From NCBI GenBank assembly GCA_963760155.1, contig CAVXBL010000003.1, positions 58,663 to 122,662 on the forward strand: a DNA stretch of 64,000 nucleotides, in the 5' to 3' direction. The notes under the pieces are model-generated. The model was not told where the DNA came from, did no database searches, and worked only from the letters and a program-made list of their open reading frames with translations. Position 1 is the first letter of the stretch, and every line of letters starts with the position of its first letter. This document shows positions 1-64,000 of the stretch, one piece after another. Position numbers and translations under genes: made by a program. This DNA is from an uncultured Solirubrobacterales bacterium. GTDB lineage: Bacteria; Actinomycetota; Thermoleophilia; Solirubrobacterales; Solirubrobacteraceae.

Positions 1-1
1 C

Positions 2-373
2 GAACTGATGCCCGTCAACGAGCGTTACCCGCTGGCCGACGTGATCGACGCGTGCCGCGCCTTCTACGAGCGCAAGCGCCGGCGCGTGTTCGTCGAGTAT
101 GTGATGCTCGCCGGTGTGAACGATCGCTACGAGCAGGCGGTTGCGCTCGCGAAGCTGCTCGGTCCACGCGGCTCGGGCGAGCAGCCGCGCATGTTCAAGG
201 TCAACCTGATCCCGTTCAACCCGACGGATTCGGCGTATGAAGGGTCGAGCCGCGATTCGATCGCCGCGTTCAAGGGCGCGCTGGAAGCGCGCGGTGTTCA
301 AGCGACGGTGCGGCTCACCCGCGGGCGCGATATCGACGCGGCATGCGGACAGCTGGCGGCACGCGCCGCGTGA
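2..373 (+). CDS. rlmN: Dual-specificity RNA methyltransferase RlmN, C-terminal part (begins before window)
   Basis: EYVMLAGVND, VNLIPFNP and RGRDIDAACGQL motifs. Confidence 0.93.
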   Translation, partial: ELMPVNERYPLADVIDACRAFYERKRRRVFVEYVMLAGVNDRYEQAVALAKLLGPRGSGEQPRMFKVNLIPFNPTDSAYEGSSRDSIAAFKGALEARGVQATVRLTRGRDIDAACGQLAARAA

Positions 374-432
374 ACTCTGTCCTGCGGGTCTGAGCCATCG
401 GGTTAGCTTGGTGGACGGAGTCGCCGGACGAG

Positions 433-1278
433 CTACTGAAGCTCTGGCTGTGGACCGCCGCCGCTGCGGGCCTCGCCGGCTCGCAACAGCCGGTCGCGCA
501 GCTCTGCTTGCTCCTCGGGGGTGGGATCCCATTGCGCCACGTCGGGAAGCTCGTCGATGCTCTTCAGCCCGAACAGCTTCAGAAATTGGGTGGTCGTGCG
601 GTACAGCACCGCCCCGAACTGGGAGCGTCCGGACTCTTCGAGCAGTCCACGCTCCAGCAGCGTGGAAGCGGCCGAGTCGGCGCTCACGCCGCGGATGCGC
701 GTGATCTCAGGGCGCGACACGGGCTGCAGATAGGCGACGATCGCAAGCGTCTCGGCCTGCGCGGGGGTCAGCACGGAGGCGCGCGGACGGCTGAACAAGC
801 GCCTGGCGGCCTCCTCGCACAACGGGTCGCTCGCAAACGTGAAACCGCCGCCCAGCTCGCGCAGATGGATCCCGCTGCGGCTCGGCGCGTAGCGTTCCGC
901 CAGCTCCGCCAGCGCGGCGATCACGGCAAGCTCCTCCACTGCGGCGGCGTCGGCCAGCTCCTGGGGGCTGAGCGGGTCGGGCGCGAGGAACAGCAGCGCC
1001 TCGACGGTGCGCACGATCGCGGGCTCGGGCTCCAGCAGTCCCTCTACGTCGAGCGCGCTGATGTGCTCGGTCGGCCCGACCGGCTCGGCGGCGTCTTCCG
1101 GGGTCGCAGCCTCCTCGGCGCCGTCCGCCCGCTCCAACTGCTCTGACTCGACGTCTGTGACCGACACGTCATCTTGATCGGCAGACGGCTGCCGATCCTC
1201 AAGCGCCGGCTGATCCTGCCCGGGCTCAGAACCCGGGTGGCCACCGTCATGGGGAGCGCCGCCCGGGGTGTCGCTCAT
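433..1278 (-). CDS. scpB: SMC-Scp complex subunit ScpB
   Basis: VEALLF...ETLAIVAYLQPVSRPEI..IRGV...YRTT..FL..FGL; start overlaps the scpA stop (ATGA at 1275-1278). Confidence 0.93.
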   Translation of the reverse strand: MSDTPGGAPHDGGHPGSEPGQDQPALEDRQPSADQDDVSVTDVESEQLERADGAEEAATPEDAAEPVGPTEHISALDVEGLLEPEPAIVRTVEALLFLAPDPLSPQELADAAAVEELAVIAALAELAERYAPSRSGIHLRELGGGFTFASDPLCEEAARRLFSRPRASVLTPAQAETLAIVAYLQPVSRPEITRIRGVSADSAASTLLERGLLEESGRSQFGAVLYRTTTQFLKLFGLKSIDELPDVAQWDPTPEEQAELRDRLLRAGEARSGGGPQPELQ

Positions 1279-2108
1279 CCCACGCTCGCGCTGGCCGACC
1301 GATCGGAGATTCCGCCGTGTGCCCCGAATGGAGTATTGATCTCCGATCGGTGGCGATCCCACCGGTCGTCGATCGGCGGGTCGGCCGCGGCGACCGCGTG
1401 GACGGCGATCTCTCCGAAGCTCTCGTCCTGTTCCCACCACGCTTCGCCGCGCTTGTAGAGCTCCAGCAGCGCGAACACGGTGACGGCGACGGTCATGCGG
1501 TCCTCGCCGCGCACGGCCTCGTCGAAGGAGAAGCGCCCCCGACGCAGCAGCCCGCGCAGGTGGTCGAGCCGCTCGGCGACGGTTACGCGTTGGATGGAGA
1601 TGTGGCGCAGGTTGATCGTGGGCGGCATCCGCAGCAGCCGCCCCATCGCCTGGCCGAGTACCGCCGGGTCCTGTGAGCCGTCGGTGGGCGTGGGAATCGC
1701 CTTGCGCAGATGCACGGGCAACGGCGCCGAGCGAAAGCGCACGCCCTCCTCTAGCTTGAACAGTTCCAGCAGATGAGTTGAGGCCGAGCGGTAACGGCGC
1801 GCTTGCAGCATGCGCTCCAGCAGCTCCTCAGCCGCCTCGCCGGGCTCGATGTCGAGCAGCTCCTCGCCGTCCTCGGCCAGCATCAACCGTGACTTCAATT
1901 CCAGCAACGCGGCGATCAGCACGATGAATTCAGTGGCCGTCTCCAGGTCGAGCTCGCCGCGGCCCTCCAGGTAGTCGAGGTAGGCGAGCACCACGTCGGC
2001 CAGTTCCAGCTCCAGTAGGTCCACCTCCTCGCGCAGCACGAGCGCCAGCAGCAGGTCGAACGGGCCGCTGAAGATCTCCAGGTCGAGCTCAAGCGCGGGA
2101 AGCGTCAC
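1275..2108 (-). CDS. scpA: Segregation and condensation protein ScpA
   Basis: FSGPFDLLL.L...EVDL, EFIVLIAALLELKSRLML and FALLELYK; GTG start inferred at 2108. Confidence 0.92.
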   Translation of the reverse strand: MTLPALELDLEIFSGPFDLLLALVLREEVDLLELELADVVLAYLDYLEGRGELDLETATEFIVLIAALLELKSRLMLAEDGEELLDIEPGEAAEELLERMLQARRYRSASTHLLELFKLEEGVRFRSAPLPVHLRKAIPTPTDGSQDPAVLGQAMGRLLRMPPTINLRHISIQRVTVAERLDHLRGLLRRGRFSFDEAVRGEDRMTVAVTVFALLELYKRGEAWWEQDESFGEIAVHAVAAADPPIDDRWDRHRSEINTPFGAHGGISDRSASASVG

Positions 2109-2217
2109 CGCGTCACCGTACCGGTTACTCCCGACGGTTCGCGGCGCATCGCCCTGGTTTCCCGCTCTTCCAGCACATGCTGGCCCACTTTCGCTCTTGC
2201 GCGGTCCTCTCGACCGC

Positions 2218-3225
2218 TCACTCGCCCGCCCGTGCCGGACCGACGCCCATGCACTCGCGCACGTCGGTGAGCGTCCCGCGCGCAATCGCGCGCGCGCCAG
2301 CCGCTCCGTCGCAGAGCACCCGCTCAAGCGCCTGCTCGTCGGCGCGCAGCTGGATATAACGCTCACGCACCGCTGCCAGCATCTCGACGACCGCCTCGGC
2401 GACCGCGGTCTTCAGGTCGCCGTACCCGCGGGCGTCTGCCATATCGGCTTCGACCTGCTCGGGTGTCACGCCACGCGCAACGGCGAGTATTTCGATCAGG
2501 TTAGACACACCGGGCTTGTCCGGCCCACGCTGGATCTCCCTGCCGGAGTCGGTGACGGCACTCTTGAACTTCTTGACGATCGCGGCTGGCTCATCGAGCA
2601 CGTACACGGTCCCGTGCTCGGACCCGCCTGTCGTGGACATCTTGCGCGTGGGGTCCTGCAGGTCCATGATGCGCGCCCCCACCTGTGGGATGCGGTGCTC
2701 GGGCACGACCAGCACGTCCTTGCCGTCGCCGAAGCGAGCGTTGAAGCGGCGCGCGACATCGCGCATCAGCTCCAGGTGCTCGCGCTGGTCCTCGCCGACG
2801 GGCACCTCGTGCGCACGGTAGGCGAGCACGTCGGCGGCCTGCAGCACCGGATAGAACAGCAGGCCGGCCCCCACCAGCTCGCGCTGCGCGACCGACTTGT
2901 CGCGGAACTGGTGCATGCGCTGCAGACGCCCCAGCTCGCAGACCGAGCACAACAGCCAGCACAGCTCTGTGTGCTCGTGCACGTCGCCTTGGCGGAAGAG
3001 GACGCAGCGGGCAGGGTCCAGACCTGCCGCGAGCAGTAGCGCCGTCAGGTCATACACGCTGCGGCGTAGCTCAGCGGGTTCATACGCGACGGTAATCGCG
3101 TGCAGATCGACAATGCAGTACAGCGCCTCGCCGCGGTCCTGACCGTCCACATACTGGCGGATCGCGCCGATGTAGTTGCCCAGGTGCTTAGTGCCCGTGG
3201 GTTGGATGCCGGAGAAGATGCGCAT
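2218..3225 (-). CDS. trpS: Tryptophan--tRNA ligase
   Basis: RIFSGIQPTG..HLGNYIGA, YPVLQAAD, VPVGEDQ and KMSTT (KMSKS-like). Confidence 0.96.
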   Translation of the reverse strand: MRIFSGIQPTGTKHLGNYIGAIRQYVDGQDRGEALYCIVDLHAITVAYEPAELRRSVYDLTALLLAAGLDPARCVLFRQGDVHEHTELCWLLCSVCELGRLQRMHQFRDKSVAQRELVGAGLLFYPVLQAADVLAYRAHEVPVGEDQREHLELMRDVARRFNARFGDGKDVLVVPEHRIPQVGARIMDLQDPTRKMSTTGGSEHGTVYVLDEPAAIVKKFKSAVTDSGREIQRGPDKPGVSNLIEILAVARGVTPEQVEADMADARGYGDLKTAVAEAVVEMLAAVRERYIQLRADEQALERVLCDGAAGARAIARGTLTDVRECMGVGPARAGE

Positions 3226-3290
3226 GCGTGGGGAGGGTATACACGGCGCGGCCATGCAGTCGATAGCTTGGACTGGCCTGTCGGACTCCA

Positions 3291-3785
3291 CTATGGATTG
3301 TCGTCAAGCGACTCGAGCAGGCGAGCGTCGGCGATGTCCTGTGGCCGTCCGGCCGCAAGCTTCATCCTCAGCAGATCGTCGCGGTGCGCGATCGGGACAG
3401 TCACCTCGCCGAGCGGAACCTCGTGTGCACGCGCTCGCATATCCTCAAAAGAGCCGAGATGGGCCGGAAGCGTGAGCACGTCGAGTCGCCCATGAGAGGT
3501 AACCAGATGCCACTGGTCGCTCGATCCAAGCAACGCCGCGCTCGGTACTGAGCGAGAACGCTCGCCGTCGGGGCCAAGGATTCGCGCGTCGAGGTCAACC
3601 AAGGCGGCGGCAAGCCTCTCCATGTTCTCGCTTGATGGGGAGATCGCCACATCCAGGTCGCGCGTAACGCGCTGTCCGCCATGGGCCTGAACAGCGATGC
3701 CGCCAATCGTCACGTACTCAACCCTACGATCCGCGAGCACGCGGAACAGCTCGCGCGCCTCGAAGCGGTCCTCGCCACCGCTCAC
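3291..3785 (-). CDS. Putative nucleotidyltransferase (AbiEii/DUF6036-like)
   Basis: GGIAVQAHGG.R.TRDLD NTase motif and C-terminal MKLAAGRPQD; GTG start overlaps the upstream stop (GTGA 3782-3785). Confidence 0.7.
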   Translation of the reverse strand: MSGGEDRFEARELFRVLADRRVEYVTIGGIAVQAHGGQRVTRDLDVAISPSSENMERLAAALVDLDARILGPDGERSRSVPSAALLGSSDQWHLVTSHGRLDVLTLPAHLGSFEDMRARAHEVPLGEVTVPIAHRDDLLRMKLAAGRPQDIADARLLESLDDNP

Positions 3786-3982
3786 GAGCCGGCGCGGCCG
3801 GTCACCTTGACCAAGCCGGAGCGAAGCTCGACGGCGACCTCGTTCCAGCTCAACGCGAGCGCTAGGCGCTCGGACATCGGGCGTCGCCGAGCGTCCAGCA
3901 CCGCCTCGGATATGGCCAGCGAATCGCGCACCGTATCGGCGGCAAAGGGATGGAAGGGCTGCTCGAACTCGCCGGCCGGCAT
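3782..3982 (-). CDS. Small protein coupled to the nucleotidyltransferase (possible antitoxin/partner)
   Basis: 66 aa ORF filling the gcvPB-NTase gap; its stop overlaps the NTase start. Confidence 0.55.
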   Translation of the reverse strand: MPAGEFEQPFHPFAADTVRDSLAISEAVLDARRRPMSERLALALSWNEVAVELRSGLVKVTGRAGS

Positions 3983-3988
3983 GCGTAC

Positions 3989-5596
3989 TTACTGTAGAGC
4001 CTGGCGAATCACAGGACGCTTCGCCGCGCCGACCTCGTCCAGACGCCTGACCGGCGTCGTGTAGGGCGCACCCAGCGCGATCTCCGGGTCCTCGGCGGCC
4101 TCGCGCAGGATCTCCGCGAGCGCCTCGGCGAAGCCGTCGAGCGTCTCCTTGGTCTCGGTCTCGGTGGGCTCGACCATCAGCGCCTCGTCCACGAGCAGCG
4201 GGAAGTAGACCGTCGGCGGGTGATAACCGTAGTCGAGCAGCCGCTTGGCGAGGTCGAGTGTCTTGATCTTCAGATTGCGCTTCATCGGACCCCCAGACAG
4301 CACGAACTCGTGCAGGCAGAGATCGCCGTATGCAAGCGGCAGCTGCTCGCACACACCAAGCTGGCGCAACCGCGCGAGCAGATAGTTGGCGTTGAGCACG
4401 GCCGTCTCGGAGGCGTCCTTCAGGCCAGGCGCGCCGAGCGAGCGGATGTAGGCGTAGCTGCGCACGAAGCAGCCATAGTTACCCTGAAAGCCGCGTAGGC
4501 GTCCGATCGAGTGGGAGCGTCCCGACCCGTTGGAGCGTCCTCCGTCCCGCAGCATCCCGCCGCCCGGCCCCCCATAGCCCTCGGCGCGATCGCCGACGAG
4601 GTCAAACGAGCCGTCCTCGCCGTGCACGACGCGCGGCACTGGCAGAAACGGCTCGATCCGCTCGGACACCGCGATCGGACCCGAACCGGGCCCCCCGCCC
4701 CCGTGCGGCTGGGTGAAGGACTTGTGCAGGTTGAAGTGCACAATGTCAAAGCCCATGTCACCGGGGCGTGAGAGGCCCATGACCGCGTTGAGGTTGGCGC
4801 CGTCGTAGTACAGCGTCGCGCCCACACCGTGCACAACGCTGGCGATCTCCTGGATGTTGGGGTCAAACAGGCCGAGCGTGTTGGGGTTAGTCAGCATCAG
4901 GCACGCCACGTCGGCGTCGGCCTTGGCGCGCAGGTCCTCGACGTCCACTCCACCGTCGGGGTTGGTGGCGAGCTTGACCACCTCGAAGCCCGCCATCGTG
5001 ACCGTCGCCGGATTGGTGCCGTGGGCGGTGTCGGGCGTGAGCACCTTGTGGCGACTCTCGCCGCGGGACTCGTGGTAGGCGCGCGTGAGCAGCACTCCCG
5101 CGAGCTCGCCGTGGGAGCCGGCCGACGGCTGCAGGCATACGTGCGGCAGGCCCGCTATCTCGGCAAGCGCCTCCTGCAGGTTCCACATCAGCTCCAGCGC
5201 CCCCTGCGCGCGCTCGGGGTCCTGCAGCGGATGCAGGCGAGCGTGGCCCGGCAGCGCCGCCACGCGCTCATGCAAGCGCGGGTTGTGCTTCATCGTGCAG
5301 GAGCCCAGCGGGTAGAAGCCGGAGTCGAGGTCGAAGTTGCGCTTGGAGAGGCGCACGTAGTGGCGCACGATCTCCGGCTCTGAGACCTCCGGCAGGAGCG
5401 GCGGCTCGGCGCGGCGCAGGCGGGCTGGCAGCAGCTCGTCAAGCGGCGCGTCGGGGACGTCAAGCGCGGGACATTGGAATGCACGCCGACCCGGAGCGCC
5501 GCGCTCGAAGATCGTCACAGCCGCTTCGCGTTGGAGCGCCGTGTCAGTGCTCTGCACGGGAGGTCGCGGCGTGCTCGTTGTAGATGCCTGGCTCAC
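3989..5596 (-). CDS. gcvPB: Glycine dehydrogenase (decarboxylating) subunit 2
   Basis: YPLGSCTMKHNP, QPSAGSHGE, SAHG-like TAHGTNPAT, HFNLHKSF..PHGGGGPG. Confidence 0.96.
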   Translation of the reverse strand: MSQASTTSTPRPPVQSTDTALQREAAVTIFERGAPGRRAFQCPALDVPDAPLDELLPARLRRAEPPLLPEVSEPEIVRHYVRLSKRNFDLDSGFYPLGSCTMKHNPRLHERVAALPGHARLHPLQDPERAQGALELMWNLQEALAEIAGLPHVCLQPSAGSHGELAGVLLTRAYHESRGESRHKVLTPDTAHGTNPATVTMAGFEVVKLATNPDGGVDVEDLRAKADADVACLMLTNPNTLGLFDPNIQEIASVVHGVGATLYYDGANLNAVMGLSRPGDMGFDIVHFNLHKSFTQPHGGGGPGSGPIAVSERIEPFLPVPRVVHGEDGSFDLVGDRAEGYGGPGGGMLRDGGRSNGSGRSHSIGRLRGFQGNYGCFVRSYAYIRSLGAPGLKDASETAVLNANYLLARLRQLGVCEQLPLAYGDLCLHEFVLSGGPMKRNLKIKTLDLAKRLLDYGYHPPTVYFPLLVDEALMVEPTETETKETLDGFAEALAEILREAAEDPEIALGAPYTTPVRRLDEVGAAKRPVIRQALQ

Positions 5597-5678
5597 GCGC
5601 GTAGCTCAACCTTGCTAACTACCTCGACCTCGCCAACTCTTATGTGCCGGGCCAGGACGTGGAAGGGTCGGAGGCGAG

Positions 5679-7106
5679 TCATGTGCGCACACCAACCTCA
5701 ATGGGATCACCAGAACGCGCGAAGTCACCGTTGCGGTGCTCGGCCGCGACAGCCTGGGCGAGTACCTCGGCGAGCCGGTCGATGTCGGCGCGCGAGCGGC
5801 GCTCTGTGATCGCGACCAGCAGGCCGCCATGGTCGTGCTCGCGGCCGGTGAGCGCGTGGAGATCTGCACCGGGGTTGACGCCGGCGGCGGCACAGCGGCG
5901 GCGAACCGCGGCGACGTCGGCGTCGAGGCGCACGGCGAACTCGCGCACGACCGGCTGGGTGTGCAGCGGCTGAACACCGTCCAGCGCACAGAGCGTTTCG
6001 CGTGCGTAGTGCGTGCGCCGCAGCAGCAGCTCGCCCAGTTCGACGAAGCCTCGTCGCCCGAGCCAGGAGAGGTAGACGACGCCAGCGAGCGCGTTGAGTG
6101 CTTGGGAGGTGCAGATGTTGGAGGTGGCCTTCTCGCGGCGGATGTGCTGCTCGCGCGTTTGCAGCGTGAGCACGAAGCCACGGCGCCCGTCCACATCGGT
6201 GGTCTCCCCGGCGATGCGCCCGGGCATACGGCGTAGGTAGGACTCGCGCGCGGCGAAGAACCCAAACGAGGGGCCGCCGAAGTCGAGGCGATTGCCGAGC
6301 GACTGGCCCTCCCCGACGGCGACGTCCACCCCACAGTCCCCGGGCGGGGCGAGCGCACCGAGCACGATCGGGTCTACCTGGGTGACCGTGACGAGCTGCT
6401 CGCCGCCGGCGTCCTTGGCGGCGGCACACAGCGCGGCGGCGTCCTCGACCGCGCCGTAGAAGTTGGGCTGGGCGAAGATCGCGGCGCTGGTATCGGAGTC
6501 GATCGCGGCGGTCCACGCGTCGGGATCGGTGACTCCATCGGAGAGCGGGACCTCGACTACCTCGATGCCGTAGCCGTGCGCGTAGGTGCGCAGCGTCGCG
6601 AGCGTGTGCGGGTGCAAGCCGGCGCTGACGACGAAGCGCGAGCGCCCATTGTGAAGCTTGGCGAGATACCCCGCGGAGGCGACCGCGCTCGGTCCCTCGT
6701 ACACCGAGGCGTTCGACACCGGCAGTCCGGTGAGCTCGCAGATCGCGGTCTGGTACTCGAACATGACCTGCAGCCCGCCCTGAGAGATCTCCGGCTGGTA
6801 GGGCGTGTAGGGGGTGAGGAACTCCGAGCGCTCCATCAGCATGTCGATGATGGAGGGCACGTAATGGTCGTAGAAGCCGGCGCCGAGGAAACACAGCTCG
6901 TCCTCGGCGGACACGTTGCGGGCGGCGAGCGCGCGTAGGTGCTCGTAGACGTCCTGCTCGCTCTGGCCGTCGGGGAGCGCGAGCGGTCGGTGCAGGCGCA
7001 CCGCGGCGGGGATCTGGCGCTCGAAGATCTCCTGCACGCTGGACACGCCAATCGCCGCGAGCATCGCGGCGAGGTCTGTGTCGGTGACTGACGTGTACTG
7101 AGTCAA
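5679..7106 (-). CDS. gcvPA: Glycine dehydrogenase (decarboxylating) subunit 1
   Basis: FLGAGFYDHY.P, EFLTPYTPYQPEISQG.LQ and RREKATSNICT; TTG start inferred. Confidence 0.96.
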   Translation of the reverse strand: MTQYTSVTDTDLAAMLAAIGVSSVQEIFERQIPAAVRLHRPLALPDGQSEQDVYEHLRALAARNVSAEDELCFLGAGFYDHYVPSIIDMLMERSEFLTPYTPYQPEISQGGLQVMFEYQTAICELTGLPVSNASVYEGPSAVASAGYLAKLHNGRSRFVVSAGLHPHTLATLRTYAHGYGIEVVEVPLSDGVTDPDAWTAAIDSDTSAAIFAQPNFYGAVEDAAALCAAAKDAGGEQLVTVTQVDPIVLGALAPPGDCGVDVAVGEGQSLGNRLDFGGPSFGFFAARESYLRRMPGRIAGETTDVDGRRGFVLTLQTREQHIRREKATSNICTSQALNALAGVVYLSWLGRRGFVELGELLLRRTHYARETLCALDGVQPLHTQPVVREFAVRLDADVAAVRRRCAAAGVNPGADLHALTGREHDHGGLLVAITERRSRADIDRLAEVLAQAVAAEHRNGDFARSGDPIEVGVRT

Positions 7107-7262
7107 GTGCGCTGAGCCTAGCCGGTGTGCCGGGCGTTTCCGGACCCTGCGGCGGCTGGCGGGAACACGCACCAGACGTTCCCCGACCGTGCCATGGCCG
7201 GGGCAGATGTGCCTTGCACGTTCCCCGGACCCGCTACGGCCAGCGCAAACGTGCGCCTGGGC

Positions 7263-7661
7263 CTAGCCAAGGCTGGCGCTGTAGGCGTCGGCGTCCATCA
7301 GCCCGTCGCGCTCGGTGGGATCGGACATGCGCACCTTCACGAGCCAGCCCTCGCCGTAGGGGTCGTCGTTGATCTCGTGCGGTTTGTCGGCGAGCGCGTC
7401 GTTGACCTCGACGATCTCCCCCGACAGCGGAGCGACCACGTCGGAGACGGCCTTGACGGACTCGACCTCGGCGTAGGGCTCATCCTTGTTGAGGATCGTG
7501 CCGGGCGCGGGCGGGTCGAAGTACACGACCTCGCCGAGCGCGTCCTGCGCGTACCAGGTGATGCCGAGCACCGCCACGTCGGGATCGGCGGGGTCGATGC
7601 GGGCCCAGTCGTGTTCGGGGTGGTACAGCAGGTCGTCGGGGTAGCTCACCTCGGCCATCAC
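7263..7661 (-). CDS. gcvH: Glycine cleavage system H protein
   Basis: GIT.YAQDALGEVVY, EVESVKAVSDV (lipoyl-Lys) and NDDPYGEGWL. Confidence 0.97.
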   Translation of the reverse strand: MMAEVSYPDDLLYHPEHDWARIDPADPDVAVLGITWYAQDALGEVVYFDPPAPGTILNKDEPYAEVESVKAVSDVVAPLSGEIVEVNDALADKPHEINDDPYGEGWLVKVRMSDPTERDGLMDADAYSASLG

Positions 7662-8803
7662 TGGTCCTTTCGATAGAGCGGTTTGGACTTGACGGTCGCG
7701 GGGCGGATCTTGCCACGAACGTTGATTTCGATGGGCGTGCCCACGCCCGAGCGCTCGGCCGGGACGTACGCCATGCCGATGCCGACGCCCAGCGAGGGCG
7801 AGAGCGTGCCGCTCGTGACCTGTCCGCCGCCGACCACGGGGTTGCCCTGGCGGGCGATGCCGGGGCCGTCGAGCGTGAACGCGACGAGCCTCTCCGGCGG
7901 CCTGCCGGCAGAGCCCAGTGTGGGCGTCGCCGACGCGGAGGACACAGGGAAATCAGAGGACGCAAGCGCGGCCTGAAGGGCGGTCCGCGCGGCGCGGATC
8001 GCGTCCGCGCCGATGAAGCCGGTGTCCTCCCGGCAGCACCAGCCGAGGCCCGCTTCGATCGGATTACGGTCGAGCGACAGGTCGTTGCCGTACAGGTGAA
8101 AGCACGCCTCCAAGCGCAGCGTGTCCCGCGCAGCCAGCCCGGCCGGGGTGGCGCCACGGTGGCACAGCTCGTCCCACAGCGCGGGGGCGTGCTCGGGCGC
8201 GAGCAGCAGCTCGACGCCGTCCTCGCCGGTGTAGCCGGTGCCGCACACGAGCAGCTCGGCACCGGACAGGCGACGGGTAGCGGCGGTCATGCGGGCGGGT
8301 AGCGGCGCGTCGGAGATCGCCTGCACGATCTCGCGCGCGAGCGGACCCTGCACGGCAAGCATCGCGTAGTCGTCGATGCGGTCGTGAACTTCGACATCAA
8401 AGTCGCCGGTGTGCTGACAAAACCAGTTCAGATCACGCTCGTGGTTGGAGGCGTTGGTGACCGTCAGGTAGCGGTTGGGCTCCAGGCGGTAGGTGAACAG
8501 ATCATCGAGCACCCCACCGTCCTCGCGGCACAACACGCTGTACTGCGCGCCACCGACGGGAATGACCGACACGTCGTTTGACAGCAGGCGCTGCAGCAGT
8601 GCGAGCGCGCCGGGACCGGACGTCTCGATCTCGCCCATGTGCGACACGTCGAAGATGCCGCAGCGCTCGCGCACCGCCATGTGCTCGGTGCGCACCCCGT
8701 CGGGGTACTGCACCGGCATCTCCCACCCGGCGAAGTCAACAATCTTCGCGCCCGCCGCGACGTGGCGGTCGTATAGGACGGTGCGGCGAGGGGCGGACGA
8801 CAC
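7658..8803 (-). CDS. gcvT: Aminomethyltransferase (glycine cleavage T protein)
   Basis: FAGWEMPVQY, GIFDVSHMGE, TGYTGEDGVEL and ARDTLRLEA; GTG start inferred. Confidence 0.96.
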   Translation of the reverse strand: MSSAPRRTVLYDRHVAAGAKIVDFAGWEMPVQYPDGVRTEHMAVRERCGIFDVSHMGEIETSGPGALALLQRLLSNDVSVIPVGGAQYSVLCREDGGVLDDLFTYRLEPNRYLTVTNASNHERDLNWFCQHTGDFDVEVHDRIDDYAMLAVQGPLAREIVQAISDAPLPARMTAATRRLSGAELLVCGTGYTGEDGVELLLAPEHAPALWDELCHRGATPAGLAARDTLRLEACFHLYGNDLSLDRNPIEAGLGWCCREDTGFIGADAIRAARTALQAALASSDFPVSSASATPTLGSAGRPPERLVAFTLDGPGIARQGNPVVGGGQVTSGTLSPSLGVGIGMAYVPAERSGVGTPIEINVRGKIRPATVKSKPLYRKDQ

Positions 8804-8839
8804 GGCGCGCAGGTTATCGAGAGCGCACCGATTGCTGTC

Positions 8840-8934
8840 CGGGGACGTACATGTACGTCCCCGCGAGGAGCCGCATGCGGCTCCTCGTCCGATGGCGCAT
8901 GCGCCATCGGCACCCCCGCACATGTGCGGGGGTG
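8840..8934. repeat. Array of four abutting perfect palindromes, each centred on CATG
   Basis: CGGGGACGTACATGTACGTCCCCG (8840-8863), CGAGGAGCCGCATGCGGCTCCTCG (8864-8887), CCGATGGCGCATGCGCCATCGG (8889-8910), CACCCCCGCACATGTGCGGGGGTG (8911-8934). Confidence 0.97.
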
Positions 8935-8947
8935 AACTACATGGACG

Positions 8948-10039
8948 TCAACGCAAAAACGGCGGAACGTCGATGTCGTCGTCGGAGATCTCAAGCGACG
9001 AGCGCTGACGATCGTCGATGCGCGGGCCACGGTCGGGACGGCCCTCGCGGCCCTCGCGGCGCTTGCGCTCGCCGCGCACGGCACGACCGGGACGGTGGTC
9101 GAAGCCGGTGCCGATCACGGTCACGCGCACGTCGTCGGTCATCGACTCGTCGATCACCGCGCCGAAGATGATGTTGGCGTTGGGGTCGGCCGCGTTCTGG
9201 ATTATCTCCGCGGCGTCGTTGACCTCGAACAGGCCGAGGTCTTTGCCGCCGGTGATGTTCAGCAGGATGCCGGTGGCGCCGTCGACGGACTCTTCCAGCA
9301 GCGGGGAGGAGATCGCGGCGCGCGCGGCGTCGGCGCAGCGCGCCTCGCCGCCACCGGTGCCGATCCCCATTAGCGCGGAGCCGGCGTCGTGCATGATCGT
9401 GCGCACGTCGGCGAAGTCGAGGTTGATCAACCCGGGGATCGTGATCAGGTCGGTGATGCCCTGCACGCCCTGGCGCAGCACGTTGTCGGCCTCGCGGAAC
9501 GCGTCCAGCATCGAGGTACGCCGCTCGACCACGGCGAGCAACTTCTCGTTGGGGATCACGATCAGCGTGTCGACGACCTCGCGCAACCGCTCGATCCCCT
9601 CGATCGCCTGGCGTCCGCGCTGGGAGCCCTCGAAGTCAAACGGGCGCGTGACCACGCCGACGGTCAGCGCGCCGATCTCGTTCTTGGCGATCTCCGCGAT
9701 CACGGGGGCCGCGCCAGTGCCGGTACCGCCGCCCTCGCCGGCGGTCACGAACACCATGTCGGCGCCCTTCAGCGCCTCCTTGATGTCGTCGCGCGACTCC
9801 GCCGCCGCGGCGAACCCGACCTCGGGGTTAGCGCCAGCGCCGAGACCCTTGGTCGACTCGTGGCCGATGTTCAGCTTGATGTCGGCGTCGCACATCGCGA
9901 GCGCCTGCGCGTCCGTGTTGGCGGCGATGAACTCCACGCCGCGAAGCCCTGCGTCAACCATACGGCTGACCGCGTTGGTCCCGCCTCCGCCGACTCCCAC
10001 GACCTTGATGACCGCCAGGTAGCTGCCGCCGCTCTCCAT
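8948..10039 (-). CDS. ftsZ: Cell division protein FtsZ
   Basis: [22 protein letters not shown], tubulin motif [20 protein letters not shown] and C-terminal DIDVPPFLR. Confidence 0.99.
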
Positions 10040-10052
10040 TGATGTCCGAGCC

Positions 10053-10239
10053 TTCAAGTAGTTGTTTAAGGTTTGCCCCGTCACGCGGGACGAACCGTCA
10101 GAATACGCAAGTTATGCAGGGAACTTCGCCCTGTCAACGACAACCCTCAGTCTCGCAACAATCGTTGCAGAACGCGCAACCCTCGACTTGTGCTTGAGAA
10201 ATAGTTCTTTGCACCACCAAGCCTCAACTATAGGTTTAG
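10053..10239. promoter_or_regulatory. Three CTCAA-N7-TTGAG-like dyads upstream of ftsZ (candidate FtsR/MerR-type operators)
   Basis: Copies at 10053-10069, 10182-10198 (CTCGA-CTTGTGC-TTGAG) and 10223-10239 (CTCAA-CTATAGG-TTTAG). Confidence 0.5.
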
Positions 10240-10241
10240 AC

Positions 10242-11345
10242 TCAGCCGGTGGTCGATTCGGCCGTTTCGGTGGTGTTCGAGCCGGACGCCGCGGAGCTGC
10301 TTGAACCGGATGTTTCGGACGTATCGGATGTTTCGGAGGTATCCGAAGTGGACGGTTCGGATGCGCTCGACGCAGACACTTCGGAAGGATTCGTAGCAGG
10401 CGACGCGGCCGGAGTCCCACCGCCGACCGCCGCTTCGAGGCTTTCCGCGAGCCTGGTCGTGGTCGGGCTGGCGCTCCCGGCCTGCGCGGACGTGGATGTG
10501 ACCGCAGACGGGGACTGCGGCGATGACGGCAAGGAGAATCCGGCGGCGGGACGTTCGGGCAGACGCACGTCTACATACAGCGCGCCCGCGGCGCTCGGCG
10601 ACACAAGCACACGCGCAAGCGACAGCCACTTGGCGTGTGGGCGTGTGGCGTCGCCGAAGTACACGAGCAGACTGTCCCGCATCGCCACGGTCAGCCCTTC
10701 CGGACCGTTGTACACGCGCGCGACGTCGCGCGCGAACACGGGCGGAGCGGCGCCGAGCAGGGCCGCCGCCGCGAGCGCCGCCGATTCGCGCAAGCGCGCT
10801 CCGGGAGACGGCTCGACCGATCCGCTGATCGTGGGCAGCGAGCTCGACAACAGCGCGGGACCAAGCACGGTGCCGTCGGCCGCGACCGCGGTGCGTTGCC
10901 CGGCGCTGATGAGCTCCGCGACCGCAGGACGCTCGGTCACGGATATGCGCACGCTATGAGGGAAGCTCGTGCTCACACGCAGCCCACCGACGAGCGGAAG
11001 CTGGAGGACCGCGGCGCGCAGCGTGGCCGCGTTGAAGTCAAGCGTGGTCATTCGCCTGGCGGCGTCGTCAAGCGCGGTCCTGATCTGCACCCCGTCGATC
11101 CCCTGAACGCCCGTTATGCGCACGTGGCGGACCGACACCAGCGAGGAGTCGCGCAGCCACAGCCAGCCGCCGCCGAACAGGGGCACCGCCAGTGGCACGC
11201 ACAACAGCACACGCACAGCGAGCCTGTGGCCGGGCAACCAGGCCAGCAGCCACACGCGCGCCTGGTTCGCGCGAACGCCGGTCCTCCTCCCGCGACGCAC
11301 CGACCGGCGCGGCTCACGCCGAAGCCGCGGTAGCAAGAGTTCCAT
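10242..11345 (-). CDS. ftsQ: Cell division protein FtsQ/DivIB
   Basis: Single TM helix followed by a POTRA-like segment (VRHVRITG...VSTSFPHSVRISVTER), YVDVRLPERP, directly upstream of ftsZ; start uncertain. Confidence 0.8.
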   Translation of the reverse strand: MELLLPRLRREPRRSVRRGRRTGVRANQARVWLLAWLPGHRLAVRVLLCVPLAVPLFGGGWLWLRDSSLVSVRHVRITGVQGIDGVQIRTALDDAARRMTTLDFNAATLRAAVLQLPLVGGLRVSTSFPHSVRISVTERPAVAELISAGQRTAVAADGTVLGPALLSSSLPTISGSVEPSPGARLRESAALAAAALLGAAPPVFARDVARVYNGPEGLTVAMRDSLLVYFGDATRPHAKWLSLARVLVSPSAAGALYVDVRLPERPAAGFSLPSSPQSPSAVTSTSAQAGSASPTTTRLAESLEAAVGGGTPAASPATNPSEVSASSASEPSTSDTSETSDTSETSGSSSSAASGSNTTETAESTTG

Positions 11346-11453
11346 CTGAGACTGTTCGACCTCACGCGACGGTTCCCTTGTTCGATTCTTTGAACGCGTT
11401 GGTGGGTAGTAGAATCGCGTGGTCCATCTGTAGTCCATCGCTTCCGCGCAGGG

Positions 11454-12644
11454 ATGGTGAAGATGAGTGTGAGCCGACTTGTTCAGTGCCTGACCCTGGT
11501 TGCGATACTCGCGATCAGCCTCGTCTGTCTGGGCGTGGTAACCGGCCTCGGTGGCCTCGAACCCGGACTCTCGAGCGCGTCAGACCAGCTCGGATTGTTG
11601 CCCCCAACACGCCTCACAGCGCTGCCCAATCCGACGATCATCGACGGCACGCTGCCGCTGCGCGTGAGGCTGTCCGGACCGGTGGCGTCGTTCTCGCCAC
11701 AACCCACGCTGAGCCCCGCTGTGGCGGGCACATGGAGCACCCACGAACACTCCGAGATCTTCACGCCGGCCTCGACGCTGGATCCCTGCTCGACCTACAC
11801 CATGACGATCGCCGCGGCAAGCACGGCCATCTCGCACTCTCCTCTCGGCGCCCAGCGCAAGATCGCGCTGCGGGTGGCGTGCCCATCTGTGCGAGGCCTG
11901 CAGCAAACGCTCGCCAAGCTCGACTACCTGCCCTACAAAGCGCACGCCTCTACACGCGCGATCGAGGCGGCCCAGGCGGCCAGCGTAGGCGCAAACAACG
12001 CTACGGACGTTGCCGGTCAAGCGCGCGCGACGGAAGCGGCGAACGCATACGAGGCACGGCGGATCGCCGCGATCGACGCGTTCGACCCCTCCCCCGACCC
12101 GCCCCGGCCGCGCCTGCACGAAGCTCCCCCGCTCGAATACGGCCAGCTCGATGAGACCACCAAGGGCGCCGTGATGGTGTTTCAGTCCGAACACGAAATC
12201 GAACCCACCGGGACCCCCGAAGCGGCGACCTGGAAGGCCCTGCTGCACGCGGCCGAGAAGCACGAACGCGCCCGCGCCCCCTACACGTTCGTGACCGTCT
12301 CAGAGGCGCTACCCGAGACGCTCGAGGTCCACCGCGACGACCACGTGGTGCTCTCAACGCCCGTCAACACGGGCGTACCGGGAGCCGAAACCGCCCAGGG
12401 CATCTTCCCGATCTTCGCGCGCTTCGTGTCCACCACGATGGTCGGCACAGACCCCGACGGGACCAAATACATCGCGCCGGACGTGCCGTGGGTCAACTAC
12501 TTCAACGGCGGCGACGCCGTGCACGGTTACCCGCGCGCCTCCTACGGCTTCCCACAGTCCAACGGTTGCGTGGAGCTCCCGATCGAAACGGCCCAAACGG
12601 TGTTCGGAATGCTCAAGATCGGCGACATCGTCGAGGTCAGCTGA
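11454..12644 (+). CDS. L,D-transpeptidase family protein (Ig-like + PG-binding + YkuD), copy 1
   Basis: Signal/TM N-terminus; NTG...T..G.FPI; VHG......G.PQSNGCVEL catalytic His/Cys motif. Confidence 0.88.
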   Translation: MVKMSVSRLVQCLTLVAILAISLVCLGVVTGLGGLEPGLSSASDQLGLLPPTRLTALPNPTIIDGTLPLRVRLSGPVASFSPQPTLSPAVAGTWSTHEHSEIFTPASTLDPCSTYTMTIAAASTAISHSPLGAQRKIALRVACPSVRGLQQTLAKLDYLPYKAHASTRAIEAAQAASVGANNATDVAGQARATEAANAYEARRIAAIDAFDPSPDPPRPRLHEAPPLEYGQLDETTKGAVMVFQSEHEIEPTGTPEAATWKALLHAAEKHERARAPYTFVTVSEALPETLEVHRDDHVVLSTPVNTGVPGAETAQGIFPIFARFVSTTMVGTDPDGTKYIAPDVPWVNYFNGGDAVHGYPRASYGFPQSNGCVELPIETAQTVFGMLKIGDIVEVS

Positions 12645-12700
12645 GAGGAACACACCCATCGCCCCACAACGAGCCCAGGGATTCGTGCAGCGAGGCCTTT

Positions 12701-12730
12701 AGTACCGCCAACGGGATTCGAACCCGTGTT
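12701..12730 (-). repeat. 30 bp copy of the tRNA-Glu 3' end (distal att site of island B)
   Basis: AGTACCGCCAACGGGATTCGAACCCGTGTT is identical to 27295-27324. Confidence 0.92.
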
Positions 12731-13013
12731 TTAGTCCCGATGGCCAGGGCCATCCAGAGCAATAGCGCTCCAGGAGCAGCTCGCGCCGATCTCGGCGACG
12801 GCGGGAGACAGTCGTCAGCACGATTCGCAACGATAGCTGACGTGAGACCCTCACGTTCCTTTAACAGCCGTAGAGCGTCAACGACCACAGGAAGCTGCTC
12901 CTGTGCATCCACTACCTTACCGCGCACATGGCAGCACGCTTGCGTACGTCACGACAATGACCACTCAAGACGCTCGATAGCGTTTTCGCGCACCGCACGC
13001 GCGACAAGCTTCT

Positions 13014-13754
13014 TTAGTCCAACGTCGTTGAAAACGACTGGCCGTCCTGCGTCCAGTACAGCGTGCTTCCAACAACAGACTGGGGATTCGTACCGATGTT
13101 TGTACCGCCGACCGACAACGCCAGCGAAGATGGATCGATGCTGGTCCCATATGCTACGAGTCGTGTCCCTGACTTGTCCAGTGTATACACATCGAAATAC
13201 GGATTCTCAGTACCATTAGGGAGCCCAGACCTCTCGTAGTCTTCGGCGATCCACGCCACCGAGCCGTCGCTCTTCATAACGAGTGACACAATATTCCCCA
13301 CACCGACATATTCCGGCATAGGCGTCAGAGGCTGACCCGTAGGAACTCGATGAAGTGTACGCCCAGTGCGCAAATTACGGACAACCACCCACCGTTCCGC
13401 GCGGCTACTCTCATAGCCCCCGATAGTAGCTTCTTCATATGCGACCATCGAGCCAGCCAGGGTCTCGTGAGCTATCCCTCCCGCGCCGCCAGATGACGCG
13501 TACGGTACCGGGCCGAGAAAAACGGGTCTGTGTCCATAGACACAACCATATACGCCCAAATATTCCGGAAATGCATGGGGTTCCGTAGCCTTGTATAGCT
13601 GTGCTTGTGAATTGGCGGAGATCGGGCGAGAGTGTCCGGGCCTGCACTTTGTGGCCGCCTTATGTTGGGTGGCCACGGCGCTCGCACGCTCAGTTGTCGG
13701 GAACAGGGCTAGCGCAGAGATCGCAGCTATGGTGGTTAGTCTCATCTTGTCCAT
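13014..13754 (-). CDS. Hypothetical secreted protein (island B cargo)
   Basis: 246 aa ORF with signal-peptide-like N-terminus, visibly lower GC than the core genes. Confidence 0.65.
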   Translation of the reverse strand: MDKMRLTTIAAISALALFPTTERASAVATQHKAATKCRPGHSRPISANSQAQLYKATEPHAFPEYLGVYGCVYGHRPVFLGPVPYASSGGAGGIAHETLAGSMVAYEEATIGGYESSRAERWVVVRNLRTGRTLHRVPTGQPLTPMPEYVGVGNIVSLVMKSDGSVAWIAEDYERSGLPNGTENPYFDVYTLDKSGTRLVAYGTSIDPSSLALSVGGTNIGTNPQSVVGSTLYWTQDGQSFSTTLD

Positions 13755-13775
13755 AACACTACTATACTTTCTATA

Positions 13776-14239
13776 AGCTAGAGCTCCTTCGCCGGTCTAT
13801 ATCCCACTTCCGCGTTCAGCGTCTGGTCTATCTCGTCCGTACCTGTAATCGATGACGCTACAATGTTAGCCGGCGATGCACTACTGATGAGAGACGTTGC
13901 CTCCGAAGGTGCTACCGTGCTCTCGCCTTCGTTGGTAGCGGTCACAAGCACCCTTAGCGTAGATGCGACGTCACTTACAGTGAGTGTGTAAGCGCTCGTA
14001 GGGGCACCGCTAATGACAGTGCAGCTTTCGCCGCTTTCGTTGCATCACTCCCATTGATAGCTGTAGATGATCGAGCCTGTGCCAGACCAGATTCCGGTCG
14101 TCACGGTTAGTATGTCTCCCTTGAGCCCGTTACCGGACACAGTCGGCGACACTTCGCTTTCGGACGCGCTTTCCGCAGCAATCTGCCGTGTCGCCGCAGA
14201 GAATCGCGAAACCGTACCGCCCGGTTCACTTGCGCTCAC
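13776..14239 (-). pseudogene. Remnant of an Ig-like repeat surface protein
   Basis: TVSG...GDILTVTTGIWSG...YSYQWE*CNESGESCTVISGA....YTL...DV.STLRVLVTATN; in-frame TGA at 14045-14047 interrupts a recognisable repeat. Confidence 0.65.
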
Positions 14240-15149
14240 ACGAACCTCAGCGTGTCACCCACATTTCCGCTACCCAAAACATAAGACGAAACGGTTGCAC
14301 TTTCAATATTTTTGCAGTCGCCGCCATTGCTATTACAGTTCTCCCATTGCCAGGGCAGGTTCAACCGAGTCCTTGCAACGCAGTTTTGTTGACGGGATCG
14401 TAGCTGCTCGTTGAGGGCCTCGGCTGGTGTTCTCCATTGGAGCGCAGAGCTTGACGACCTGCGGCGCCTGTGACACTACGTCTGGCGTCCTTTGCTCGTT
14501 CAGGCGGAAGATCGTCTACCGTGACGGAATGGCAGTGCACGGCAGGTCGAGGGCGAGGTCCATCGAGGTCTCCTTTGGTCTGCGATGCTTTTGAGCACCG
14601 CAAACTTCGAACCGGTTACTCAGAAATCCTCGAAAACCAGGACCTCACCGCGGAATCAATCATCTGACCAGAGTGCTGACGCGGTGAACGAATAGGCCTC
14701 GGCGGTCCTCGCCCTCAAGCCCCAAGCTCCGCACTGCCTCCTCAACCCCCGGATACTCCGGGTGGCCGAAGTCGTCGAACACAATGAGGGAGCCCTCCCC
14801 GAGAGCCGGTCTCCACGCTTGAACCTCACGTATGCGAAAGGAGAACCATAAGCACGACGGCAGCCACCGCCGATCGGCAGGACCGGCCAGAGCAGGCCAG
14901 CTAGAACGAGATCAGCGCCGAGCAGCGCGACAACACCGGTTCTGAACGCGATGCTCTGCGAGGACTCAAACCATCCGTGAACGGTCGATGAGACCGAGTG
15001 CACGATCCACAGCCATGTCGGCGCGACCGACGCGGTGCGGCGCCCGGAGGAGGCCGGACTTCTGCAAAAGATCGGGGAGTTCGTTGGCTCTCGCCCGCCG
15101 CCGCGGCGCGCGGCCGAGCGGCTGACCCTGGGGTAGTTGGGGGGTCGTA

Positions 15150-15665
15150 GCTGCCAAAGCAGCGCCAGGCCGCATCAACCACTTCGACTAGAAGTGGCAC
15201 CGGCTAATCATCTTCACGAAGGGCAAGAAGGTCCGCGAAATCCCGATCCTCGACCCGGAGTTCTGGACAGACCTAGAGCGCTACATCCTCGAATCCGAAG
15301 CCAGACCCGACCACTACCTCATGGCCCGGAGCACCGGCCGCTACGGCAAGGTAGACCCGACAAAGCCGATGGGGCCACACGGAGTGCACAACTGGTGGTA
15401 CCAGCGCCTTGTGGGCGCTGGAATTGTGGCAAAGTGCCCAACTAAGGGCCAGAGGATGCACAAGGCTCGGCACACAGCTGGGCAGCGCGTGCTCGACGCC
15501 ACCGGGAACCTCAAGGCCGTACAGCAACTACTCGGCCACGCCTCAATACAGACCACCGGCGACATCTACACGGACTGGGACATCGATCAGCTCGCCGCCA
15601 CGATGGCCGAGATCCTTGACGACGACAGTCCGACGGACAGCAAGCCGAATCCTAAATTGATCCCG
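15150..15665 (+). pseudogene. Truncated tyrosine integrase (catalytic C-terminal half)
   Basis: NHFD*KWHRLIIFTKGKKVREIP...HKARHTAG...VQQLLGHASIQTTGDIY; in-frame TAG near 15189 and no N-terminal domain. Confidence 0.8.
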
Positions 15666-15700
15666 TTGAACTCCAGAAAACCCTGCAAATCAGCACTTTA

Positions 15701-15741
15701 TACCGCCAACGGGATTCGAACCCGTGTTACCGCCGTGAGAG
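15701..15741 (-). repeat. 41 bp copy of the tRNA-Glu 3' half (att between islands A and B)
   Basis: TACCGCCAACGGGATTCGAACCCGTGTTACCGCCGTGAGAG is identical to 27297-27337. Confidence 0.95.
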
Positions 15742-15823
15742 CGCTCCCGGCAGGGGTAGCCGACGACGCCCATCGTGGCCCCTTTTAGCCCGTAAACGCC
15801 TTGAATACTGAGGATTCGCCACC

Positions 15824-16216
15824 TTGGCGCGGCCCGCTGTCGCCCGGCCAAGACCGCCGTTTACCGGGGGCGCGGGGTCCGTAGGGGGTCCAGCCGAGGG
15901 GTACGACAGAATCCGCACCGTGCCGGAGCGACGTGGCGACCAATACCTTGCCGCTGCCGAGCGGGCCATCCGACGGCCCGGCAGGTGGATCAACGTACGA
16001 GTCTTCTCTGGCGAGAAGAATGCTCGCGTCACGGCATGGGCGATGGAGCGAGGGTTCGTCCGCAACCGGCCACGCGACGGCCAGGAGCCGATCCAGGTTG
16101 GCGGTCAGATGTGCATCGCGCTGCCCTGCCGACCGAAGGCCGAAGTTGCCCCTGCCGACGACGGATGGCTACTACGAATCCGGGCTCCAAAGCGACGTCC
16201 GATGGCGGATCAGTAG
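15824..16216 (+). CDS. Hypothetical protein
   Basis: 130 aa ORF convergent with the XRE gene; no motif recognised. Confidence 0.35.
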   Translation: MARPAVARPRPPFTGGAGSVGGPAEGYDRIRTVPERRGDQYLAAAERAIRRPGRWINVRVFSGEKNARVTAWAMERGFVRNRPRDGQEPIQVGGQMCIALPCRPKAEVAPADDGWLLRIRAPKRRPMADQ

Positions 16217-16425
16217 AGCCCGGACAAGAGCTCGTCGGGCCGTAGCTCAAGCGCCGCAAGAAGCCGCAGGAGCGTCGTCAGGCGTATCTCTCGCGTGCCG
16301 CGCTCGATGCGCGAGACCTGGACTACGGCCAACCCGGAGGCGTGCGACAGGTCCTCCTGGGTCCAGCCGCGAGCGTGGCGGGCGGCGCGGATGTTCTGGC
16401 CGAAGCGTTGGACGGGCGACTCCAT
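16210..16425 (-). CDS. XRE-family HTH regulator
   Basis: FGQNIRAARHARGWTQEDLS..SGL....VSRIERG.RE..LTTL. Confidence 0.9.
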   Translation of the reverse strand: MESPVQRFGQNIRAARHARGWTQEDLSHASGLAVVQVSRIERGTREIRLTTLLRLLAALELRPDELLSGLY

Positions 16426-16485
16426 GCGCCCGATCCTCGGCCAACAGAACCAACATGACCATGACCAACCCGGTAAGTTTGACCC

Positions 16486-16923
16486 ATGTTGCCCACACGC
16501 AAGACGGCGACGGCGCTGGTCGCTATCGCCTGCTCCGCATCGGTCGCCGGAGGATGCAGCGGCTCAGAACCACACCCAACAGCGTCGTCTAAAGAAAAAC
16601 ACGCGACGTCGTCGCCTGATAGTCCACTCTTGGCTTCCGCGAAGCTCGCCAGCATCCAGGTCGGGCACGAAGTCTCAGCCGACGACCCCCTCATCAAGAG
16701 CATCGAGCGGTTCACGGCATCGCTCCAACGCCGCTGCCGCGAGGACGCCATACACATAGACGGCATCGCAGGCTCCATGTCGAGCGATCTGCGCAAGCAC
16801 GGCATAAGCGAAACGCCGCTCGCCGCACTCAGGCGTCTCAATCGGATCGTCCCACCCGAGGCGCGCTCATTTGACTGCACCGGAGCAGCAGCGGGATACC
16901 TCGTCCTCCGCGAGCCAGAATAG
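16486..16923 (+). CDS. Putative lipoprotein
   Basis: Signal peptide ending in lipobox-like VAGGC followed by a Ser-rich linker. Confidence 0.65.
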   Translation: MLPTRKTATALVAIACSASVAGGCSGSEPHPTASSKEKHATSSPDSPLLASAKLASIQVGHEVSADDPLIKSIERFTASLQRRCREDAIHIDGIAGSMSSDLRKHGISETPLAALRRLNRIVPPEARSFDCTGAAAGYLVLREPE

Positions 16924-16949
16924 TCCGCCTACCACGCACAGGAGAAGCT

Positions 16950-17312
16950 ATGCGCCCGTATCTCGTCGCCCTCGCTATGTTCGCGGTCGGCCTCTCCGCC
17001 ACCCTGCCGAACTCAGCCCTCGCCAGACACCGCCCAACCAACAGCGAGCCGACGACTCGCAGCCACATCTGCCACCGCGTCGCTCACAACGAGCGCATGG
17101 AGGCCACCAACTTGCCATGTTGGAAGGCCAATGAATACGTGCTTGGGGCGCGCGAAAGGTTCTACAACGTGAACTGGCACGGGCAGGACTTCAAGCTGTA
17201 CGGCTTCTGGTGCAAGGTTGTGAACGAATTCAAGCAGCCTCGTTCTACGTGGTACTTCAACTGCGAACGTGGCAGGAAGTACGCCAACTTCACCTGGACG
17301 TTCGAGCAATGA
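16950..17312 (+). CDS. Putative secreted Cys-containing protein
   Basis: Signal peptide ending SALA; four Cys residues; RBS GGAG upstream. Confidence 0.65.
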   Translation: MRPYLVALAMFAVGLSATLPNSALARHRPTNSEPTTRSHICHRVAHNERMEATNLPCWKANEYVLGARERFYNVNWHGQDFKLYGFWCKVVNEFKQPRSTWYFNCERGRKYANFTWTFEQ

Positions 17313-17350
17313 GACTACGACGCGGCTCCAAGCTCCATCATGGAGATCGA

Positions 17351-17818
17351 ATGATGGGCGCCAAGGTGAAGCGTCCAAGGTGGATGCTATACGTCGGGGC
17401 GTGCTCGGTCGTTGCCGCTGGCGGCTGTGGTGGTGGAAGCACCGCAACAAGCACGAGCCCGAACAACTCACATCGCACGCCCACGACGTCAACAACTAAT
17501 GCCAAGCAGCAAGCCGCACGCGAACATATCCAGGCTGAAAAGATACATAAGCTAGAACAACAGCAAGTGCAGCAGCGCGAAGAACGTGAACGCGAAGCGC
17601 AGCGGCATGCAAGAGAAAATCAACAGCGTGAAAATAAACATGAAGTTGAAGAAGAAAACCGACCGCTACGAGAATCACAACATCGCACCTTGGAAGAATC
17701 GTGCTTGCATAGAGCAGAAGAACGCCGCGCAGCAGAAGAACGCACAAGAAACAGCGAATATCAAATACGATCCGAAACAGAAAGTTGCGTGAGAGAATCT
17801 GAAGAAGCCGCCGGTTAG
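17351..17818 (+). CDS. Putative lipoprotein with charged coiled coil
   Basis: lipobox-like AAGGC, Thr/Ser linker, E/Q/R-rich helix; A-rich low-GC coding. Confidence 0.6.
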   Translation: MMGAKVKRPRWMLYVGACSVVAAGGCGGGSTATSTSPNNSHRTPTTSTTNAKQQAAREHIQAEKIHKLEQQQVQQREEREREAQRHARENQQRENKHEVEEENRPLRESQHRTLEESCLHRAEERRAAEERTRNSEYQIRSETESCVRESEEAAG

Positions 17819-17869
17819 CGTACATAGAGGTAACGATTCGCTTCCACGGTCGGCGTACACCGTAACGGT

Positions 17870-18229
17870 CTACAACGCGCAGCCGATGGGTGGCCTGCGT
17901 TCGTAGGCCGCGCGCCAGGCGCTGAGCGTGGCGTCCAGCGCGACGGCCCATTGCTCGCGCTCGCGCTTGTCGGACTCGACCGATAGCGCCACGGCGCGCG
18001 TAGGGCCGAGCGCTCGCTCCCACGGCATCCCGGCGCGGCGCGCGAGCGCCAACCCCTCCCGGAAGATCGCCAGCGGGTCGCCGTGGGCTCCTTTGATGAC
18101 GAACGACAATCTTAGCTTGGGTGTCGGCTTGGCCTCCGGCGGCTCGCGTTGACGCGGCGGCGGCGTAGGCTCGGCGAGCGCTTCGCGCGCTTCGCGTTCG
18201 CGCCGTTTGCGGAGGGGTCTACCGGACAT
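17870..18229 (-). CDS. Hypothetical protein (island A left operon)
   Basis: 119 aa ORF, last gene of the minus-strand run. Confidence 0.55.
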   Translation of the reverse strand: MSGRPLRKRREREAREALAEPTPPPRQREPPEAKPTPKLRLSFVIKGAHGDPLAIFREGLALARRAGMPWERALGPTRAVALSVESDKREREQWAVALDATLSAWRAAYERRPPIGCAL

Positions 18230-18421
18230 AGCGCACTCGTGGGCGGACGGAGTTCGAGCAGCAGGGAGGGGTGGCCGCGCTCAAGCGCCACTCCCTGCAA
18301 TCCGCCCGCCCACGACTACCTCCCACGAGAGAGCGCACTCGTGGGCAGGCGAGGCACTGGAGGTAAGCCGGAGGAACACCAAAAACCGGCCGCGATCTGC
18401 CCCGCCCACCCACGACTACGC

Positions 18422-18604
18422 TCATCCCCACGGCCTCCCGAACAAGGTGTTGCGGCCGGTGGCGTACTGCTCGGCCTTGATCGCCTCAATGTCCTGGTGG
18501 GCGCACGCCAGGCGCTTCTCATCGACGCCGCGTTCATGGCGGTGACGCTCGGCCTCCGTTGCCGGGACGAAGCCGCACGCGGGACAGGTCCAGTCAACGC
18601 CCAT
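18422..18604 (-). CDS. Small CxxC (zinc-finger-like) protein
   Basis: WTCPACGF followed by HRH; overlaps the upstream gene end. Confidence 0.55.
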   Translation of the reverse strand: MGVDWTCPACGFVPATEAERHRHERGVDEKRLACAHQDIEAIKAEQYATGRNTLFGRPWG

Positions 18605-19115
18605 GAGGGAACCTGCTCGTCAGGCTCATGGCCGCGCGCTCGTGGCGCTCGGTGCGCAGGCGGTCAGCCTTCGGTGCGCTGGCGGTAAGCGCGGCCCGCT
18701 TGACGACGGCCTGCCGCGTCTCCTCGGCTAGCTGCTCGATTTCCTCGATTGCCTGCCCCACCCCCGGCGGCGCGTTGTTGATGTGGCAGGCCCATACGGG
18801 GTCGCGCAGCACCGCTGCCCGGCGGTTAGAGGGCAGCGCCCAGTACACAGCGGCGAGACGGTCAGGGTCCATCACGCCGAAAGCCTCTAGCGAGGTCAGC
18901 GGCGTGCGGTGTGCGGTACGCAGCAGGTTGACCAAGTGCCCGCACAGACGGTCTATATCCCGGGAATGCAGGATCAGCGTGCGGTCAAGATCACCGAGCC
19001 CTGACTTGAGCAGAAGCTCAATGCGTTGGCCGTGAGTGCCTGATAGATATTCGGGGCGCTCGGCGAGCAGCCGATAGCGCCGGGCCATGAACGCGATTGT
19101 GTGTGCGTTGCCCAT
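18594..19115 (-). CDS. Hypothetical protein
   Basis: 173 aa ORF in a tightly packed operon. Confidence 0.55.
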   Translation of the reverse strand: MGNAHTIAFMARRYRLLAERPEYLSGTHGQRIELLLKSGLGDLDRTLILHSRDIDRLCGHLVNLLRTAHRTPLTSLEAFGVMDPDRLAAVYWALPSNRRAAVLRDPVWACHINNAPPGVGQAIEEIEQLAEETRQAVVKRAALTASAPKADRLRTERHERAAMSLTSRFPHGR

Positions 19116-19116
19116 G

Positions 19117-19218
19117 TCATTTGATCTTCGGTAGAGGATGCGGCTTGGGCGCTGGCGGCCACGGTTTGCCGGGTTTCAGCGTGACCGGGCCGCTCGGGGT
19201 GTTGATCGTGATCCCCAT
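19117..19218 (-). CDS. 33 aa Pro-rich peptide (not in ORF track)
   Basis: MGITINTPSGPVTLKPGKPWPPAPKPHPLPKIK; start overlaps the upstream stop (TGATG) and the stop is 1 nt from the next ATG. Confidence 0.5.
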   Translation of the reverse strand: MGITINTPSGPVTLKPGKPWPPAPKPHPLPKIK

Positions 19219-19625
19219 CACAGGCCTCCGTTCACGATGCGCCCCGACCGGCGACCCTCGCGCGCCGCCGCCACACGCTCACGCTCGCCCGGTGACAGGT
19301 GCGTCTCCACGTAACCCTGAGAGGCTGCGGCTGCGGACGTGCCGCCGCTCAGACCGAGGCTTTGCAGGTAGCTCCGCGTGCCTGAGGGGTCTTTGTCGTA
19401 GCACTCGGCGAAGTGCCCGCGCAGCGCACCGCCGATAACACCCTGATGCACCGCCGCGTCCAACAGCGTCTCACGGTCAAGGAAGCTGTTGGCTCTGGCG
19501 GTCGTAGCCGCGCTGACCTTCTGCCTGGGGGTGTAGTTACCTTGCGCCCTCGCTGCGCGCGCTTGCTGCCTGCCCGCCATGCGGTCCGCCGGTGGTCCGG
19601 CGAACTGCGCAATGAGTCGGCTCAT
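19218..19625 (-). CDS. Hypothetical protein, possibly similar to the C-terminal domain of phage head scaffold/protease
   Basis: LDAAVHQGVI.....GHF..CYDKDPSGTRSYLQSL resembles the DAA..G.I.PA...HW......DP.GT...L pattern; ATGA overlap with the upstream gene. Confidence 0.55.
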   Translation of the reverse strand: MSRLIAQFAGPPADRMAGRQQARAARAQGNYTPRQKVSAATTARANSFLDRETLLDAAVHQGVIGGALRGHFAECYDKDPSGTRSYLQSLGLSGGTSAAAASQGYVETHLSPGERERVAAAREGRRSGRIVNGGL

Positions 19626-20593
19626 GCCGGTACTCCTTTCGTGATCTCAGTGAGTTGGTCGATTACCGTTTGGCGGACGGCGCTGCCACCCGCCACAAGC
19701 TCGGCGTCGATCAACCGCTGCGCCATCGCCGCGTTACCTTCAGCAGCCGCGACGACAACATCAGCCGACGGCTTCGGATTGCCATCGAACTGGCCGGTGC
19801 TCATCAGCCAATCGACCAAGTCCTCGTCGTCTAGGTCGTTCAACTCGACCTCGCCGTATTGCTCGTCGTCAGCGACAGGCTGCGGACGCTGCGACAACAC
19901 CTGCGCTTCCAGCGCGCGGCCCTCCTGCTCGGTGGCTCGGCGCTCCGGCGTCAGGCTGCCCGCGTAGGAGCGCTCGAAGAACTCCTGATCGCGCCGGTCT
20001 TCCTCGACTGGGTCGCCGGACGGTGGCGCGGGAATGTCCGAGTAGGGGAAGTGGGCAGTGGGCAACTCGGCTCCCTGCACCGTGCGCTCGATCCAGTGCT
20101 CAAGACGACCGTAGTGCCCGCGCTTGGCGCGTAGTGCCGCCGCCTGCGCTAGCAGCGCGCGCACTTCACCATCCACACTGCCTTGAAACGCGGCGATCTC
20201 TCCAAGCCACTCCTGCCGGTGTTCGAGCACGAGCGCGATGCAGGAGTTCAGATGCTCAGTGAGCGCTTCCGACGCCGCCTGCGCGTGCTCCTGCGCCTCG
20301 ACCAGTTCCGCCTTCAACTCCTCGCCATCGCCGCCGGGCTGCGGGTCGGTCTGCCCGGCGAGGTAAGCCTCCCGCAGCGCGGTCGTGCGCTGCTCCGCGT
20401 CCGCCTCGATGCGCGCTTCCAGATCACGCCGCCGCTCCCCAGCGGCTTGCCTCGCGGCGCGTAGCTGCTGTGCCTTCTCGCGCGCCTCCGTCAACTCAGG
20501 GAACGCCTCGATATCCGGTAGCCAGCCCTCCGACCAAACGGCCGGAGCCGTCCCTGTACCTGTAATCCTTGCGAACGTAACAGTGTTACTCAT
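19622..20593 (-). CDS. Coiled-coil hypothetical protein
   Basis: 323 aa, long A/E/R-rich helices; first gene of the minus-strand operon. Confidence 0.7.
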   Translation of the reverse strand: MSNTVTFARITGTGTAPAVWSEGWLPDIEAFPELTEAREKAQQLRAARQAAGERRRDLEARIEADAEQRTTALREAYLAGQTDPQPGGDGEELKAELVEAQEHAQAASEALTEHLNSCIALVLEHRQEWLGEIAAFQGSVDGEVRALLAQAAALRAKRGHYGRLEHWIERTVQGAELPTAHFPYSDIPAPPSGDPVEEDRRDQEFFERSYAGSLTPERRATEQEGRALEAQVLSQRPQPVADDEQYGEVELNDLDDEDLVDWLMSTGQFDGNPKPSADVVVAAAEGNAAMAQRLIDAELVAGGSAVRQTVIDQLTEITKGVPA

Positions 20594-20718
20594 GGCGACC
20601 TCTCTGCGGTGTGGTGGGCGTTACCTCCTGAGCATTACGGTACGCCAACTTCCGAACCCTGAGACTCCAACTTGGAAGTTGGAAACTTTGACTCCCAAAT
20701 AACCAATAAGCTACGGCC

Positions 20719-21318
20719 GTGGCGCACACCAAAGAGCAACGAGACCACTCCAGCTTGTGTAACGCGCGCAAGCGCAATGGGGACCGTTGCCGCGCCTTCG
20801 CGGGACAAGGCACAAATCACCCTGGCGTTGGTCCCTGTAAACACCATTTGGGTAACTCATTGGCGCACGAAAAGAAAGCAATCGCGCTCAACCTCAAGCG
20901 GCAGATGGTCACATATGGGGAGCCCGTCGAGGACGTCTCTGCGCTCGATGCTCTGCTACAGGAGTTGGCCGCAGCCGTCGGCCATACCGGCTGGTTGCGT
21001 GCCCGGATCGCCGACCTAAGCCAAGACGAGCTCGGCACCGCATACGGCGTCGCGCTTGTCCGCCTCTACGATTCGGAGCGCGATCGCAAGGCTCGCGTGG
21101 CGCGTCTCGCCATCGAGAGCGGGGTCGATGAGGCAAAGATCCGCGTTATGGAGGGGCAAATCCAGATGCTGGGTGCTGCGCTGGCGCGAGCTTGTGACCT
21201 CGCGGGCCTCAGCGAGCCGGTCAAGCGCAAGGTTGGAACGTTCCTGCGCGACGAGCTTGCCGCAGCCCAAGCCAAGCCGCAGGAGCAACGGCTCATAGAG
21301 GACAACGGAAGGCGCTAA
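20719..21318 (+). CDS. HGGxSTG-type zinc-finger protein, probable small terminase-like
   Basis: CNARKRNGDRCRAFAGQGTNHPGVGPCKHHLG (C-x10-C...C-x2-H) followed by a helical oligomerisation-like region. Confidence 0.65.
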   Translation: MAHTKEQRDHSSLCNARKRNGDRCRAFAGQGTNHPGVGPCKHHLGNSLAHEKKAIALNLKRQMVTYGEPVEDVSALDALLQELAAAVGHTGWLRARIADLSQDELGTAYGVALVRLYDSERDRKARVARLAIESGVDEAKIRVMEGQIQMLGAALARACDLAGLSEPVKRKVGTFLRDELAAAQAKPQEQRLIEDNGRR

Positions 21319-21702
21319 AGGGTAACAACGGGCGGGGGTGACGGGCGGTAGTTTTCCAACTTGAAGCTGCGCCTTTACAACCCAGGCTCGCCTGCTATAC
21401 ACTTCCAGTAGCCATTCGGACCCCACATATCGGGTCTAGCTCTGAATGCGTTGACCAGCGAAGGTGTGCTCAGTGAACAACCACTGTGATGAGCCTTCCG
21501 AGCCGGGCTTACCCGGTGGGAAGCGCAAGTAGGTGGCAGGCGCGGGTAGTGGTCATCCCCGCGTATCACGGGCGGTTGTTTCGCCGGGACTGGGAGCGGT
21601 CCAAATCTCGACTCATTTGAGAAGTCTTCCCGAAAGGGCAGACGGGCGCGTGAGTTCGGGGTTTGGACCTTGCACGCCCGCCTGCCCGTGAAAGGAAGTT
21701 CG

Positions 21703-21900
21703 ATGAGTACCGCGCAGAAGGAGAAGCTCCTGACACCGGAGGAAGTCTGCGAACGGTTGAATGTCACTCGCCGCTGGCTCCGCAGGGCAGACGAGAAACA
21801 GACCCTCCCCCGCGTCAAGGTCGGCTCGCTAAATCGCTACCCGGAGTCGGCCATCGAGTCATACATCGAGTCCCAAAGCGTCCCAGCCTTGGACTCATGA
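21703..21900 (+). CDS. Excisionase-like HTH (HTH_17)
   Basis: LLTPEEVCERLNVTRRWL......LPRVKVG...RY. Confidence 0.85.
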   Translation: MSTAQKEKLLTPEEVCERLNVTRRWLRRADEKQTLPRVKVGSLNRYPESAIESYIESQSVPALDS

Positions 21901-21901
21901 T

Positions 21902-22897
21902 ATGGCTAACCGAACAAGCGGGAGGGCAAGACGTGTAGCGAAACACGCCTGCCCTCGCCAAGAGACAGAACACCACTCGACCACCGCTGAGGAGGTAGCC
22001 AATCAGAAGTATACGCCAAACCGGCACACAGGTACCTGCCCGGTCTGTGAAGGAGCGGGGTGCCTCACGGTTGAGCGGCGCGCTGATGGGCGCGACTGGT
22101 GGGTGAACTGCTGGAAAGCTGACTGCCTCAAGGGCGGCGCGTACCTGCGCGAGCTCGCGGTGCTCGCGGGTGCTCCGGGCGGTAGTGCGATCCTGAGCGA
22201 TCCCCTACGGTGGCTAGCGTCGTATCTGGACGAGCCATCAGCCACCGGGAACGGTGAGGCCGACAAGCTGCCATCGGAAGCGTCATGCGCAGGGTGGCAG
22301 TCACGCCTATTCTCTGAATACGCGGCGCTTGATTACCTCACAGATGAGCGCGGCCTGACGGACGAGACGATCCGCGAGTTCGGGATCGGCTGGGGTGGTG
22401 ATGCGTTTACATTCCCGGTCTACGACGAGCAGGGAACCATGGTGCAGCTTGTCCGGCGACGGTGGCCGGAGCCGTGGATTATCAGGGGTAAGCGTGTGCC
22501 CTACAAGGTGCTCAAGGGCCACGGCGCGCAGCTATATCCGCAACCTCTATCGGAGGGCGGCTGGCTACTTTTGGCCGGCACGCTCGATGCAATTTTGGGG
22601 AGACAACACGGCCTGCCTACGGTGACGAGTATCTGCGGGACTTCCTTCCCTCAGAAGTGGGAGCCGCTGGTGAGCGGGCGTAAGGTGTTCGTCTGTTACG
22701 ACGTCGGCGAGGAGAAGGCGATGGACAGTCGCGTGTCTCACCTGCGAGCCGCCGGTGCGGTGGCAACGCCGGTGCGGCTCAACCGCCTACTCCGTCGAGG
22801 CGACGGCAAGGATCTCAGCGATGCCCTCACCGGCGGCTACACCGCGCAGGACATTATCCGCCTCATCGAACGCGAGCGCAGGAGGCAGGCGGCATGA
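21902..22897 (+). CDS. Primase-like protein (Zn finger + Toprim) with degenerate catalytic motifs
   Basis: CPVC...C...C, YL..ERGL..ETI..F.IG, FPVYD..G, LLLAGTLDA (EGxxDA position), YDVG and KDLSD. Confidence 0.8.
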   Translation: MANRTSGRARRVAKHACPRQETEHHSTTAEEVANQKYTPNRHTGTCPVCEGAGCLTVERRADGRDWWVNCWKADCLKGGAYLRELAVLAGAPGGSAILSDPLRWLASYLDEPSATGNGEADKLPSEASCAGWQSRLFSEYAALDYLTDERGLTDETIREFGIGWGGDAFTFPVYDEQGTMVQLVRRRWPEPWIIRGKRVPYKVLKGHGAQLYPQPLSEGGWLLLAGTLDAILGRQHGLPTVTSICGTSFPQKWEPLVSGRKVFVCYDVGEEKAMDSRVSHLRAAGAVATPVRLNRLLRRGDGKDLSDALTGGYTAQDIIRLIERERRRQAA

Positions 22898-22927
22898 CGA
22901 TTCTCCTGAGGCAGTCCGCTTGAGGAG

Positions 22928-24013
22928 GTGGACACGATGGCCAAGATTCCATTCGACGTCACAGGTGTGGTGTCGCAGCCACCTTCGCAGCGCATGAAGC
23001 GTATGTCCACCGAGGACGTCGTCCGCGTGGAAGTCGTGGACAAGGAGGTTGAGGCAGGTAGCTTTGCCGCGCGTGTCGAGGCTCGTCAAGTTGACCTCGT
23101 GCAGTTGATAGAGCAAGGGCTACCGCCGCTCGAATACCTACCAGCTTCGGACGGGATGCTCGTGGGTGGCAAGCGTCACCTTATTGCAGCGCCAGCCAAG
23201 GTCGGCAAGTCAATAAGCATGTTGGTGCATTTCGTAGACATGGTGCTGGCGAACGGCAACGTGGTCATACTCGACCGGGAGAACGGCAGTGATCTCTACG
23301 CCAAGCGTCTTGCCGACATATTCGCCGCGCGGAAACTGACTAAGAAGCAGCGCGAGCAGGTGCGCGCAGGGCTGCACTATTACGAGTTCCCTCAACTGCG
23401 CAGCGGCGATGCAGACGCGCTGGCCGAGCACTTCGCAAGCGCCGATCTAGTCGTGTTCGATGCACAGCGCATGTTCCTGTCCGATTTCGGCCTGAAGGAG
23501 AGCGTGTCAGACGACTACGCAGAGTTCATGTCCTACGCGATAGACCCTCTATTCCGAGCGCGCATCGCCACACTGATCCTAGACAACACCGGCCACAAGG
23601 AGCAGACGCGCGGTCGCGGCACGGCCGCCAAGGGCGACCTCAACGAGTTGTTGTTTTCGATGGACACCCTCTCGGAGTTCGATCTGTACCGCCCAGGCAG
23701 GCTCAGGCTCAAGGTGGAGTTCTCGCGGTCCGGTACGAGCGGCGAGTGGACAATGGACATCGGCGGCGGTCACTTCACCTCATGGCAGTCAACGGTAGAT
23801 ACCTCGTCGCATGACAGAGACGACTTTCTGGACGCTGTAAAGGCCGCGCTCAATGGCAGACAACTCGGCGCGGACAAGCTGATAAAGGTAGCACGGGACA
23901 AAGAGGTAAGCATCGGCACCGATCACGCTAGGAGGCTGCTGGATCAGTACGTGACCGACCCATCAATCCCCATTTCCAAGACCCCGAAGGGATACCAAAA
24001 TGATGCTGTGTAG
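22928..24013 (+). CDS. AAA_25/RepA-like replicative helicase
   Basis: Walker A APAKVGKS, Walker B LVVFD, DNTGH...RGRGTAA; follows the primase. Confidence 0.8.
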   Translation: MDTMAKIPFDVTGVVSQPPSQRMKRMSTEDVVRVEVVDKEVEAGSFAARVEARQVDLVQLIEQGLPPLEYLPASDGMLVGGKRHLIAAPAKVGKSISMLVHFVDMVLANGNVVILDRENGSDLYAKRLADIFAARKLTKKQREQVRAGLHYYEFPQLRSGDADALAEHFASADLVVFDAQRMFLSDFGLKESVSDDYAEFMSYAIDPLFRARIATLILDNTGHKEQTRGRGTAAKGDLNELLFSMDTLSEFDLYRPGRLRLKVEFSRSGTSGEWTMDIGGGHFTSWQSTVDTSSHDRDDFLDAVKAALNGRQLGADKLIKVARDKEVSIGTDHARRLLDQYVTDPSIPISKTPKGYQNDAV

Positions 24014-24302
24014 ACCCGCCGTTTGGGCGCGGCGGGGGTCAGTTTGCGGCGGGTCTACGGCGGGGGTGCCCCGAAACACCCAAAATCTGGCTCTATTACT
24101 GGGAATAACCCCCGCCGCCAGAGGCGCGGCGGGTCTGCGGCGGGACCCCCCGCCGCCCCTCTCCCCTCTAGGGAGGGGCGGGTCCTGGCGCGGCGGGGGC
24201 GGGGCAACCCGCAATTCATCCTCAAAATTTGACCGCCACCCCAAGCGCTCGCCCTCCGTCCGGCGGCACAGCGTCAAGAGTCATTGTCGTGTCAAGAGTC
24301 AT
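24014..24302. repeat. GC-rich iteron-like cluster after the helicase (candidate origin)
   Basis: GGCGCGGCGGG at 24026, 24123 and 24187; further GCGGCGGG and inverted CCCGCCGC copies; GTCAAGAGTCAT at 24273 and 24291. Confidence 0.55.
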
Positions 24303-24567
24303 CGGAGATCACATGCTCACCAAGACAATCGCCATATTCACCTACCTAGCGGCATCCATCCTGCTGACCTACGCCCTGGCAGTGGCCGCGCACGTAGCCA
24401 CGTAGCGCCCACGTAGGGCGGCAACCTGTACCCTATTCACCCATACAACCGCTGAGGATTCAGATAAAGATTTCACCATACGACCCCGTAACGACCCTAT
24501 TTGTTGCAGATTCGCGCTATCTTTCGTAGACAGACAATCGTCTGCGCATACGAAACCGGGAGGCATC

Positions 24568-24963
24568 ATGCCAGCAGTAAAGAAGTTCACCATTACACCG
24601 TTGAAGTTCGATCAGAACCTCGTTGAGCAGGTAACGCACCGCCGGGCAGACGGCGAGAATATCGCCACCATAGCCACAGCGTTGAAGATGGGCGCTGGCA
24701 AGGTGGCGTTCGCTGAGTTGATCGCCACGACCACACGCGTCACCATCACCGACCCGGCGAAGCTGGCGCGCACCATCAGCAAGGACAGGCACAACGGCAA
24801 GTCGTGGGGCTGGCTGGCTGCGCGCTACGGCGTGACAGAGGGCACATGCCGCGCCGCGTTCGTGGCCGCCAGCGGCCAACCATTCACATCAATCGACTAC
24901 CGCCGCAAGGCAAAGGCAGCCGGCAAGACGACCAAGCCTGCACAGGCCAAGGCAGGTGCGTGA
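24568..24963 (+). CDS. Putative double-HTH DNA-binding protein coupled to the integrase
   Basis: GENIATIATALKMG and GKSWGWLAARYGVTEG HTH-like segments; TGATG overlap with int. Confidence 0.6.
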   Translation: MPAVKKFTITPLKFDQNLVEQVTHRRADGENIATIATALKMGAGKVAFAELIATTTRVTITDPAKLARTISKDRHNGKSWGWLAARYGVTEGTCRAAFVAASGQPFTSIDYRRKAKAAGKTTKPAQAKAGA

Positions 24964-26207
24964 TGGCGGGCCACATCAGGAAGCGGGGCAAGCGCGCAGA
25001 CGGCACGATCAAGTGGCAGGCGCGCTATCCCGATCCAACAGACCCCACCGGACAGCGCCGCATCGAGAAGGGCGGCTTCAACAGCAGGAAAGAAGCGGAA
25101 GACTGGCTGACCAATCAGCAGGCGTCGGTGCTGCACGGCGAACACCGCGACCCGCGCCAGGCGCAGCGCACATTCGTGGAGGCGGTAGAGGCGTGGCGTG
25201 AGACGCGCAAGCCTCTACTCTCGCCCAACACGCAAGAACGCTATGAGGACATTCTGCGCCTGCGGCTGATGCCTGAGTTCGGTCATCTGCCGCTCACGGC
25301 GATGACGCGCGAAGTCCTCAAGCGCTACTTCGCACGATTGGGCCGCGAGGGCAAGACCGGCGGCAAGAAGGAGCGCGCAGGCAAGCCGCTCGCCAACGGC
25401 ACCGTGCGCAAGATTCACTGTGTCCTGTCGGCGGTGCTGAGCGAGGCCGTCGAGATGGACATGATCCGGGCCAACCTCGCGCAGCGCATGAGGCTCCCCG
25501 CCTCGCCCCGGCGGAAGATGACGATCCTCACGCAGCAAGAGGTTCGCGCTCTCGCGGACGCAACCGACGAGCACTACAGGACAGCCGTGCTGCTCGATGC
25601 CAACACGGGGATGCGCGCGAGCGAGCTATGGGCGTTGCGGCGCATGGACGTTGACCTGCTGCGCGGCGTGCTGCACATTCGCTTCGCGGTCAAGCGCGAC
25701 ACCGCCCGCCCGGACGCGCCGCCGGAGACGGTGGATAGGTACGGGCGTGAGATCGGCCCGCCTAAGAACGGCAGGCCGCGCACGATCGCCATCGGCAAGG
25801 CCACCTGCGCGATGCTGGCGCAGCACTTGACCCGGCCCGCTCCCGGCGGCAATGGCCCTGAGACGTTGGTATTCCTCACCGAGACGGGCTGCGCCGTTCG
25901 GCATGGGGTGTTCATGCGTGAGGTGTTCGCCGAGGCGGTCAAGGAGCTACCGGCGGACAAGCGCAAACTTCGTTTTCACGATCTGAGGCACACCTGCGCT
26001 TCATTGCTCGTGGCGCAGGGCTCCCCCATGCTCTACGTCAAGGAACGCCTCGGCCACTCGTCAATCACGACGACGATCAACCTCTACGGCCACATGTTCC
26101 CGTCCGTGGAGGCGAGCCTTGCCGACGCCCTGGACGGCATGTACGCCGAGGATGCCGGCGTTGACGAGGACAACGTGACGCCCCTGCGCGCCGCCGGAGG
26201 CGCGTGA
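24963..26207 (+). CDS. Tyrosine recombinase/integrase (intact)
   Basis: Arm-binding N-terminus (KWQARY...GGF...KEA), TGMRASELWAL, PKNG, FHDLRHTCASLL and LGHSSI.TT.NLYGH. Confidence 0.95.
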   Translation: MAGHIRKRGKRADGTIKWQARYPDPTDPTGQRRIEKGGFNSRKEAEDWLTNQQASVLHGEHRDPRQAQRTFVEAVEAWRETRKPLLSPNTQERYEDILRLRLMPEFGHLPLTAMTREVLKRYFARLGREGKTGGKKERAGKPLANGTVRKIHCVLSAVLSEAVEMDMIRANLAQRMRLPASPRRKMTILTQQEVRALADATDEHYRTAVLLDANTGMRASELWALRRMDVDLLRGVLHIRFAVKRDTARPDAPPETVDRYGREIGPPKNGRPRTIAIGKATCAMLAQHLTRPAPGGNGPETLVFLTETGCAVRHGVFMREVFAEAVKELPADKRKLRFHDLRHTCASLLVAQGSPMLYVKERLGHSSITTTINLYGHMFPSVEASLADALDGMYAEDAGVDEDNVTPLRAAGGA

Positions 26208-26389
26208 TGGGCGTGGGAAGCTGCCCGGAGGATTACCGATGCCCGACGTGTGGCTGCGACTATCGGAGGCTCGACGCGACTACATGGTACTGCCCCTTCT
26301 GCGACGCCAAGATGGTTGAGACGGAGGGCCGACGACTCACGCAGGAGGAAACCAAAGCACTGTTCGGCAAGCAGGCGCAGGGCGGGTGA
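26204..26389 (+). CDS. Small zinc-ribbon protein
   Basis: CPTCG...YCPFCD; overlaps the integrase stop. Confidence 0.6.
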   Translation: MMGVGSCPEDYRCPTCGCDYRRLDATTWYCPFCDAKMVETEGRRLTQEETKALFGKQAQGG

Positions 26390-26432
26390 GCGAGCACCGC
26401 GCCCTGTACGAGCGGCGCGGCCTCCCTGCTGC

Positions 26433-26687
26433 CTACTGCGCGATCTGATCGAAGTGCAGCGCGGCGCGTGTCGGGAATATCAAGCCGTCCGCCGTGTGGT
26501 GAATCAAGCCGATGCCGCTCAGACGTTTGATCGCGTCCTGCACGTTCTCCGGTTTCGCGCGTTTGTCGCGGTCGCGGATCATCTCCTCGACCGACCAAGG
26601 CCGCTGATCGTCCTCACTCAGCAGCCGTTCCATAACGGCCCAGTCGTCTCTGTCCTCTTCTTCGGCTATGCGGTTGTCGTCGTCCAT
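26433..26687 (-). CDS. Small winged-helix protein (paralog 2)
   Basis: RPWSVEEMIRD.....VQDAIKRL..IGLI....G..FPTRAA. Confidence 0.65.
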   Translation of the reverse strand: MDDDNRIAEEEDRDDWAVMERLLSEDDQRPWSVEEMIRDRDKRAKPENVQDAIKRLSGIGLIHHTADGLIFPTRAALHFDQIAQ

Positions 26688-26941
26688 CAGAACGACAACT
26701 CCGCAGCCCTGACCGCTGCTCTCGTCGGCGTCCACTGCTCGCCCTCGTGTAGCGCGAGGCCATCGGTAACGAGCACCGCGAGCGCCTGCTCCACTTCGGA
26801 GCGTTCGTTCGGCTTGTTGGGGTCGCGGTCGAGCGCGCGGCAGATTGGCTCGAACGTCCGGGCGTTATCGTGGACCAGGACGTGGAGCACGACCGCCGCC
26901 AATAGGTCGATGTGCTGCGAGATACCATCGTTGTCGGGCAT
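26687..26941 (-). CDS. Small winged-helix protein (paralog 1)
   Basis: EVEQALAVLVTDGLA......WTPTRAA; TGATG-coupled to paralog 2. Confidence 0.6.
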   Translation of the reverse strand: MPDNDGISQHIDLLAAVVLHVLVHDNARTFEPICRALDRDPNKPNERSEVEQALAVLVTDGLALHEGEQWTPTRAAVRAAELSF

Positions 26942-27262
26942 GGGGAGTCACAACCTCCTGGTGTCCAGAGCCGCGTGGCGCGTCAATCGCTGCGCGGCTC
27001 ACTTTGTAGGGCTTGTCACTAGCAAACGCTACGTGCCCAACCGGCGGGACCAGCCGCCACCGGAAGCCCGTCCCAGCGCAGGCCACACACAGGCCACGCC
27101 TACGGCCCTGCGATTGCGCAACCCATGTACGGGTGTGCCCTGGGACGCTACGGCGTTTCTACGTGGCCCTAACGCGGGCTGCCCGACCCCGCCTGCCGCG
27201 CCAGGGTCGCTACAGGGTCGCAACGCCCATTTGTTACCGCCCTACTCGGGGTCTGATCGCGC

Positions 27263-27289
27263 AAAAAGCCCAGTAGCTACGGGCTTTTT
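27263..27289 (-). terminator. Intrinsic (bidirectional) terminator downstream of tRNA-Glu
   Basis: AAAAAGCCC-agtagctac-GGGCTTTTT. Confidence 0.75.
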
Positions 27290-27296
27290 CGAGAAG

Positions 27297-27369
27297 TACC
27301 GCCAACGGGATTCGAACCCGTGTTACCGCCGTGAGAGGGCGGCGTCCTAGTCCCCTAGACGATGGCGGC
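27297..27369 (-). tRNA. tRNA-Glu (CTC)
   Basis: GCCGCCA/TGGCGGT acceptor stem, anticodon arm CCGCC-CTCTCAC-GGCGG, GGTTCGAATCC T-loop; CCA not encoded. Confidence 0.96.
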
Positions 27370-27505
27370 TTGTCTAGTCGCCGTCGAGGCTAGCAAAGCG
27401 AGTGGCGCGAAGGGCTGTGGCGGCCCTTGAAAGGCTCCGTCATTCAGGCCGGCGACGCGCGCTCCTGTGCAAGGCGGCCGTACGATATCGTCGCATCCCC
27501 GACAC

Positions 27506-27589
27506 GCGGATGTGGCGGAATTGGTAGACGCGCGGCGTTCAGGTCGCCGTGCCCGTCAGGGCGTGGAGGTTCGAGTCCTCTCATCCGCA
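27506..27589 (+). tRNA. tRNA-Leu (CAG)
   Basis: GCGGATG/CATCCGC acceptor stem, GGAATTGGTAGAC D-arm, CGGCG-TTCAGGT-CGCCG, long variable arm, GGTTCGAGTCC. Confidence 0.96.
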
Positions 27590-27665
27590 TTCCTTCGGAA
27601 CCCAAGTCTTCGGACTCAAACCCGTTGAGCCCGCTTGTGCTTGCCGCTCTACGAGAAGGCAGCCG

Positions 27666-27859
27666 TCAGCGCGGGTTCGGCGGCACCGAAACGCCGAGCT
27701 GTTCGCATATGGCTCGCGTCAGACCCGGCCCGATCTGCCTGTGCCGCGGGAGGGCCGAGACCTCGCCATTCGGCCCACGCCACACTTTGCGTGCTTTGAA
27801 CCGCCTACCTCCCGGCAGCCGTGCTCACGCAGATGACGTTCCAGATCGCGCCGCTTCAC
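27666..27859 (-). pseudogene. hicA: HicA-family toxin, frameshifted (not in ORF track)
   Basis: VKRRDLERHLREHGCREVGGSKHAK / WRGPNGEVSALPRHRQIGPGLTRAICEQLG; frameshift at about 27781-27786; GTGA overlap with the hicB stop. Confidence 0.75.
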
Positions 27860-28083
27860 GCCGCGGCGACGAACCGAAGATGCTCCAGATCCTTGCCCGA
27901 GCGTCGCCCTGAAAGCTCATCATCCGGCGTGAGCACCGTGCGCAGCGCATCGAGCACGTTCTCCCGTGCCTCCTCTCGCGTGCGGCCCTGGCTGAGAGCT
28001 CCTGGGACCTCCAGCACACGCGCGACGACCCAGCCTGCCTCGTCGGGCTCCTCGAAGGCGATCGTGAAGTCAATCGAGGACAT
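27856..28083 (-). CDS. hicB: HicB-family antitoxin (short, no HTH)
   Basis: EEPDEAGWVVARVLEVPGALSQGRTREEARENVLDAL. Confidence 0.88.
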   Translation of the reverse strand: MSSIDFTIAFEEPDEAGWVVARVLEVPGALSQGRTREEARENVLDALRTVLTPDDELSGRRSGKDLEHLRFVAAA

Positions 28084-28233
28084 GGGCACACAGTAGCGCC
28101 TCGCACGCTGGGCAGCGAGATCGATGAGACTATCGTCTGATCTGGTAGTAGCCCCTCGTGGTGCGCTCCCTAGAGTCCCTCGGCCCCGGCCGGACGACGG
28201 CCGCCTCGAATACCGCCGCCAGGGCCGTCGAGG

Positions 28234-28262
28234 GGTTCGAGAGCTTCCTACCAAGTGCACTG
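28234..28262. repeat. Direct repeat copy 1 (partner at 29758-29787)
   Basis: GGTTCGAGAGCT-TCCTACCAAGTGCACTG. Confidence 0.85.
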
Positions 28263-28338
28263 GGAGGCCAGCTGGCCCTCCGTCGAGGCCCTCGTAAGCT
28301 CCGAGAGACTTTACGCCGGCGACGCGTGGATCGAAAGG

Positions 28339-28563
28339 TCAGGCCGCGATCCCGACCTGCGGCGGCGGCAGCATCTGCAGGAAGTCGGCTGGCAGCTCAC
28401 GGCTAGCGTGCCAGAACTCCAGGCCAACAATCCGCCCCGTCGTGGGATCGAGTTCACGCAACCCTGTGTCGGTCTCCTCGGCCACGACGGTACTCGGGTC
28501 ATATCCCTCAAAGCGCACCCACGCGATATCCGCGTCGCTGTCGTAGTGTCCATCGATCCGCAT
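28339..28563 (-). CDS. DUF2283 family protein (putative antitoxin)
   Basis: YDSDADIAWVRF...ELD..TGRIVGLEFW. Confidence 0.82.
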   Translation of the reverse strand: MRIDGHYDSDADIAWVRFEGYDPSTVVAEETDTGLRELDPTTGRIVGLEFWHASRELPADFLQMLPPPQVGIAA

Positions 28564-28572
28564 GGCTACAGG

Positions 28573-28812
28573 CTAGCGCCGCCGCCAAATCGTCACAACA
28601 CGCGCCACGAGAGGATCATCGCCGTCTGGATACTCGTAAGCAACCACCAGGCGACCGGCCATAATCAGCCACGCCGCCTCGCCCTTGTTGCGTCGGCGCC
28701 TGCGATGCCCAGCAAGCAGCGCTTCCTCCACGTCATGCCGAGCAAAGCCGAGTTGCCGCGCCTTGTCGAGCGCGTGAAGCGTCCATCGGACGGAGATCGG
28801 TTCGGTCGGCAT
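28573..28812 (-). CDS. DUF4258-like putative RelE-fold toxin
   Basis: WTLHALDKARQLG....DVEEAL...LVVAYE.....VVTIW; directly upstream of DUF2283. Confidence 0.75.
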   Translation of the reverse strand: MPTEPISVRWTLHALDKARQLGFARHDVEEALLAGHRRRRRNKGEAAWLIMAGRLVVAYEYPDGDDPLVARVVTIWRRR

Positions 28813-28852
28813 CGCGCCGCAGGCTACGCCCCGTTCCGGATAATCCGCCTGC

Positions 28853-29425
28853 CTATATAGGCGATTGCTGGGCTTCGTAGCGCTTGGCGTTCTGTCGTAT
28901 GGCGTAAATGACCCCTTCGACAAGCGCTAGATACTCGTCTACCTGCTTGGTCGTGACCTCACGCCGGGGGCCGTGAATCGCAAGATTGCGCATCACCGTG
29001 ATGCCCTCAATCGCGTTGACCGTCAGCCGACTGATTAGACCACGCGTAGCCGCCAGCTGCACCAACTGAGCAGCACCCGCATCGTCAGGCGGCTTATCGC
29101 CGATCCCTTCTAGGGTGGTACGAAGCTCCTGCTCGACTAGACCAAATGCCTCGGCTATAACCATCTCGGGCACCTGCGCCGCAAGGTCTGTAAGGTCGGG
29201 AGCCTCGGCACGAACGGGCACCGGAATACCAGCCTCGCCGAGATTGGTCTCGACCTTGGACGCCGCACGATCAAAGTCGGCCTTAAACGGGCCGGCCTCA
29301 ACGTGGCGCAACCGGTCAGTCAGCAAGGTCTTGAGCTGGCTCCGAAAGACAAACACGATAAAGACCACAGTAAAGGGCCAGACCAGCGAGCTAACCAGCG
29401 AAGCGATGAACTGCTTGGCATCCAT
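28853..29425 (-). CDS. N-terminal TM protein with C-terminal HEPN/DUF4145-like domain
   Basis: TM helix LVWPFTVVFIVFVFR; C-terminal MRNLAIH (RX4H) in a helical domain. Confidence 0.65.
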   Translation of the reverse strand: MDAKQFIASLVSSLVWPFTVVFIVFVFRSQLKTLLTDRLRHVEAGPFKADFDRAASKVETNLGEAGIPVPVRAEAPDLTDLAAQVPEMVIAEAFGLVEQELRTTLEGIGDKPPDDAGAAQLVQLAATRGLISRLTVNAIEGITVMRNLAIHGPRREVTTKQVDEYLALVEGVIYAIRQNAKRYEAQQSPI

Positions 29426-29439
29426 AGACCGAGCGAACC

Positions 29440-29785
29440 TACAACAAGGTGCCCCATGCAGCCGATAGGTCGCATAAGCGATGCATTCGAAATGCTGCTT
29501 CCTGCCGTGCGAACCCGTGCGCAGCGAACAGCTCACCGACTCTTTGGAGACATGGCGCCCGAGCAGGCGCTCTACACCAGCAGGGACTTCGCCGGTCCGC
29601 ATCGGCCTGTCTGCCGCCGTGAGCACTTGAACGACCGCCCGCTGAACAACTCCATTGCCAAGACGCTTCGGTGGCGGCTGCAACGACGGCGGCTGTAACG
29701 CCCGTCGCTGGACTCGACTTCGCAGCAAATCCAGAATGGATCGCAGGCTTGGCGACAGGTTTGAGAGCTGTCCTACCAAGTGCAC
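29440..29785 (-). pseudogene. Winged-helix-like ORF remnant starting at the repeat (VHLVGQLSN)
   Basis: VQRAVVQVL.AADRPM..GEV...VERLLG..VSKESVSCSL; reads in frame into the TM-HEPN gene. Confidence 0.4.
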
Positions 29786-29787
29786 TG
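29758..29787. repeat. Direct repeat copy 2
   Basis: GGTTTGAGAGCTGTCCTACCAAGTGCACTG. Confidence 0.85.
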
Positions 29788-29928
29788 CTCGATCGATGTT
29801 GGAACCGGCAGCGTGGTTCCATCATTGTTCCCGGTTCCGCGCCCGCGCCCGCGCCACTGCTGCATCGTTGTCTGCGAGCCAAGACCCGCCTGGGTGCGAT
29901 GCCGCCACACTGGTTACCCTTGACGACC

Positions 29929-31110
29929 ATGATCACTGGAAGGCTCATCGCGTTGACGCTCGCACTGGCCGCCCTCGCACCGGTGAGCGCAGCCTTCGCA
30001 GACACACCGGCCCCGTCAAGCGGCGGGAGCGCCCAGACGACGCCTCCCGCCTCCACGCCCACGACGCCCGCAGGGCAAACGGCTCCGTCAACACCCGCGA
30101 CGACCCCCACGGCGCCCGTGCCCGTAAAGCCCACGGCGCGCACTAGCCTGACGGGGTTGCCGTCGGGCACGATCACGGACGGCACCGAGCCGCTGCGGGT
30201 ACGACTGTCGGCCCCGCCAGCACCCAATTCGCCGATGCCGATGCTGACCCCGAGCGTGGCCGGCAGATGGAGCGTGACCGGGGACGTCGTGTCGTTCACG
30301 CCGACCTCAACGCTGGAGCTGTGCTCAAGCTACACGCTGACAGTGTGGGCCGGGACGGACGCGACCGGCGCGTCGCCGTTGGGCCACAGCCGCAAACTAG
30401 CGCTGCAAGTGGCGTGCCCGTCGCTGCGTGGCCTGCAGCAGGCGCTCGCGCGCCTGCGCTACCTGCCCTACGCGATCGACGCGGCTCATGGCCGCAACAG
30501 CGGCAACAAGCCGGAGTCACGCGCGCTGGCCGCCCACTACGCCTTCAGCCCGCCGGCCGGCAGGCTGGTGGCAAGCGTGCCCGACGCGCCAGGTCTTGCC
30601 TATGGCGCCCTCGACCCCACCACGCGCGGCGCGCTGATGGTGTTTCAGGACGATCACGGGTTCTCGCCCAGCGGCGTGCCGGACCGCGCGACATGGGCGA
30701 CGCTGCTGGCCGCCGAGGCACTCGGCCACGGCGACCCGGCGCCCTACACGTTCGTGACCGTCTCAGAGGCGAGCCCAGAGACGCTCGAGGTCCATCGCGG
30801 GACGCGTGTGGTGCTATCCACGCCCGCGAACACAGGCGTGGCTGGAGCTGAAACGGAACTCGGCACGTTCCCGATATATGCCCGCTATGTGTTGACCACG
30901 ATGAGCGGCACGAACCCCGATGGCAGCCACTACGAAGATCCGGGTGTGCCGTGGGTCAACTACTTCAACGGCGGCGACGCCGTGCATGGCTTCCCGCGCG
31001 CCTCCTACGGTTTCCCGCAGTCAAACGGTTGCGTGGAGCTCCCGATCGGGACAGCGGCGCAAGTCTACCCACTGCTCGCGATCGGAGACCTCGTAATCGT
31101 CAGCGGCTGA
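29929..31110 (+). CDS. L,D-transpeptidase family protein, copy 2
   Basis: Signal peptide, Pro/Thr linker, same architecture as copy 1 and VHGFPRASYGFPQSNGCVEL. Confidence 0.88.
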   Translation: MITGRLIALTLALAALAPVSAAFADTPAPSSGGSAQTTPPASTPTTPAGQTAPSTPATTPTAPVPVKPTARTSLTGLPSGTITDGTEPLRVRLSAPPAPNSPMPMLTPSVAGRWSVTGDVVSFTPTSTLELCSSYTLTVWAGTDATGASPLGHSRKLALQVACPSLRGLQQALARLRYLPYAIDAAHGRNSGNKPESRALAAHYAFSPPAGRLVASVPDAPGLAYGALDPTTRGALMVFQDDHGFSPSGVPDRATWATLLAAEALGHGDPAPYTFVTVSEASPETLEVHRGTRVVLSTPANTGVAGAETELGTFPIYARYVLTTMSGTNPDGSHYEDPGVPWVNYFNGGDAVHGFPRASYGFPQSNGCVELPIGTAAQVYPLLAIGDLVIVSG

Positions 31111-31119
31111 GAGCCGAGT

Positions 31120-31150
31120 GACGGGCCGCCGGCGTCAACCGGCGGCCGTC
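31120..31150. terminator. Hairpin between convergent genes
   Basis: GACGG-GCCGCCGG-cgtcaa-CCGGCGGC-CGTC. Confidence 0.55.
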
Positions 31151-31172
31151 TCTCAGAAAGATGCCTGCGGCT

Positions 31173-31616
31173 TCAGCGTCCAGCGTCGCGGCGGCTACGC
31201 TGCGTCACGACGATCGACAGGCCGAGACCGACGAGCAGCACACCGGCGAGGATCACCCAGCGCAGGTCGAGGCCCGTGAATGGCAATGTCGAAGCTTTGG
31301 CCGTGGTGGTGGTCGGTTCGCTGCCGGTTTTGGCCGGCGCCGTGGAGCTGGTGGGTGTGCTCGACGTGCTCGACGGTGACACGCCACCTTTCGCGGTGGA
31401 CGTCGGTTCAGTTTTTGTCGTAGGCGTCGTTTCAGTTTTTGTCGTCGATGTCGGTTCCGTTTTCGCAGCAGTGGTGGGGGGGGTCGTGGTCGTCGTTGTC
31501 TTCGGTGGTGCGACCGGCTGGGTATAGCCCGTCGTGGGTGCCGCCGCGACGGCGTTGGCCCCGGGCGCGATCAACGCGAGCGCGAGCGGCAAAGCCACAA
31601 GCCCACGTAGCGCCAT
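31173..31616 (-). CDS. Thr-rich LPXTG-type (LPFTG) cell-wall-anchored protein
   Basis: Signal peptide, Thr/Pro repeats, LPFTG + hydrophobic helix + basic tail. Confidence 0.8.
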   Translation of the reverse strand: MALRGLVALPLALALIAPGANAVAAAPTTGYTQPVAPPKTTTTTTPPTTAAKTEPTSTTKTETTPTTKTEPTSTAKGGVSPSSTSSTPTSSTAPAKTGSEPTTTTAKASTLPFTGLDLRWVILAGVLLVGLGLSIVVTQRSRRDAGR

Positions 31617-31969
31617 TCGGCGCCGGCGCGAACGTCCACGTCCGATCGGTGCTGCATCTGCAGGCTGTGACCTCTGGGAGGCCGTCACGTCATTTCGCAT
31701 CTTGCTGTCTCCCGCGTCCGGTGATCGCTTGGGCCTCTGACTGAGAGACCCCTCATATCCTTTGAGAATCTCGCCGATTGCTCGACGATGCCGCAATTGG
31801 CCAGTCTACTCGACAACCCTTTTACTTCCAGGCTCGATTCTCCTGCATGATTTTCCGCAAATCCCGCATCCCCAAACATACGCCAGGGGTCAGACAGCCA
31901 CATTCGCGGACCCAATCGACCCGACCAGCAGGGACGACAAAGGTTCACCGCATGCTCACACGCCGGTCC

Positions 31970-33604
31970 TCACACACCCGCCTTCACGCGTCCCTGCAGC
32001 GTGTTGTCAGCGAGTTGGGCGCGCAGCACCTTCTTGTCGAACTTGCCGACGCTCGTCTTTGGGACCTCCGCGACGAACGCGAACTCGTCGGGAAGCCACC
32101 ACTTCGCGACGCGTCCGCGCAAGTGCTCGAGCAGATCCTCGGCTGAGAGCTGAGCGCCCTCGCGCAGCACGACGCAACACAACGGTCGCTCCGCCCACTT
32201 CTCATCCGGCTTGGCGATCACGGCGGCCTCGATCACGTCCGGATGAGCCATGACCTCGTTCTCGAGCTCCACCGAGGAGATCCACTCCCCACCGGACTTG
32301 ATCACATCCTTGGAGCGGTCGGTGATCTGGATGAACGAGTGCTCGTCGATCGAGGCGATATCGCCGGTGCGCAGCCAACCGTCGTGGAAGCGCTCGGCGC
32401 CGGACTCATCATCGAAGTAGCGGGCGGCGATCCACGGTCCGCGCACCTCCAGCTCGCCGCTGGACTCGCCGTCCCACGGCAGCTCGGCGCCGTCGTCGTC
32501 GACGAGCCGCGTCTGCACCCACGGCAGCGGCTTGCCCTGCTTGGCGCGCTGATCCCAGTAAGCCTCGTCGTGTCCGGCGCTCTCGTCCGGACGCGAATAG
32601 CTCGCGACCGGGCTCGTCTCGGTCATTCCCCACGCCTGAAACACATTGACGCCGTGACGTTCCTCATAGTCGCGCATCAGCTGGCGCGGCACCGCGGAGC
32701 CGCCGCAGGCGGCGTTGGTGAGCGAGGAGATGTCCACGTCATGCGTGTCGGCGTAGCGCAGCAGGTCGGCAAAGATCGTGGGCACGCAGCCCATGATCGT
32801 GGGACGCTCAGCCTCGATCAGCTTCGCCAGCGGCTCGGCCTGCAAGAAGCGGTCGGGCATGATCAGGTCGGCGCCGGCGAGCGCCGCCGCGTGCGGGATG
32901 CCCCACGCGTTGACGTGGAACATCGGCACGACTAGCAGCGCCCGGTCGCGCTGGGAGAGACCGAGCGCATCCTTCATCAGCGACGCCGTCGAGTGCAAGC
33001 AGATCGACCGGTGCGAATAGAGCACTCCCTTCGGATTGCCGGTCGTGCCGCTGGTGTAACACAGCGCGGCCGCCTGGCGCTCGTCGAGCTCTGGATATTC
33101 GAACGGTCCGGGCGCGACCCGCTGCAGGAGCTCCTCGTAGCGCAGCGCGTTCGGCAGCGAGCCGCAATCGCCGTCGCCCATCACGATGTAGTTGCGCACC
33201 CCCTCGAATGTCGGTGCGAGCTCCTGCAGGATCGGCACAACCGAGTCGTTGACGAAGATGACGCCGTCCTCGGCATGGTTGACGATGTAGGTGATCTGCT
33301 CGGCGAACAGACGAACATTGAGCGTGTGCAGCACGGCGCCGATGCAGGGCACCGCCATATAGAGCTCGAGGTGGCGCTGGTTGTTCCACGCAAACGTGCC
33401 GACGCGATCGCCCTGTTTGACCCCTAGCTCACCGAGCACCCGCGCGAGCCGATCGACGCGCTCGGCGACTTCACCGTAGTTGGCCCGCACGGTGCCGTGA
33501 TCTGTGAGCGTCACGACCTCCGTGCCGGGATGCACGCTGCGCATGCGGTGCAGCGGGTGCTGGAGCGTCAATGGAAAGTCGTCCTGCATCAACCCTTCAA
33601 GCAT
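31970..33604 (-). CDS. Long-chain fatty-acid--CoA ligase (AMP-binding family)
   Basis: [25 protein letters not shown] and [20 protein letters not shown]. Confidence 0.93.
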
Positions 33605-33635
33605 CTACACAACCCCCTCTACCGTCGCTGGTTCG

Positions 33636-34871
33636 TTAGGCACGTTGCTCGGCGCGCCCACGTGCGAGCTCGCGATAGACGCCAACGGTGCGCTGTGCGA
33701 CGTCGCTCCAGTCGAACCTGAGGACGTGCTCTGAGGCCTCTGTGACGAGTCGGTCGCGCAGCTGCTCGTCGACGAGCAGCCGTTCGATCATCACGCCCAG
33801 GTGCGGCGCGTCGCCGCCGTTGAAGCGCAACCCCACGCGCTCGCCCGCGGGCACCACCTCGCGCAGGCCACCGGTGTCAGCCACGATGCAGGGGCAACCC
33901 GAGGCCATCGCCTCCAGGGCGACGAGCCCGAACGGCTCATACAGCGAGGGCACCACGCACAGATCGGCGATCCGATAAAGCGAGTGCAGCGCGTCGTCGC
34001 CGATCCAGCCGAGGAACACGCCTTGCTCGTTCAAGCCGAGCCGTTCGGCTTGCTGCTTGAGCTCACCTTCGTGCGTGCCGGAGCCGGCGACCAAGAAGCG
34101 CACGTTGCCGACTTTTTCGATGACGTCTGGCAGCGCGTCGAGCGCGAGCTGGAAGCCCTTCTCGTAGACGAGCCGTCCGACCAGCAGCACGAGCCGCTGC
34201 TCAGGACGTGCGAACTGGAGACGCAGCGCCTGCAGATCGTCGACGGGACGCAGGTCGGCCGGGTCGATGCCATTGGGGATGACGGTGACGCGCCGCTCGT
34301 CGATGTCATAGATGTCGGCGACGTGGCCGCGCATGTAGTGCGAACAGGTGATCACCGAATCGGCGCGCTGGGCCATCCAGCGCTCAATCGCGTGGATGTG
34401 GGATTGCGGCGGTTTGTCAACCCAGCCCTGATGGCGACCGTGCTCGGTGGCGTGGATCGTGGTGAGGTAGGGCACCTCCAACAAATCCGATAGCGCAGCG
34501 GAGGCGTGCGCGACCAGCCAATCGTGACCGTGCACGAGATCGTAAGTGTGCTCTTCGGCGAGCGCGCGGCCGCTCGTGAGCATGTCGTCGTTCATCTGGC
34601 GCACCCACGCCAAGAAGCGATCGAGGTCGCGCGGCCAGCCCGGCTCGCGCACGCGATGGACGCCCACGCCGCGCAGTTCCTCGACGGTGCGCTCCAGCGC
34701 CGCCGTGTGCTCTACTCCGTCCCGCCCTCCGCGTTCCCCTCCGCGGGTGAGCACATCGACGACCGTGCCCTGAGCGACGAGCTCCTCGGCTAGCTTGCGC
34801 ACGTGACGAGCAAGGCCACCCTCGATTACCGGCGGATACTCCCAGGAGAGGATCAGGACACGTCGGGCCAT
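33636..34871 (-). CDS. Glycosyltransferase family 4
   Basis: SWEYPP...GGLARHV, HGHDW, VIPNGID and PSLYEPFGLVALEAMASG. Confidence 0.93.
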   Translation of the reverse strand: MARRVLILSWEYPPVIEGGLARHVRKLAEELVAQGTVVDVLTRGGERGGRDGVEHTAALERTVEELRGVGVHRVREPGWPRDLDRFLAWVRQMNDDMLTSGRALAEEHTYDLVHGHDWLVAHASAALSDLLEVPYLTTIHATEHGRHQGWVDKPPQSHIHAIERWMAQRADSVITCSHYMRGHVADIYDIDERRVTVIPNGIDPADLRPVDDLQALRLQFARPEQRLVLLVGRLVYEKGFQLALDALPDVIEKVGNVRFLVAGSGTHEGELKQQAERLGLNEQGVFLGWIGDDALHSLYRIADLCVVPSLYEPFGLVALEAMASGCPCIVADTGGLREVVPAGERVGLRFNGGDAPHLGVMIERLLVDEQLRDRLVTEASEHVLRFDWSDVAQRTVGVYRELARGRAEQRA

Positions 34872-34929
34872 CGCCTGCACCCTATCTCGCCCGGCCCGAG
34901 CAGGAGATGCCGGTCGGCGTGGGCGAAGA

Positions 34930-35823
34930 TCAGACCATACCGGCGGCGCCTCCCCGCCTCGCGCCTGCCTGGTCGGACTCCGCCCCACCCGCGCCCGGCA
35001 GACGCGCGCGCATGATCTCCACAGCGCGCGGGTTGGAGTCGATCAGCGTGAAGCGGCGATCGAGCGCGGCCGCGACAGCGCCGAGCGTGCCGGAGCCAGC
35101 GAAGAAGTCGAGGCAACGCTCGCCGGGACGTGTGGAGGCAAGCACCATACGCCGCACAATGCCCTCCGGCTTTTGGGTGGGATAGCCGGTCTTCTCAGCG
35201 CCGCGAGTAGGCACGATCGTGTGCCACCACACGTCGGTGGGCAGCTTGCCGCGCGCGGCCTTCTCCGGCGTCACGAGGCCGGGCGCCATGTAGGGCTCGC
35301 GGTCGACGGCCTCTGAGTGAAAGAAGTAGGCGCGTGGATCCCTGACGTACACGAGGATCGTGTCGTGCTTGGCCGGCCAGCGCCGCCGCGAACGCGCGCC
35401 GTAGTCGTACGCCCAGATGATCTCGTTGAGGAAGCAGTCGCGCCCAAAAATCTCGTCGAGCGCCAGCTTGCAATAGTGGGCCTCACGGTAGTCGATGTGA
35501 AAGTAGAGCGTGCCTTCACGCGCGAGCAGCCGATGCGCATGCGCCAAGCGCGGAGTGAGAAACGCGAGGTAGTCGTCAAACGCGTCCCCGTAAGAACTCT
35601 CGGCAAGCAACCGCGTGGTGTAGCGCCGGCCCTGAAACCCGGTCCTGTCGCCGTCCTCATCGGACACCGTCGCGAGCGTTCGGCGCGCCTGCGAGCGCCC
35701 GGTGTTAAACGGCGGGTCGATGTAAATCAGCTGAAACGAACCATCGGCGAAGCGCGGCAGGATGTCGAGATTGTCGCCGAGCAGGATCTCATCGGCCAAA
35801 TGAGGGTGTGCCGCGCTGCTCAT
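34930..35823 (-). CDS. Site-specific DNA methyltransferase (N6/N4, beta class), no adjacent nuclease
   Basis: GDNL, IYIDPPFNTG, YPTQKP and DFFAGSGT. Confidence 0.9.
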   Translation of the reverse strand: MSSAAHPHLADEILLGDNLDILPRFADGSFQLIYIDPPFNTGRSQARRTLATVSDEDGDRTGFQGRRYTTRLLAESSYGDAFDDYLAFLTPRLAHAHRLLAREGTLYFHIDYREAHYCKLALDEIFGRDCFLNEIIWAYDYGARSRRRWPAKHDTILVYVRDPRAYFFHSEAVDREPYMAPGLVTPEKAARGKLPTDVWWHTIVPTRGAEKTGYPTQKPEGIVRRMVLASTRPGERCLDFFAGSGTLGAVAAALDRRFTLIDSNPRAVEIMRARLPGAGGAESDQAGARRGGAAGMV

Positions 35824-35854
35824 GCACGCGAAGGCTATGTGCTGCTCCCGACGC

Positions 35855-38404
35855 TCACACAAGCTCAACCCATTGCACCGGGCGTCCGCACAGCGCGCGC
35901 CAACGGCTGACCGGCGCCGAGCGCAAGCTCGGTTGGCCGGCGGGTCCAGCCGGGGTCAGAAAGATTTCCGCCAGCGTCGCCGCACCGCCGTCGCCGGGCG
36001 CGAGACCGACGCCGGGGCGCGTGATCGTCAGCGTGTGCAGCCCGGCGGACAACCTCGCGTGAAGCGGTGTGAGCGTGTTGAGCACGAGCGAGTTGCCGTC
36101 GAGCTGCGCGGCGAGCGAGCCAAGCGAGCGTCCATCGATCGCGACATGCACCACGCGCATGACGTCGCCCTTCAGCCACAGCTGCCAGATCCCGCCGTGA
36201 GGTAGCCGGAAGCCAGCGCGCAGCGTGCCGGCCCGACCCATCACGATCCCCGGCCGCGCGAGGCCCCAGCCCGCCGGACGCTGGGTGCGCACGAGGGGCA
36301 CATTGACCAGCTCGGGGGCGAGCGCGGCGACCAACTGCGTTTGCGCCGGCGCGACAATGTGTCGCTCTGTGCTTGAACGCGCCCCGGGCGCGCCCGCCGC
36401 TCGCGCTGGGCCGGCCGAGCGCGCGCGGGCGGCGACACGGGCGATCTGAGCGCACTGTGCTTGCAACTTGGTGGCTGGCGCAGACACAACCACGTGCGCA
36501 AGCGCCGCGGGCGCGCGCGGTCGCCGGCCCCACACCTGGTAGTAGACCCCTTCCCACAGCAACCGGTAGGCCGCGGGCGGGCGCGCGGCACTGGGATCGC
36601 GGCGCGTGAGGATCAGCGGATAGGCCAGCAGCGCGGATTGGGAGACTCGGTTGAGCTTCAGCGGGTCGCCGTAGCCACCCGCGGCGGGCGCGAGCGCGGG
36701 CGGTGGGTAGACGAAGTCCGGACCGCCCACGTCCATGTCGCGCAGCTCATACAGCGTGTATTCGTCAAAATCGGTGACCAGCGTCGGCCCGCGTCCGGCG
36801 AAGCGCGTGTCGATCCGGGAGAGCTCTTCGTAGCGCGCCGTGGGCGCCAGATTCGAGCTGTGATACAGAAGCGCGTCGGACGCAAACACCCCACCGAGAA
36901 GCAAGCAGGCCACGAGCGGGGCCACGACCCGCAAGCGCGATGCTCTGATCGCCGCGACGCCCGCCCACGCCATCAGCACCACCGCGGGCGATGTCAGCAT
37001 CAGGGTCTTCGCGTTGGCCCAAGTGGTGGCGAACTTGCTGAGCACCAGCCACACGACGATCATCAAAGCGAACCAACCGGCGAGCGCAAACCAGCGAGAA
37101 CGAACAGCATTCCCCAAACCCACAACCGCCGTGGCCAACACCAATGCGATCAGCACAGACGTGAGTGTCAGGGCCACGCCGGTGGGCACGAGCTTGTAGC
37201 TGCCGCCAAGCCACACGCCGAACAGCTGCGACACGCGCAGCGGGGTGTGCAGATTGCCGGAGTTGGCGCTCGACGCGATCGCTTCGACCACGTGCAGCGA
37301 GCCGGCCAGGTCAATCCAGGTGGGCCACGCCGCAACCAACAGCACGAGCGCACCGATCGCCAGCAGGCCGAGCACCCGGCGAACGCTCAGCGCGCCCCGC
37401 GCCAGCTCCCCGGTAGCCACCACGCCGAGCACGAGCGTAGCCGCGAGCGCCCACGCCCCAAACGCAACTCCCAACGCCGACACGCCCGCGGCGATCAGCA
37501 GCGCGAACGGGATCGCGCCGCGCGCGCCCGCATGCAGCCAGCGGCGGTGCGTCACGACCAGCGCGCCCAAACTCAGGATCAGCGGCAGCGAGGCGATCTC
37601 CTTGACGGAGCCGATCAGCTCATACGCGTACACGAGCGCGGGCAGCGTGACGGTCAGCGTCGCCAGCGCCGCCCACGCGCGCGCGAGCCCCACACGCCGC
37701 ACGAGCACCCAGGCAGGCCCGGCGGCCGTGGCAAGCATGAACGCGGTGAACGGCTGAAACGTCCAGATCAGGGGCAGCCGCAGCAACAACGAGCTGCCGC
37801 CGAACAACGTGTCGGCGCCGGAGGGGTAGTTGGAGCCGTAGTAGGCGTGCACAAATGCCCCGTAGGAGTTATGCAGGTCCAGGTGCGAGTAGACCTGACC
37901 GTGGTGGATCAAGTAGTCCGCGCCCAGCATGTGCACCGCGGAGTCGGCCAGCGCCATGTAGGAGGAGAACGTGGGTCGGCCCGCCGCCAGCACCGGCGCG
38001 AGCGCCAGCAGGTAAGCCAGTGGCATGACCGCCAGTTGCCACCCTCCGACACGCAGCACCCGCGCGAGTGTGTGCACGCGTGATCTCTCCGCCGTCGCGC
38101 CCGGCGCGAGCGCCCCCGGTGTGGCCGCAAGCGCCGGCGAGACCCCGCTCACGAACGCACGCACCCTGCCCTGTCCGAGCACAAACCCGGCGAGCGCGAC
38201 CGCTGCGAGCATGTAGGGCGTCGCCGGCGCAAGCGGCGCCGCGTAGGTCGTCAGCTGCGAGATCGCGATCAGCGCGGCGGCGCCGACGGCAGGCAACAGC
38301 GCGCCCGCTAGCCGGCCGCCGCCGGCCCGGTCAACCAGCAGTCCCGCACCCACGCACAGGCACGCGAGCACGACCGGATAGACCAGCGTGGTGAACACGA
38401 ACAT
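35855..38404 (-). CDS. Large polytopic membrane protein (GT-C-like fold possible)
   Basis: About 12-13 hydrophobic segments, a DSAVH loop and a C-terminal extracytoplasmic domain. Confidence 0.7.
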   Translation of the reverse strand: MFVFTTLVYPVVLACLCVGAGLLVDRAGGGRLAGALLPAVGAAALIAISQLTTYAAPLAPATPYMLAAVALAGFVLGQGRVRAFVSGVSPALAATPGALAPGATAERSRVHTLARVLRVGGWQLAVMPLAYLLALAPVLAAGRPTFSSYMALADSAVHMLGADYLIHHGQVYSHLDLHNSYGAFVHAYYGSNYPSGADTLFGGSSLLLRLPLIWTFQPFTAFMLATAAGPAWVLVRRVGLARAWAALATLTVTLPALVYAYELIGSVKEIASLPLILSLGALVVTHRRWLHAGARGAIPFALLIAAGVSALGVAFGAWALAATLVLGVVATGELARGALSVRRVLGLLAIGALVLLVAAWPTWIDLAGSLHVVEAIASSANSGNLHTPLRVSQLFGVWLGGSYKLVPTGVALTLTSVLIALVLATAVVGLGNAVRSRWFALAGWFALMIVVWLVLSKFATTWANAKTLMLTSPAVVLMAWAGVAAIRASRLRVVAPLVACLLLGGVFASDALLYHSSNLAPTARYEELSRIDTRFAGRGPTLVTDFDEYTLYELRDMDVGGPDFVYPPPALAPAAGGYGDPLKLNRVSQSALLAYPLILTRRDPSAARPPAAYRLLWEGVYYQVWGRRPRAPAALAHVVVSAPATKLQAQCAQIARVAARARSAGPARAAGAPGARSSTERHIVAPAQTQLVAALAPELVNVPLVRTQRPAGWGLARPGIVMGRAGTLRAGFRLPHGGIWQLWLKGDVMRVVHVAIDGRSLGSLAAQLDGNSLVLNTLTPLHARLSAGLHTLTITRPGVGLAPGDGGAATLAEIFLTPAGPAGQPSLRSAPVSRWRALCGRPVQWVELV

Positions 38405-38522
38405 CGACGGCGGCCGATCCTATAGCCGCGCCGCCCCCACACGGCGCAGCGGTCCATCAATCGCGCAAACCAGCACTCGAGTGTCCGCGACGCCCGGATC
38501 GGGACGTCGCGGACACCAAAGC

Positions 38523-40178
38523 TCACCCGACGGTGACCGTCTCTGACGTGGTTCTCCGCTTCGAGGAGAACACCAGCGTGTAGCTTCCGGCGGGCACAGT
38601 GCGACGAGCACTCAGCAGCAGGCTGCCTGTGCTCGCTGGACCGTTGACCGTGCCGCTCGCATAGACCACGCCCGCGCGTCTCAGCGTGGCCCTCGAGGCC
38701 GACTGGGCGCCTGTCAGAACGTGCACGAAGCAGGCCTTCTCGTATTTGCCGTGGCGCTGGCGGGGGTGGCATAGGTAGACGGCTGGGAGTCCCTGCGGAC
38801 CACGTTGGCCCCTTGGTCCGGCCGGACCCTTCGCTCCAGCAGGACCCACAGACCCGGACTTGCCTGACGCGCCCGCGACGCCCTGCGCGCCGCTGGTGCC
38901 AGCCGCTCCCGCCGCGCCCTGCGGAAGTGTGCCTCCGGTTCCTGTGAGCGTGATGACCGTCGGTCCGGCGCCGATGTTGCCGGCGATCTGCAACGTCGCC
39001 GTGCGCGTGCCGGTGCCCTGCGGCGCGAAACGCACCGTCAACTGGCAGCTTTCATCGAACGCGATCGGGCTGGAGCAGCTCGAAGAGCCGATCAGGAAGT
39101 CTTCCGGATGATCGGTGGACAGCGCCGGGGAGGAGTCCGCGAACGTCGCCGCCGCGATCTTCAGCGGATCGCCGCCATCGTTGGTGAGCGTGATCGTCTG
39201 AGGCGCGCTCACGGTCGCCAGCGGTTGAGTTTCCGCGAAGGTGATCGTGCTTGTGTTCGGCGTGGCCGTGGCCGGCGTCGCGTAGCTGATCGTCACCGAC
39301 GGTGCCGTCGAGCTGGAGGCCAGCCCAAACGAGACGGACTTGGCGTCTTCCTCGACGAAGCTCGAGCCGCCGCCGCCACCACCGCCGGAGAATGGGCTGC
39401 GCTCACACGCGCCTTCGCCACCTCCGCCGCCCCAGTAGCCGGCGCCGCCGCCACCGCCACCGGTGTTGGACAGGACAACGCTCGCCCCGCCGCCACCACC
39501 CAGCCCAAGCGCGCCATTCCCGCCCGACCAGGCGTTCGGAGCTTCGCATATGGCCGCGCCTAGTCCGCCGCCGGTCAGCGTGCCGGCGCCACCACCGCTG
39601 TTTGACACATTCTCGATCGGGCCACCACCGGCGCCGCCACCGCCGCTTGTGCCGGCGTCGCCGCCCCGGCCACCGCTGCCCTCGTCATAGGCGCCGCCGG
39701 CGCCACCCCCGCCGCCGGCTACCAGCAGGCGAGATTCCAGCGAGCCCGTGGAGGCCGTCGGCACGGTGCGCACATCGGAGGCCCCACCACCTTCGCCACC
39801 ACCCGCACCGGCCTGTCCGCCCTGATTCAGATTGCCCGCGGCAACCTCCACATAGAGCGTCTCTCCAGGCGTCACCGGCAGTGTGCCCGCGACCTCCGCG
39901 CCGACGCCGCCGGGAGACGGAGACAGCTCGTATCCGCTTGACGTAGCGGCGTGTCCCGCGCCGCCGATCACCTGCACCCGAACGCTGGTGACACCCGCGG
40001 GCACCGTGAACAGCTGCTCCGCGCCGGTCGAGGAGAACGCTTCGGTCACAGTGGGCGGCGTGGCGGCCACCGACGTCGCGGCCGCGAGCGCGCTCGCCGC
40101 GAGCAGCACGCCCACGGCGCCGAAGCCCAGCCTCGCGCGACGGTGGGACGCCCTGGACAGACGCGCCGCGCCAGTCAT
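38523..40178 (-). CDS. Secreted glycine-rich protein with Ig-like (ASH-type) domain and collagen-like segment
   Basis: FTVPAGVTSV.V...GG.G, GGASDVR, VAGGGGG, TITLTN.G..PL.I...FAP..TG.RTATL, GxxGxx repeats; start uncertain. Confidence 0.8.
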   Translation of the reverse strand: MTGAARLSRASHRRARLGFGAVGVLLAASALAAATSVAATPPTVTEAFSSTGAEQLFTVPAGVTSVRVQVIGGAGHAATSSGYELSPSPGGVGAEVAGTLPVTPGETLYVEVAAGNLNQGGQAGAGGGEGGGASDVRTVPTASTGSLESRLLVAGGGGGAGGAYDEGSGGRGGDAGTSGGGGAGGGPIENVSNSGGGAGTLTGGGLGAAICEAPNAWSGGNGALGLGGGGGASVVLSNTGGGGGGAGYWGGGGGEGACERSPFSGGGGGGGSSFVEEDAKSVSFGLASSSTAPSVTISYATPATATPNTSTITFAETQPLATVSAPQTITLTNDGGDPLKIAAATFADSSPALSTDHPEDFLIGSSSCSSPIAFDESCQLTVRFAPQGTGTRTATLQIAGNIGAGPTVITLTGTGGTLPQGAAGAAGTSGAQGVAGASGKSGSVGPAGAKGPAGPRGQRGPQGLPAVYLCHPRQRHGKYEKACFVHVLTGAQSASRATLRRAGVVYASGTVNGPASTGSLLLSARRTVPAGSYTLVFSSKRRTTSETVTVG

Positions 40179-40468
40179 CGGCGCGTCCGCCTGAAGAATC
40201 TCGCTCGCGTTAGAGCGACCTGCAGATGTCATCCTCATTGGAATACGGCTCCTGGAGATTGGGGTCATCGGATCGGGCTGTTTGTGAGCCCTCGACCTTT
40301 TCGACAGCCACACACTCCCGCTTGAGAGACGACAACCGCCGCGCACAAGCAGCGGCCGTCTCTGACGACGCGCAAACTCAGACCGTCTTTGAAAGAACGC
40401 CCCGACAGTGAGCGCCGTCTCGATCAAGCCGACAAGCGCCGTCACGCTCGCCTCGAGCAGCCTCCGGC

Positions 40469-40513
40469 AGTGCCCCCGGCTGGATTCGAACCAGCGACCC
40501 TCGGATTAGAAGT
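40469..40513 (-). repeat. 45 bp copy of the tRNA-Arg 3' half (att of island C)
   Basis: 43/45 identity to 44343-44387; the two differences are a compensatory T-stem pair. Confidence 0.92.
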
Positions 40514-40674
40514 AGCCCATTTGCAGGGGTTTTTGGCTTAGATTGGTGGGATTCGGTCGGGCTGGGTGGTGGTGGTCAGATTTGCCGAGTCGGGGACGGG
40601 CTGGGGACAGCGTTCTGAAATACGAGGGTTGAACGAAGCATCGCACGAGATCCACGATCACATCATTGCGTTTG

Positions 40675-41373
40675 TCATTTCCCGCCAGGCAGCTTTCCCG
40701 CGGCTGCTTGCATGCGACCGGCCAAGCCGGAATGAGTAGCTTCTTGATCCTCCTGCGCTTCCTCCTTCTGCTCTACTTTGTTGATCTGCGCACAGAAGGC
40801 AAGCCAGTTTTTCTCCGGATTGGCGCCGGAGTACCGATTCTGGTTCTGTAGTAGATCCCACGCCTCTTGGCGCATTTCCGCCGCGGCGCTCCTCAGCTGG
40901 CTGGCACGCTGCGCAGGCTTGACCCATTGGCTAATACTTTGCAACACGCCGACCGCTAGTCCGAGGAGTATCAGCGGAGCCTTGCCAACGTTCAACGATG
41001 CCGCCAGCGAAGCCCCCACGCCCGCCAAGATTGATGTCAAGTTCAGGAAGGTATCGAGACCTTGATAGAAGCCATCCCTACCCTGATAGCGCCTCAGCGG
41101 CAGCTCGAACCTATGCATGAGAAAGTTCTGTCTGACCTCTAGCGTGTCAAGCGCTTGCTCATCATCGCCAGGCACTAGGTGCGCCAGCTGGTGATCCAAT
41201 AGTCGCGTTAGATCCTCCGCCTCATTGCCCGTGGACTCACGCGCGTCAAGCGCAGCGCGAAGCTGCTCCACTTGCTCAGCAGTTCGACGCGAATCCGAGG
41301 CATCGATCCCGGTTACTTCGATCCCAGTCTGAACGAGTTGATCCGATTGCCCATCGAGTGGCGTTCCATTCAT
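40675..41373 (-). CDS. SLATT/DUF4231-like two-TM protein
   Basis: RY...D.FY..L followed by two TM helices, then KPAQRASQLRSAAAEMRQEAW...RY; lower GC. Confidence 0.65.
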   Translation of the reverse strand: MNGTPLDGQSDQLVQTGIEVTGIDASDSRRTAEQVEQLRAALDARESTGNEAEDLTRLLDHQLAHLVPGDDEQALDTLEVRQNFLMHRFELPLRRYQGRDGFYQGLDTFLNLTSILAGVGASLAASLNVGKAPLILLGLAVGVLQSISQWVKPAQRASQLRSAAAEMRQEAWDLLQNQNRYSGANPEKNWLAFCAQINKVEQKEEAQEDQEATHSGLAGRMQAAAGKLPGGK

Positions 41374-41489
41374 TGCTGCAATTCTATATCTGCGCCAGGC
41401 GGAATAAATTGCAATCGGTAGATTCCGTCAGGTTCGATGAAAGAATCAAATACATTGCGCATTTGCCAAGACCGAGTCATTCGCCGTCC

Positions 41490-41705
41490 TCACGAGCCTG
41501 CCCCTTCCTCTAGCCACCGCTCCAGCATCGCTCGCGTAAAGCGGATATGGCGGCCGAGCCGCAGGCACGGCAGCCTCCCGTCGCGCACGGCTTCGTAGAT
41601 CCAGTTCGTCTTGACCGCGAGCAGGCGGGCCGCCTCGTCGGGGCGTAGCAGCGGGCCGTCGAGCTGCACCGCGCTGGGTTTGGTGGTTGATCGGGTGGTG
41701 TTCAT
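41490..41705 (-). CDS. Excisionase-like HTH (HTH_17)
   Basis: LLRPDEAARLLAVK..WIYEAVRDGRLPCLRLGRHIRF. Confidence 0.88.
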   Translation of the reverse strand: MNTTRSTTKPSAVQLDGPLLRPDEAARLLAVKTNWIYEAVRDGRLPCLRLGRHIRFTRAMLERWLEEGAGS

Positions 41706-42473
41706 ATACCCATAGACCTCGAGCAGGCCAAACCGGCCACGCAATTTCCCGACGGCCACGCCGCGAACGCAACGAGGCACCTCCCCAGCTGACCGTCGGC
41801 GCCAAGCCGCACGCAGCCATCGGGCCTCCAGCTCGCTCGAACGCGCGCACTCGACGCTGCCCACCACGAGGCCCGTCGCACAGCTCGAAACCGCACCGAC
41901 TCCCGTTGCTCCTATGTCAAGGGAAGTCCGCAATTTCCGGACTCGGTGCCACCGGCGAATCGTCGCGTGGATGGTCGCTCGCCAAGACCGCCGGCTGTGC
42001 GGCGCTAGCGATGGCTGGAGGAGCCTGAACCCGTGGAGGGAGATTGCGTTGCCGGTGCCACCGTCGTCTGCTTCGGCTCGTTTGCCACGCCAAAGACGTT
42101 CGTCCACAGTGCACTGAGTCCGCCTGCGGCGATCAGCACAGCGATCGGTGCCCTCCACCCGCGGCGAAACCCCACACTGACCGATCCCGCACACCCAAGC
42201 ACGAGCAGCGTGGCTTTCCGCGATGGCCACGTGGCGCACGAACATCGACGCCGCCAGCGAAGACCCGCGCGAGGAGATCGCCTTCCACAACGGCCTACAG
42301 CAACTCGCCCGCATCATCGATCAGACGCTCAGCGGCGAGCGACGTTTCAACGTAAAGCTGGGCATGCCAGTGGATTGGGGCAAGCGTGCCGTTTAGCGGA
42401 ACGGACGCCTGGCAACCAGGGGCACGATCACAGCACCCAATCGCCGCCAGTCGGCGAGACCTCAGCGTCGCGA

Positions 42474-42752
42474 CTACGCGGCCACGAGCGCCGGGGCGAC
42501 CGCATCCGGGGCGACGCGCATGACCTCGGGCACCGTGATCGTCAGTTCCTCGTCTCGCTCGATCAAGAGCTTGGCGTTGAGGATCGTCACGCCCACCAGG
42601 TTTCCATCGGCGTCGAAGCGCAGGGCGTGGCCCTCCGGAGACTCATCGAAGTCCACCGCCGTCGAGGGGTCGCCCATATGCAGATAGAGCACATCGACAT
42701 CCGCGTCGTAGAACACGTTGTCGAAGACGAAGTGGCCGAGCTTGATGGTCAT
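42474..42752 (-). CDS. DUF2283 family protein (putative antitoxin)
   Basis: YDADVDVLYL...RFDADGNLVGVTILNA; ATGA overlap with the upstream gene. Confidence 0.85.
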   Translation of the reverse strand: MTIKLGHFVFDNVFYDADVDVLYLHMGDPSTAVDFDESPEGHALRFDADGNLVGVTILNAKLLIERDEELTITVPEVMRVAPDAVAPALVAA

Positions 42753-43033
42753 GGCATTGATTTCCTTGCGTACGCCGTGACTATGTAGCCACGTCCCTCA
42801 GCGTAGGCTACGACGACCTTCAGCCAATTGCTAGGGGCATCCGTACTCACGTAGTACCACTCTTCGTTCTCGATGCCTCCCGGCAGCCGCTCGTCTGGGG
42901 CCTCGACAGCCTGAAGAACCTCGTCGTCACGACCGTCGATCTCAGGATGGCGCCCGACAATGTGGCCCCAGCGCTCGTCGGTCAACTCGACGCGTCTCCC
43001 GTCGGGATCGCTGGCCGCGCCACGAACGGTCAT
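42749..43033 (-). CDS. Putative RelE-fold toxin
   Basis: LTDERWGHIVGRHPE....EVLQAVE.P...WLKVVVAY..G.GYIVTAY. Confidence 0.72.
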   Translation of the reverse strand: MTVRGAASDPDGRRVELTDERWGHIVGRHPEIDGRDDEVLQAVEAPDERLPGGIENEEWYYVSTDAPSNWLKVVVAYAEGRGYIVTAYARKSMP

Positions 43034-44198
43034 GCCGTCTCCCCCACCATCCGCTCCGCCTCCGAGCCAAACGCCGCCGACAGCCGCCGCGCCGCATCTG
43101 CCCGTGGCCGGTAGTGCATGTAGATCTGCGTGGTCGAGAAGTCCGAGTGTCCCATCCACTCTTGTAGCTCGCGCGGATCGGCAGTGCGTATAGCGACGCT
43201 GCCAAACGTATGCCGCAAGTCGTGGAAGCGCAGCGGACGCAGCCCGGCCGCGTCACGCGCCTTCTTGTAGCGACGGCGCAAGGCCGACCCGTCCAGGAAC
43301 TCTCCGGTCATGCCAACGAACACAAGATCGTCCGGCGCCCGTCCAGCGCTCCCGCCTGCCAAGACGGACCAGCGCCTGCGCGACCTCATCGACCAGGGGT
43401 ACAGCCCGGCCCAACCCCGACTTCGGCGTGCCAAGCGTTCCGGCCGTGTAGCTCGCCGTGACCCGCATCGTCTGCGTGGCGAAGTCCACATCGCGCCAGC
43501 GAAGCGCCAGCAGCTCCCCCATCCGCAGCCCGGTCATCGCGGCAGTCAGGAACAACGCCCCGTCCTGCTCGTCGCCGCTCGCACGCACGAGCGCGTGGAC
43601 CTCCTCGGGCGAGTAGAACTCGATGTCTGTGCGCTTTGACACCGGCAGCCGCTCGATGTCCGCCACCGGATTCTGCGGCAGCTTCCACACCTTGCGCGCG
43701 CGCCGAAAGATGCCGTTCAGCAAGACCACCATCTTCTGCAAACTACGCCGCGACAGCTCGCCCTCGCGCAATTGCGCGGCCAGCCACCGTTCGATCGTCT
43801 CCCCCGTGATCCGCTCAAGCGGCTGATCCCCGAACGCCGGCAAGAAAGTGCGCGCGCACGACCGAGCGATAGTCGGCAAGCGTGGACGGCTTGCGCCCGC
43901 GCTCCTGCTCGACGTAGCGCAGCCACTCGGCGGCGGCATCGGCAAACGTCGCGCCCGTGCGCACCATCCCCGGCAGCGTGCCCTTGTGCGCCTGGACGAG
44001 CACGTCACGCAGCCACGCCTCGGCGGTTCGCTTCGTGAAGTAGCCGTGAGCCGGACGCCCGCGCTGTGTCCAAGCAGGCCCAAGCGCCTTCTGCACCTGG
44101 CGCCCGTCGGGCAGCCGGTACTTGGCATACCAGCGCGGCCCGCGCTTGCCCTGCACGCGGAAAACGTGCCCACTTAGTGGCTTGACGTTTGTCTCCAT
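43030..44198 (-). pseudogene. Tyrosine integrase with two frameshifts
   Basis: RWYAKYR..., TGLRMGELLALRWRDVD, PKSG, FHDLRHTFGS and MGHSDFSTTQIY spread over three frames (shifts at about 43846 and 43336). Confidence 0.88.
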
Positions 44199-44344
44199 CT
44201 ACACCTACTGACCGCCAACAGGCCAAACCGGCCCTCGGATTTGTCTCCGCACGCTAGCAGAGCATCGGGACAGATTTGGGACAAAATTGGCCTTTGTCCC
44301 AATCGCCACTAAATCGACTTGGCTTAGATAGAGAAGATCAAGAG

Positions 44345-44418
44345 TGCCCCCGGCAGGATTCGAACCTGCGACCCTCGGATTAGAAGTCCGACGCTCTATC
44401 CAGCTGAGCTACGGGGGC
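44345..44418 (-). tRNA. tRNA-Arg (TCT)
   Basis: GCCCCCG/CGGGGGC acceptor stem, TCGGA-CTTCTAA-TCCGA anticodon arm, GGTTCGAATCC. Confidence 0.96.
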
Positions 44419-44548
44419 TTGTCTGCATCTACGGTACGCCACCGGCGGTCTTCGCAGGGGCGCTGCGAGCGGTTTCCGGCGAGCACCGACGGCGAGCAGC
44501 GCGCAGTCCTTAAGCAATCTTGAAGCGAAGTGTGCAAAAGTTGCATCC

Positions 44549-45379
44549 ATGAGCCCGGTGAACGATCCCGAGTCCGACCTGACGCGCAAGGAGCGCCGCG
44601 AGCAGGCGCGCGCGCAACGCAAGGCGATCGAGGAAGCCGAAGCCGGCCAAGTTGCCCAGCGCAAGCGGTTGATCCAGCTCGGGGGAGTCGCCGGGGTAGT
44701 CGTGGTGATTATCGCGATCATCCTCGTTGCCACCGGCAGTGGCGGCTCGAAAGGTGCACCCGCGCCCAAAAGCGCGGCGGCCAACTCGGCGCTGGCGACC
44801 GTCACGACGATGCTGCAGGGCATTCCCCAGCAAGCCAACTCGCTCGGCAATCCAAACGCGCCCGTCACGATGCAGTACTTCGGGGATCTGGAGTGCCCCT
44901 TCTGCAAGCAGTTCACGGTCACCACGCTGCCCACGATCATCCAGAAGTACGTGCGCACAGGCAAGCTGAGGCTCGAATACCGCTCGATGGAGACCGCCAC
45001 ACGCGAACAGGAAGTCTTCCGCACCCAGCAGATCGCGGCGCTTGCCGCCGGCAAACAGAACCTGATGTGGTACTACGTCGAGCTCTTCTACCACGAGCAG
45101 GGAGAAGAGGACAGCGGCTACGTCACCGAAAGCTACCTGCAGGGGTTGGCGGCGCAAGTACCGGGCTTGAATCTGTCTGCGTGGAGCGAAGCGCGCAACG
45201 ATCCCGCCTATGCCAACCAGGTCATAAGCGACGCGCAGGCTGTCAACCAGAATGGCTTTACGGGCACCCCGTCGTTCCTGCTCGGCAAGACCGGCGGCAC
45301 GCTGCAGAAGTTCGAATCCTCATCGCTGACCGAACCTGGCCCGTTCGAAACGGCGATCGAAAAGCAGCTGAAAGCCTGA
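44549..45379 (+). CDS. DsbA-family thioredoxin-fold protein, membrane anchored
   Basis: TM helix, LGNPNAPVT...GDLECPFC and GFTGTPSF. Confidence 0.9.
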   Translation: MSPVNDPESDLTRKERREQARAQRKAIEEAEAGQVAQRKRLIQLGGVAGVVVVIIAIILVATGSGGSKGAPAPKSAAANSALATVTTMLQGIPQQANSLGNPNAPVTMQYFGDLECPFCKQFTVTTLPTIIQKYVRTGKLRLEYRSMETATREQEVFRTQQIAALAAGKQNLMWYYVELFYHEQGEEDSGYVTESYLQGLAAQVPGLNLSAWSEARNDPAYANQVISDAQAVNQNGFTGTPSFLLGKTGGTLQKFESSSLTEPGPFETAIEKQLKA

Positions 45380-45390
45380 GCGTCGGCGCG

Positions 45391-45870
45391 ATGAGCTCGC
45401 GTGCCCTGCGAACCACGATGATCGTGCTGACGGTGATCGGGCTGGGCATCGCGAGCTATGTGACCTACGTCCACTACGCCGGCATCAAGCCGGCGTGCAC
45501 CGCGGGCGAAAGCTGCACGAAGGTCCAGACGTCGGTCTACTCCGAGCTCGTCGGCGTACCGGTGGCTCTGATGGGACTGATCGGCTACATCGCGATCCTC
45601 AGCTCGTTGCTGGTCCCCGAAAGCGAGACGAGTCGCTTCGCGACGCTGGTGTTCACGCTCGCCGGCTTCGGTTTCTCGGCGTATCTGACCTATCGCGAGC
45701 TGTTCTCGATCCACGCGATCTGCGAGTGGTGCGTGACAAGCGCGGTGGTCATGACAATCCTCATGCTGCTATCGGTGTGGCGCTTCTTGAGAGGTGGGCA
45801 ATCAGCCTATGAATCACCACGATCCGGACCTCTGGAGAGTCAGCCGGCGGCGCAGGTGAGCCCCAACTAG
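45391..45870 (+). CDS. Vitamin K epoxide reductase (VKOR) family protein
   Basis: C..GESC.KVQTS.YSEL.GVPVA and ICEWC. Confidence 0.92.
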   Translation: MSSRALRTTMIVLTVIGLGIASYVTYVHYAGIKPACTAGESCTKVQTSVYSELVGVPVALMGLIGYIAILSSLLVPESETSRFATLVFTLAGFGFSAYLTYRELFSIHAICEWCVTSAVVMTILMLLSVWRFLRGGQSAYESPRSGPLESQPAAQVSPN

Positions 45871-45928
45871 ACAATCCGTCAGCGCGGCTGAACCTGCAGG
45901 CGCCGCGGGTTGTAGGCTCGCTTGCACG

Positions 45929-46603
45929 ATGGGGTCCTCTCGTGCGTCTTCGCCGGCGTCCCTAAACACCGAAAGCCAGAAGCGCGCCGCCGCGCGCGCG
46001 GCGGCGCTGCTCGTCCACGACGGCGCGCGCGTGGGCCTGGGAACCGGCTCGACGGTCGCGCACCTGCTCCCAGCGCTAGCCGCACGCGGGCTGAGCCTGC
46101 GCTGCGTCGCCACCTCCCCCGCCACCGCGCGGGCCGCGCGCGAACTCGGGCTCGCGGTGCACGAGCTCGACGAGCTCGGTCAGCTCGACATCGCGATCGA
46201 TGGCGCCGATCAGATCGATCCGCGGGGGTGGCTTATCAAGGGCGGCGGTGGCGCGCACACGCACGAGAAGATCGTCGCGGCGGCCGCTGAGCGGTTCGTC
46301 GTGATCGCTTCGGCCGAGAAGGCCGTGTCCGCCTTGCGCCCTCCGGTGCCGCTCAAGATCCTGCGTTTCGGCGCTCACACCACGCTCGCATCACTCGGCG
46401 AGGCGGTCTTGCGCGACGCCCCTCCGAGCCCCGAGGACAACCTGATCGCCGACTACCTCGGTCCGCTAGGAGATCCACGCCCACTGGCACAGCGATTGTC
46501 GTGCACACCGGGGGTGGTCGACCATGGCCTGTTCGCCGCAGAGATGGTCAGCGACGTCCTGATCGCCGGGCCGGAGGGAGTCCAACACCGCGTGCTCGGC
46601 TAA
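45929..46603 (+). CDS. rpiA: Ribose-5-phosphate isomerase A
   Basis: GLGTGST, DGADQID and IKGGGGAHT.EKIV. Confidence 0.92.
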   Translation: MGSSRASSPASLNTESQKRAAARAAALLVHDGARVGLGTGSTVAHLLPALAARGLSLRCVATSPATARAARELGLAVHELDELGQLDIAIDGADQIDPRGWLIKGGGGAHTHEKIVAAAAERFVVIASAEKAVSALRPPVPLKILRFGAHTTLASLGEAVLRDAPPSPEDNLIADYLGPLGDPRPLAQRLSCTPGVVDHGLFAAEMVSDVLIAGPEGVQHRVLG

Positions 46604-46757
46604 TCGGTAGAGCCCATAGGCGGGTTTTTACGCAATTTCTGTAGGCCAACATGCGGCATTACACGGTTATCCACAAATATGGCCAGACCTAATCTCACGT
46701 GACCACGTCAGTTCCCCCCCGCCCATTCCCCAGCAGTACCACCCCCACCGCTGGCTC

Positions 46758-47900
46758 GTGCGCAGCCTGATCGGCGTAGCTACCGTGCTGGGGATCGTGG
46801 CGATCTTCGCGGTGTGGGCCAACAGACAGCTTTTGGACACGGGCTATTGGACGAGCACCAACACAAGGCTGATCGAGAACCCTCCGATCCGCGAAGCGGT
46901 ATCCGGCTATCTCACCGAACAGCTCTACGCGCACGTGGATGTCGCGGGTGAACTAGGAAAAGAGCTGCCGAACGAACTACGGCCGCTCGCCGCTCCGGCC
47001 GCCGGAGCGTTGAAAGACGTGGTTCAGAAGGGAATCAACCTGCTACTCGAACGACCGCAGGTTCAGGAACTGTGGAGCAAGGCCAACCAGGTAACGCACG
47101 CCGAGTTCGTTCGCTTGATCGAGAACAAAGGCCGCGTGGTGAAGCTGCCCGGCGGCGGCGCGGTCGTGCTCGACCTGCGCCCGATGCTCACCGAAGTCGC
47201 ACAGAAGGTGGGCGTACCGTCGAGCCTCGTGGAAAAGATCCCGCCGAAAGTAGCCCAGCTTCGGATCGTGACCTCCAGTCAGCTGAAGACGATGCAGGAC
47301 GCGGTGGATCTGTTGCGCAGTCTCGCGCTCGTCCTACCGCTGCTGGTGTTCGCGCTGTTCGCGCTCGCCGTGTATCTGGCGCACGGACGGCGGCGCCAGA
47401 CACTTATCGAGGTCGGCGCGGCGTTCGTCGGGGTGGGCTTGGTCGTGGTTGTGGTGCGCGGGATCGTCGGCAACAAGGTCGTTGACTCGCTCGCCACCAC
47501 CGAAGCGGTGAGACCCGCCGCACAGGCGGCATGGTCGATCGGCACGAGCGTGCTTGCCGACGTGGCGTGGTCAACCGTGTTCATCGGGGTGCCGATGATC
47601 CTCGCGGGCATGCTGGCGGGGCCAACCAGGACCGCAACCTCGCTGCGCCACTTGATGGCGCCCTACCTGCGTGACCGTCCGGACGTCTCGTTCGGCGTGG
47701 TAGGGCTACTGTTGTTGCTGCTACTCGCATGGGGTCCGATCGAGGCCACGAGAACGTGGACTGGAATCCTGATCATCATCGTGTTGGTGTTCTTCGGCGC
47801 GGAGATGCTGCGCCGCCAGACCGCGCGCGAGTTCCCCGACGCCCGCCTCGCGTCGGTCGTCCATCACATAGCGAAAGAGAACGGTGAGTCGCATGACTGA
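46758..47900 (+). CDS. Hypothetical integral membrane protein
   Basis: N-terminal TM, helical ectodomain and several C-terminal TM helices. Confidence 0.7.
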   Translation: MRSLIGVATVLGIVAIFAVWANRQLLDTGYWTSTNTRLIENPPIREAVSGYLTEQLYAHVDVAGELGKELPNELRPLAAPAAGALKDVVQKGINLLLERPQVQELWSKANQVTHAEFVRLIENKGRVVKLPGGGAVVLDLRPMLTEVAQKVGVPSSLVEKIPPKVAQLRIVTSSQLKTMQDAVDLLRSLALVLPLLVFALFALAVYLAHGRRRQTLIEVGAAFVGVGLVVVVVRGIVGNKVVDSLATTEAVRPAAQAAWSIGTSVLADVAWSTVFIGVPMILAGMLAGPTRTATSLRHLMAPYLRDRPDVSFGVVGLLLLLLLAWGPIEATRTWTGILIIIVLVFFGAEMLRRQTAREFPDARLASVVHHIAKENGESHD

Positions 47901-49290
47901 TCTTGAAAGCGTTGATCAGCGCGAAGCGAAGGGCAACGCCGCCCGGAAGCACACCCCACGTTCGAGCCACGGCTCGTGGCAGGCGCCGAAGGACCGTGAG
48001 GACCCGGTGGCGATACTCGAACGCCAGGCCGAGAGTCGTGTGCCGGAGCTGGTGCCGATCCGCTACGGACGCATGCGGGTCTCGCCGTTCACCTTTTTCC
48101 GCGGCGCCGCCGCGATCATGGCGGCAGACCTCGCGCCGACGCCGGCCTCCGGGTTCACAGTGCAGCTGTGCGGCGACGCGCACCTGTCGAACTTCGGCGT
48201 GTTCGCTTCGCCCGAGCGGGAGATGCTGTTTGACATCAACGACTTCGACGAGACGCTGCCAGGGCCTTGGGAGTGGGATTTGAAGCGCCTGGCGGTAAGC
48301 CTGTGCGTCGCCAGCCGCCACCGCGGCCTGAGCTCCCAGGAGACCGCTGACGTGCTGGCGTGGACCGCGCAGGCCTACAGGCAGTCGATGCGTGGCTTCG
48401 CGCAGATGGGCAACCTGGCTGTGTGGTACGCGAAGCTGAACGCGCGCGACATCGTGAAATTCACGCGCGAACAGGATCTCGTGCGCGGCAAGCGCCTGGC
48501 GCAGATGGAGCGCAGACTGGGCAAGGCCAGCACGAAGGACAGCACGCGCGCCGTGATGAAGCTGACCGAAACCGTCGACGGACAGTTGCGTTTTGTCAGC
48601 GAACCGCCGCTGGTCGTGCCGATAGAGGAGCTGTTGGGAGAGAGCGAGCGCGAGGAGCTACACCAGCGCCTACAGCAGATGCTGGGCGACTACCGCAATA
48701 GTCTCTCCGACGATCACCGCGTGCTGCTGGACGACTACGACACCCACTGCATCGCGCGCAAGGTGGTGGGCGTGGGCAGCGTCGGCACGCGCGCGTGGGT
48801 GACACTGCTGGTCGGACGCGACGAGCAGGACCCGCTGGTGCTGCAAGCCAAGGAAGCCCAAGCGTCGGTGCTGGAGCCCTACACCGACCCCTCCGTCTAC
48901 CCCAACCACGGCCAACGGGTGGTGGAGGGTCAACGGATGATGCAGGCCGCCAGTGACATCTTCCTGGGCTGGCTGCCGGCCACCGGGATCGACGACGTAA
49001 CCAGGGACTTCTACGTGCGCCAGTTGTGGGACGGCAAGCTGAGCGTGGAAATCGAAACGATGAGCTACAAGCTGCTGCGCGGCTACGGGGCACTGTGCGC
49101 GTGGACGCTCGCGCGCGCCCACGCACGCACCGGCGACCGCATCGCGATCGCGAGCTATCTCGGTGCCGGCGGCGTGTGGGATCAAGCGATCGTGGGTTTC
49201 TCCGAAGCGTATGCCGACCAGAACGAACGCGACTACCAAGCGCTGCTGGACGCAGTGAAGTCAGGGCGCGTGAAGGCTGAGAGCGCCTGA
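47893..49290 (+). CDS. DUF2252 family protein
   Basis: LVPIRYGRM..SPFTFFRG, CGDAHLSNFG, DINDFDE and KVVGVGSVG. Confidence 0.9.
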   Translation: MTDLESVDQREAKGNAARKHTPRSSHGSWQAPKDREDPVAILERQAESRVPELVPIRYGRMRVSPFTFFRGAAAIMAADLAPTPASGFTVQLCGDAHLSNFGVFASPEREMLFDINDFDETLPGPWEWDLKRLAVSLCVASRHRGLSSQETADVLAWTAQAYRQSMRGFAQMGNLAVWYAKLNARDIVKFTREQDLVRGKRLAQMERRLGKASTKDSTRAVMKLTETVDGQLRFVSEPPLVVPIEELLGESEREELHQRLQQMLGDYRNSLSDDHRVLLDDYDTHCIARKVVGVGSVGTRAWVTLLVGRDEQDPLVLQAKEAQASVLEPYTDPSVYPNHGQRVVEGQRMMQAASDIFLGWLPATGIDDVTRDFYVRQLWDGKLSVEIETMSYKLLRGYGALCAWTLARAHARTGDRIAIASYLGAGGVWDQAIVGFSEAYADQNERDYQALLDAVKSGRVKAESA

Positions 49291-49411
49291 GCCCGCTGCC
49301 CGCCAGCGGGCCTGGAGGGTCGAAGCCGAGCTTGACTGGACGAGCGGCGGCGAGCAAGATAGGCCGCCAAATCAACCTGCTAAGCGCACGAGACCAACCA
49401 GGAGACCCACC

Positions 49412-49807
49412 ATGACTGATGCAACCCAGCTGATCTCCGGCGTGGACTTCGTCGCGATATCCACGCACGACCTCCCGAAAGCCGTCGAGTTCTACGGCGA
49501 GACGCTCGGTCTGCCGCGCTCGGTGTACCTGGAAGAGCGCAACTACGCGGAGTTCGAGACCGGCAACCTGACGTTGAGCGTGGTCAACGCGGAAAAAATG
49601 GGAATGCAGCACAGCGTGCGCGGCCACGAGATAGCGCTGCACGTCGAGGATGTGGCGGCGGCACGCGCGACGCTAGAAGCACGCGGCGTCGAGTTCCGCG
49701 GTGAGACGTTCGACACGGGCGTGTGCCACATGGCTCTGTTCAACGATCTCGACGGCAATCCGCTGATGCTGCACCACCGCTACGCGCCGCGCCCGCCGCG
49801 CTCATAG
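49412..49807 (+). CDS. VOC/glyoxalase family protein
   Basis: AVEFYGETLGL...ALHVEDV...F.DLDGNPL.L. Confidence 0.85.
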   Translation: MTDATQLISGVDFVAISTHDLPKAVEFYGETLGLPRSVYLEERNYAEFETGNLTLSVVNAEKMGMQHSVRGHEIALHVEDVAAARATLEARGVEFRGETFDTGVCHMALFNDLDGNPLMLHHRYAPRPPRS

Positions 49808-50012
49808 GGCCGCGACCGCCGGCGCAGATGCGAAAACGGACGATCCGTCCGACCGATGGCGCAGCATGCCGGCTCCGCGGGGCCCGCCGCGCGGTCCCGT
49901 TCGCGATCCACCAGACACCTAACTGACCCTCTCGGGAACGCCCCCCAATCCAAAATGACCAGCCACCCTAACGCCGTTCCCCGCGGATCCTCTCACCGGT
50001 GAGCTGTCCCCC

Positions 50013-51578
50013 ATGATGTCGCTACGCGCCTGGCAGCGCGACGCGCTCGCCCGCCTAGAGGACTGGCGCAACGGGCCGTTCCTGGTCTCGGCGGCTCCCG
50101 GCGCCGGCAAGACGCGCCCGGCGCTGGAGCTGGCCCGGCGGATGCTCGCGCGGGGTGAGGCCAACAGCGTGGCTGTGCTGTGCCCGACCACGCCGCTCAC
50201 GCGCCAGTGGGCGGCAGCAGCGGCCGAACTGGGCGTGCAGCTGCAACCGGACGCGCCAGGGCCCACGGCGCCGCGGGATTTCCATGGCGTGGCCGTCACA
50301 TACGCGCGCGTGGCCGGCGACCCACGCGGATGGGCCGCAGGGGTGACGCGCGAGACGCTCGTGATCGTCAACGAGGCACACCATCTCGGCGAGGAGCTCA
50401 CCTGGGGCACGAGCTTTCAGCGGGCGTTCGCCGCGGCGCCGCGCTGGCTGCTGCTGTCTGGAACCCCATTTCGCTCCGACGCGACACCGATCCCGGGTGT
50501 CAGCTACGACGCCGAAGGCGTCGCGGTTCCAGACGTGTCCTACACCTACGCACAGGCCGTCGCCGACGGGATCTGCCGGCCAGTGGCGTTCGTGACGTTC
50601 GACGGCACGCTGTCGTGGCGCAGCGGCGAGGATGTGATCGAGTCCTCCTTCCAGACGGTCCTCAGCTCGCGGGAGGCCAGTCGTCGCTACCGCACCGCGA
50701 TCTCGACCGAGCTGCCGGACGGACTGCCACGCATCCTGATGGAGGCCGACGCGAAGCTGGCGGAGCTGCGCACGGCTGGCCATCGCGACGCGGGCGCACT
50801 AGCGGTGGCAGCCGACGCGATCCACGCGCGCCAGATAGCCAAGCTACTGGGAGAGGCAACCGGCAGGGCGCCCGTGGTGGTGTTGCACACCGAGGCCCGT
50901 GCCGCGCACAAGCTGACAACGTTCAGGAGCTCGCGCGAGCCGTGGATAGTCGCTGTGAACATGGTCTCCGAGGGCGTGGACATCCCGCGCTTGCGCGTCG
51001 GCGTGTACGCGACCGCGGCGAAGACACCGATGATCTTCAGGCAGATCGTGGGCCGCTTCGTGCGCACGATCCCAGGCCGGACACCCGAGCCGAGCTGGGT
51101 GTACCTGCCGGCCGATCCGGTGTTGCGGGGCCACGCCGCCCAGGTTGAGAGCGAGCTGCGCCACGCGCTGCGCGAGCGCGAGGATGACCTTGAGCTCGAC
51201 GAACCACTCAAGCGGCGCGCAAGCCAGCCCACGGCCGCGATCGACTTCGTGCCACTGAGCGCCGAAGTGGCGCCGCAGATGACGCTGTTCGGCCCGGCCC
51301 AGGCCGCGCCGGCGCAGAAGACCCACAAGTCTCCCCCGCCCGAGCCCGTTCCAGTGGCGGCCTTTGAGCGCCGCGCGATGCTACGCGAGGAGCGTCAACG
51401 CCTCGTCGCCGATCTAGCTAAGCGCAGTGGCAGCACCCACCGCGAGATCAACGCCTGGATCAACCGCGAGACCGGCGTAGGGCGAGTGGAGTCGGCCAGC
51501 ATCGAGCAGCTAGAGCGCTCCGTGCAAACGCTCGTGCGCGAGCTGACCAGGCAGAGCCGCCGCGCAGCCTCGGGTTAA
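50013..51578 (+). CDS. Superfamily II helicase-like protein
   Basis: LRAWQRDA, APGAGKT, NEAHH, LSGTPFR, MVSEGVDIP and QIVGR. Confidence 0.88.
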   Translation: MMSLRAWQRDALARLEDWRNGPFLVSAAPGAGKTRPALELARRMLARGEANSVAVLCPTTPLTRQWAAAAAELGVQLQPDAPGPTAPRDFHGVAVTYARVAGDPRGWAAGVTRETLVIVNEAHHLGEELTWGTSFQRAFAAAPRWLLLSGTPFRSDATPIPGVSYDAEGVAVPDVSYTYAQAVADGICRPVAFVTFDGTLSWRSGEDVIESSFQTVLSSREASRRYRTAISTELPDGLPRILMEADAKLAELRTAGHRDAGALAVAADAIHARQIAKLLGEATGRAPVVVLHTEARAAHKLTTFRSSREPWIVAVNMVSEGVDIPRLRVGVYATAAKTPMIFRQIVGRFVRTIPGRTPEPSWVYLPADPVLRGHAAQVESELRHALREREDDLELDEPLKRRASQPTAAIDFVPLSAEVAPQMTLFGPAQAAPAQKTHKSPPPEPVPVAAFERRAMLREERQRLVADLAKRSGSTHREINAWINRETGVGRVESASIEQLERSVQTLVRELTRQSRRAASG

Positions 51579-53092
51579 CCCAGCTCGGAGTAGGCGGGCT
51601 CGGCGGCCTGCCTGGGTGCCTCCTGCTCACCTTCACCGCCGACCTCCACGGCGTGCACCGGGAGGGCTCTCACGACAGTAAGCGCGACGCCGATACCCGC
51701 CACCACGAGTCCCGCCGCGATCCAGAAAGCGAGGTGATAGCCGCCGGTCAGCGCCGCGGCACTCGACTGTCCGTGCGCGGTCAGCTTGGCAGTGCGCGAC
51801 GCCGACAGCGTCGCCAGCACCGCCAGCCCGAGCGCCCCGCCGACCTGCGCGCTGGTGTTCACTAGCCCGGAGGCGAGTCCCGCGTCGCTCTGCGTGGAGC
51901 CTGACATCGCGATCGTCATCAGCGCGGGAAAGCATGTTCCTATCCCGATCCCCAACAACACGAGCGGGGGCATGATGTCGATCAGGTAGTCGGCGTGAAT
52001 CGGCGCGCGCGCGAACAGCGCCAGACCGGCCGCCGCCAGCCCCAGGCCCGGAGGCAGCGTCGCGCGCGCCCCGAAACGGGTGATGATCGGCTCTGAGAAA
52101 CGGATCGACATCAACCCCATCGCGATCGACACCGGCAGGAACGCGAGGCCGATCTGCAGCGCGTCGTAGCCGAGCACACGCCGCAGGTAGAGCGCGCCGA
52201 GGAAGAACATCCCGAACATGCCGGCCACCGACAGCACTTGGATCAGGTTGGCGCCGCACACGTTGCGCGAGCGGAAGATCCGCAACGCCACCAGCGGATT
52301 GCGCGCGGTGGCCTCGCGCGCGAGGAACGCGCCCAGCAGCAGCAGCGACACGCCGCCGAGCGCCAGCGTGCGACCGTCGCCCCAACCGTATTCGGCGGCG
52401 GGCTTGACGATCGTGTAGACGCCCAGCATCAGCGCGCTCGTGATCAGCACAGCCCCGGGCACATCGGCGCCCTGCGCGAGGCCAATTCCGTCGTCGTGCT
52501 CCAGCAGACGCCGGGCGAGCGCGATCGTGACGATCCCGATCGGCACGTTGACGAAGAAGATCCAGTGCCAGTCAATCGACTGAGTGATGATGCCGCCGGC
52601 CAACAGGCCCACCGAGCCGCCAGCGGAGGCGACGAACGCGTACACGCCGATCGCCTTGGCCTGGTCGCGCGGCTGCGGAAACATCGTGACAATCATGCCC
52701 AGGATCACAGCGGAAGTCATCGCACCGCCGATGCCCTGCACGAAGCGCGCAGCCACCAGCAGCGTCTGCGTCCACGCCAACCCGCACAGCAGCGACGCCA
52801 GTGTGAAGATCCCAACCCCCAGCAGGAACACGCGGCTGCGCCCCAACAGGTCACCGAAACGTCCGGCCAACAGCAGCAGTCCGCCGAAGGCGATCAGGTA
52901 GGCGTTGACGACCCACGCGAGGCTCGCGGTGGAGAAGTGCAGATCGTCCTGGATCGTAGGTAGCGCGACGTTGACGACCGTCACGTCGAGCACGATCATC
53001 AGCATGCCCACGCACAGCACATACAGCGCGATCCAGCGCGAACGCTCCTGCGAGCGATCTTCTGCGGCGGTGCGTTCGGTCTTCGCGTGCAT
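51575..53092 (-). CDS. MFS transporter, DHA2 (EmrB/QacA) family
   Basis: MIVLDVTVVNVALP, WVVNAY, GRFGDLLGR and WHWIFFVNVPIG. Confidence 0.92.
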   Translation of the reverse strand: MHAKTERTAAEDRSQERSRWIALYVLCVGMLMIVLDVTVVNVALPTIQDDLHFSTASLAWVVNAYLIAFGGLLLLAGRFGDLLGRSRVFLLGVGIFTLASLLCGLAWTQTLLVAARFVQGIGGAMTSAVILGMIVTMFPQPRDQAKAIGVYAFVASAGGSVGLLAGGIITQSIDWHWIFFVNVPIGIVTIALARRLLEHDDGIGLAQGADVPGAVLITSALMLGVYTIVKPAAEYGWGDGRTLALGGVSLLLLGAFLAREATARNPLVALRIFRSRNVCGANLIQVLSVAGMFGMFFLGALYLRRVLGYDALQIGLAFLPVSIAMGLMSIRFSEPIITRFGARATLPPGLGLAAAGLALFARAPIHADYLIDIMPPLVLLGIGIGTCFPALMTIAMSGSTQSDAGLASGLVNTSAQVGGALGLAVLATLSASRTAKLTAHGQSSAAALTGGYHLAFWIAAGLVVAGIGVALTVVRALPVHAVEVGGEGEQEAPRQAAEPAYSELG

Positions 53093-53556
53093 CAGGTGCG
53101 CTCCCTTGCGAGCCACTCACCCAGGCTAGCGAGCAGCTCGCCGGACCCATGCTCGCGCTCGGCGGGCGTGTCGTGGCCGTCGAGGAACGCGCCCTGCTCG
53201 GTGAAGATCAGCTTTGTTCCTGCGCCGTCGGGCTTGAACTCGATCGTCGCCAGCGACACCGATATGCGCGTCTCATCGCAATACATGTCATACGCATGGA
53301 CGATGCGCTCCTCAGGCACGATATCGGCGTAGCGACTGTCGAATAGGTACGTGGACCCGTCCGGCGTATCGACCGCGAAACGCTCCCGTCCTCCGACCCG
53401 GAAGTCAAGCTCGCGGTGCTCGTGCGACAGGTTCTTGGGGCCGAACCAGCTCGCCTTGGCGACAGGATCCGACCAAGCGCCAAACACGTGCGTGGGCGAC
53501 GCGTCATAAGTGCGCTCGATGGCGAATGTGGCGTGCACAACTGATCTCTCGCTCAT
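53092..53556 (-). CDS. SRPBCC (AHSA1-like) domain protein
   Basis: IERTYDASP..VFGAWSDP, LDFRVGG and IVPEERIV. Confidence 0.88.
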   Translation of the reverse strand: MSERSVVHATFAIERTYDASPTHVFGAWSDPVAKASWFGPKNLSHEHRELDFRVGGRERFAVDTPDGSTYLFDSRYADIVPEERIVHAYDMYCDETRISVSLATIEFKPDGAGTKLIFTEQGAFLDGHDTPAEREHGSGELLASLGEWLARERT

Positions 53557-53573
53557 AGTGGCTCCTTTGGTCT

Positions 53574-53933
53574 TTACTTGTCACTCGCGGGACGCTCAGG
53601 GTTCCGCTCCAGGTATTCGCCCAGCCGGTCCAGGCGCCGCTCCCAGCACTCGCGCCGCTGTGCGATCCACTGCTCGGCACTACTCAACGCCGCTGGCTCA
53701 ATCCGGCAGGTGCGCACACGCCCCACCTTCTTCGAGCAAACCAGCCCAGCTGCCTCCAGCACGTGCAGGTGCTGAACGACGGCCGGCAGCGATATCGCCA
53801 GTGGCCGCGCCAGATCGCTAACCGAGGCGGGACCCTCGCTCAACTGATCGACCATCGCCCTGCGGGTGGAGTCGGCGAGCGCTTGGAAAGCGAGGTCCAG
53901 CGGCGCACGCCGCGCGACAGATTGGTTAAGCAC
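53574..53933 (-). CDS. ArsR/SmtB family regulator
   Basis: FQALADSTRR...SVSDLA....S...V.QHL.VLE.AGLV...KVGR. Confidence 0.9.
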   Translation of the reverse strand: MLNQSVARRAPLDLAFQALADSTRRAMVDQLSEGPASVSDLARPLAISLPAVVQHLHVLEAAGLVCSKKVGRVRTCRIEPAALSSAEQWIAQRRECWERRLDRLGEYLERNPERPASDK

Positions 53934-53965
53934 TCACTTAACTATTGCACGCGCCGCGCAAACTG

Positions 53966-54439
53966 TCAATCGTCCTCCGCAAGCAGCTCCATCAACAACC
54001 CATCGCGCCACTGCCTGGCGCCCAATGGACGCTCGTAGCATCGCATCACCCCCACCGCGCGAAAGCCGACCTTCTCGTAGGAGCGGATCGCGACGACGTT
54101 GCCCACGGAGGGGTCGATCGTGATGCGGTGATGGCCACGATCGTCGATCAGGTGGCGCACGACGCGTTTGACCGCCTCGGTCCCCAGACCTTGTCCGTGC
54201 AGCGCGGGATCGAGAAACAGATCGATCGTCGCGTGGCGGTATTTGGGAGAGGTCTCCTCATAGAACTGGATCATGCCGGCGACCGCGCCGTCAACCTCGA
54301 TCGTCAGACGGGTCGCCTCCGGCTCGTCGCTCCACGGGAATCCCTCGTCGGGAACATCCCACCAGTGGACAACCGCGGGCGTGCTGTGGATGCGCAGCAG
54401 CTCGGCCTCGTCGGCCTGGACGAGCGGACGCAGGACCAA
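53966..54439 (-). CDS. GNAT family acetyltransferase
   Basis: DLFLDP..HGQGLG...IDP...N..AIRSYEKVGF; start uncertain. Confidence 0.85.
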   Translation of the reverse strand: MVLRPLVQADEAELLRIHSTPAVVHWWDVPDEGFPWSDEPEATRLTIEVDGAVAGMIQFYEETSPKYRHATIDLFLDPALHGQGLGTEAVKRVVRHLIDDRGHHRITIDPSVGNVVAIRSYEKVGFRAVGVMRCYERPLGARQWRDGLLMELLAEDD

Positions 54440-54478
54440 ACGTGGCGCGCCGTTACTAGCGATACTGGCGATCCCACG

Positions 54479-55498
54479 ATGATCGCAGAGCGCCTCACCG
54501 CCCAAATGCTCGCCGGAGCGCCAGCCCGCGACCCCGTGACCGTCACCCGACGATTGCTGGCCGTTCAGGGCCAGAATCCGCGTGGCGCGCGCCTTGCGAT
54601 CCGTGCGCGGACCACTGGCCTCCTCGCCGCCGACGTGGACCACGCGCTGAGCGAGGATCGCTCGCTGCTGATCACTTGGCTGAACCGCGGCACGCTGCAC
54701 CTTGTGTGCAGCGAGGATTACCCCTGGCTTGCGGCTCTAACGACGCCGAGATTGCTCGCGGGCAATGCACGGCGGCTCGCGCAGGAGGGCGTAACGGCGA
54801 ACGCCGCCGAGCGCGGCGTGGCCGTGATCGAGCGCTCGCTCGCAGAGGAAGGTCCGCTGACCCGCGCACAACTACGCGATCGGATCGACGCCAAGGGTGT
54901 GCGCACCCAGGGCCAAGCGCTGGTGCACCTGCTGATGCTGGCGTGTCTGCGCGGACTCGCGGTGCGCGGGCCGATGGCCGGCCGCGAGCACGCGTATGTG
55001 CTCGTTCGTGACTGGTTGGCTGCGCCGGCGCCGGCCCAGCGCGAGCGCGCCCTGGCGGAGCTGGCACGTCGCTATCTCGCCGGGCACGGCCCAGCGCGGG
55101 ACCGCGATCTCGCGAAGTGGGCAGGCCTCCCTCTGCGCGACGCCCGGGCCGGACTGGGAGCGATCGCCTCCGAGCTGCGCACGCGCGCGGATGGCCTGCT
55201 GGACCTCGCGCGGCGCCCACCGGCCGCGGAGCTGCCACCGCCGCGACTGCTCGGGCCGTTTGATCCCGTGCTGCTCGGCTGGTCCTCGCGCGAGGCGATC
55301 GTGGGCGCCCACCAGGGCATCGTGACGGTCAATGGGCTGTTTCGCCCGTTTGCGATGGTGCGTGGGCGAGCGGTAGCCGTCTGGAGGATGTCGGCAGGCA
55401 AGCTCGCGTTGGAGCCGTTTGGTCGCTTGACGCGCAGTGAAACCGCCGCGCTTGAGCGAGATGCACGCGATGTCGTGCGCTATCTGGGAGAGGGTTAG
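54479..55498 (+). CDS. AlkZ-family (winged-helix) DNA glycosylase
   Basis: AVQGQ (QxQ), TWLNRGTLHL, RRYL.GHGPA...DL..W.GL and LLGPFDP.LLG. Confidence 0.82.
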   Translation: MIAERLTAQMLAGAPARDPVTVTRRLLAVQGQNPRGARLAIRARTTGLLAADVDHALSEDRSLLITWLNRGTLHLVCSEDYPWLAALTTPRLLAGNARRLAQEGVTANAAERGVAVIERSLAEEGPLTRAQLRDRIDAKGVRTQGQALVHLLMLACLRGLAVRGPMAGREHAYVLVRDWLAAPAPAQRERALAELARRYLAGHGPARDRDLAKWAGLPLRDARAGLGAIASELRTRADGLLDLARRPPAAELPPPRLLGPFDPVLLGWSSREAIVGAHQGIVTVNGLFRPFAMVRGRAVAVWRMSAGKLALEPFGRLTRSETAALERDARDVVRYLGEG

Positions 55499-55613
55499 CG
55501 CGGGCGAGGCCTGGAACGGGGCGGAAAATTCGATGCATAACTCTCGACTTAGGGGGTAGAGCACTTACAAGAGCGATGTTTGCGCCTAGTATTTCTGCAA
55601 CCGAGTAGGGTCC

Positions 55614-56408
55614 ATGGAGGAGATTGAGATGACTTTCGTCGCTACAGTCGCACCCCATCCGCAGCTCGCTCCAGGGGCTGAGGGCGAGGATCTTGGCGAG
55701 CTGTTCCGGCGCTGGCAGCAACACGGGAACCAGGGTGCACGTGACGCACTGGTGCAGCGATTCATGCCGCTTGCTCGCAATCTCGCCCGCCGCTACAACC
55801 GCTCCTCGGAGCCTTTCGAGGATCTGATGCAGGTGGCTTCGCTGGGGTTGCTGAAGGCGCTAGATCGCTTTGACCCAGAGCGGGGCCATCCGTTCCCCTC
55901 GTTTGCGGTCCCGACAATCCTTGGCGAGATGCGGCGCTACTTTCGCGACTGCGGCTGGTCGCTGCATGTTCCTCGCGGAGACCAGGAGCGGGCGCTGAAG
56001 GTGCGCAACGCGCAGGAGAGCTTCGCCAACGAGCATGGACGCGCGCCGACCGTCAATCAGCTGGCGGAATATTTGGAGCTCGACGTCGAACAGGTCATCA
56101 ACGCTCTGCAGGCTGTTCAGGCCTACGAAGCGCTGTCGCTGGATGCCCCGCGCCCTGGGGCCGACGACGACGCGATGACCTATGGCGACGCGATCGGCCA
56201 CGAGGATGAGCGCTACGAGCTCGTCGAGCTCGACGCCACCGTCGTGACCGCGCTCGAGCACATCCCGGCGCGTGAACGCCTGATGCTGCACATGCGCTTT
56301 ATCGAGGATCTGACCCAAACCGAGATCGCTGCGCGCGTCGGTATCTCGCAGATGCAGGTATCGCGGTTGCTGCGTCGCTCGCTCGATCAGCTGCGAGCCT
56401 TGACCTAG
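55614..56408 (+). CDS. SigB/SigF-family RNA polymerase sigma factor
   Basis: LARRY, DLMQVASLGLLKALDRFDP, FAVPTI.GE..RYFRD and ISQMQVSRL. Confidence 0.93.
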   Translation: MEEIEMTFVATVAPHPQLAPGAEGEDLGELFRRWQQHGNQGARDALVQRFMPLARNLARRYNRSSEPFEDLMQVASLGLLKALDRFDPERGHPFPSFAVPTILGEMRRYFRDCGWSLHVPRGDQERALKVRNAQESFANEHGRAPTVNQLAEYLELDVEQVINALQAVQAYEALSLDAPRPGADDDAMTYGDAIGHEDERYELVELDATVVTALEHIPARERLMLHMRFIEDLTQTEIAARVGISQMQVSRLLRRSLDQLRALT

Positions 56409-56521
56409 GAGGGGGACCGAGCAGGCGCCGAGGACGCCCAGGCGGCCGGTATCGTTTATTACACACGATCGAGAGATCGATCGCAGCGTCTGTCAACCAT
56501 CCATCCATCGCCAGGACCACA

Positions 56522-57361
56522 ATGGCCGAGCCACCCAATGTTCTCCTGGACCTAGCCAACAGAGCAGAGAACGTATTGCTCGTCCGGGAGATGCTGACGG
56601 GTGTCGCAGAGGCCGTGGAGCTCAACAGCAACGACCTCAACGATGTTTTGACAGCGGTCACCGAGGCGTGCAACAACGTTGTGCTGCACGCCTACGAGGG
56701 CGAGGAAGGACCGCTCGAGGTCGAGGTCAAGCTCGCCTCGCACGCCCTGGAGGTCGTGGTGCGCGACCACGGGACCGGTATTCAGACACTCAACGCTCCC
56801 AGTGGGCCCTCGCTTGGGATCGGCTTGCCGGTGATCCACGCGCTCGTGCACCGCCTCGAGCTGAGAGACGGACCGGGTGGAGGCACCGAAGTGTGGATGG
56901 AGTTCGCGGTGCCGAGCACGGATGCGCTGGAGTCGCTATGCACAGACGAAGCGGAATCCCCGACGTTCGCCCAAGCTGGACCCGTCGAGGAGACGACGAC
57001 CGTGACGATCGCGCCGATAGACCTAGCGCGCACGGTGCTTCCGCGAGTATTGAGCACACTCGCGGCGCGCGCGCACTTCTCGACAGATCGAATCTCCGAC
57101 ACCCAACTTGTGGCCGATGCACTCGTTGCCCACGCTCCCGCCTCGCTCGACGCCGGCCATCTCAGGATCGCGATCAGCGTCCAGCCGCGCAATCTCGAAC
57201 TGCACATTGGGCCGCTCGGAGCGGGTCGTGCCCAGCGGCTGGTGATGGACTCAAACCTCGACAGTCTCGGGCGAATCATCGAGAAGCTCGCCGACCGCCA
57301 CTGTGTGGCGAGTGCCGGTCCGCATGAAACGCTGACCCTCGCGCTGAGCGATCGACGCTGA
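56522..57361 (+). CDS. RsbW-like anti-sigma factor with C-terminal extension
   Basis: AVTEACNNVVLHAY, VRDHG.G and G.GL..I..L. Confidence 0.85.
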   Translation: MAEPPNVLLDLANRAENVLLVREMLTGVAEAVELNSNDLNDVLTAVTEACNNVVLHAYEGEEGPLEVEVKLASHALEVVVRDHGTGIQTLNAPSGPSLGIGLPVIHALVHRLELRDGPGGGTEVWMEFAVPSTDALESLCTDEAESPTFAQAGPVEETTTVTIAPIDLARTVLPRVLSTLAARAHFSTDRISDTQLVADALVAHAPASLDAGHLRIAISVQPRNLELHIGPLGAGRAQRLVMDSNLDSLGRIIEKLADRHCVASAGPHETLTLALSDRR

Positions 57362-57557
57362 GTCGATCGACGCTCAAGCCTGGGAGCAACCGCCGTGGGA
57401 CCCGTGTCGCTCACAACTGACTTCCCACCGCACTCCACTCAATCGTGTGTCGATTCGCTTGCCTCCAGGGTGGGTTAGCAATGTTCAAGCCGGGTAGCAA
57501 TAGCAATACCACCAGTGAGACTCATTACCTCGGTATCTACCATTCGGGAGGCTGTAC

Positions 57558-57728
57558 ATGATTGCTCTAGTGGCGCTCGTCCTTATCCTGGCTCTCCTTG
57601 GAGGGTTCGGTTTCGCGGTGCACTTTCTGTGGTTCGTGCTGATCGTGGCCCTACTGTTGTGGCTGATCGGCTTCTTCGTGGGCGGCATTCCCGAGGGCGG
57701 ACGGCGGCGGTGGTACGGGCGCTGGTAG
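57558..57728 (+). CDS. Small hydrophobic membrane protein (not in ORF track)
   Basis: MIALVALVLILALLGGFGFAVHFLWFVLIVALLLWLIGFF...RRRWYGRW; GGAGG RBS upstream. Confidence 0.8.
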   Translation: MIALVALVLILALLGGFGFAVHFLWFVLIVALLLWLIGFFVGGIPEGGRRRWYGRW

Positions 57729-57890
57729 TGCGAGTGGCGCCACTCAGACCCAAGACCCGTTGGGTCCCCTCCCACCTGACGTCCGCTTGTTCACTCTGTG
57801 CAACAGACAAGCGGACGTCTATCCGCGCCCAAATGCCGACCGTCGCTCGACAGTTGCTTTGGAGGGCATGACGGATGACATACTGATCTC

Positions 57891-58877
57891 ATGCCTCCCT
57901 ACCCGGTGTTCCTTGGTCTGACGGAGCGACGCCAATTCGTAACTCGTTCCAATAATCACTTTCATCACGAGGCACTCCTTTATGCGGGCGAGGAGGGGTT
58001 CCTGAACGGAACCCTCCCTTTCGTCACGGCCGCGCTGGCAAGCGAGGAACCTGTGCTGGTGGCGGTCACCAACGACCGCATCGAGCTGCTCAAGCGAGCA
58101 CTGGGAAGCGAAGCCGAGCGCGTGCACTTCACCGATATGCGCCGGCTCGGTGGTAATCCCGCCTGCATCATTCCCGCGTGGCGTCGGTTTCTCGATGACC
58201 ACGCCTCCGATGGCCGCCCCGTGCGCGGCATCGGCGAACCGATCTGGCCCGGACGCCGCGCGGCCGAACTGACCGAGTGCCAGCGCCACGAGTCGCTTTT
58301 GAACGTCGCGTTCGACGACGGCCAAGCGTGGCGATTGCTGTGTCCCTATGACCTCGACGGTCTGGACGAGCAGGTCATCCAGGCAGCACGGCGAAGTCAC
58401 CGGTTCATCGAGCAGGACGGCGCGAGTCGCATCAGTGACGCCTATCTGCCCTCCGATCAGACACCAGGCCCCCTCGATGGCGTTCTGCCTCCCAGCTCGG
58501 CGCAGGCCCAAGAGCTGGCGTTCACAGGCGAGGATTTGAGGACGCTGCGCCAGTTCATCTCCGACGAGGCCCACGCCGCGTCTCTGCAGGACGCGCGCGC
58601 CAAAGACCTGGTGTTGGCCGTGAACGAGCTTGCCACCAACAGTGTGCGCTACGGTGGCGGCCGGGGCATCGCGCGGATCTGGAGGGAGGTCGATACGCTG
58701 CTGTGCAAGGTGCTCGACAGCGGCCATATCGTCGAGCCGCTGGCGGGTCGCGTGCGCCCATCTCCCCATCAGCACACAGGACGCGGCCTGTGGCTGGCCA
58801 ATCATCTTTGCGATCTCGTGCAGATTCGCTCCTCTCCCACTGGTAGCGTGGTGCGCGTGCACATGCGCTTGACCTAG
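57891..58877 (+). CDS. MEDS domain + HATPase anti-sigma regulatory protein
   Basis: HEALLY, VRGIGEP.W, E..LN.AF, LLCPYD, VNELATNSVRYG and GRGLWL. Confidence 0.87.
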   Translation: MPPYPVFLGLTERRQFVTRSNNHFHHEALLYAGEEGFLNGTLPFVTAALASEEPVLVAVTNDRIELLKRALGSEAERVHFTDMRRLGGNPACIIPAWRRFLDDHASDGRPVRGIGEPIWPGRRAAELTECQRHESLLNVAFDDGQAWRLLCPYDLDGLDEQVIQAARRSHRFIEQDGASRISDAYLPSDQTPGPLDGVLPPSSAQAQELAFTGEDLRTLRQFISDEAHAASLQDARAKDLVLAVNELATNSVRYGGGRGIARIWREVDTLLCKVLDSGHIVEPLAGRVRPSPHQHTGRGLWLANHLCDLVQIRSSPTGSVVRVHMRLT

Positions 58878-58934
58878 TCGGTTCACGCAAACGCCAAACC
58901 TGAGGAGGGACCGATCGTTGCCAAGGATCAGCTT

Positions 58935-61151
58935 GTGAGCGACGCTGCCGTAAGCCTCTTGATCGAGGCCGGCGCGGTGTTGGCGAGCTCGCTGGAGCTA
59001 ACGACGACGATGGGACAGATCGCAGCGCTGACGGTGCCCCAGCTGGCGGATCTCTGCGTTATCGATCTACGCGACGACGACGGGTCGATCAGGGATGTGG
59101 CGGTAGCCGCCGCCGAGGACGGGATCGCTCGCACGCTCAAGGAGCTGCGGGTGAGATACCCGCTTGACCCCGCCGGCAGCCATCCTGTCGCGCGTGTTAT
59201 CCGCAGCGGACAGCCGGAACTACTGCCAGAGATGACGAGCATGCTGCTGAGCTCGTTTGCGCAGGGCTCGGAGCATGCACGATTCATGATCGACCACGAC
59301 TACCGCTCAGCTGTGGTCGCGCCGCTGCTCGCGCGCGGACGAACGCTCGGCGCGATCTCCGTGCTGCGGCTCGGCGACGGCACGCTGTATGGCAAGGACG
59401 ATCTCGACCTGGTGTGCGAGCTGGCACGACGTGCCGCGCTGGCGATCGACAACGCTCGCCTTTTCTCCGAGCTTCAGGGCGCGGAGCAACGCCTGGAGGC
59501 GGTGCTCGCGAGCCTCGCCGAGGCGATTACCGTGGTGGACAAGCACGGGCAGACCGTCTATGCCAATCAAGCTGCCGCCGACCTCCTTCAGGTCAACACG
59601 CCGGACGAGCTGACAAACGCGCGTCCGGGGACGATCATGCCGCGCTTTCTCGTGCTCGACGAGCAGGGCCGCGAACTAGACCTCGAGTGCATGCCCGGGA
59701 GACGGCTGTTCGAGGGCGAGCAGCCGGAGCCGCTGTTGGTGAGGAACATCGTGCGCGCCACAGGCGAGGAGCGTTGGTTGATCGTGCGGTCATCGCCGAT
59801 CCGCGAGCCCGGTACCGAACACGTGCTGTATGCCGTCAACGTGTTTGAGAACATCACCGACGTCAAGCGGGTGGAGCTGGCGGAAAGCTTCATGGCCGAG
59901 GCCAGCCGTGTGCTGGCATCCTCAATGGACTACGGCGAGACACTCCAGCGCGTCGCGCGGCTCGCCGTCCCCCAGATCGCCGACTGGTGCACGGTCGATC
60001 TGCTCACCGAACAGGGTGAGATCGAGCGCGTGGCGGTGCACCATGCCGATCCGGCGCGGCTGGTGCTGGCCGAGCAACTCGACCGTGGGTACCGCCCGGC
60101 GCTCGGCGAGTCTGCCGGTGTGCCCGAGGTGATACGCACGGGCCAGGCGCGCATCTTCACCGACATCCAGCCCGATGCGCTCGCCGCGTACGCGCGCGAC
60201 AACCAGCACCTCGAGTTGCTGAGCGCGATCGGCGCGACCGCGGTGATCATCGTGCCGATGGCCGGCGCGACTAAGACGATCGGGGCGATCACGCTCGTCT
60301 CGGCCGAGTCCGCGCGCCGCCTTTCGCCAGCGGACCTCGCGCTGGCCGAGCGACTCGCCCGTCGCGCGGGCACCGCGGTTGAAAACGCGCGCCTGTACAC
60401 CGAGCGCGCGCGCATCGCGCACACCCTCCAACAGGCTCTGCTGCCGGAGTCTCTACCCGATGTGCCCGGCGCTGAGATAGGGGCCCGTTACTGCGCCGCC
60501 GGAGAGCTGAATGAGGTCGGCGGGGACTTCTATGACGTGTTCGAGTACGACGCGGAGCGCTGGCTGCTCGTGATCGGCGACGTGTGCGGCAAGGGACCGC
60601 GGGCCGCGGGCGTCACAGCACTGGCGCGGCACACGCTCAGGGCAGCAGCGATGAGCGGGCAACCGCTTGCGAACATGTTGGGGACGCTCCATCAGGCTCT
60701 GCGTCGCCAACCACCCGGAGCGGACTTGTGCACCGTGTGCCTAATCATGATGGCTCCCGCGAGTGAACACACGTGTCTCACGGTCACGCTCGCCGGACAT
60801 CCACCGCCGCTGCTGATCAGCCCAGATGGAGAGGCCAGGCTGATCGGTCGTCCTGGCACGCTGCTCGGCGTGCTGGACCCCATCAGCGTCACAGAAGACC
60901 AAGTCGAGCTCGGCGCCGGAGAGACCCTGCTGCTCTACACCGACGGCGTCCCGGACGCAGGCCTAGCCGGCGAGGAGGCGCTCGGCGAGCGAGGACTGAT
61001 CGAGCTATGTCGTCAGGCAGCGACGCTCACTCTCGCAGAGCTGCTGGAGCACATCGAGCAGGCTGCCGTCCAGCACGCACAAGGCGGCCTCCGCGACGAT
61101 CTCGCGCTGTTGGGCGTGCGTCTGCTCGACCCTGCGTCTTCCCAGCGCTAA
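58935..61151 (+). CDS. SpoIIE/PP2C phosphatase with GAF-PAS-GAF sensors
   Basis: Two VPQ.ADWC GAF domains, a PAS segment, VGGDFYD, GDVCGKG, AGHPPP and LYTDG..DD. Confidence 0.92.
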   Translation: MSDAAVSLLIEAGAVLASSLELTTTMGQIAALTVPQLADLCVIDLRDDDGSIRDVAVAAAEDGIARTLKELRVRYPLDPAGSHPVARVIRSGQPELLPEMTSMLLSSFAQGSEHARFMIDHDYRSAVVAPLLARGRTLGAISVLRLGDGTLYGKDDLDLVCELARRAALAIDNARLFSELQGAEQRLEAVLASLAEAITVVDKHGQTVYANQAAADLLQVNTPDELTNARPGTIMPRFLVLDEQGRELDLECMPGRRLFEGEQPEPLLVRNIVRATGEERWLIVRSSPIREPGTEHVLYAVNVFENITDVKRVELAESFMAEASRVLASSMDYGETLQRVARLAVPQIADWCTVDLLTEQGEIERVAVHHADPARLVLAEQLDRGYRPALGESAGVPEVIRTGQARIFTDIQPDALAAYARDNQHLELLSAIGATAVIIVPMAGATKTIGAITLVSAESARRLSPADLALAERLARRAGTAVENARLYTERARIAHTLQQALLPESLPDVPGAEIGARYCAAGELNEVGGDFYDVFEYDAERWLLVIGDVCGKGPRAAGVTALARHTLRAAAMSGQPLANMLGTLHQALRRQPPGADLCTVCLIMMAPASEHTCLTVTLAGHPPPLLISPDGEARLIGRPGTLLGVLDPISVTEDQVELGAGETLLLYTDGVPDAGLAGEEALGERGLIELCRQAATLTLAELLEHIEQAAVQHAQGGLRDDLALLGVRLLDPASSQR

Positions 61152-61160
61152 CATGCACCC

Positions 61161-61520
61161 GTGAGGGCTGACGAGCATCTGCAGATCGACGTGCGGCGCG
61201 AGCACAACCGAGTGGTGTTGGGGCTCCACGGTGAACTCGACCTCGTCGGCGCACCGCTGCTGCAGGCCGAGATCGAGAACCCGGAGATCGACGGTACGGC
61301 GATGGTCGTGCTCGATCTGCAAGACCTGCGGTTCATCGACTCCGCGGGTCTGCGGGTGATCCTCGCCGCGCACGAGCGTTCACAGCGACGCGGACAGGCG
61401 TTTGCGTTGACCCGCGGCTCGCAACAGGTCCAGCGTCTGCTGAGCATCGCTGGCGTGAACGAGCATCTACGGATCCTCGAGTCGCTCGACGAACCGCTCG
61501 TCGAGCTGCCGCGGGCGTAG
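61161..61520 (+). CDS. STAS anti-anti-sigma factor
   Basis: LHGELDL, LDLQDLRFIDSAGL (phospho-Ser) and V.RLL.I.G. Confidence 0.92.
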   Translation: MRADEHLQIDVRREHNRVVLGLHGELDLVGAPLLQAEIENPEIDGTAMVVLDLQDLRFIDSAGLRVILAAHERSQRRGQAFALTRGSQQVQRLLSIAGVNEHLRILESLDEPLVELPRA

Positions 61521-61532
61521 CTCTACACGCCC

Positions 61533-63026
61533 TCAGGCGGCGACCGGCGCGGCGTCAACAGCGACATCAACGCCTGAGAACTCCATCACGCCGTCATCGA
61601 CCGAACCAAAGCGCAGGTTGAGGATGTCAAGCGCGTAGTTTTGGTGCAGCCGCCACGGCGCCTTCGAGCCCTGCTTGGGGAACTTGTCGATCGAGCGCAG
61701 CACATAACCGGAGGAGAAGTCGATGAACGGTTGCTCGACGACCGAAGGGTCGCAGTTGCGGGGCGCGCACTGCCGGTGTCCCTGCGCGTCCATGTGGTTG
61801 AGCAACCGGCACACGTATTCGCAGGTGAGGTCACACTTGAGCGTCCACGAGGCGTTGGTGTAGCCCACCGCGAGCGCCAGGTTGGGCACGCCGCTGAGCA
61901 TCATGCCCTTGTAGCTCATGGTCTTTGCGAGCTCGACCTCGCGTCCGTCAACGGCGATCTGCATGCCGCCAAGCGCCAGCAGGTTCAGGCCAGTGGCGGT
62001 GACGATCACCTCCGCCTCCAATTCGGTGCCCGACTGGAGCTTGATGCCGGTCTCGGTGAACGTGTCGATGCGATCGGTCACGACCGACGCGTGACCGGAA
62101 CCGATCGCTTTGAACAGGTCGCCGTTGGGCACCAAACACAGGCGCTGGTCCCACGGGTCATAGGTTGGCTTGAAATGGGTGTCTATGTCATATCCGGCCG
62201 GGAGCTGGCGTTCGATTCCCTTGCGGATCACCCTCTTCATGAACCGCGGTCGGCGGCGGCTGAGCTGGAAGCTTGCCATCGTCAGCAGCACGTTCTTCCA
62301 GCGCATCAGCGGATAGGAAGCCCGCGCCGGCAGCACGCGGCGCAGCGCCTTGGCGATCGGGTCTTCTGCCGGCAGCGCGACGATGTAGCTGGGCGAGCGC
62401 TGCAGCATCGTGACGTGCGCGGCGTCCTCGGCCATCGCGGGAACCAGCGTGACCGCCGTGGCGCCGCTGCCGATCACAACCACGCGCTTGCCGGCGTAGT
62501 CAACGTCCTCGCTCCAGTGCTGTGGGTGCACGATCTGCCCGGCGAATCGCTCGGCGCCGGGGAAGTCGGGCGTGTAGCCCTCGTCGTAGCGGTAGTAGCC
62601 GCTGCACATGAACAGAAAGCTGCAGCTGACCCGCACCGTCTCCCCCGTGTCGCCGCGCAGCGCGTCCACGGTCCAGCGCGCGTCCGCCGTCGAGAACTCG
62701 GCGCGCAGCACGCGGTGGTTGAAACGGATCTTCTCGGCCACGCCATAGTCCGTTGCGGCTTGTCGCACGTAGTCGAGGATCGAGGACCCGTCGGCGATCG
62801 ACTTCGACTCGCGCCAGGGCCGGAAGCGGTAGCCGAGCGTGTACATGTCCGAGTCCGAGCGGATGCCGGGATATTTGAATAGATCCCAGGTCCCACCGAT
62901 GCGATCGCGCGCCTCGAGCACCGCGTAGCTCTTGCCGGGACAGTTGGCCTGCAGGTGATAGCCAGCGCCGATGCCCGACAGCCCGGCACCGACGATCAGC
63001 ACGTCAACATGCTCGAGCGTCTCCAT
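61533..63026 (-). CDS. Flavin-containing monooxygenase (EthA-like BVMO)
   Basis: GAGLSG, GGTWDLFKYPGIRSDSD, HPQHW, GSGATA and YTNASWTL. Confidence 0.9.
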   Translation of the reverse strand: METLEHVDVLIVGAGLSGIGAGYHLQANCPGKSYAVLEARDRIGGTWDLFKYPGIRSDSDMYTLGYRFRPWRESKSIADGSSILDYVRQAATDYGVAEKIRFNHRVLRAEFSTADARWTVDALRGDTGETVRVSCSFLFMCSGYYRYDEGYTPDFPGAERFAGQIVHPQHWSEDVDYAGKRVVVIGSGATAVTLVPAMAEDAAHVTMLQRSPSYIVALPAEDPIAKALRRVLPARASYPLMRWKNVLLTMASFQLSRRRPRFMKRVIRKGIERQLPAGYDIDTHFKPTYDPWDQRLCLVPNGDLFKAIGSGHASVVTDRIDTFTETGIKLQSGTELEAEVIVTATGLNLLALGGMQIAVDGREVELAKTMSYKGMMLSGVPNLALAVGYTNASWTLKCDLTCEYVCRLLNHMDAQGHRQCAPRNCDPSVVEQPFIDFSSGYVLRSIDKFPKQGSKAPWRLHQNYALDILNLRFGSVDDGVMEFSGVDVAVDAAPVAA

Positions 63027-63122
63027 CTGATCGGCGCCGGAGGGCTGCATCGCTGACACGGAGCTTACAGGCACGTGCGCGAGTTACCCGCGTGCAAGCT
63101 CCCTCCCCCACACGCCGGCCGA

Positions 63123-64000
63123 TCACGGTCGCTGGCCGGCGAGCTCCACACACAGCCGCTCCAGCAACTGGCGCACCTCGGGAACACGCTGCGTCTCCTG
63201 GTCGGCCAGCATCGCGTGCAGCTCCTCGCGGCGTGCGCTCAGCACCTGGTCGGACGTCGCGAGGCCCGCGGGCGTGAGCCGCGCGCCATCGTCGTCTTGG
63301 ACGACCAGACCGCGCTCGCGCAACTCCACTTCGACCGTGGCGATACGCTCGGCCTCGATCGTCTGCTCGCGCGCCATCTCGCGCGTACCGTCGATCCCGT
63401 AGCTGCCGAAGCGGGCCAGCGCCCACACGGCTCCCGGGCTGAGATCTACGCTGGCGCGCACGCCGACCCGCTCGTTGAACGCGAGTCGCGCGTCGCGGCT
63501 CACGAGCACGCTGAGCGCGCGGTCGAGCTCCGCGAGCGAGCTCGGGCTCTTGGGCGCCGCGAGCGCGTCGTCGAGCCCTTGACTGGTCGCGGCGGTCGCG
63601 CGCAACGGCCGCTCGCGCAGGCGCAAGCTCAGCAGGAATCCCACCGCGCCGACCCCCGCGGCGACAAGGAACACCGGTCGCAGCGCGTGCACGTAGGCGT
63701 TCTCATAGGCGATCCTGGCCACCGCCGGTAGAGTCGCGACCTGCGCGCCCGTCAGACGCGCACCGCCGGCCACCTGGGCGCCGAGCGGACCGCTGAGCAC
63801 GCTGTGCAGCTCGCCGCGCAGCCGGCTCGAAGAAGATCGTTCCGAACACGGCAGCACCGATCGAACCACCGATGCCGCGCGCCAGCGTCACACCCGAGGT
63901 CGCCGCGCCCAGCACCGAATAGTCGATCGCGTTCTGCACGGCGAGCACCAGTACCTGCATCACCATTCCGAGACCGAGCCCCAGCACGAGCAGGTACACA
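63123..64000 (-). CDS. MDR-type MFS transporter C-terminus with fused MarR-like winged helix; apparent frameshift at about 63834 (starts beyond window)
   Basis: GLGLG.VMQVLVLAVQN...GGSIGAAVFGTIF continues in another frame as SSRLRGEL...AYVHALRPVF...WAL.R...LRERGLV....LTPAG. Confidence 0.75.

Follow-up and report, generated by a model that had tools for sequence, protein, structure and literature searches.

The ftsZ-gcvT locus of an uncultured Solirubrobacterales genome (G000, the source of the 64,000-nucleotide stretch of DNA analysed here and referred to as the window) raises the question of what a head-to-tail stack of perfect palindromes represents: a device serving the two neighbouring genes, or something of wider occurrence. 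A preliminary description had reported four abutting perfect CATG palindromes filling most of the gap between the two genes, and this proved exact. The palindrome search returned 100% complementarity for each of the four units, CATG starts at 8850, 8874, 8898 and 8921, an armless CATG is present at 8940, and the array takes up 95 of the 144 nt of the gap. Read on the minus strand, the order is the ftsZ stop codon, 13 nt, the array, 36 nt and the GTG start codon of gcvT (8803-8801). The coordinates of all features are collected in Table 1. DNA hairpin energies of the window units ranged from -10.5 to -12.6 kcal/mol each, and the predicted RNA fold of the entire array comprised four hairpins (-84.9 kcal/mol, z = -7.1).

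Table 1. Features of the ftsZ-gcvT locus (window coordinates) and the two in-frame arrays found elsewhere in the genome (contig coordinates)
Feature	Position	Strand	Remarks
Unit 1, 24-bp perfect palindrome CGGGGACGTA-CATG-TACGTCCCCG	8840-8863		ACATGT centre; ssDNA hairpin -11.1 kcal/mol
Unit 2, 24-bp perfect palindrome CGAGGAGCCG-CATG-CGGCTCCTCG	8864-8887		GCATGC centre; DNA hairpin -12.0 kcal/mol
Unit 3, 22-bp perfect palindrome CCGATGGCG-CATG-CGCCATCGG	8889-8910		preceded by 1-nt spacer t at 8888
Unit 4, 24-bp perfect palindrome CACCCCCGCA-CATG-TGCGGGGGTG	8911-8934		
AAC-type terminal flank aactacatggacg, ftsZ side	8935-8947	+	contains the armless fifth CATG (8940)
Second AAC-type flank, minus-strand reading GACAGCAATCGGTGCG	8824-8839	-	orthologue of L023 flank AACAGCAAATCGG
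ftsZ	8948-10084	-	Pfam Tubulin and FtsZ_C domains; stop codon 13 nt from array
gcvT (aminomethyltransferase)	7658-8803	-	Pfam GCV_T and GCV_T_C; start 36 nt from array
TAACCT hexamer, outside the repeat	8811-8816	-	7 nt upstream of the gcvT GTG
leuS array, 96 nt, in frame	C4:160115-160210		between catalytic and anticodon-binding domains (Pfam)
lysA array (LysA-type decarboxylase), 72 nt, in frame	C8:327117-327188		inside PLP barrel (Pfam)

One possible answer is a regulatory RNA specific to gcvT or ftsZ, acting either as a substitute for a riboswitch or, as the preliminary description had proposed, as a scaffold on which CAUG loops are offered to an RNA-binding protein. The position of the array in this spacer and its extremely stable predicted fold would suit such a role. 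The glycine riboswitch, which many Actinobacteria had been said to carry in this gap, was not detected: its covariance model (RF00504) gave no match upstream of gcvT (8000-10000, E-value threshold of 1), and the spacer of unit-free congeners is only ~20 nt long. No Rfam family reached its threshold over 8000-10000. Weak, sub-threshold likeness to two multi-hairpin RNAs, sbcD (30.5 bits, gathering score 40) and RsmW, counts in favour of a locus-specific RNA; the sbcD match, which spans window positions 8762-8913, is probably a mere likeness among multi-hairpin structures. A search for canonical terminators (GC-rich hairpin followed by a T/U-tract) gave no terminator-like sites in 8600-9100, the flanks of the array reading AACTAC and GACAGC.

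Comparison of the ftsZ-gcvT spacer between species for gain or loss of units, as had been recommended, revealed both empty and occupied sites. In G007, G009 and G011 the spacer is ~20 nt long and free of units; G004, G006, G013, G014 and G001 have a longer but likewise unit-free spacer, and 3-7 units are present in G000, G008, G002, G003 and G015, as well as in L023 and L054, two MAGs independently assembled from other samples. Unit content at this site differs completely between species. Judged from this comparison, neither ftsZ nor gcvT depends on the array, which is clearly dispensable. The locus-specific RNA is already contradicted by this distribution, since the site is empty in three congeners, the unit content is not kept between species, and the same element adjoins at least 40 unrelated genes (see below); with all Rfam families below threshold, we regard it as very improbable.

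Orthologous units could be recognised at the site, for example CACCCCCGCA / CACCCCTGCA / CGACCTCGCA, CCGATGGCG / CCGATGGGCG / CCGACGGGCG / CCGGAGGGCG, and AGACACGCCG / AGACATGCCG / TCACACGCCG. All differences between them, including a 1-nt indel, are mirrored in the opposite arm. Unit 3 and its L023 orthologue CCGATGGGCG are distinguished by the loss of one nucleotide per arm, while unit 4 is identical to an L054 unit and shows one mirrored change relative to an L023 unit. The order of units in G000 is reversed compared to L023, L054, G002 and G003, and in BLAST the arrays of L023 and L054 aligned to that of G000 in the orientation opposite to that of the flanking genes. The gcvT-side flank (RACAGCAAtcggtgcgctctcgataacctg) is unmoved while the unit block is inverted. 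Compared with these relatives, the unit block of G000 has been flipped in situ.

An artefact of assembly or consensus in the palindromic region was also considered, as palindromes can confuse some assemblers. This is very unlikely, because orthologous arrays with the same units are present in the independent MAGs L023 and L054. Dozens of MAGs, obtained in different studies and with different assemblers and including complete chromosomes, also carry arrays, and the leuS and lysA reading frames are intact across their arrays, which leaves the artefact with a practically negligible probability.

With regard to the expression of gcvT, a TAACCT or TAGCCT hexamer is located 7 nt before its start codon in every genus member examined (14 orthologous spacers aligned by eye; L146-L158). 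The genus-wide form is TAGCCT, which directly follows the ftsZ stop codon in the 'empty' spacers. This hexamer is likely to be the -10 element of a leaderless gcvT transcript; a strict sigma-70 scan gave no match for the putative -10. Because of its resemblance to the -10 of leaderless mRNAs, gcvT probably has its own promoter and does not depend on read-through from ftsZ. AACAGC was considered as the -35 element of a hybrid gcvT promoter and was rejected, since its spacing to the TAGCCT hexamer varies between species. In the ftsZ-gcvT spacer of two congeners, G015 (L150) and G001 (L154), there is ~0.8-1 kb of additional DNA containing small ORFs, which points to the spacer as a recurrent insertion site; in G015 this DNA adjoins a 3-unit array.

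The palindromes of the window belong to a family dispersed throughout the genome (3.74 Mb, 8 contigs, 65% G+C). The genome contains 118 perfect palindromes with a half-length of at least 12, compared to 0-2 in five Markov-1 simulated genomes, a number far above chance. At a half-length of at least 8, 369 perfect palindromes were counted, of which 113 are CATG-centred and 87 of these are exactly 24 bp long. About 110 units are organised into 28 arrays, each comprising 3-6 units spaced at a 24-bp pitch (range 23-26), and no isolated single or double units were found in the genome.

Scanning relatives for CATG-centred palindromes, another suggestion of the preliminary description, was similarly productive: a three-unit pattern was identified in 16 of the 25 sampled genus genomes (0-49 matches per genome), with no matches for the reversed-pattern control. 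In an order-wide sample the pattern was present in 25 of 301 genomes, from three genera within one family, with a single match elsewhere. A scan for a four-unit pattern in one genome per prokaryotic species yielded 120 loci. All of those with at least three distinct perfect units originated from soil MAGs of Solirubrobacterales/Solirubrobacteraceae (several studies and assemblers), and the matches in other taxa were chance matches or simple tandem repeats. None of the 94 pattern matches in IMG/VR contained three or more distinct perfect units. The family is thus lineage-restricted, occurring within a few genera of uncultured Solirubrobacterales. No description of it was found in the literature or in Rfam, and this repeat family of uncultured soil bacteria apparently has not been described so far.

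We propose, with a probability of roughly 0.65, that the array belongs to a non-autonomous mobile repeat built as a stack of hairpins, whose units are kept symmetric by hairpin-templated copying between arms, any effect on the 3' end of ftsZ being at most incidental. The four palindromes of the window would then be one inserted copy of this lineage-restricted element. The family is dispersed and, at orthologous sites, polymorphic between species; its termini are fixed, and a canonical form with three units exists. Each copy is a polar structure, consisting of a purine-rich flank, at least three abutting 24-bp YR-CATG-YR palindromes and an AAC-N-R-C flank.

This polarity is marked by the AAC-N-R-C flank, present on one side of 54 out of the 73 arrays examined (this genome plus fetched loci). 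AACAGC is its commonest variant, and AACTAC, AACTGC, AACCGC and AACAAC are also present. The opposite end is purine-rich, typically GGAA or GGGG. The canonical three-unit form, GGAA-[GACnnnGCCG][CCGGACGGTG][CCGRCCGGTR]-AACAGC, has about a dozen copies in the genome, and longer arrays (e.g., C7:3746 and C1:121908) resemble this form with additional units. The preliminary description had regarded the arms as unrelated and the array as the inverse of a CRISPR. Both statements hold inside a single array, but not between arrays: units at matching positions in different arrays are homologous, so that the arms are unrelated only within an array, and recurring unit types occupy fixed positions in a polar element.

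Among 314 units, 243 distinct arms were counted. The two bases preceding CATG are always a pyrimidine and then a purine, which results in an alternating 8-mer centre (CGCATGCG, CACATGTG, TGCATGCA or TACATGTA), and this YR-CATG-YR centre is ~95% conserved. When hairpins were sought without presupposing CATG, the centre was CATG in 312 of the 327 with perfect arms, a scan that decayed units with a mutated centre would escape; the rare variants were TATA, GATC, CATATG, CACG and CAAG. The conservation of the centre is partly an effect of ascertainment, because the units were found through their perfect arms or through CATG. Immediately adjoining CATG arrays at C8:559304-559327, L062 and L119 are perfect 24-bp palindromes centred on TATA (CG-TATA-CG); these keep the alternating pyrimidine-purine centre without CATG. 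Within the units, the 5' arm is rich in G and the 3' arm in C, with G exceeding C at six of the seven variable positions (314 units), and since the units are palindromes this skew exists on both strands.

The genes adjoining the arrays were identified by a rough GC3-based gene call. Of the 28 arrays, 26 are intergenic and nearly all are located no more than 80 nt from a stop codon. Altogether, 32 gene stops and 10 gene starts adjoin arrays, and the usual stop-to-array distance is 2-80 nt. The contexts are tandem or, often, convergent, with no clearly divergent promoter region among them. The neighbours comprise at least 40 unrelated genes, both housekeeping and regulatory. Orientation of the arrays relative to the upstream gene is mixed, and relative to replication it is unbiased, with splits of 7:5 and 3:1 (GC-skew origin of contig C8 near 1.45 Mb). 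At three loci (C2:321872, C8:1190080 and C8:747984) the upstream stop codon lies within 2 nt of the array end or overlaps it; two of these stops are TAG within the reverse complement of an AACTAC or CACTAC flank.

The remaining two arrays are inserted in frame into leuS and lysA. The leuS array consists of four units in G000 and G008 and of partly decayed remnants in G005 and G003, while the leuS genes of eight congeners have a unit-free loop of 60-81 nt at the same site. By the evidence of these congeners, the leuS array is an insertion. In both genes the frame reads CATG as CAT-G, which results in His/Ala/Pro-rich peptides (PHA, AHV, VHA). A 24-nt pitch preserves the frame, and RCATGY contains no stop codon in any frame. 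The in-frame stacks, together with the empty site in sister species, weaken the idea of a dedicated host device, whether the RNA scaffold or the structure-recognised cruciform array of the preliminary description.

The preference for gene ends admits two interpretations. Under the mobile-repeat reading, elements would survive chiefly right after stop codons and also in frame inside essential genes. As RNA, the window copy would give the ftsZ message four very stable hairpins at its 3' end, ahead of the gcvT promoter; these could damp read-through or protect the ftsZ 3' end, as a side effect and not as the reason for the existence of the array. Placement 2-80 nt after stops could instead mean selection for a function at transcript ends and not tolerance. 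The arrays would then be two-way modules selected by the host, whose RNA hairpins terminate transcription or block 3'-exonucleases for any gene that ends beside them, with perfect palindromy allowing action on both strands and selection for RNA pairing keeping the arms complementary. The excess of stops over starts, the frequent convergent contexts, the lack of clearly divergent ones and the predicted four-hairpin RNA fold all agree with this proposal, and intrinsic termination by grouped hairpins lacking a U-tract has been proposed (PMC8355165). It does not account for the in-frame arrays of leuS and lysA, the former kept since the divergence of G000 and G008, nor for the empty ftsZ-gcvT site of congeners, and the array has no T-tract.

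The manner in which the arms evolve bears on the same choice. When the leuS array of G000 is compared with its orthologue in G008, differences are found at 10 of 40 arm positions (0.25), all of them mirrored and none unmirrored. The divergence of leuS at four-fold degenerate sites is 0.45 for the same pair; the arms hence drift at roughly half the synonymous rate, and pairing is never lost. This drift occurs within a protein loop whose peptide changes too. In the set of 314 units, non-Watson-Crick pairs are found at 15 of 2826 stem positions 1-9, compared to 44 of 314 at the outermost pair; each position near the loop has 0-1 mismatches, position 9 has 5 and position 10 has 44. G-T pairs are not enriched among these mismatches.

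Selection for RNA or DNA pairing would be expected to slow double substitutions far below the neutral rate, whereas copying of one arm from the other should proceed at close to neutral speed. The observed arm rate therefore appears too fast for selection-driven double substitutions in a transcript-end module, in which G-U-type pairs would be expected to be better tolerated than other mismatches, which they are not, and in which a conserved loop sequence is not required. Taking both sides together, we consider host-selected transcript-end modules unlikely, although not trivially so.

According to the mobile-repeat reading, symmetry would be maintained at the DNA level, with one arm serving as the template for the other whenever a hairpin transiently forms (an intramolecular template switch). 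A mutation in a single arm would be either erased or mirrored, because the arms are copied from each other; the arms would drift almost neutrally, and the centre would be constrained by nucleating the hairpin or by being recognised by something. Template switching is known to homogenise the arms of inverted repeats and to invert the spacers between them (PMC8604942), and quasipalindrome template-switch mutation has been described in E. coli (PMC7202029). The mechanism predicts mirrored substitutions, mirrored indels and flips, as seen in the arrays, and it would also offer a route to the block flip at ftsZ-gcvT. It has been known as a hotspot mechanism at individual sites and not as a means of maintaining a whole family, which is what we infer for the arrays. 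The rise of mismatches toward the foot of the stem would fit a template switch requiring anchorage on the far side of the mismatch; a similar gradient would arise from thermodynamic fraying combined with selection. Provided that mismatches are both neutral and short-lived, their fraction of ~0.5% would correspond to a conversion rate roughly 400 times that of point mutation per pair. It should be kept in mind that arm-to-arm copying is deduced from substitution patterns in a few orthologous units, for which very strong selection for pairing would be the alternative.

The search for a mover gave no positive result. The preliminary description had suggested a stack of distinct REP-like units deposited by an HUH/RAYT-type enzyme. 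The first half of this suggestion stands, in that the arrays form a dispersed, polymorphic REP/BIME-like family, but the enzyme does not: Y1/RAYT (PF01797) gave no match in the array-bearing genomes examined (G000 and the array-rich G003, G007, G017, G020, G022 and G023), and TnpB is absent across the genus, the positive controls having matched in both searches. The multicopy genes of the genome comprise IS5/IS4, an IS481-like rve element, IS1380, two IS110 families, a group II intron and a two-gene element; none of the eight resident IS/intron families adjoins or carries units. The two-gene element is present in four copies (C8:1465820-1468131, C8:1925639-1928046, C8:2095493-2098134 and C3:138860-140718) and encodes a 524-aa protein without a Pfam match and a 247-aa protein resembling a fragment of a tyrosine recombinase. 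It was rejected as the mover, since among 41 relatives it was found only in G000 and in the array-free G010, without co-variation with the arrays. No terminal inverted repeats were seen, the array ends being asymmetric (GGAA versus AACAGC), and no target-site duplication was evident, although a very short one would escape notice without clean empty sites in very close strains. Mobility is thus argued from the pattern of distribution, because neither a mover nor terminal inverted repeats or duplications were found.

The arrays might alternatively be sites for a dedicated DNA enzyme or binding protein that reads YR-CATG-YR, as a duplex-bound dimer or at the tip of a hairpin or cruciform, and that makes, moves, flips or re-symmetrises the units; this would amount to a new mobile or recombination system. 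Such a protein would explain why an 8-nt alternating pyrimidine-purine palindromic centre stays constant while the arms drift, why the unit length is fixed at 24 bp and how the whole block at ftsZ-gcvT was flipped so precisely, and the patchy species distribution within genera would be expected if the arrays depended on a mobile partner. A candidate gene for it did not emerge from the searches (Y1/RAYT, TnpB, resident IS/intron families and the two-gene element), no arrays were found on viral contigs of IMG/VR, and outside the arrays CATG and RCATGY are neither avoided nor enriched. The observed/expected ratio of CATG in the genome is 0.96 and RCATGY is as frequent as YCATGR, so that restriction-site avoidance or enrichment, a separate candidate, left no signal and was dismissed. 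We consider the dedicated protein quite unlikely. That the arrays constitute a new class of element with actively re-symmetrised units, either through a dedicated YR-CATG-YR enzyme or as the first natural family maintained by arm conversion, without involvement of known transposase types, is a tentative proposal that we hold to be possible but doubtful.

To place the mobile repeat among known systems, its properties were compared with those of several classes of repeated DNA. CRISPRs share with the arrays a regular periodicity and a combination of constant and variable parts, a resemblance that is purely formal: in place of identical direct repeats with unique spacers, the units are self-complementary and abutting, there is no leader, and the variable parts are homologous between loci and not of foreign origin. 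MITEs (Correia/NEMIS, BOX, ERIC) are likewise small, non-autonomous and dispersed, form RNA hairpins and may be modular, BOX elements being built of A, B(n) and C modules. They have terminal inverted repeats and target-site duplications that match a resident IS, whereas the arrays have asymmetric ends that no IS shares and no evident duplication. A derivation from IS200/IS605 (PATE-type elements) finds no support either, with Y1 and TnpB absent from the genus and no IS copy carrying units.

The closest resemblance in genomic behaviour is to the REP/BIME/REPIN sequences of Enterobacteria, Pseudomonas and Stenotrophomonas (PMC3733652), which are also short, GC-rich, hairpin-forming, non-coding palindromes. 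As in the arrays, tens of copies are dispersed, clustered head to tail, mostly extragenic at the 3' ends of genes and polymorphic between relatives. REPs differ in that their palindromes are imperfect, share a conserved family sequence and carry a 5' GTAG/CGTC tag, and in co-occurring with a RAYT (Y1 HUH) gene (PMC3733652). The arms of the arrays are nearly free in sequence yet perfectly paired, with conservation confined to the 8-nt centre, and units of different sequence abut at a fixed 24-bp pitch within one array. No GTAG/CGTC tag is present on each unit, the sole conserved tag being AAC-N-R-C at one array end; its minority form AACTAC is the reverse complement of GTAGTT.

In-frame insertion links the arrays to the Rickettsia palindromic elements (RPE; PMC10969869), which insert in frame into coding and even essential genes. 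Both are tolerated as additional peptide loops with the reading frame kept open, as in leuS and lysA, and no transposase is known for either. The likeness is one of behaviour only: RPEs are single long hairpins of 100-150 bp with a conserved sequence in an intracellular alphaproteobacterium (PMC10969869), while the arrays, which occur in soil Actinomycetota, consist of stacked 24-bp units (72-144 bp) and are mostly intergenic, and a relation in sequence is not to be expected. Finally, the U-tract-less hairpin-cluster terminators of high-GC bacteria (PMC8355165) resemble the arrays in their adjacent stable hairpins after stop codons without a T-run, but lack perfect DNA palindromy, a conserved loop, dispersed homology and in-frame copies in essential genes.

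For the ftsZ-gcvT locus itself the outcome is deflationary, in that the array is a dispensable insert and not a riboswitch-like device. If the family is indeed mobile, its movement and flipping would have to be explained in the absence of terminal inverted repeats, of a detectable target duplication and of an HUH partner. On the practical side, the arrays are a recognisable marker for a clade of abundant uncultured soil Actinomycetota, and they give rise to errors of annotation, among them ORFs extended spuriously and unusual His/Ala/Pro-rich loops in LeuRS and LysA. If the proposed reading is correct, the family is a natural experiment in palindrome biology, in which hundreds of palindromes drift near-neutrally with virtually no loss of symmetry, including those within essential genes, where selection on protein or RNA would give no reason for it. 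Arm-to-arm copying across a hairpin, a mechanism otherwise known mainly from reporter assays, would then be measurable in evolution.

Follow-up and report, generated by a model that had tools for sequence, protein, structure and literature searches.

A probable phage satellite of a previously undescribed family at a tRNA-Glu gene in Solirubrobacterales

SaPI-type PICIs of Staphylococcus aureus, with SaPI1 (int, stl/str, xis, pri, rep, ori, cpmA/cpmB and terS) as an example, form a class of ~10-15 kb elements that integrate site-specifically and carry a TerS-type gene, a primase-like gene and a helicase gene with an iteron origin 3' of the helicase. They have no capsid, portal, TerL or tail genes. 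SaPI1 encodes CpmB, a competitor of the 80alpha scaffold, with which it has the capsid-binding helix-and-hook at the C-terminus in common (PMC5644958). Gram-negative PICIs of the EcCICFT073 type combine int, a regulator, a primase-replicase, a capsid-modification gene and TerS, and the PICIs and cfPICIs as defined by SatelliteFinder are without tail and holin genes; >99.9% of the PICIs detected are in chromosomes of Proteobacteria or Firmicutes (PMC10085698). In the phylum Actinomycetota, the satellites known from the Mulch and Flayer systems of Streptomyces are reported to encode encapsidation functions (PMC10690885). AICEs of the pSAM2 and SLP1 type are tRNA-integrated actinobacterial elements with int, xis and rep genes. 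The satellite P4, with a genome of ~11.6 kb and a P2-type myophage as helper, uses the helper cos site and is without TerS. Its size-determination protein Sid is a long alpha-helical protein that forms an external cage, is no copy of the helper scaffold, and is co-transcribed with the zinc-finger protein delta, a homologue of the helper's Ogr.

Here we describe an island in a 64,000-nucleotide stretch of DNA (the window) from an uncultured bacterium of the Solirubrobacterales (Thermoleophilia). It has the listed features of the SaPI-type PICIs, the kinds of genes found in Gram-negative PICIs, the phylum of the Mulch and Flayer satellites, the tRNA site and int, xis and rep genes of AICEs, almost the genome size of P4 and, as it appears, a myophage helper too. 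No island ORF matched a capsid, portal, TerL or tail family in Pfam, PHROG or NCBIfam, which bears out the initial annotation on this point; tail and holin genes are equally absent from PICIs and cfPICIs. Judged by sequence comparison, three island genes are related to the head-and-packaging module of one myophage lineage. Since the shell genes are absent and cut-down copies of three head and packaging genes are present, we consider it probable that the island is an integrative phage satellite, and one of a previously undescribed family.

The likeness does not extend to the proteins or to the gene order. Apart from generic int, xis and HTH domains, no sequence relationship with SaPI proteins was detected. 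The architecture is also unlike that of canonical PICIs, as had been proposed: the terS-like gene starts the xis-pri-hel-ori-p131-int string, whereas SaPI terS ends it; the integrase is co-directional with replication and not divergent; the repressor is at the opposite end; and the putative capsid-remodelling genes form a separate divergent operon with a second mimic, p323. The apparent helper type, a myophage with a Mu-like head, and the Thermoleophilia host are different as well. Gram-negative PICIs and cfPICIs differ in gene order and gene families, and cfPICIs have the capsid, portal, TerL and connector genes that the island lacks. No homology with Sid, Psu, delta, alpha or epsilon of P4 was found in Pfam and PHROGs, and P4 differs further in that Sid is not a scaffold copy and TerS is missing.

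Two direct 44-bp copies of the 3' half of tRNA-Glu mark the limits of the island. The left copy (attL) is at 15701-15744 and the right copy (attR) at 27297-27340, inside the intact tRNA-Glu(CTC) gene (27296-27369, minus strand), and 43 of the 44 nt are identical. This repeat pair places the island at 15745-27296, in good agreement with the 15742-27296 first proposed. The att-to-att period is 11,596 bp and the island itself 11.55 kb. A stand-alone contig of 11,557 bp holds a copy of the island that is 99.86% identical and ends <=6 nt from the att borders; this contig is better explained by an insertion polymorphism or a break in the assembly graph than by excision as a circle. To the left of the island, and in tandem with it, is an older remnant of ~3 kb (12747-15700), whose outer end is a decayed third copy of the tRNA-Glu 3' part (12703-12746; 77% over 44 nt, the first 28 nt identical). 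A C-terminal fragment of a different tyrosine integrase (15321-15788, plus strand; PF00589 6e-9, only profile positions 121-167) is part of this remnant and runs into attL.

The integration, excision and replication genes are on the plus strand, and the int, xis, primase-like, AAA helicase and candidate ori assignments of the initial annotation are all upheld by Pfam and PHROG matches and by iterons. They comprise an excisionase of the MerR-type HTH_17 family (21703-21900; 6e-11), a primase-like protein with a Zn finger and a Toprim-like region (21902-22897; phrog_47/239 ~1e-7), in whose subgroup the Toprim Glu is replaced, an AAA_25 (RepA/DnaB-like) replicative helicase (22928-24013; 6e-8) and a 414-aa tyrosine integrase with Arm-binding, SAM-like and catalytic domains (24963-26207; PF00589 4e-21). 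In the candidate origin (24010-24210), ~10 direct and inverted GCGGCGGG(TCT) iterons flank an AT-rich spacer, and 7 of the 25 GCGGCGGG octamers in the window lie within 24029-24197, around this spacer. Related islands have different iterons in the same place, and a candidate origin 3' of the helicase with island-specific iterons and an AT-rich spacer is seen in three islands. The gene p131 (131 aa, 24568-24963, plus strand) overlaps the integrase start, is 63-77% identical among islands and is preceded by a conserved palindrome, CAGAC-AATC-GTCTG, at 24531-24544. The order terS-xis-pri-hel-ori-HTH-int toward the tRNA stands, but the HTH label of p131 does not, as domain searches with this protein found no domain. 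Nor does the integrase adjoin the tRNA gene: ~1.1 kb lies between them, with a Zn-ribbon ORF and two small minus-strand ORFs.

Homologues of the three island genes are found in a lineage of ~54-57-kb myophages with Mu-like heads. All three, i.e., those of the terS-like gene, p135 and p323, are present in phage G401, which is 53,606 bp long, has terminal repeats and is 100% complete. Within the lineage, the TerL, portal and MCP of phage L038 are 39-52% identical to those of four IMG/VR contigs (L006-L009), and the protease/scaffold is 28-32% identical. With TerL, portal, protease, MCP and sheath of a related phage, tblastn gave no match in the 3.74-Mb genome, and a phage that infects from outside is therefore the presumed helper. 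The MCP of the lineage has only two distant matches among 401 genomes of the class, and no island-type contig was found in IMG/VR.

Two of the three genes lead the leftward operon, which diverges from the terS-like gene as described earlier but consists of six minus-strand ORFs (323, 135, 33, 173, 60 and 119 aa; 17870-20593) and not seven genes; beyond it are three plus-strand ORFs and the XRE gene. The first, p323 (19622-20593), is a helical protein with the C-terminal domain of a phage post-capsid-gene protein. Its AF2 model has a long helical hairpin (helices 32-78 and 90-176) and a small C-terminal helical domain; fold searches with both structure models gave no informative match. Residues 228-320 are 50% identical (over 94 aa) to the C-terminus of a 164-176-aa phage protein encoded directly 3' of the MCP gene (phrog_1650 2e-72). 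All 29 of 29 p323 relatives are island proteins.

The p323 and p135 genes overlap at the start codon (ATGA). The product of p135 (19218-19625) corresponds to the C-terminus of a scaffold, encoded as a protein of its own: its residues 50-134 can be aligned to the final ~100 residues of the Mu-gpI-like head protease/scaffold in this phage lineage, with the R-[IV]-[IV] tail at the C-terminus included. The match to the end of the L038 protease/scaffold (phrog_3894 1e-83; Pfam Mu-like_Pro 9e-12) reaches 97.9% in hhalign (E 5e-13) and 1.9e-14 in hmmsearch; p135 itself scores 0.015 against phrog_3894. The phage-scaffold profile also recovers p135 homologues in six other islands. A satellite with scaffold-like and terS-like genes had been suspected from the start, and the phage homologues now found for both favour that reading. 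The remaining ORFs of the operon are p33 (19117-19218), with a 31-33-aa gene called at the same position in islands L002 and L003; p173 (18594-19115), conserved in at least six related islands, with 123 cluster representatives among 1.84 billion proteins, no PHROG relative and no credible PDB relative; the Cys-rich p60 (18422-18604), 64-73% identical in L033, L048 and L050; and the last gene, p119 (17870-18229), whose C-terminal 70 aa are 48-65% identical in five related islands.

The TerS-like protein (199 aa, 20719-21318, plus strand; phrog_3678 7e-11) has an N-terminal CCCH zinc motif (C14, C24, C40, H43) followed by five long helices. It had been called from an HGGxSTG motif; the terS-like assignment holds, though the sequence here is KHHLGNS where the family consensus has HGG. 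Over the C-terminal 47 aa it shares 47% identity with the G401 homologue, and homologues in L006-L009 are 27-34% identical (E 1e-14 to 1e-22). The homologue abuts or overlaps the TerL start in L006 and L007 (TerL, phrog_2, ~1e-31) and is 180-280 nt upstream of TerL in L008 and L009; the region upstream of TerL yielded no second TerS candidate in these four. In a prophage of the same bacterial class the two genes are ~800 nt apart. Between the p323 and terS-like genes is a divergent control region (20594-20718) with a conserved motif, TACGGTACGCCA, at 20636-20647 and a palindrome, CCAACTTGGAAGTTGG, at 20667-20682.

We suggest that the XRE repressor would keep the island silent until a helper of the myophage lineage infects the cell and frees the divergent promoter region from repression. 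Excision of the island and its replication from the iteron origin would then fall to the rightward operon (terS-like, xis, pri and helicase), and p131-int would be transcribed from its own promoter. The C-terminal segment that the TerS-like protein has in common with the phage protein is the presumed TerL contact, and the zinc-finger head, unlike that of the phage protein, would be its own DNA-binding part; a protein so built would therefore load the helper TerL onto island DNA. The leftward operon would supply p135, which copies the capsid-binding C-terminus of the scaffold without the protease and may compete with the helper scaffold as the similarly small SaPI1 CpmB does, and p323, a predicted long coiled-coil hairpin joined to the domain that the phage's post-capsid-gene protein has at its C-terminus. 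The two could redirect the helper capsid protein into ~12-kb shells, about 0.2 of the helper genome. If this is true, the island would spread in stolen helper capsids.

It is possible, but in our view unlikely, that the island is a satellite whose terS-like gene encodes a zinc-finger late-operon activator (cf. P2 Ogr and P4 delta) and not a small terminase. The island and phage copies would then cross-activate the helper late genes and, through the divergent promoter that both island operons share, the island capsid-remodelling operon, and packaging specificity would come from a cos or pac site read by the helper's own terminase. The Cys3His zinc motif with helices is consistent with this, as is the place of the gene at the head of the rightward operon, with a conserved region containing a palindrome between it and the divergent p323-p135 operon; p323 and the zinc-finger gene would then resemble P4 Sid and delta. 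In Brevibacterium phage LuckyBarnes, Glutamicibacter phage BIM BV-113, Arthrobacter phage Kukla and G401/G402, other genes separate the homologue from TerL, which begins 1.4-2.9 kb further downstream, and phrog_3678 is annotated as "unknown function"; therefore it could be a late-operon regulator. In LuckyBarnes another small gene, flagged TerS, is closer to TerL. However, the four phages closest to the lineage with the p135 and p323 homologues have the gene directly before TerL or overlapping it, as the only TerS candidate found. In addition, the part shared with G401 is the C-terminus and the N-terminal DNA-binding part differs, as expected of a redirected TerS, and a search 5' of the late genes in the phages compared did not recover the conserved intergenic motif.

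Returning to the satellite reading, the family to which the island belongs was recovered by the search for homologous islands that had been advised. Eight related islands, from Solirubrobacterales and Conexibacteraceae, measure 11,313, 11,346, 11,358, 11,596, 11,791, 11,981, 12,156 and 13,095 bp. The integration targets are five (tRNA-Val, Pro, Met, Glu and Arg), and cargo and helicases are swapped, with a D5-type SF3 helicase in place of AAA_25 in L036, yet the size stays narrow. The divergent terS-like/p323 pair is kept in every related locus, and the distribution is patchy (13/401 genomes of the class). A conserved family of 11.3-13.1 kb with phage-linked genes supports the earlier suggestion of an undescribed satellite family. 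We find it distinctly improbable that these are integrative, self-replicating defence islands whose phage-derived decoys sabotage phage assembly and which, unpackaged, spread otherwise. The scaffold-end, post-capsid-domain and TerS-like homologies would serve pure interference too, and the genome search recovered no helper. But with tRNA target, helicase and cargo all varying, so narrow a size range over eight islands would hardly be expected unless packaging set a limit. All members have kept an excision module, together with a replication module that looks inducible and has an origin of its own, no match to 5,027 defence models was found, and known satellites interfere and transfer alike.

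An AICE-like or plasmid-like conjugative element with incidental phage likeness is very improbable. The host is a soil actinobacterium, an int-xis-rep module is at a tRNA, and one relative has a 702-aa NlpC/P60 cell-wall hydrolase. However, the island ORFs have no FtsK/TraB, VirB4, relaxase or coupling-protein domain (Pfam, NCBIfam, PHROGs) and no Spd or Nudix/pif gene was seen, so that the grouping with such elements considered at first is not observed, and three separate, statistically solid links lead to the head/packaging module of one phage. A decayed prophage with a Mu-like head would account for phage head-gene fragments, but it is likewise very improbable, as the "fragments" are intact, tightly coupled ORFs with 30-70% protein identity over eight islands of constant size with a complete mobility and replication kit, and the p323 fusion is unseen in phages.

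The putative repressor of the satellite is a 71-aa XRE/Cro-CI-type protein (16210-16425, minus strand; PF01381 1.7e-14), 96% identical in related island L032. Next to it are three plus-strand cargo ORFs (145, 120 and ~155 aa; 16486-17818) with a signal peptide or lipobox and the lowest GC of the island; the ~155-aa product is a coiled-coil, and none of the three has a family match. Between the integrase and the tRNA gene are the Zn-ribbon ORF (60 aa; 26207-26389, plus strand) and, on the minus strand, p100 (26433-26735) and p84 (26687-26941), which have paralogues elsewhere in the genome, some beside integrase or XRE genes. At the right end, a hairpin with A and T runs on both sides (27263-27289), read directly from the sequence, is terminator-like in both directions.

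The island next to the tRNA-Glu gene is probably a helper-dependent phage satellite. It spans 15745-27296 (11.55 kb) beside a minus-strand tRNA-Glu(CTC) gene (27296-27369), and the 3' 44 nt of this gene recur at 15701-15744 with 43 of 44 positions identical. The att-to-att period is 11,596 bp, and the borders proposed in the initial annotation (15742-27296) agree with those set by this repeat. On the minus strand is a leftward arm of six tightly coupled ORFs, named here by their length in amino acids: p323 (19622-20593), p135 (19218-19625), p33, p173 (18594-19115), p60 and, last, p119 (17870-18229). A divergent left operon had been noted before, but it was counted as seven genes. Past this arm are three plus-strand ORFs with a signal peptide or lipobox (16486-17818) and a minus-strand XRE repressor (16210-16425; PF01381, 1.7e-14). 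The plus strand carries, in order, the terS-like gene (20719-21318; phrog_3678, 7e-11), an excisionase gene (HTH_17, 6e-11), a primase-like gene (21902-22897), an AAA_25 helicase gene (22928-24013), a non-coding iteron region, p131 (24568-24963), the integrase gene (24963-26207; PF00589, 4e-21) and a Zn-ribbon ORF, which is followed by two small minus-strand ORFs. A hairpin flanked by A and T runs lies just before attR. The earlier description of a one-way order from terS through xis, pri, hel and ori to int is thus correct, as is that of an element with no capsid, large terminase or tail: families for capsid, portal, large terminase (TerL), tail, lysis, conjugation and defence had no match in any island ORF. 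PADLOC and NCBIfam scans gave no match for the ORFs without an assigned family, and promoter/terminator and Rfam scans returned tRNAs only.

The search for homologous islands that had been recommended yielded eight islands of 11,313-13,095 bp, including the present one. Measured att to att, the islands at tRNA-Val are 11,313 bp (L048), 11,791 bp (L050), 11,981 bp (L003) and 12,156 bp (L034); the others are at tRNA-Pro (L028, 11,346 bp), tRNA-Met (L027, 11,358 bp), tRNA-Glu (the window island, 11,596 bp) and tRNA-Arg (L051, from Conexibacteraceae, 13,095 bp). The divergent terS-like/p323 pair is kept in every related locus. Six of the eight islands have p135, and most have p173, pri, p131 and int. 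Cargo varies, with lipoproteins in the window and, in the left operon of L003 (5576-7684), an NlpC/P60-CHAP protein of 702 aa. The islands measure about 0.2 of the phage genome, and their size stays constant despite the changing tRNA target, helicase type and cargo, and this constancy is the mark of a packaging constraint. The hosts that public records name are MAGs of Solirubrobacterales, Solirubrobacteraceae and Conexibacteraceae. These records came from an alignment query, and a contig scan with a single TerS-like protein as the query found nothing. The distribution is patchy, with islands in 13 of 401 genomes of the class.

Three island proteins connect the element to one phage lineage, and the first is the TerS-like protein. 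Its family has about 60 cluster representatives, nearly all of about 190 aa, with C14, C24, C40 and H43 invariant and the consensus ...C..HGG.TP. The HGG of the previously noted HGGxSTG motif is therefore present in the family consensus, but the window copy reads HHLGNS. Among IMG/VR phage contigs, L006 and L007 have a homologue that runs into the start of TerL, and the one in L008 and L009 is 180-280 nt upstream of that gene. In all four contigs TerL belongs to phrog_2 (about 1e-31) and is followed by an endolysin and then a Mu-type portal. No second TerS candidate was seen upstream of TerL in these contigs, where the neighbours are small ORFs and a phrog_1981 family whose protein looks RuvC-like from its sequence. 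A prophage of the same class (L030) has the TerS-like gene about 800 nt from TerL. The cultured actinophages Kukla, TripleJ, LuckyBarnes and BIM BV-113, together with the phages G401 and G402, carry the homologue 1.4-2.9 kb upstream of TerL, annotated as hypothetical. Because of this larger distance, a second reading is still a serious one, in which the protein is a regulator of the late operon in the manner of Ogr and delta. The homologues of L006-L009 are at or next to TerL, and we consider a regulator the less likely of the two. The assignment as terS-like thus stands on TerL-adjacent phage homologues, but not on a recognized TerS family or fold, since Pfam, NCBIfam and PDB gave no match. 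The AF2 monomer is helical (pTM 0.43), and a BFVD fold search with it gave coiled-coil noise only. We found no paper linking a zinc-finger protein to TerS in actinophages. A distant copy among transposases (L005) was set aside as uninformative. Conservation between the island protein and that of G401 is confined to the last 47 residues (47% identity), and the G401 protein lacks the zinc-finger head. A C-terminus that binds a conserved partner and an N-terminus that sets DNA specificity would produce such a pattern.

The phage contig L038 is a bona fide myophage segment, with the gene order TerL, endolysin, portal, protease/scaffold (phrog_3894, 1e-83; Pfam Mu-like_Pro), a 257-aa protein, major head protein (8825-9733; phrog_1650, 2e-72), a 176-aa protein with a domain shared with p323, putative connectors, a Mu G-like morphogenesis protein and sheath. 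Its TerL, portal and major capsid protein (MCP) share 39-52% identity with their counterparts in L006-L009, and the figure for its protease/scaffold is 28-32%. The endolysin, of amidase or CHAP type, is found between TerL and portal (L038 2854-3537; L006 4382-5299), an unusual location for a lysis gene. G401, which includes L038, is complete (53,606 bp, terminal repeats, CheckV 100%) and carries all three homologues, namely those of the TerS-like protein, p135 and the p323 C-terminus. Relatives of its 176-aa protein are on contigs of 53-57 kb.

The second protein is p135, for which the first link was a faint match to the C-terminal part of phrog_3894. Over residues 50-134 it can be aligned to the final ~100 residues of the L038 protease/scaffold, and also to a 138-aa scaffold ORF that is separately encoded in the phage contig L039. 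Identity to the phage scaffolds is 31-35% by BLASTP, and hhalign gives 97.9% with E 5e-13. A p135-family HMM finds the phage scaffolds among 1,548 ORFs with E 1.9e-14 and 4e-12, and in the opposite direction the phage-scaffold profile recovers the p135 homologues of six other islands. The common blocks are D.AI..G.I......HY......DP.GT...L.SL and LS..ER.R...A..G...R[IV][IV]. The L038 protease/scaffold covers positions 139-316 of the PF10123 profile. The Mu protease gene I encodes the scaffold gpZ in its C-terminal part. Given this arrangement and the alignment, p135 is a protease-less scaffold tail; a scaffold-like gene had been listed in the initial annotation.

The third protein, p323, has only 29 relatives, all of them island proteins. 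A pattern search with their alignment led to three phage contigs (L038, L039 and L040), which match p323 over its last 70-95 residues only, at 42-50% identity. In the AF2 model (pLDDT 83) a very long helical hairpin is joined to a small C-terminal helical domain, and searches of PDB and BFVD with this model returned coiled-coil noise only. PDB profile searches with the TerS-like and p323 families gave nothing credible.

Known elements match the island in part. The PICI core (SatelliteFinder) comprises int, alpA/regulator, pri-rep, a capsid-morphogenesis gene and terS, and tail, holin and cfPICI genes are forbidden; the island has an integrase and none of the forbidden genes. Its core genes have only generic int, HTH_17 and primase matches in Pfam and PHROG. 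In SaPI-type PICIs, int and the repressor are divergent from a xis-pri-rep-...-terS operon, whereas here one direction is shared by the terS-like gene, xis, pri, helicase, ori, p131 and int, and the XRE repressor is far to the left. Three features place the island outside the organizational definition of PICIs: int has the same direction as the replication genes, the TerS-like gene leads, and the repressor lies at the distant end. The PICI gene logic suggested earlier is retained in how the element would work, but not in the SaPI organization. We reject the classes cfPICI, AICE and prophage remnant for the island. A cfPICI has its own capsid, portal, TerL and head-tail connectors, which the island lacks. 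An AICE has an FtsK/TraB-like translocase for conjugation, whereas the only NTPase here is the AAA_25 helicase of the replication module. Grouping with AICEs, together with a lack of phage homologues, was the outcome that would have spoken against a satellite; instead, the terS-like and scaffold-like genes have homologues in one phage lineage and no FtsK/TraB is present. The hallmarks of P4-like satellites (psu-delta-sid operon, alpha primase-helicase, epsilon) have no Pfam or PHROG match in the island; the only Ogr_Delta match is a weak one (0.006) to an unrelated 61-aa Zn-ribbon ORF. We saw no specific sequence kinship between the island and known satellite proteins, and our literature search returned no description of satellites in this clade or in Solirubrobacter. 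We think it likely that the island represents a new satellite family with PICI-like logic.

Judged by sequence, the island has what an element hijacking the packaging and capsid assembly of a helper would need: a homologue of the gene at the TerS position, a copy of the scaffold C-terminus and a domain encoded after the MCP gene, all from one phage lineage. From the observed homologies, architecture and constant size we infer a mechanism of four steps. Derepression would occur at the conserved divergent control region, and the island would then be excised and replicated from its iteron origin. The TerS-like protein would redirect the helper TerL. Finally, p135 would compete for capsid protein against the scaffold of the helper, in the way that the SaPI1 capsid-size protein CpmB does (PMC5644958), and the chimeric p323 would join in capsid remodelling. 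Somewhat less firmly, we lean towards a founding Thermoleophilia satellite family that reached the CpmB trick independently, with a protease-less scaffold tail of Mu gpI/gpZ type, a 320-aa coiled-coil hairpin fused to a post-capsid-gene domain and a TerS with a swapped zinc-finger head, which together would give ~12-kb capsids from a 54-kb myophage.

No helper prophage was found in the genome of the window or in the 401 genomes of the class. Since there is no resident helper and few prophages of the lineage occur in the class, the helper is probably a phage that comes from outside the genome and may infect this host. A search for short phage matches in the host genome gave one 28-nt chance match, outside any repeat array. 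One large survey placed >99.9% of its PICIs in Proteobacteria or Firmicutes (PMC10085698). The present data provide a sequence-defined satellite/helper pairing for abundant, poorly cultured soil Actinomycetota, and they name a candidate helper lineage, including a complete 53.6-kb genome, and three interfaces, at which the TerS-like protein would meet TerL, p135 the capsid protein and the p323 C-terminal domain its partner. If the proposal is true, scaffold-tail mimicry would have arisen a second, independent time as a capsid-size switch, here on a Mu-type head, and such elements could be discovered via truncated pieces of helper genes instead of family profiles.

The divergent control region is conserved, with the motif TACGGTACGCCA and the palindrome CCAACTT..AAGTTGG; the conserved intergenic motif of the island had no meaningful match in the phage loci. 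A second palindrome, CAGAC-AATC-GTCTG, lies directly 5' of p131-int in the window (24531-24544), L003 (~13,580) and L034 (~5,850), and its retention in three islands suggests that the integrase operon is under separate regulation. The octamer GCGGCGGG occurs 25 times in the 64 kb of the window, and seven copies cluster in 24029-24197, in both orientations, around an AT-rich spacer 3' of the helicase gene. The ori proposed earlier keeps its place as a candidate. L003 and L034 have the same layout downstream of the helicase with other repeat words, CAGTGRGG and CCGTCGCA, respectively. SaPI origins likewise consist of island-specific iterons around an AT-rich core. Island-specific iterons fit the helicases, which are the most diverged or replaced proteins among the related islands; in L036 (296-1735) a D5-type SF3 helicase (D5_N/DUF5906) takes the place of AAA_25. 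The window primase-like protein is without the conserved Toprim Glu (AGTLDA), as are those of L003 and L034 (GLLDA). In the more distant homologues of L027, L028 and L036 this residue is present (GEFDA or GELDA). All primase-like proteins compared have D-x-[GSN]-E at the expected DxD site. By these motifs, the closest subgroup may have lost catalysis while the protein was retained.

A third, decayed copy of the tRNA-Glu 3' end is at 12703-12746, with its first 28 nt identical. Three att copies at one tRNA-Glu therefore mean two elements in tandem. The left remnant (12747-15700) is 3 kb of low GC (0.55) with its own decayed att copy; it has a minus-strand gene for a 246-aa signal-peptide protein (13014-13754) and, at its right end, a different tyrosine integrase (15321-15788) of which only the C-terminal ~50 residues of the catalytic domain are left. 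L003 also has three extra att copies and remnants. The integration sites of both islands have evidently been reused.

The island also exists as a stand-alone contig of 11,557 bp (L002; ENA ERZ25039507 contig_6022), which is 99.86% identical and corresponds to window 15739-27296. Its ends are <=6 nt from the att borders, and the differences are mostly single-base indels, as would arise from a noisy long-read consensus. This contig suggests that occupied and empty sites coexist in its community. One related island is likewise known twice, once inside a 3.65-Mb chromosome and once as a Logan contig of 11,983 bp. The break of the Logan contig L004 falls within the att repeats, as expected of a k-mer graph, and no island-sized contig has terminal overlaps. 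Ends at att without terminal overlap therefore point to assembly-graph breaks or insertion polymorphism and are not evidence of circles. At the sequence level, the stand-alone contigs confirm the limits of the island unit.

For p173, a deep HMMER search gave 123 relatives, none with an assigned function. Against PHROGs, two of 31 members matched, to two different families (E 5e-4 and 3e-3), and the family profile found nothing credible in PDB. The ORFs p100 and p84 (26433-26941) have several paralogues in the same genome with 35-59% identity, at C8:151045-151608 and C1:13335-14793. One p84-like copy adjoins an XRE gene and one p100-like copy adjoins another integrase, and the two ORFs look like a module common to different integrative elements.

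Follow-up and report, generated by a model that had tools for sequence, protein, structure and literature searches.

The 27-nt block that is repeated behind a tRNA-Leu gene in the window (i.e. the whole 64,000-nt stretch of DNA of an uncultured Solirubrobacterales bacterium analysed here) is probably a half-site, the element-side (P) one, in the attachment site used by a family of integrative elements that target tRNA-Leu(CAG) and are, at least in some cases, driven by a large serine recombinase (LSR). The island that contains the two copies most likely consists of two stacked, recombinase-less remnants carrying toxin-antitoxin and defence-like genes. The junctions of the island are precise, the repeat and the 3' end of the tRNA gene are equivalent in position, the repeat is constrained at the DNA level, and LSR-bearing elements are present in relatives. 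The att-like site or serine-recombinase scar suggested by the first-pass annotation gains support from the in-register flanks, the likeness to the tRNA end and the LSR elements of relatives.

The repeat of about 30 bp reported at 28234-28262 and 29758-29787 is real. Copy 1 (28234-28262, plus strand, GGTTCGAGAGCT-TCCTACCAAGTGCACTG) and copy 2 (29758-29787, plus strand, GGTTTGAGAGCTGTCCTACCAAGTGCACTG) are one substitution and one 1-nt indel apart, have an exact 16-nt core in common, and are the only copies in the 3.74-Mb assembly; two matches to the core, with 3 mismatches allowed, occur in 3 out of 100 shuffles. The automated repeat search overlooked the pair because of the 1-nt indel, and aligning both copies plus flanks with MAFFT was not informative. 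The minus-strand ORFs at both copies, described earlier as starting with MHLVG, are seen to begin with V/MHLVG, and the repeat corresponds to the first nine codons (V/MHLVGQLSN) of a winged-helix (wHTH) gene family of about 113 aa in uncultured Solirubrobacterales. Read on the strand of the tRNA, the repeat block is 27 nt long and is called S (GGTTTGAGAGCTGTCCTACCAAGTGCA); the exact 27-mer is found in 31 stretches of Solirubrobacterales genomes and in 16 metagenome contigs. S2, i.e. repeat copy 2, is a canonical 27-nt copy of the proposed P half-site (GGTTTGAGAGCTGTCCTACCAAGTGCA, 29758..29784, plus strand) and would form the right junction (attR) of the island. S1, i.e. repeat copy 1, is a degenerate 26-nt version of it (28234..28259, plus strand) that, by the site conservation profile, lacks the G of the invariant GTCC; the missing base falls where the site is otherwise best conserved.

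Judged from the codons used in the family, it is the DNA of the block, not its peptide, that is conserved. In codons 2-9 of 24 family members the majority codon is used in 181 of 183 cases, and the fixed codons include TTG, GTA, GGA and TCA, which are rare in this G+C-rich genome; winged-helix residues of equal conservation use the majority codon in only about 68% of the cases. In a sample drawn via the protein body, 45 out of 94 copies retain S (4 mismatches or fewer), including copies with bodies that are 47-58% identical. The block would be frozen as DNA because nine codons of the wHTH gene are written across the half-site on the opposite strand. In the AlphaFold2 model of the unit 2 wHTH, residues 44-109 form a confident winged helix and residues 1-11 are disordered. 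The best PDB matches to the fold are the Rok, Zalpha and Fur-type winged-helix DNA-binding domains (all E > 0.009), and the match to Pfam HARE-HTH scores 14.6 bits (cut-off 25.9); nothing meaningful was found for the family in PADLOC or NCBIfam, and a PDB sequence search gave matches at chance level only. The cargo behind the wHTH gene is very varied. The earlier proviso that the repeat might only be the 5' end of a wHTH gene, with no variation in cargo, holds in its first part, as the block is indeed the 5' end of the family, but the cargo varies and the block is conserved as DNA.

On the tRNA strand, S takes the place of the tRNA-Leu(CAG) 3' end, and the same flank classes follow both, in register. 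Identity of at least 20/30 to one of 57 tRNA flanks was found for 37 of the 111 distinct S flanks, and, as flank classes are common to related genomes, these 37 matches are not 37 independent events and represent at least 5 classes; in the reversed, shuffled and out-of-register controls the number of matches was 0 out of 111. The flank of S2 has 42/56 ungapped identities, in register, to the sequence directly after the tRNA-Leu of the relative G428, a value reached in none of 20000 shuffles (best other offset 24/56). This flank (29785..29841, plus strand) itself reads as a cargo-less half-site pair, CTGCTCGATCGATGTTGGAACC followed by GGCAGCGT and then GGTTCCATCATTGTTCCCGGTTCCGCG. The uninterrupted site is also seen in relatives, since the S flank of G306, of the terminator type, directly follows tRNA-Leu in many genomes. 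At the other end of the island, positions 27593-27669 have 87% identity over 79 nt to the flank behind the hicA gene of G326; in that genome its neighbour is an S-like site, not a tRNA.

S and the tRNA 3' end are alike in sequence as well. The S of G306 aligns with the tRNA end at 18 of 22 positions with a single 5-nt gap (27 nt vs 22 nt), and the distal GGTTYGAG motif is common to both; the proposed element-side half-site is thus longer and the shared motif is shifted by 5 bp, as in LSR sites. A block termed F' (class CCAAAATCTTCTGACTCAAACC) follows tRNA-Leu in G377, G306, G302, G387 and G360. S and F' together make up 49 bp with terminal inverted GGTTTGAG / CTCAAACC, the motifs of the variants being GGTTYGAG / GGTTCAAA. 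These two proposed attP arms form inverted repeats in their outer 8 nt, their inner parts are dissimilar with little dyad symmetry, and the B' arms vary; on our reading, no zinc-ribbon motif is found in the common terminator-type flank. The earlier statement that the repeat is not a tRNA fragment is upheld: ARAGORN finds nothing there and a T-arm cannot form, i.e. S is a mimic, not a copy.

The island occupies 27590-29787, exactly between the tRNA-Leu gene and the flank that directly follows this tRNA in a relative. The last 22 nt of tRNA-Leu(CAG) (27506..27589, plus strand; ARAGORN and Rfam) are the proposed host-side (B) half-site (GGTTCGAGTCCTCTCATCCGCA, 27568-27589, plus strand) at the left junction (attL), and this 22-mer is present in 347 out of 401 genomes of the genus. 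The left end of the island (P' side, 27590..27669, plus strand) reads TTCCTTCGGAAC, then an F'-like block CCAAGTCTTCGGACTCAAACCC, then a spacer to the hicA stop. Unit 1, on the tRNA side, contains a hicA pseudogene, hicB, an internally deleted wHTH gene and the degenerate S1. The hicA pseudogene (27668..27859, minus strand) has a 2-nt insertion near 27784-27785, which shows when it is aligned with the orthologue of G584, an intact gene of 63 aa (Pfam HicA_toxin at 2.7e-10). The hicB-like antitoxin gene (27856..28083, minus strand, 75 aa) is assigned by a weak, sub-threshold HicB_lk_antitox match and by conserved gene order, wHTH-hicB-hicA being kept in G584, G326 and four further loci. Of the hicBA pair previously ascribed to unit 1, hicA is frameshifted, and the island does not have the intact HicA beside HicB that a HicAB type II toxin-antitoxin system requires. 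In the unit 1 wHTH gene (28130..28260, minus strand) the first ~95 nt are joined to the last ~45 nt (ending in ERTTRGYYQIRR and a stop); nhmmer matches positions 2-100 of the family profile only, its 3' end can be aligned to that of the G584 gene, and there is a further 1-nt deletion within the repeat.

Unit 2 consists of DUF2283, DUF4258, a TM-HEPN-like ORF, a wHTH gene and the canonical S2. Here the wHTH gene (29440..29785, minus strand) matches the family DNA profile over its full length; the first-pass annotation had placed a wHTH remnant in this unit, and the remnant sits at copy 1 instead. The intact gene comprises the first 115 codons of a 310-codon ORF; as it lacks a stop codon, it continues in frame into the TM-HEPN-like ORF (28853..29422, minus strand; 189 aa from an internal ATG, from the ORF list). 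The latter has no family match in Pfam, NCBIfam or PADLOC, apart from one far-sub-threshold NCBIfam hit; reading by eye gives an Rx4H motif, RNLAIH. The DUF4258-like gene (28573..28812, minus strand; Pfam PF14076 at 0.0023, below cut-off) and the DUF2283 gene (28339..28563, minus strand; Pfam PF10049 at 1.3e-5, above cut-off) form a pair that is kept at 75-77% nt identity in four relatives without S nearby. In agreement with the earlier annotation there is no recombinase gene next to the repeat, as judged from the ORF list and Pfam for the whole of 27590-29787; a tyrosine integrase lies at 24804-26207, beyond tRNA-Glu as seen from the island. A search of Rfam at a permissive threshold gave only the two tRNAs, and a candidate conserved hairpin in codons 10-20 was rejected, as by eye it is not consistent across copies. 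The only other assembly that holds the island is 100% identical to it, without strain variation, and neither an empty site nor a circular form of this particular island was seen.

Complete elements in relatives have the order tRNA-Leu, serine recombinase, replication-relaxation and coupling-protein genes, wHTH with S, and flank. The G306 element (10.9 kb) runs from tRNA-Leu and F' through an LSR, Replic_Relax, a 717-aa ORF and XRE to S and a terminator-type flank; its 717-aa ORF resembles the TrwB-like protein of G387, and its called ORFs include no further recombinase, tyrosine integrases included. In the G387 element (27.6 kb) an LSR and the TrwB-like protein (Pfam) lie between tRNA-Leu and wHTH-S, and both LSRs have the architecture Resolvase + Recombinase + Zn_ribbon_recom. 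Elements of G302 (2.7 kb) and G291 (4 kb) have the same ends as those of G306 and G387, and the recombinase is absent. Since an LSR lies inside the site-bounded elements of G306 and G387 and the window island has none, the latter is to be seen as remnants, not as a complete member. The genome under study has an LSR + Replic_Relax element of its own that abuts tRNA-Pro, with one candidate P site that is statistically not secure; a cognate LSR was not found in this genome, the best homologue (53% identity) being the one at tRNA-Pro. When 566 ORFs of the sampled islands were clustered, transposases, PIN, DUF2283, HicAB and XRE were found, and no integrase or recombinase family was recurrent.

We suggest that these elements, at least some of them conjugative, AICE-like and LSR-driven, would insert in Solirubrobacterales genomes directly behind the last base of tRNA-Leu(CAG). 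[quoted passage not shown] The window island would then be two such units in tandem, both having lost the recombinase. We infer that the enzyme recognising S is the LSR and no other, with a crossover presumably at or beside the shared GCA. The only invariant non-palindromic dinucleotide candidate is CA, which is a guess. Integration may cut the wHTH gene off from its upstream transcription, which would be regained in the excised circle; the wHTH ATG lies directly against a foreign flank, which in many cases is a terminator hairpin. As attP x attL recombination is not expected of LSRs, a different route is required for tandem stacking, and the stack may have arisen via accretion or homologous recombination between heads.

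These data can be read in other ways. The repeat might be an ordinary paralogue remnant, i.e. just the conserved start left by duplication of a wHTH regulator gene, with an incidental place at the island ends, and its nucleotide conservation might stem from translation initiation without a Shine-Dalgarno sequence at an A+T-rich start, or from an auto-operator. It is true that each copy lies at the start of a wHTH gene, in one case a decayed one, and that the 13 partial copies of the family are truncated at scattered points (28, 53, 55, 66, 84, 86, 100, 103, 134, 151, 171, 188 and 284), for which reason a fixed truncation point, as a site-specific signature inside the gene, was rejected. By eye, no consistent -10/-35 or Shine-Dalgarno motif is seen on either strand, and by our own count the block has a G+C content of about 50% in a G+C-rich genome. 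However, CAC, CAG, CTC and AAC are among the fixed codons although more A+T-rich synonyms exist, and as regards an auto-operator, the genome has no further copies of the repeat apart from gene starts. The in-register flanks common to S and the tRNA-Leu 3' end, the likeness of S to the tRNA end with its 5-nt insertion, and the persistence of gene-less 27-nt copies of S in G321, G394, G377 and G428 are left unexplained as well, and we regard this reading as a whole as very unlikely. An unlikely explanation, too, is an island made by a tyrosine integrase, S being a diverged tRNA 3' end (attR or attP core) that was later co-opted as a gene start. Tyrosine integrases do occur beside tRNA-Leu in G387, where a 3.9-kb integrase element lies between exact 22-nt repeats of the tRNA end, and 65 nt from S in the metagenome contig L093, and several genomes have 2-4 copies of the 22-mer. 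Against this, classical elements leave true tRNA-end repeats, and S is different, 5 nt longer and constant across species; in the window no second copy of the tRNA 22-mer, hence no repeated tRNA end marking the distal boundary, was found by a 1-mismatch search with the last 17 nt of the tRNA and by the repeat search. Moreover, G306 carries a compact element with an LSR, tyrosine integrases being absent from its called ORFs, and a conserved half-site of 27 nt exceeds the core sites of tyrosine recombinases.

A recombinase acting in trans might also capture small recombinase-less units of P' arm, cargo, wHTH and S and stack them behind tRNA-Leu on an active, integron-like platform, the S|P' junctions serving as attC. 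Such a platform would account for the tandem S sites 0.6-2.5 kb apart in at least 6 genomes, for the wHTH-hicBA unit that is adjacent to the tRNA in the window, G315 and G309 and adjacent to S in G584 and G326, and for the very varied cargo and the existence of cargo-less P'-loop-S units. We nevertheless consider it quite unlikely. Mobile integrons are defined by IntI, attI and attC hairpins, the latter being sites of 57-141 nt of the form RYYYAAC...GTTRRRY; here there is no IntI-like enzyme and no attC-type structure, and the S|P' junctions, of about 49 nt, are conserved in sequence, not in structure. The chemistry of LSRs gives no reason to expect attP x attL events, the gene clusters of the sampled islands show no recurrent recombinase family, the S1 copy behind unit 1 has degenerated, and the only close serine-recombinase homologue in the genome is at tRNA-Pro. 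Homologous recombination between heads, finally, explains the arrays equally well.

It is useful to compare the proposed LSR-driven elements to known systems. Serine-recombinase AICEs that integrate into a tRNA-Leu gene are known in Mycobacterium (Ghinet et al. 2011, PMC3218068). The similarities are an LSR, a host among the Actinomycetota, a tRNA-Leu site and small conjugative/replicative gene sets, which are represented here by Replic_Relax and the TrwB-like coupling protein in G387 and by homologous ORFs in G306. Unlike the mycobacterial AICEs, the present elements belong to the class Thermoleophilia (Solirubrobacterales), insert after the last base of the tRNA and not inside it, have the proposed P half-site over a gene start, and include numerous derivatives and stacks that lack a recombinase. 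The attB of an LSR is about 10 bp shorter than the attP, and the zinc-ribbon motif of attB lies 5 bp closer to the middle of the site (Rutherford et al. 2013, PMC3783163). The half-sites of ~20-25 bp, the shared distal motif displaced by 5 bp and the shorter attB are as in the attP/attB sites of A118/LI, Bxb1 and phiC31 (PMC3783163). The candidate sites described here differ from these in their weak inner dyad symmetry and in a host B' arm that is not conserved. The ends of the Bxb1 attP, which we take to be GGTTTGT...ACAAACC, are much like GGTTTGAG...CTCAAACC here.

An att site inside a regulator gene, with integration altering the output of that gene, recalls the integration-dependent immunity of mycobacteriophages, in which attP reportedly lies inside the repressor gene. 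There the site is said to be at the 3' end of the repressor, a degradation tag is removed, and a tyrosine integrase acts; in the present case the site covers the start codon and the first nine codons, and integration would swap the promoter or leader, not the protein. CIMEs, or integrase-less accretion at tRNA sites, and mobile integrons likewise form att-bounded, recombinase-less arrays behind a fixed site, with cargo rich in toxin-antitoxin and defence-like genes, but IntI, attI and attC are missing here, and the sites resemble serine-recombinase half-sites. A more far-reaching idea is that of a serine-recombinase cassette system at tRNA-Leu, an integron analogue with the P half-site in the wHTH codons, in which integration and excision switch wHTH transcription and recombinase-less mini-units with toxin-antitoxin or defence cargo are moved and stacked in trans. 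The wHTH protein might then sense the integrated state ("am I integrated?") or act in directionality or maintenance; taken as a whole, we find it rather doubtful.

If the proposed role of S is correct, this would be a natural serine-recombinase system that uses the last 22 nt of a tRNA gene as its host site; to our knowledge, such tRNA-gene-end sites have been reported only rarely for serine recombinases. An attachment half-site and a coding start would occupy the same 27 nt, which would explain the frozen rare codons. The candidate attP/attB pair would be compact and defined in sequence, and may be of interest for a new integration tool. A "duplicated gene start" could then be a recombination site, which bears on how repeats in islands are read, and the variable toxin-antitoxin and defence islands of this uncultured soil lineage would be delimited as the stretch from tRNA-Leu to the last S.

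The repeat occurs in the window at 28234-28262 (copy 1) and 29758-29787 (copy 2), and its 27-nt block, in the reading of the tRNA strand, is called S. The repeat described in the first-pass annotation is real: on the plus strand the two copies are set apart by a single substitution and a 1-nt indel, they are the only two in the entire 3.74-Mb assembly, and both open minus-strand ORFs that start with V/MHLVG. tRNA-Glu (27296-27369, minus strand) and tRNA-Leu(CAG) (27506-27589, plus strand) are located just left of the island, and from about 29929 on there is an L,D-transpeptidase gene. The same synteny is found in reverse orientation in a relative (G017, locus L196, 3433-5085), where the 1.65-kb gap between tRNA-Leu and the L,D-transpeptidase gene contains other genes (including the start of a Phd-like antitoxin) and no S; the tRNA-Leu site of this synteny is a general hot spot.

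A search of 400 same-genus species genomes revealed a conserved stretch of about 85 nt with a sharp onset at the repeat. This is the 5' end of a winged-helix (wHTH) protein family of about 112-115 aa, and the exact matches are all in uncultured Solirubrobacterales / Solirubrobacteraceae MAGs. The N-terminus, MHLVGQLSNPSAALAAVFEA, is followed by a variable linker and then by RLGNGVVQRAVVKVL..RPM..LLGHPVSK.SVSWCL..RFERVARGRYRL. The AlphaFold2 model has a confident winged helix at residues 44-109 and a disordered N-terminus, among known structures it is most similar to winged-helix DNA-binding domains, and the Pfam HARE-HTH match of the protein is below threshold. The copy 2 gene is not a remnant: it is an intact family member without a stop codon, and its frame stays open through the TM-HEPN-like ORF, so that the two together make 310 codons (28853-29785, minus strand). 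In an identical public contig, the automatic annotation places the start of the HEPN-like gene at the internal ATG and has no wHTH gene. The gene with an internal deletion is that of copy 1, where profile positions 2-100 are fused to the final ~45 nt. Downstream of it come hicB and a hicA with a 2-nt insertion; the undeleted order wHTH-hicB-hicA is present in G584 and G326, whose HicA proteins match Pfam. Another arrangement is seen in G552 (locus L050, 7511-8062), where an XRE-family gene (183 aa) is joined at its start to the initial 53 nt of the head. The orthologue of this XRE-family gene in G274 has another N-terminus, and the fusion is followed after 30 nt by the next complete wHTH gene.

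At the gene level the repeat looks like no more than the 5' part of a duplicated wHTH gene, the outcome that would speak against an att-like site, but the block is conserved as DNA and stands at the position of the tRNA-Leu 3' end. Of 183 codons counted at positions 2-9, 181 are the majority codon of their position, among them TTG, GTA, GGA and TCA, all of them rare for this G+C-rich genome; comparably conserved winged-helix residues have the majority codon in ~68%. Head conservation was assessed in 94 distinct copies drawn through the protein body, a sample that is therefore free of bias toward the head. The canonical 27 nt were present with at most 4 mismatches in 45 of these 94, some with bodies merely 47-58% identical, and other head variants share the base skeleton TGC...GGAC...TCAAACC. 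The conservation boundary is exactly the start codon, the sequences upstream are diverse, and the truncation points of partial copies are scattered. In G467 (loci L029 and L133) an 18-bp tandem duplication, CCTGGCCAATGCACTTGG x2, lies immediately upstream of the head, across the S boundary.

On the tRNA strand S reads GGTTTGAGAGCTGTCCTACCAAGTGCA. In other genomes, sequences right of S, i.e. upstream of the ATG, recur directly right of the tRNA-Leu 3' end with the register kept. At least five flank classes are common to the two positions: a 38-nt block (TTTCGGCAGGGTTGAACGTCGCTATTCGAACC...), the 3' end of an XRE gene, a terminator-type hairpin (CCTGCAAATCG), the F' block (CCAAAATCTTCTGACTCAAACC) and the GTTGGAACC block. 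An in-register match of at least 20/30 to one of 57 tRNA flanks was found for 37 of 111 distinct S flanks (28 at 22/30 or more), and in reversed, shuffled and out-of-register controls none of the 111 reached 20/30. The 56 nt right of copy 2 match those right of the G428 tRNA-Leu at 42/56 without gaps, a value reached by 0 of 20000 shuffles (best other offset 24/56), and the 79 nt right of the window tRNA-Leu are 87% identical in G326, where they adjoin an S-like site. By these two matches, 27590-29784 is a precise insertion between tRNA-Leu and the sequence that adjoins the tRNA in G428, with S at its distal end.

Elements with the same ends are found in relatives. The 10.9-kb element of G306 runs from tRNA-Leu to S and contains F', a large serine recombinase (LSR; Resolvase + Recombinase + Zn_ribbon_recom), Replic_Relax, a 717-aa ORF and XRE; no further recombinase is present among its called ORFs, and a terminator-type flank lies right of S. 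The 717-aa ORF resembles the TrwB-like protein (Pfam) of a 27.6-kb element in G387 that also carries an LSR and an inserted transposon. Shorter elements with the same two ends (G302, 2.7 kb; G291, 4 kb) have no recombinase. Four genes recur together as a module in S islands of several genomes (L049, L051, L053, L055, L057, L060, L088): one is of the XRE-HTH type, one encodes a small protein, and the products of the other two start with MRLSEMGLEPTTLACL and MRRQPILVIQADD. The exact tRNA-Leu 3' 22-mer has two to three direct copies within 1-17 kb in G260 (contig C196, 18477-32292), G387 (contig C1, 2376240 and 2380174), G504, G432, G436 and G452. The G387 copies bracket a tyrosine-integrase element of 3.9 kb, which shows that this tRNA serves classical integrase elements as well as those of the S type.

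The G306 S and the tRNA 3' end agree at 18/22 aligned positions with a single 5-nt gap, sharing distal GGTTYGAG and proximal GTCC...GCA. Rutherford et al. (PMC3783163) showed for serine-integrase sites that the zinc-ribbon motif of attB is 5 bp closer to the centre than that of attP, and that attB is ~10 bp shorter. The S position, the LSR elements with the same ends and this 5-nt offset support the earlier suggestion of an att-like, serine-recombinase site. S would be the P half-site, the last 22 nt of the tRNA the B half-site, and F' and like blocks the P' arm. S and F' together span 49 bp with inverted ends GGTTTGAG / CTCAAACC; the proposed sites have weak inner dyad symmetry and B' arms that vary. 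Cargo-less units (P' arm, 3-8-nt loop, S) occur in G377 (L201, 613-670), G428 (L202, 586-700), G321 (L121) and G394 (L174), in tandem after tRNA-Leu or before full units, and a related pair is at 29785-29841 of the window. The ~22-nt arm and the ~27-nt S-like arm of each pair form a perfect hairpin of 9-12 bp and co-vary from locus to locus.

The source genome has a further LSR with Replic_Relax, adjoining tRNA-Pro(GGG) (contig C3, 146194-154241, ~24-32 kb right of the window end). The flank after this tRNA, CTGTTTGAGTCTTATTTGAACC, ends with the inverse of its T-loop motif GGTTCAAA, so LSR elements of this lineage seem to be matched to different tRNA ends. GGTTCAAATACCGTCCGGTTAGGGCGA, 7.97 kb away, is a candidate P site of uncertain statistical significance, and it does not coincide with the start of a wHTH gene.

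The window island would consist of two stacked, decayed units. Such stacking departs from what LSR chemistry leads one to expect; the stack could alternatively go back to homologous recombination of one head with another or to rare events of accretion, and active integron-like capture of units is unproven. The wHTH start codon abuts the S flank, often a terminator hairpin, and all genes of the G306 element have one orientation. We therefore infer that the integrated state would cut the wHTH gene off from upstream transcription, and that a circle would allow read-through into it from the recombinase operon. Serine recombinases are used by 19 of 144 actinomycete integrative conjugative elements (AICEs), and eight mycobacterial ones integrate into a tRNA-Leu gene, a type of integration described as rare (Ghinet et al., PMC3218068). 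The elements described here probably belong with serine-recombinase integrative elements at tRNA-Leu, a known kind, and their unusual feature is that the proposed half-site also serves as a gene start.
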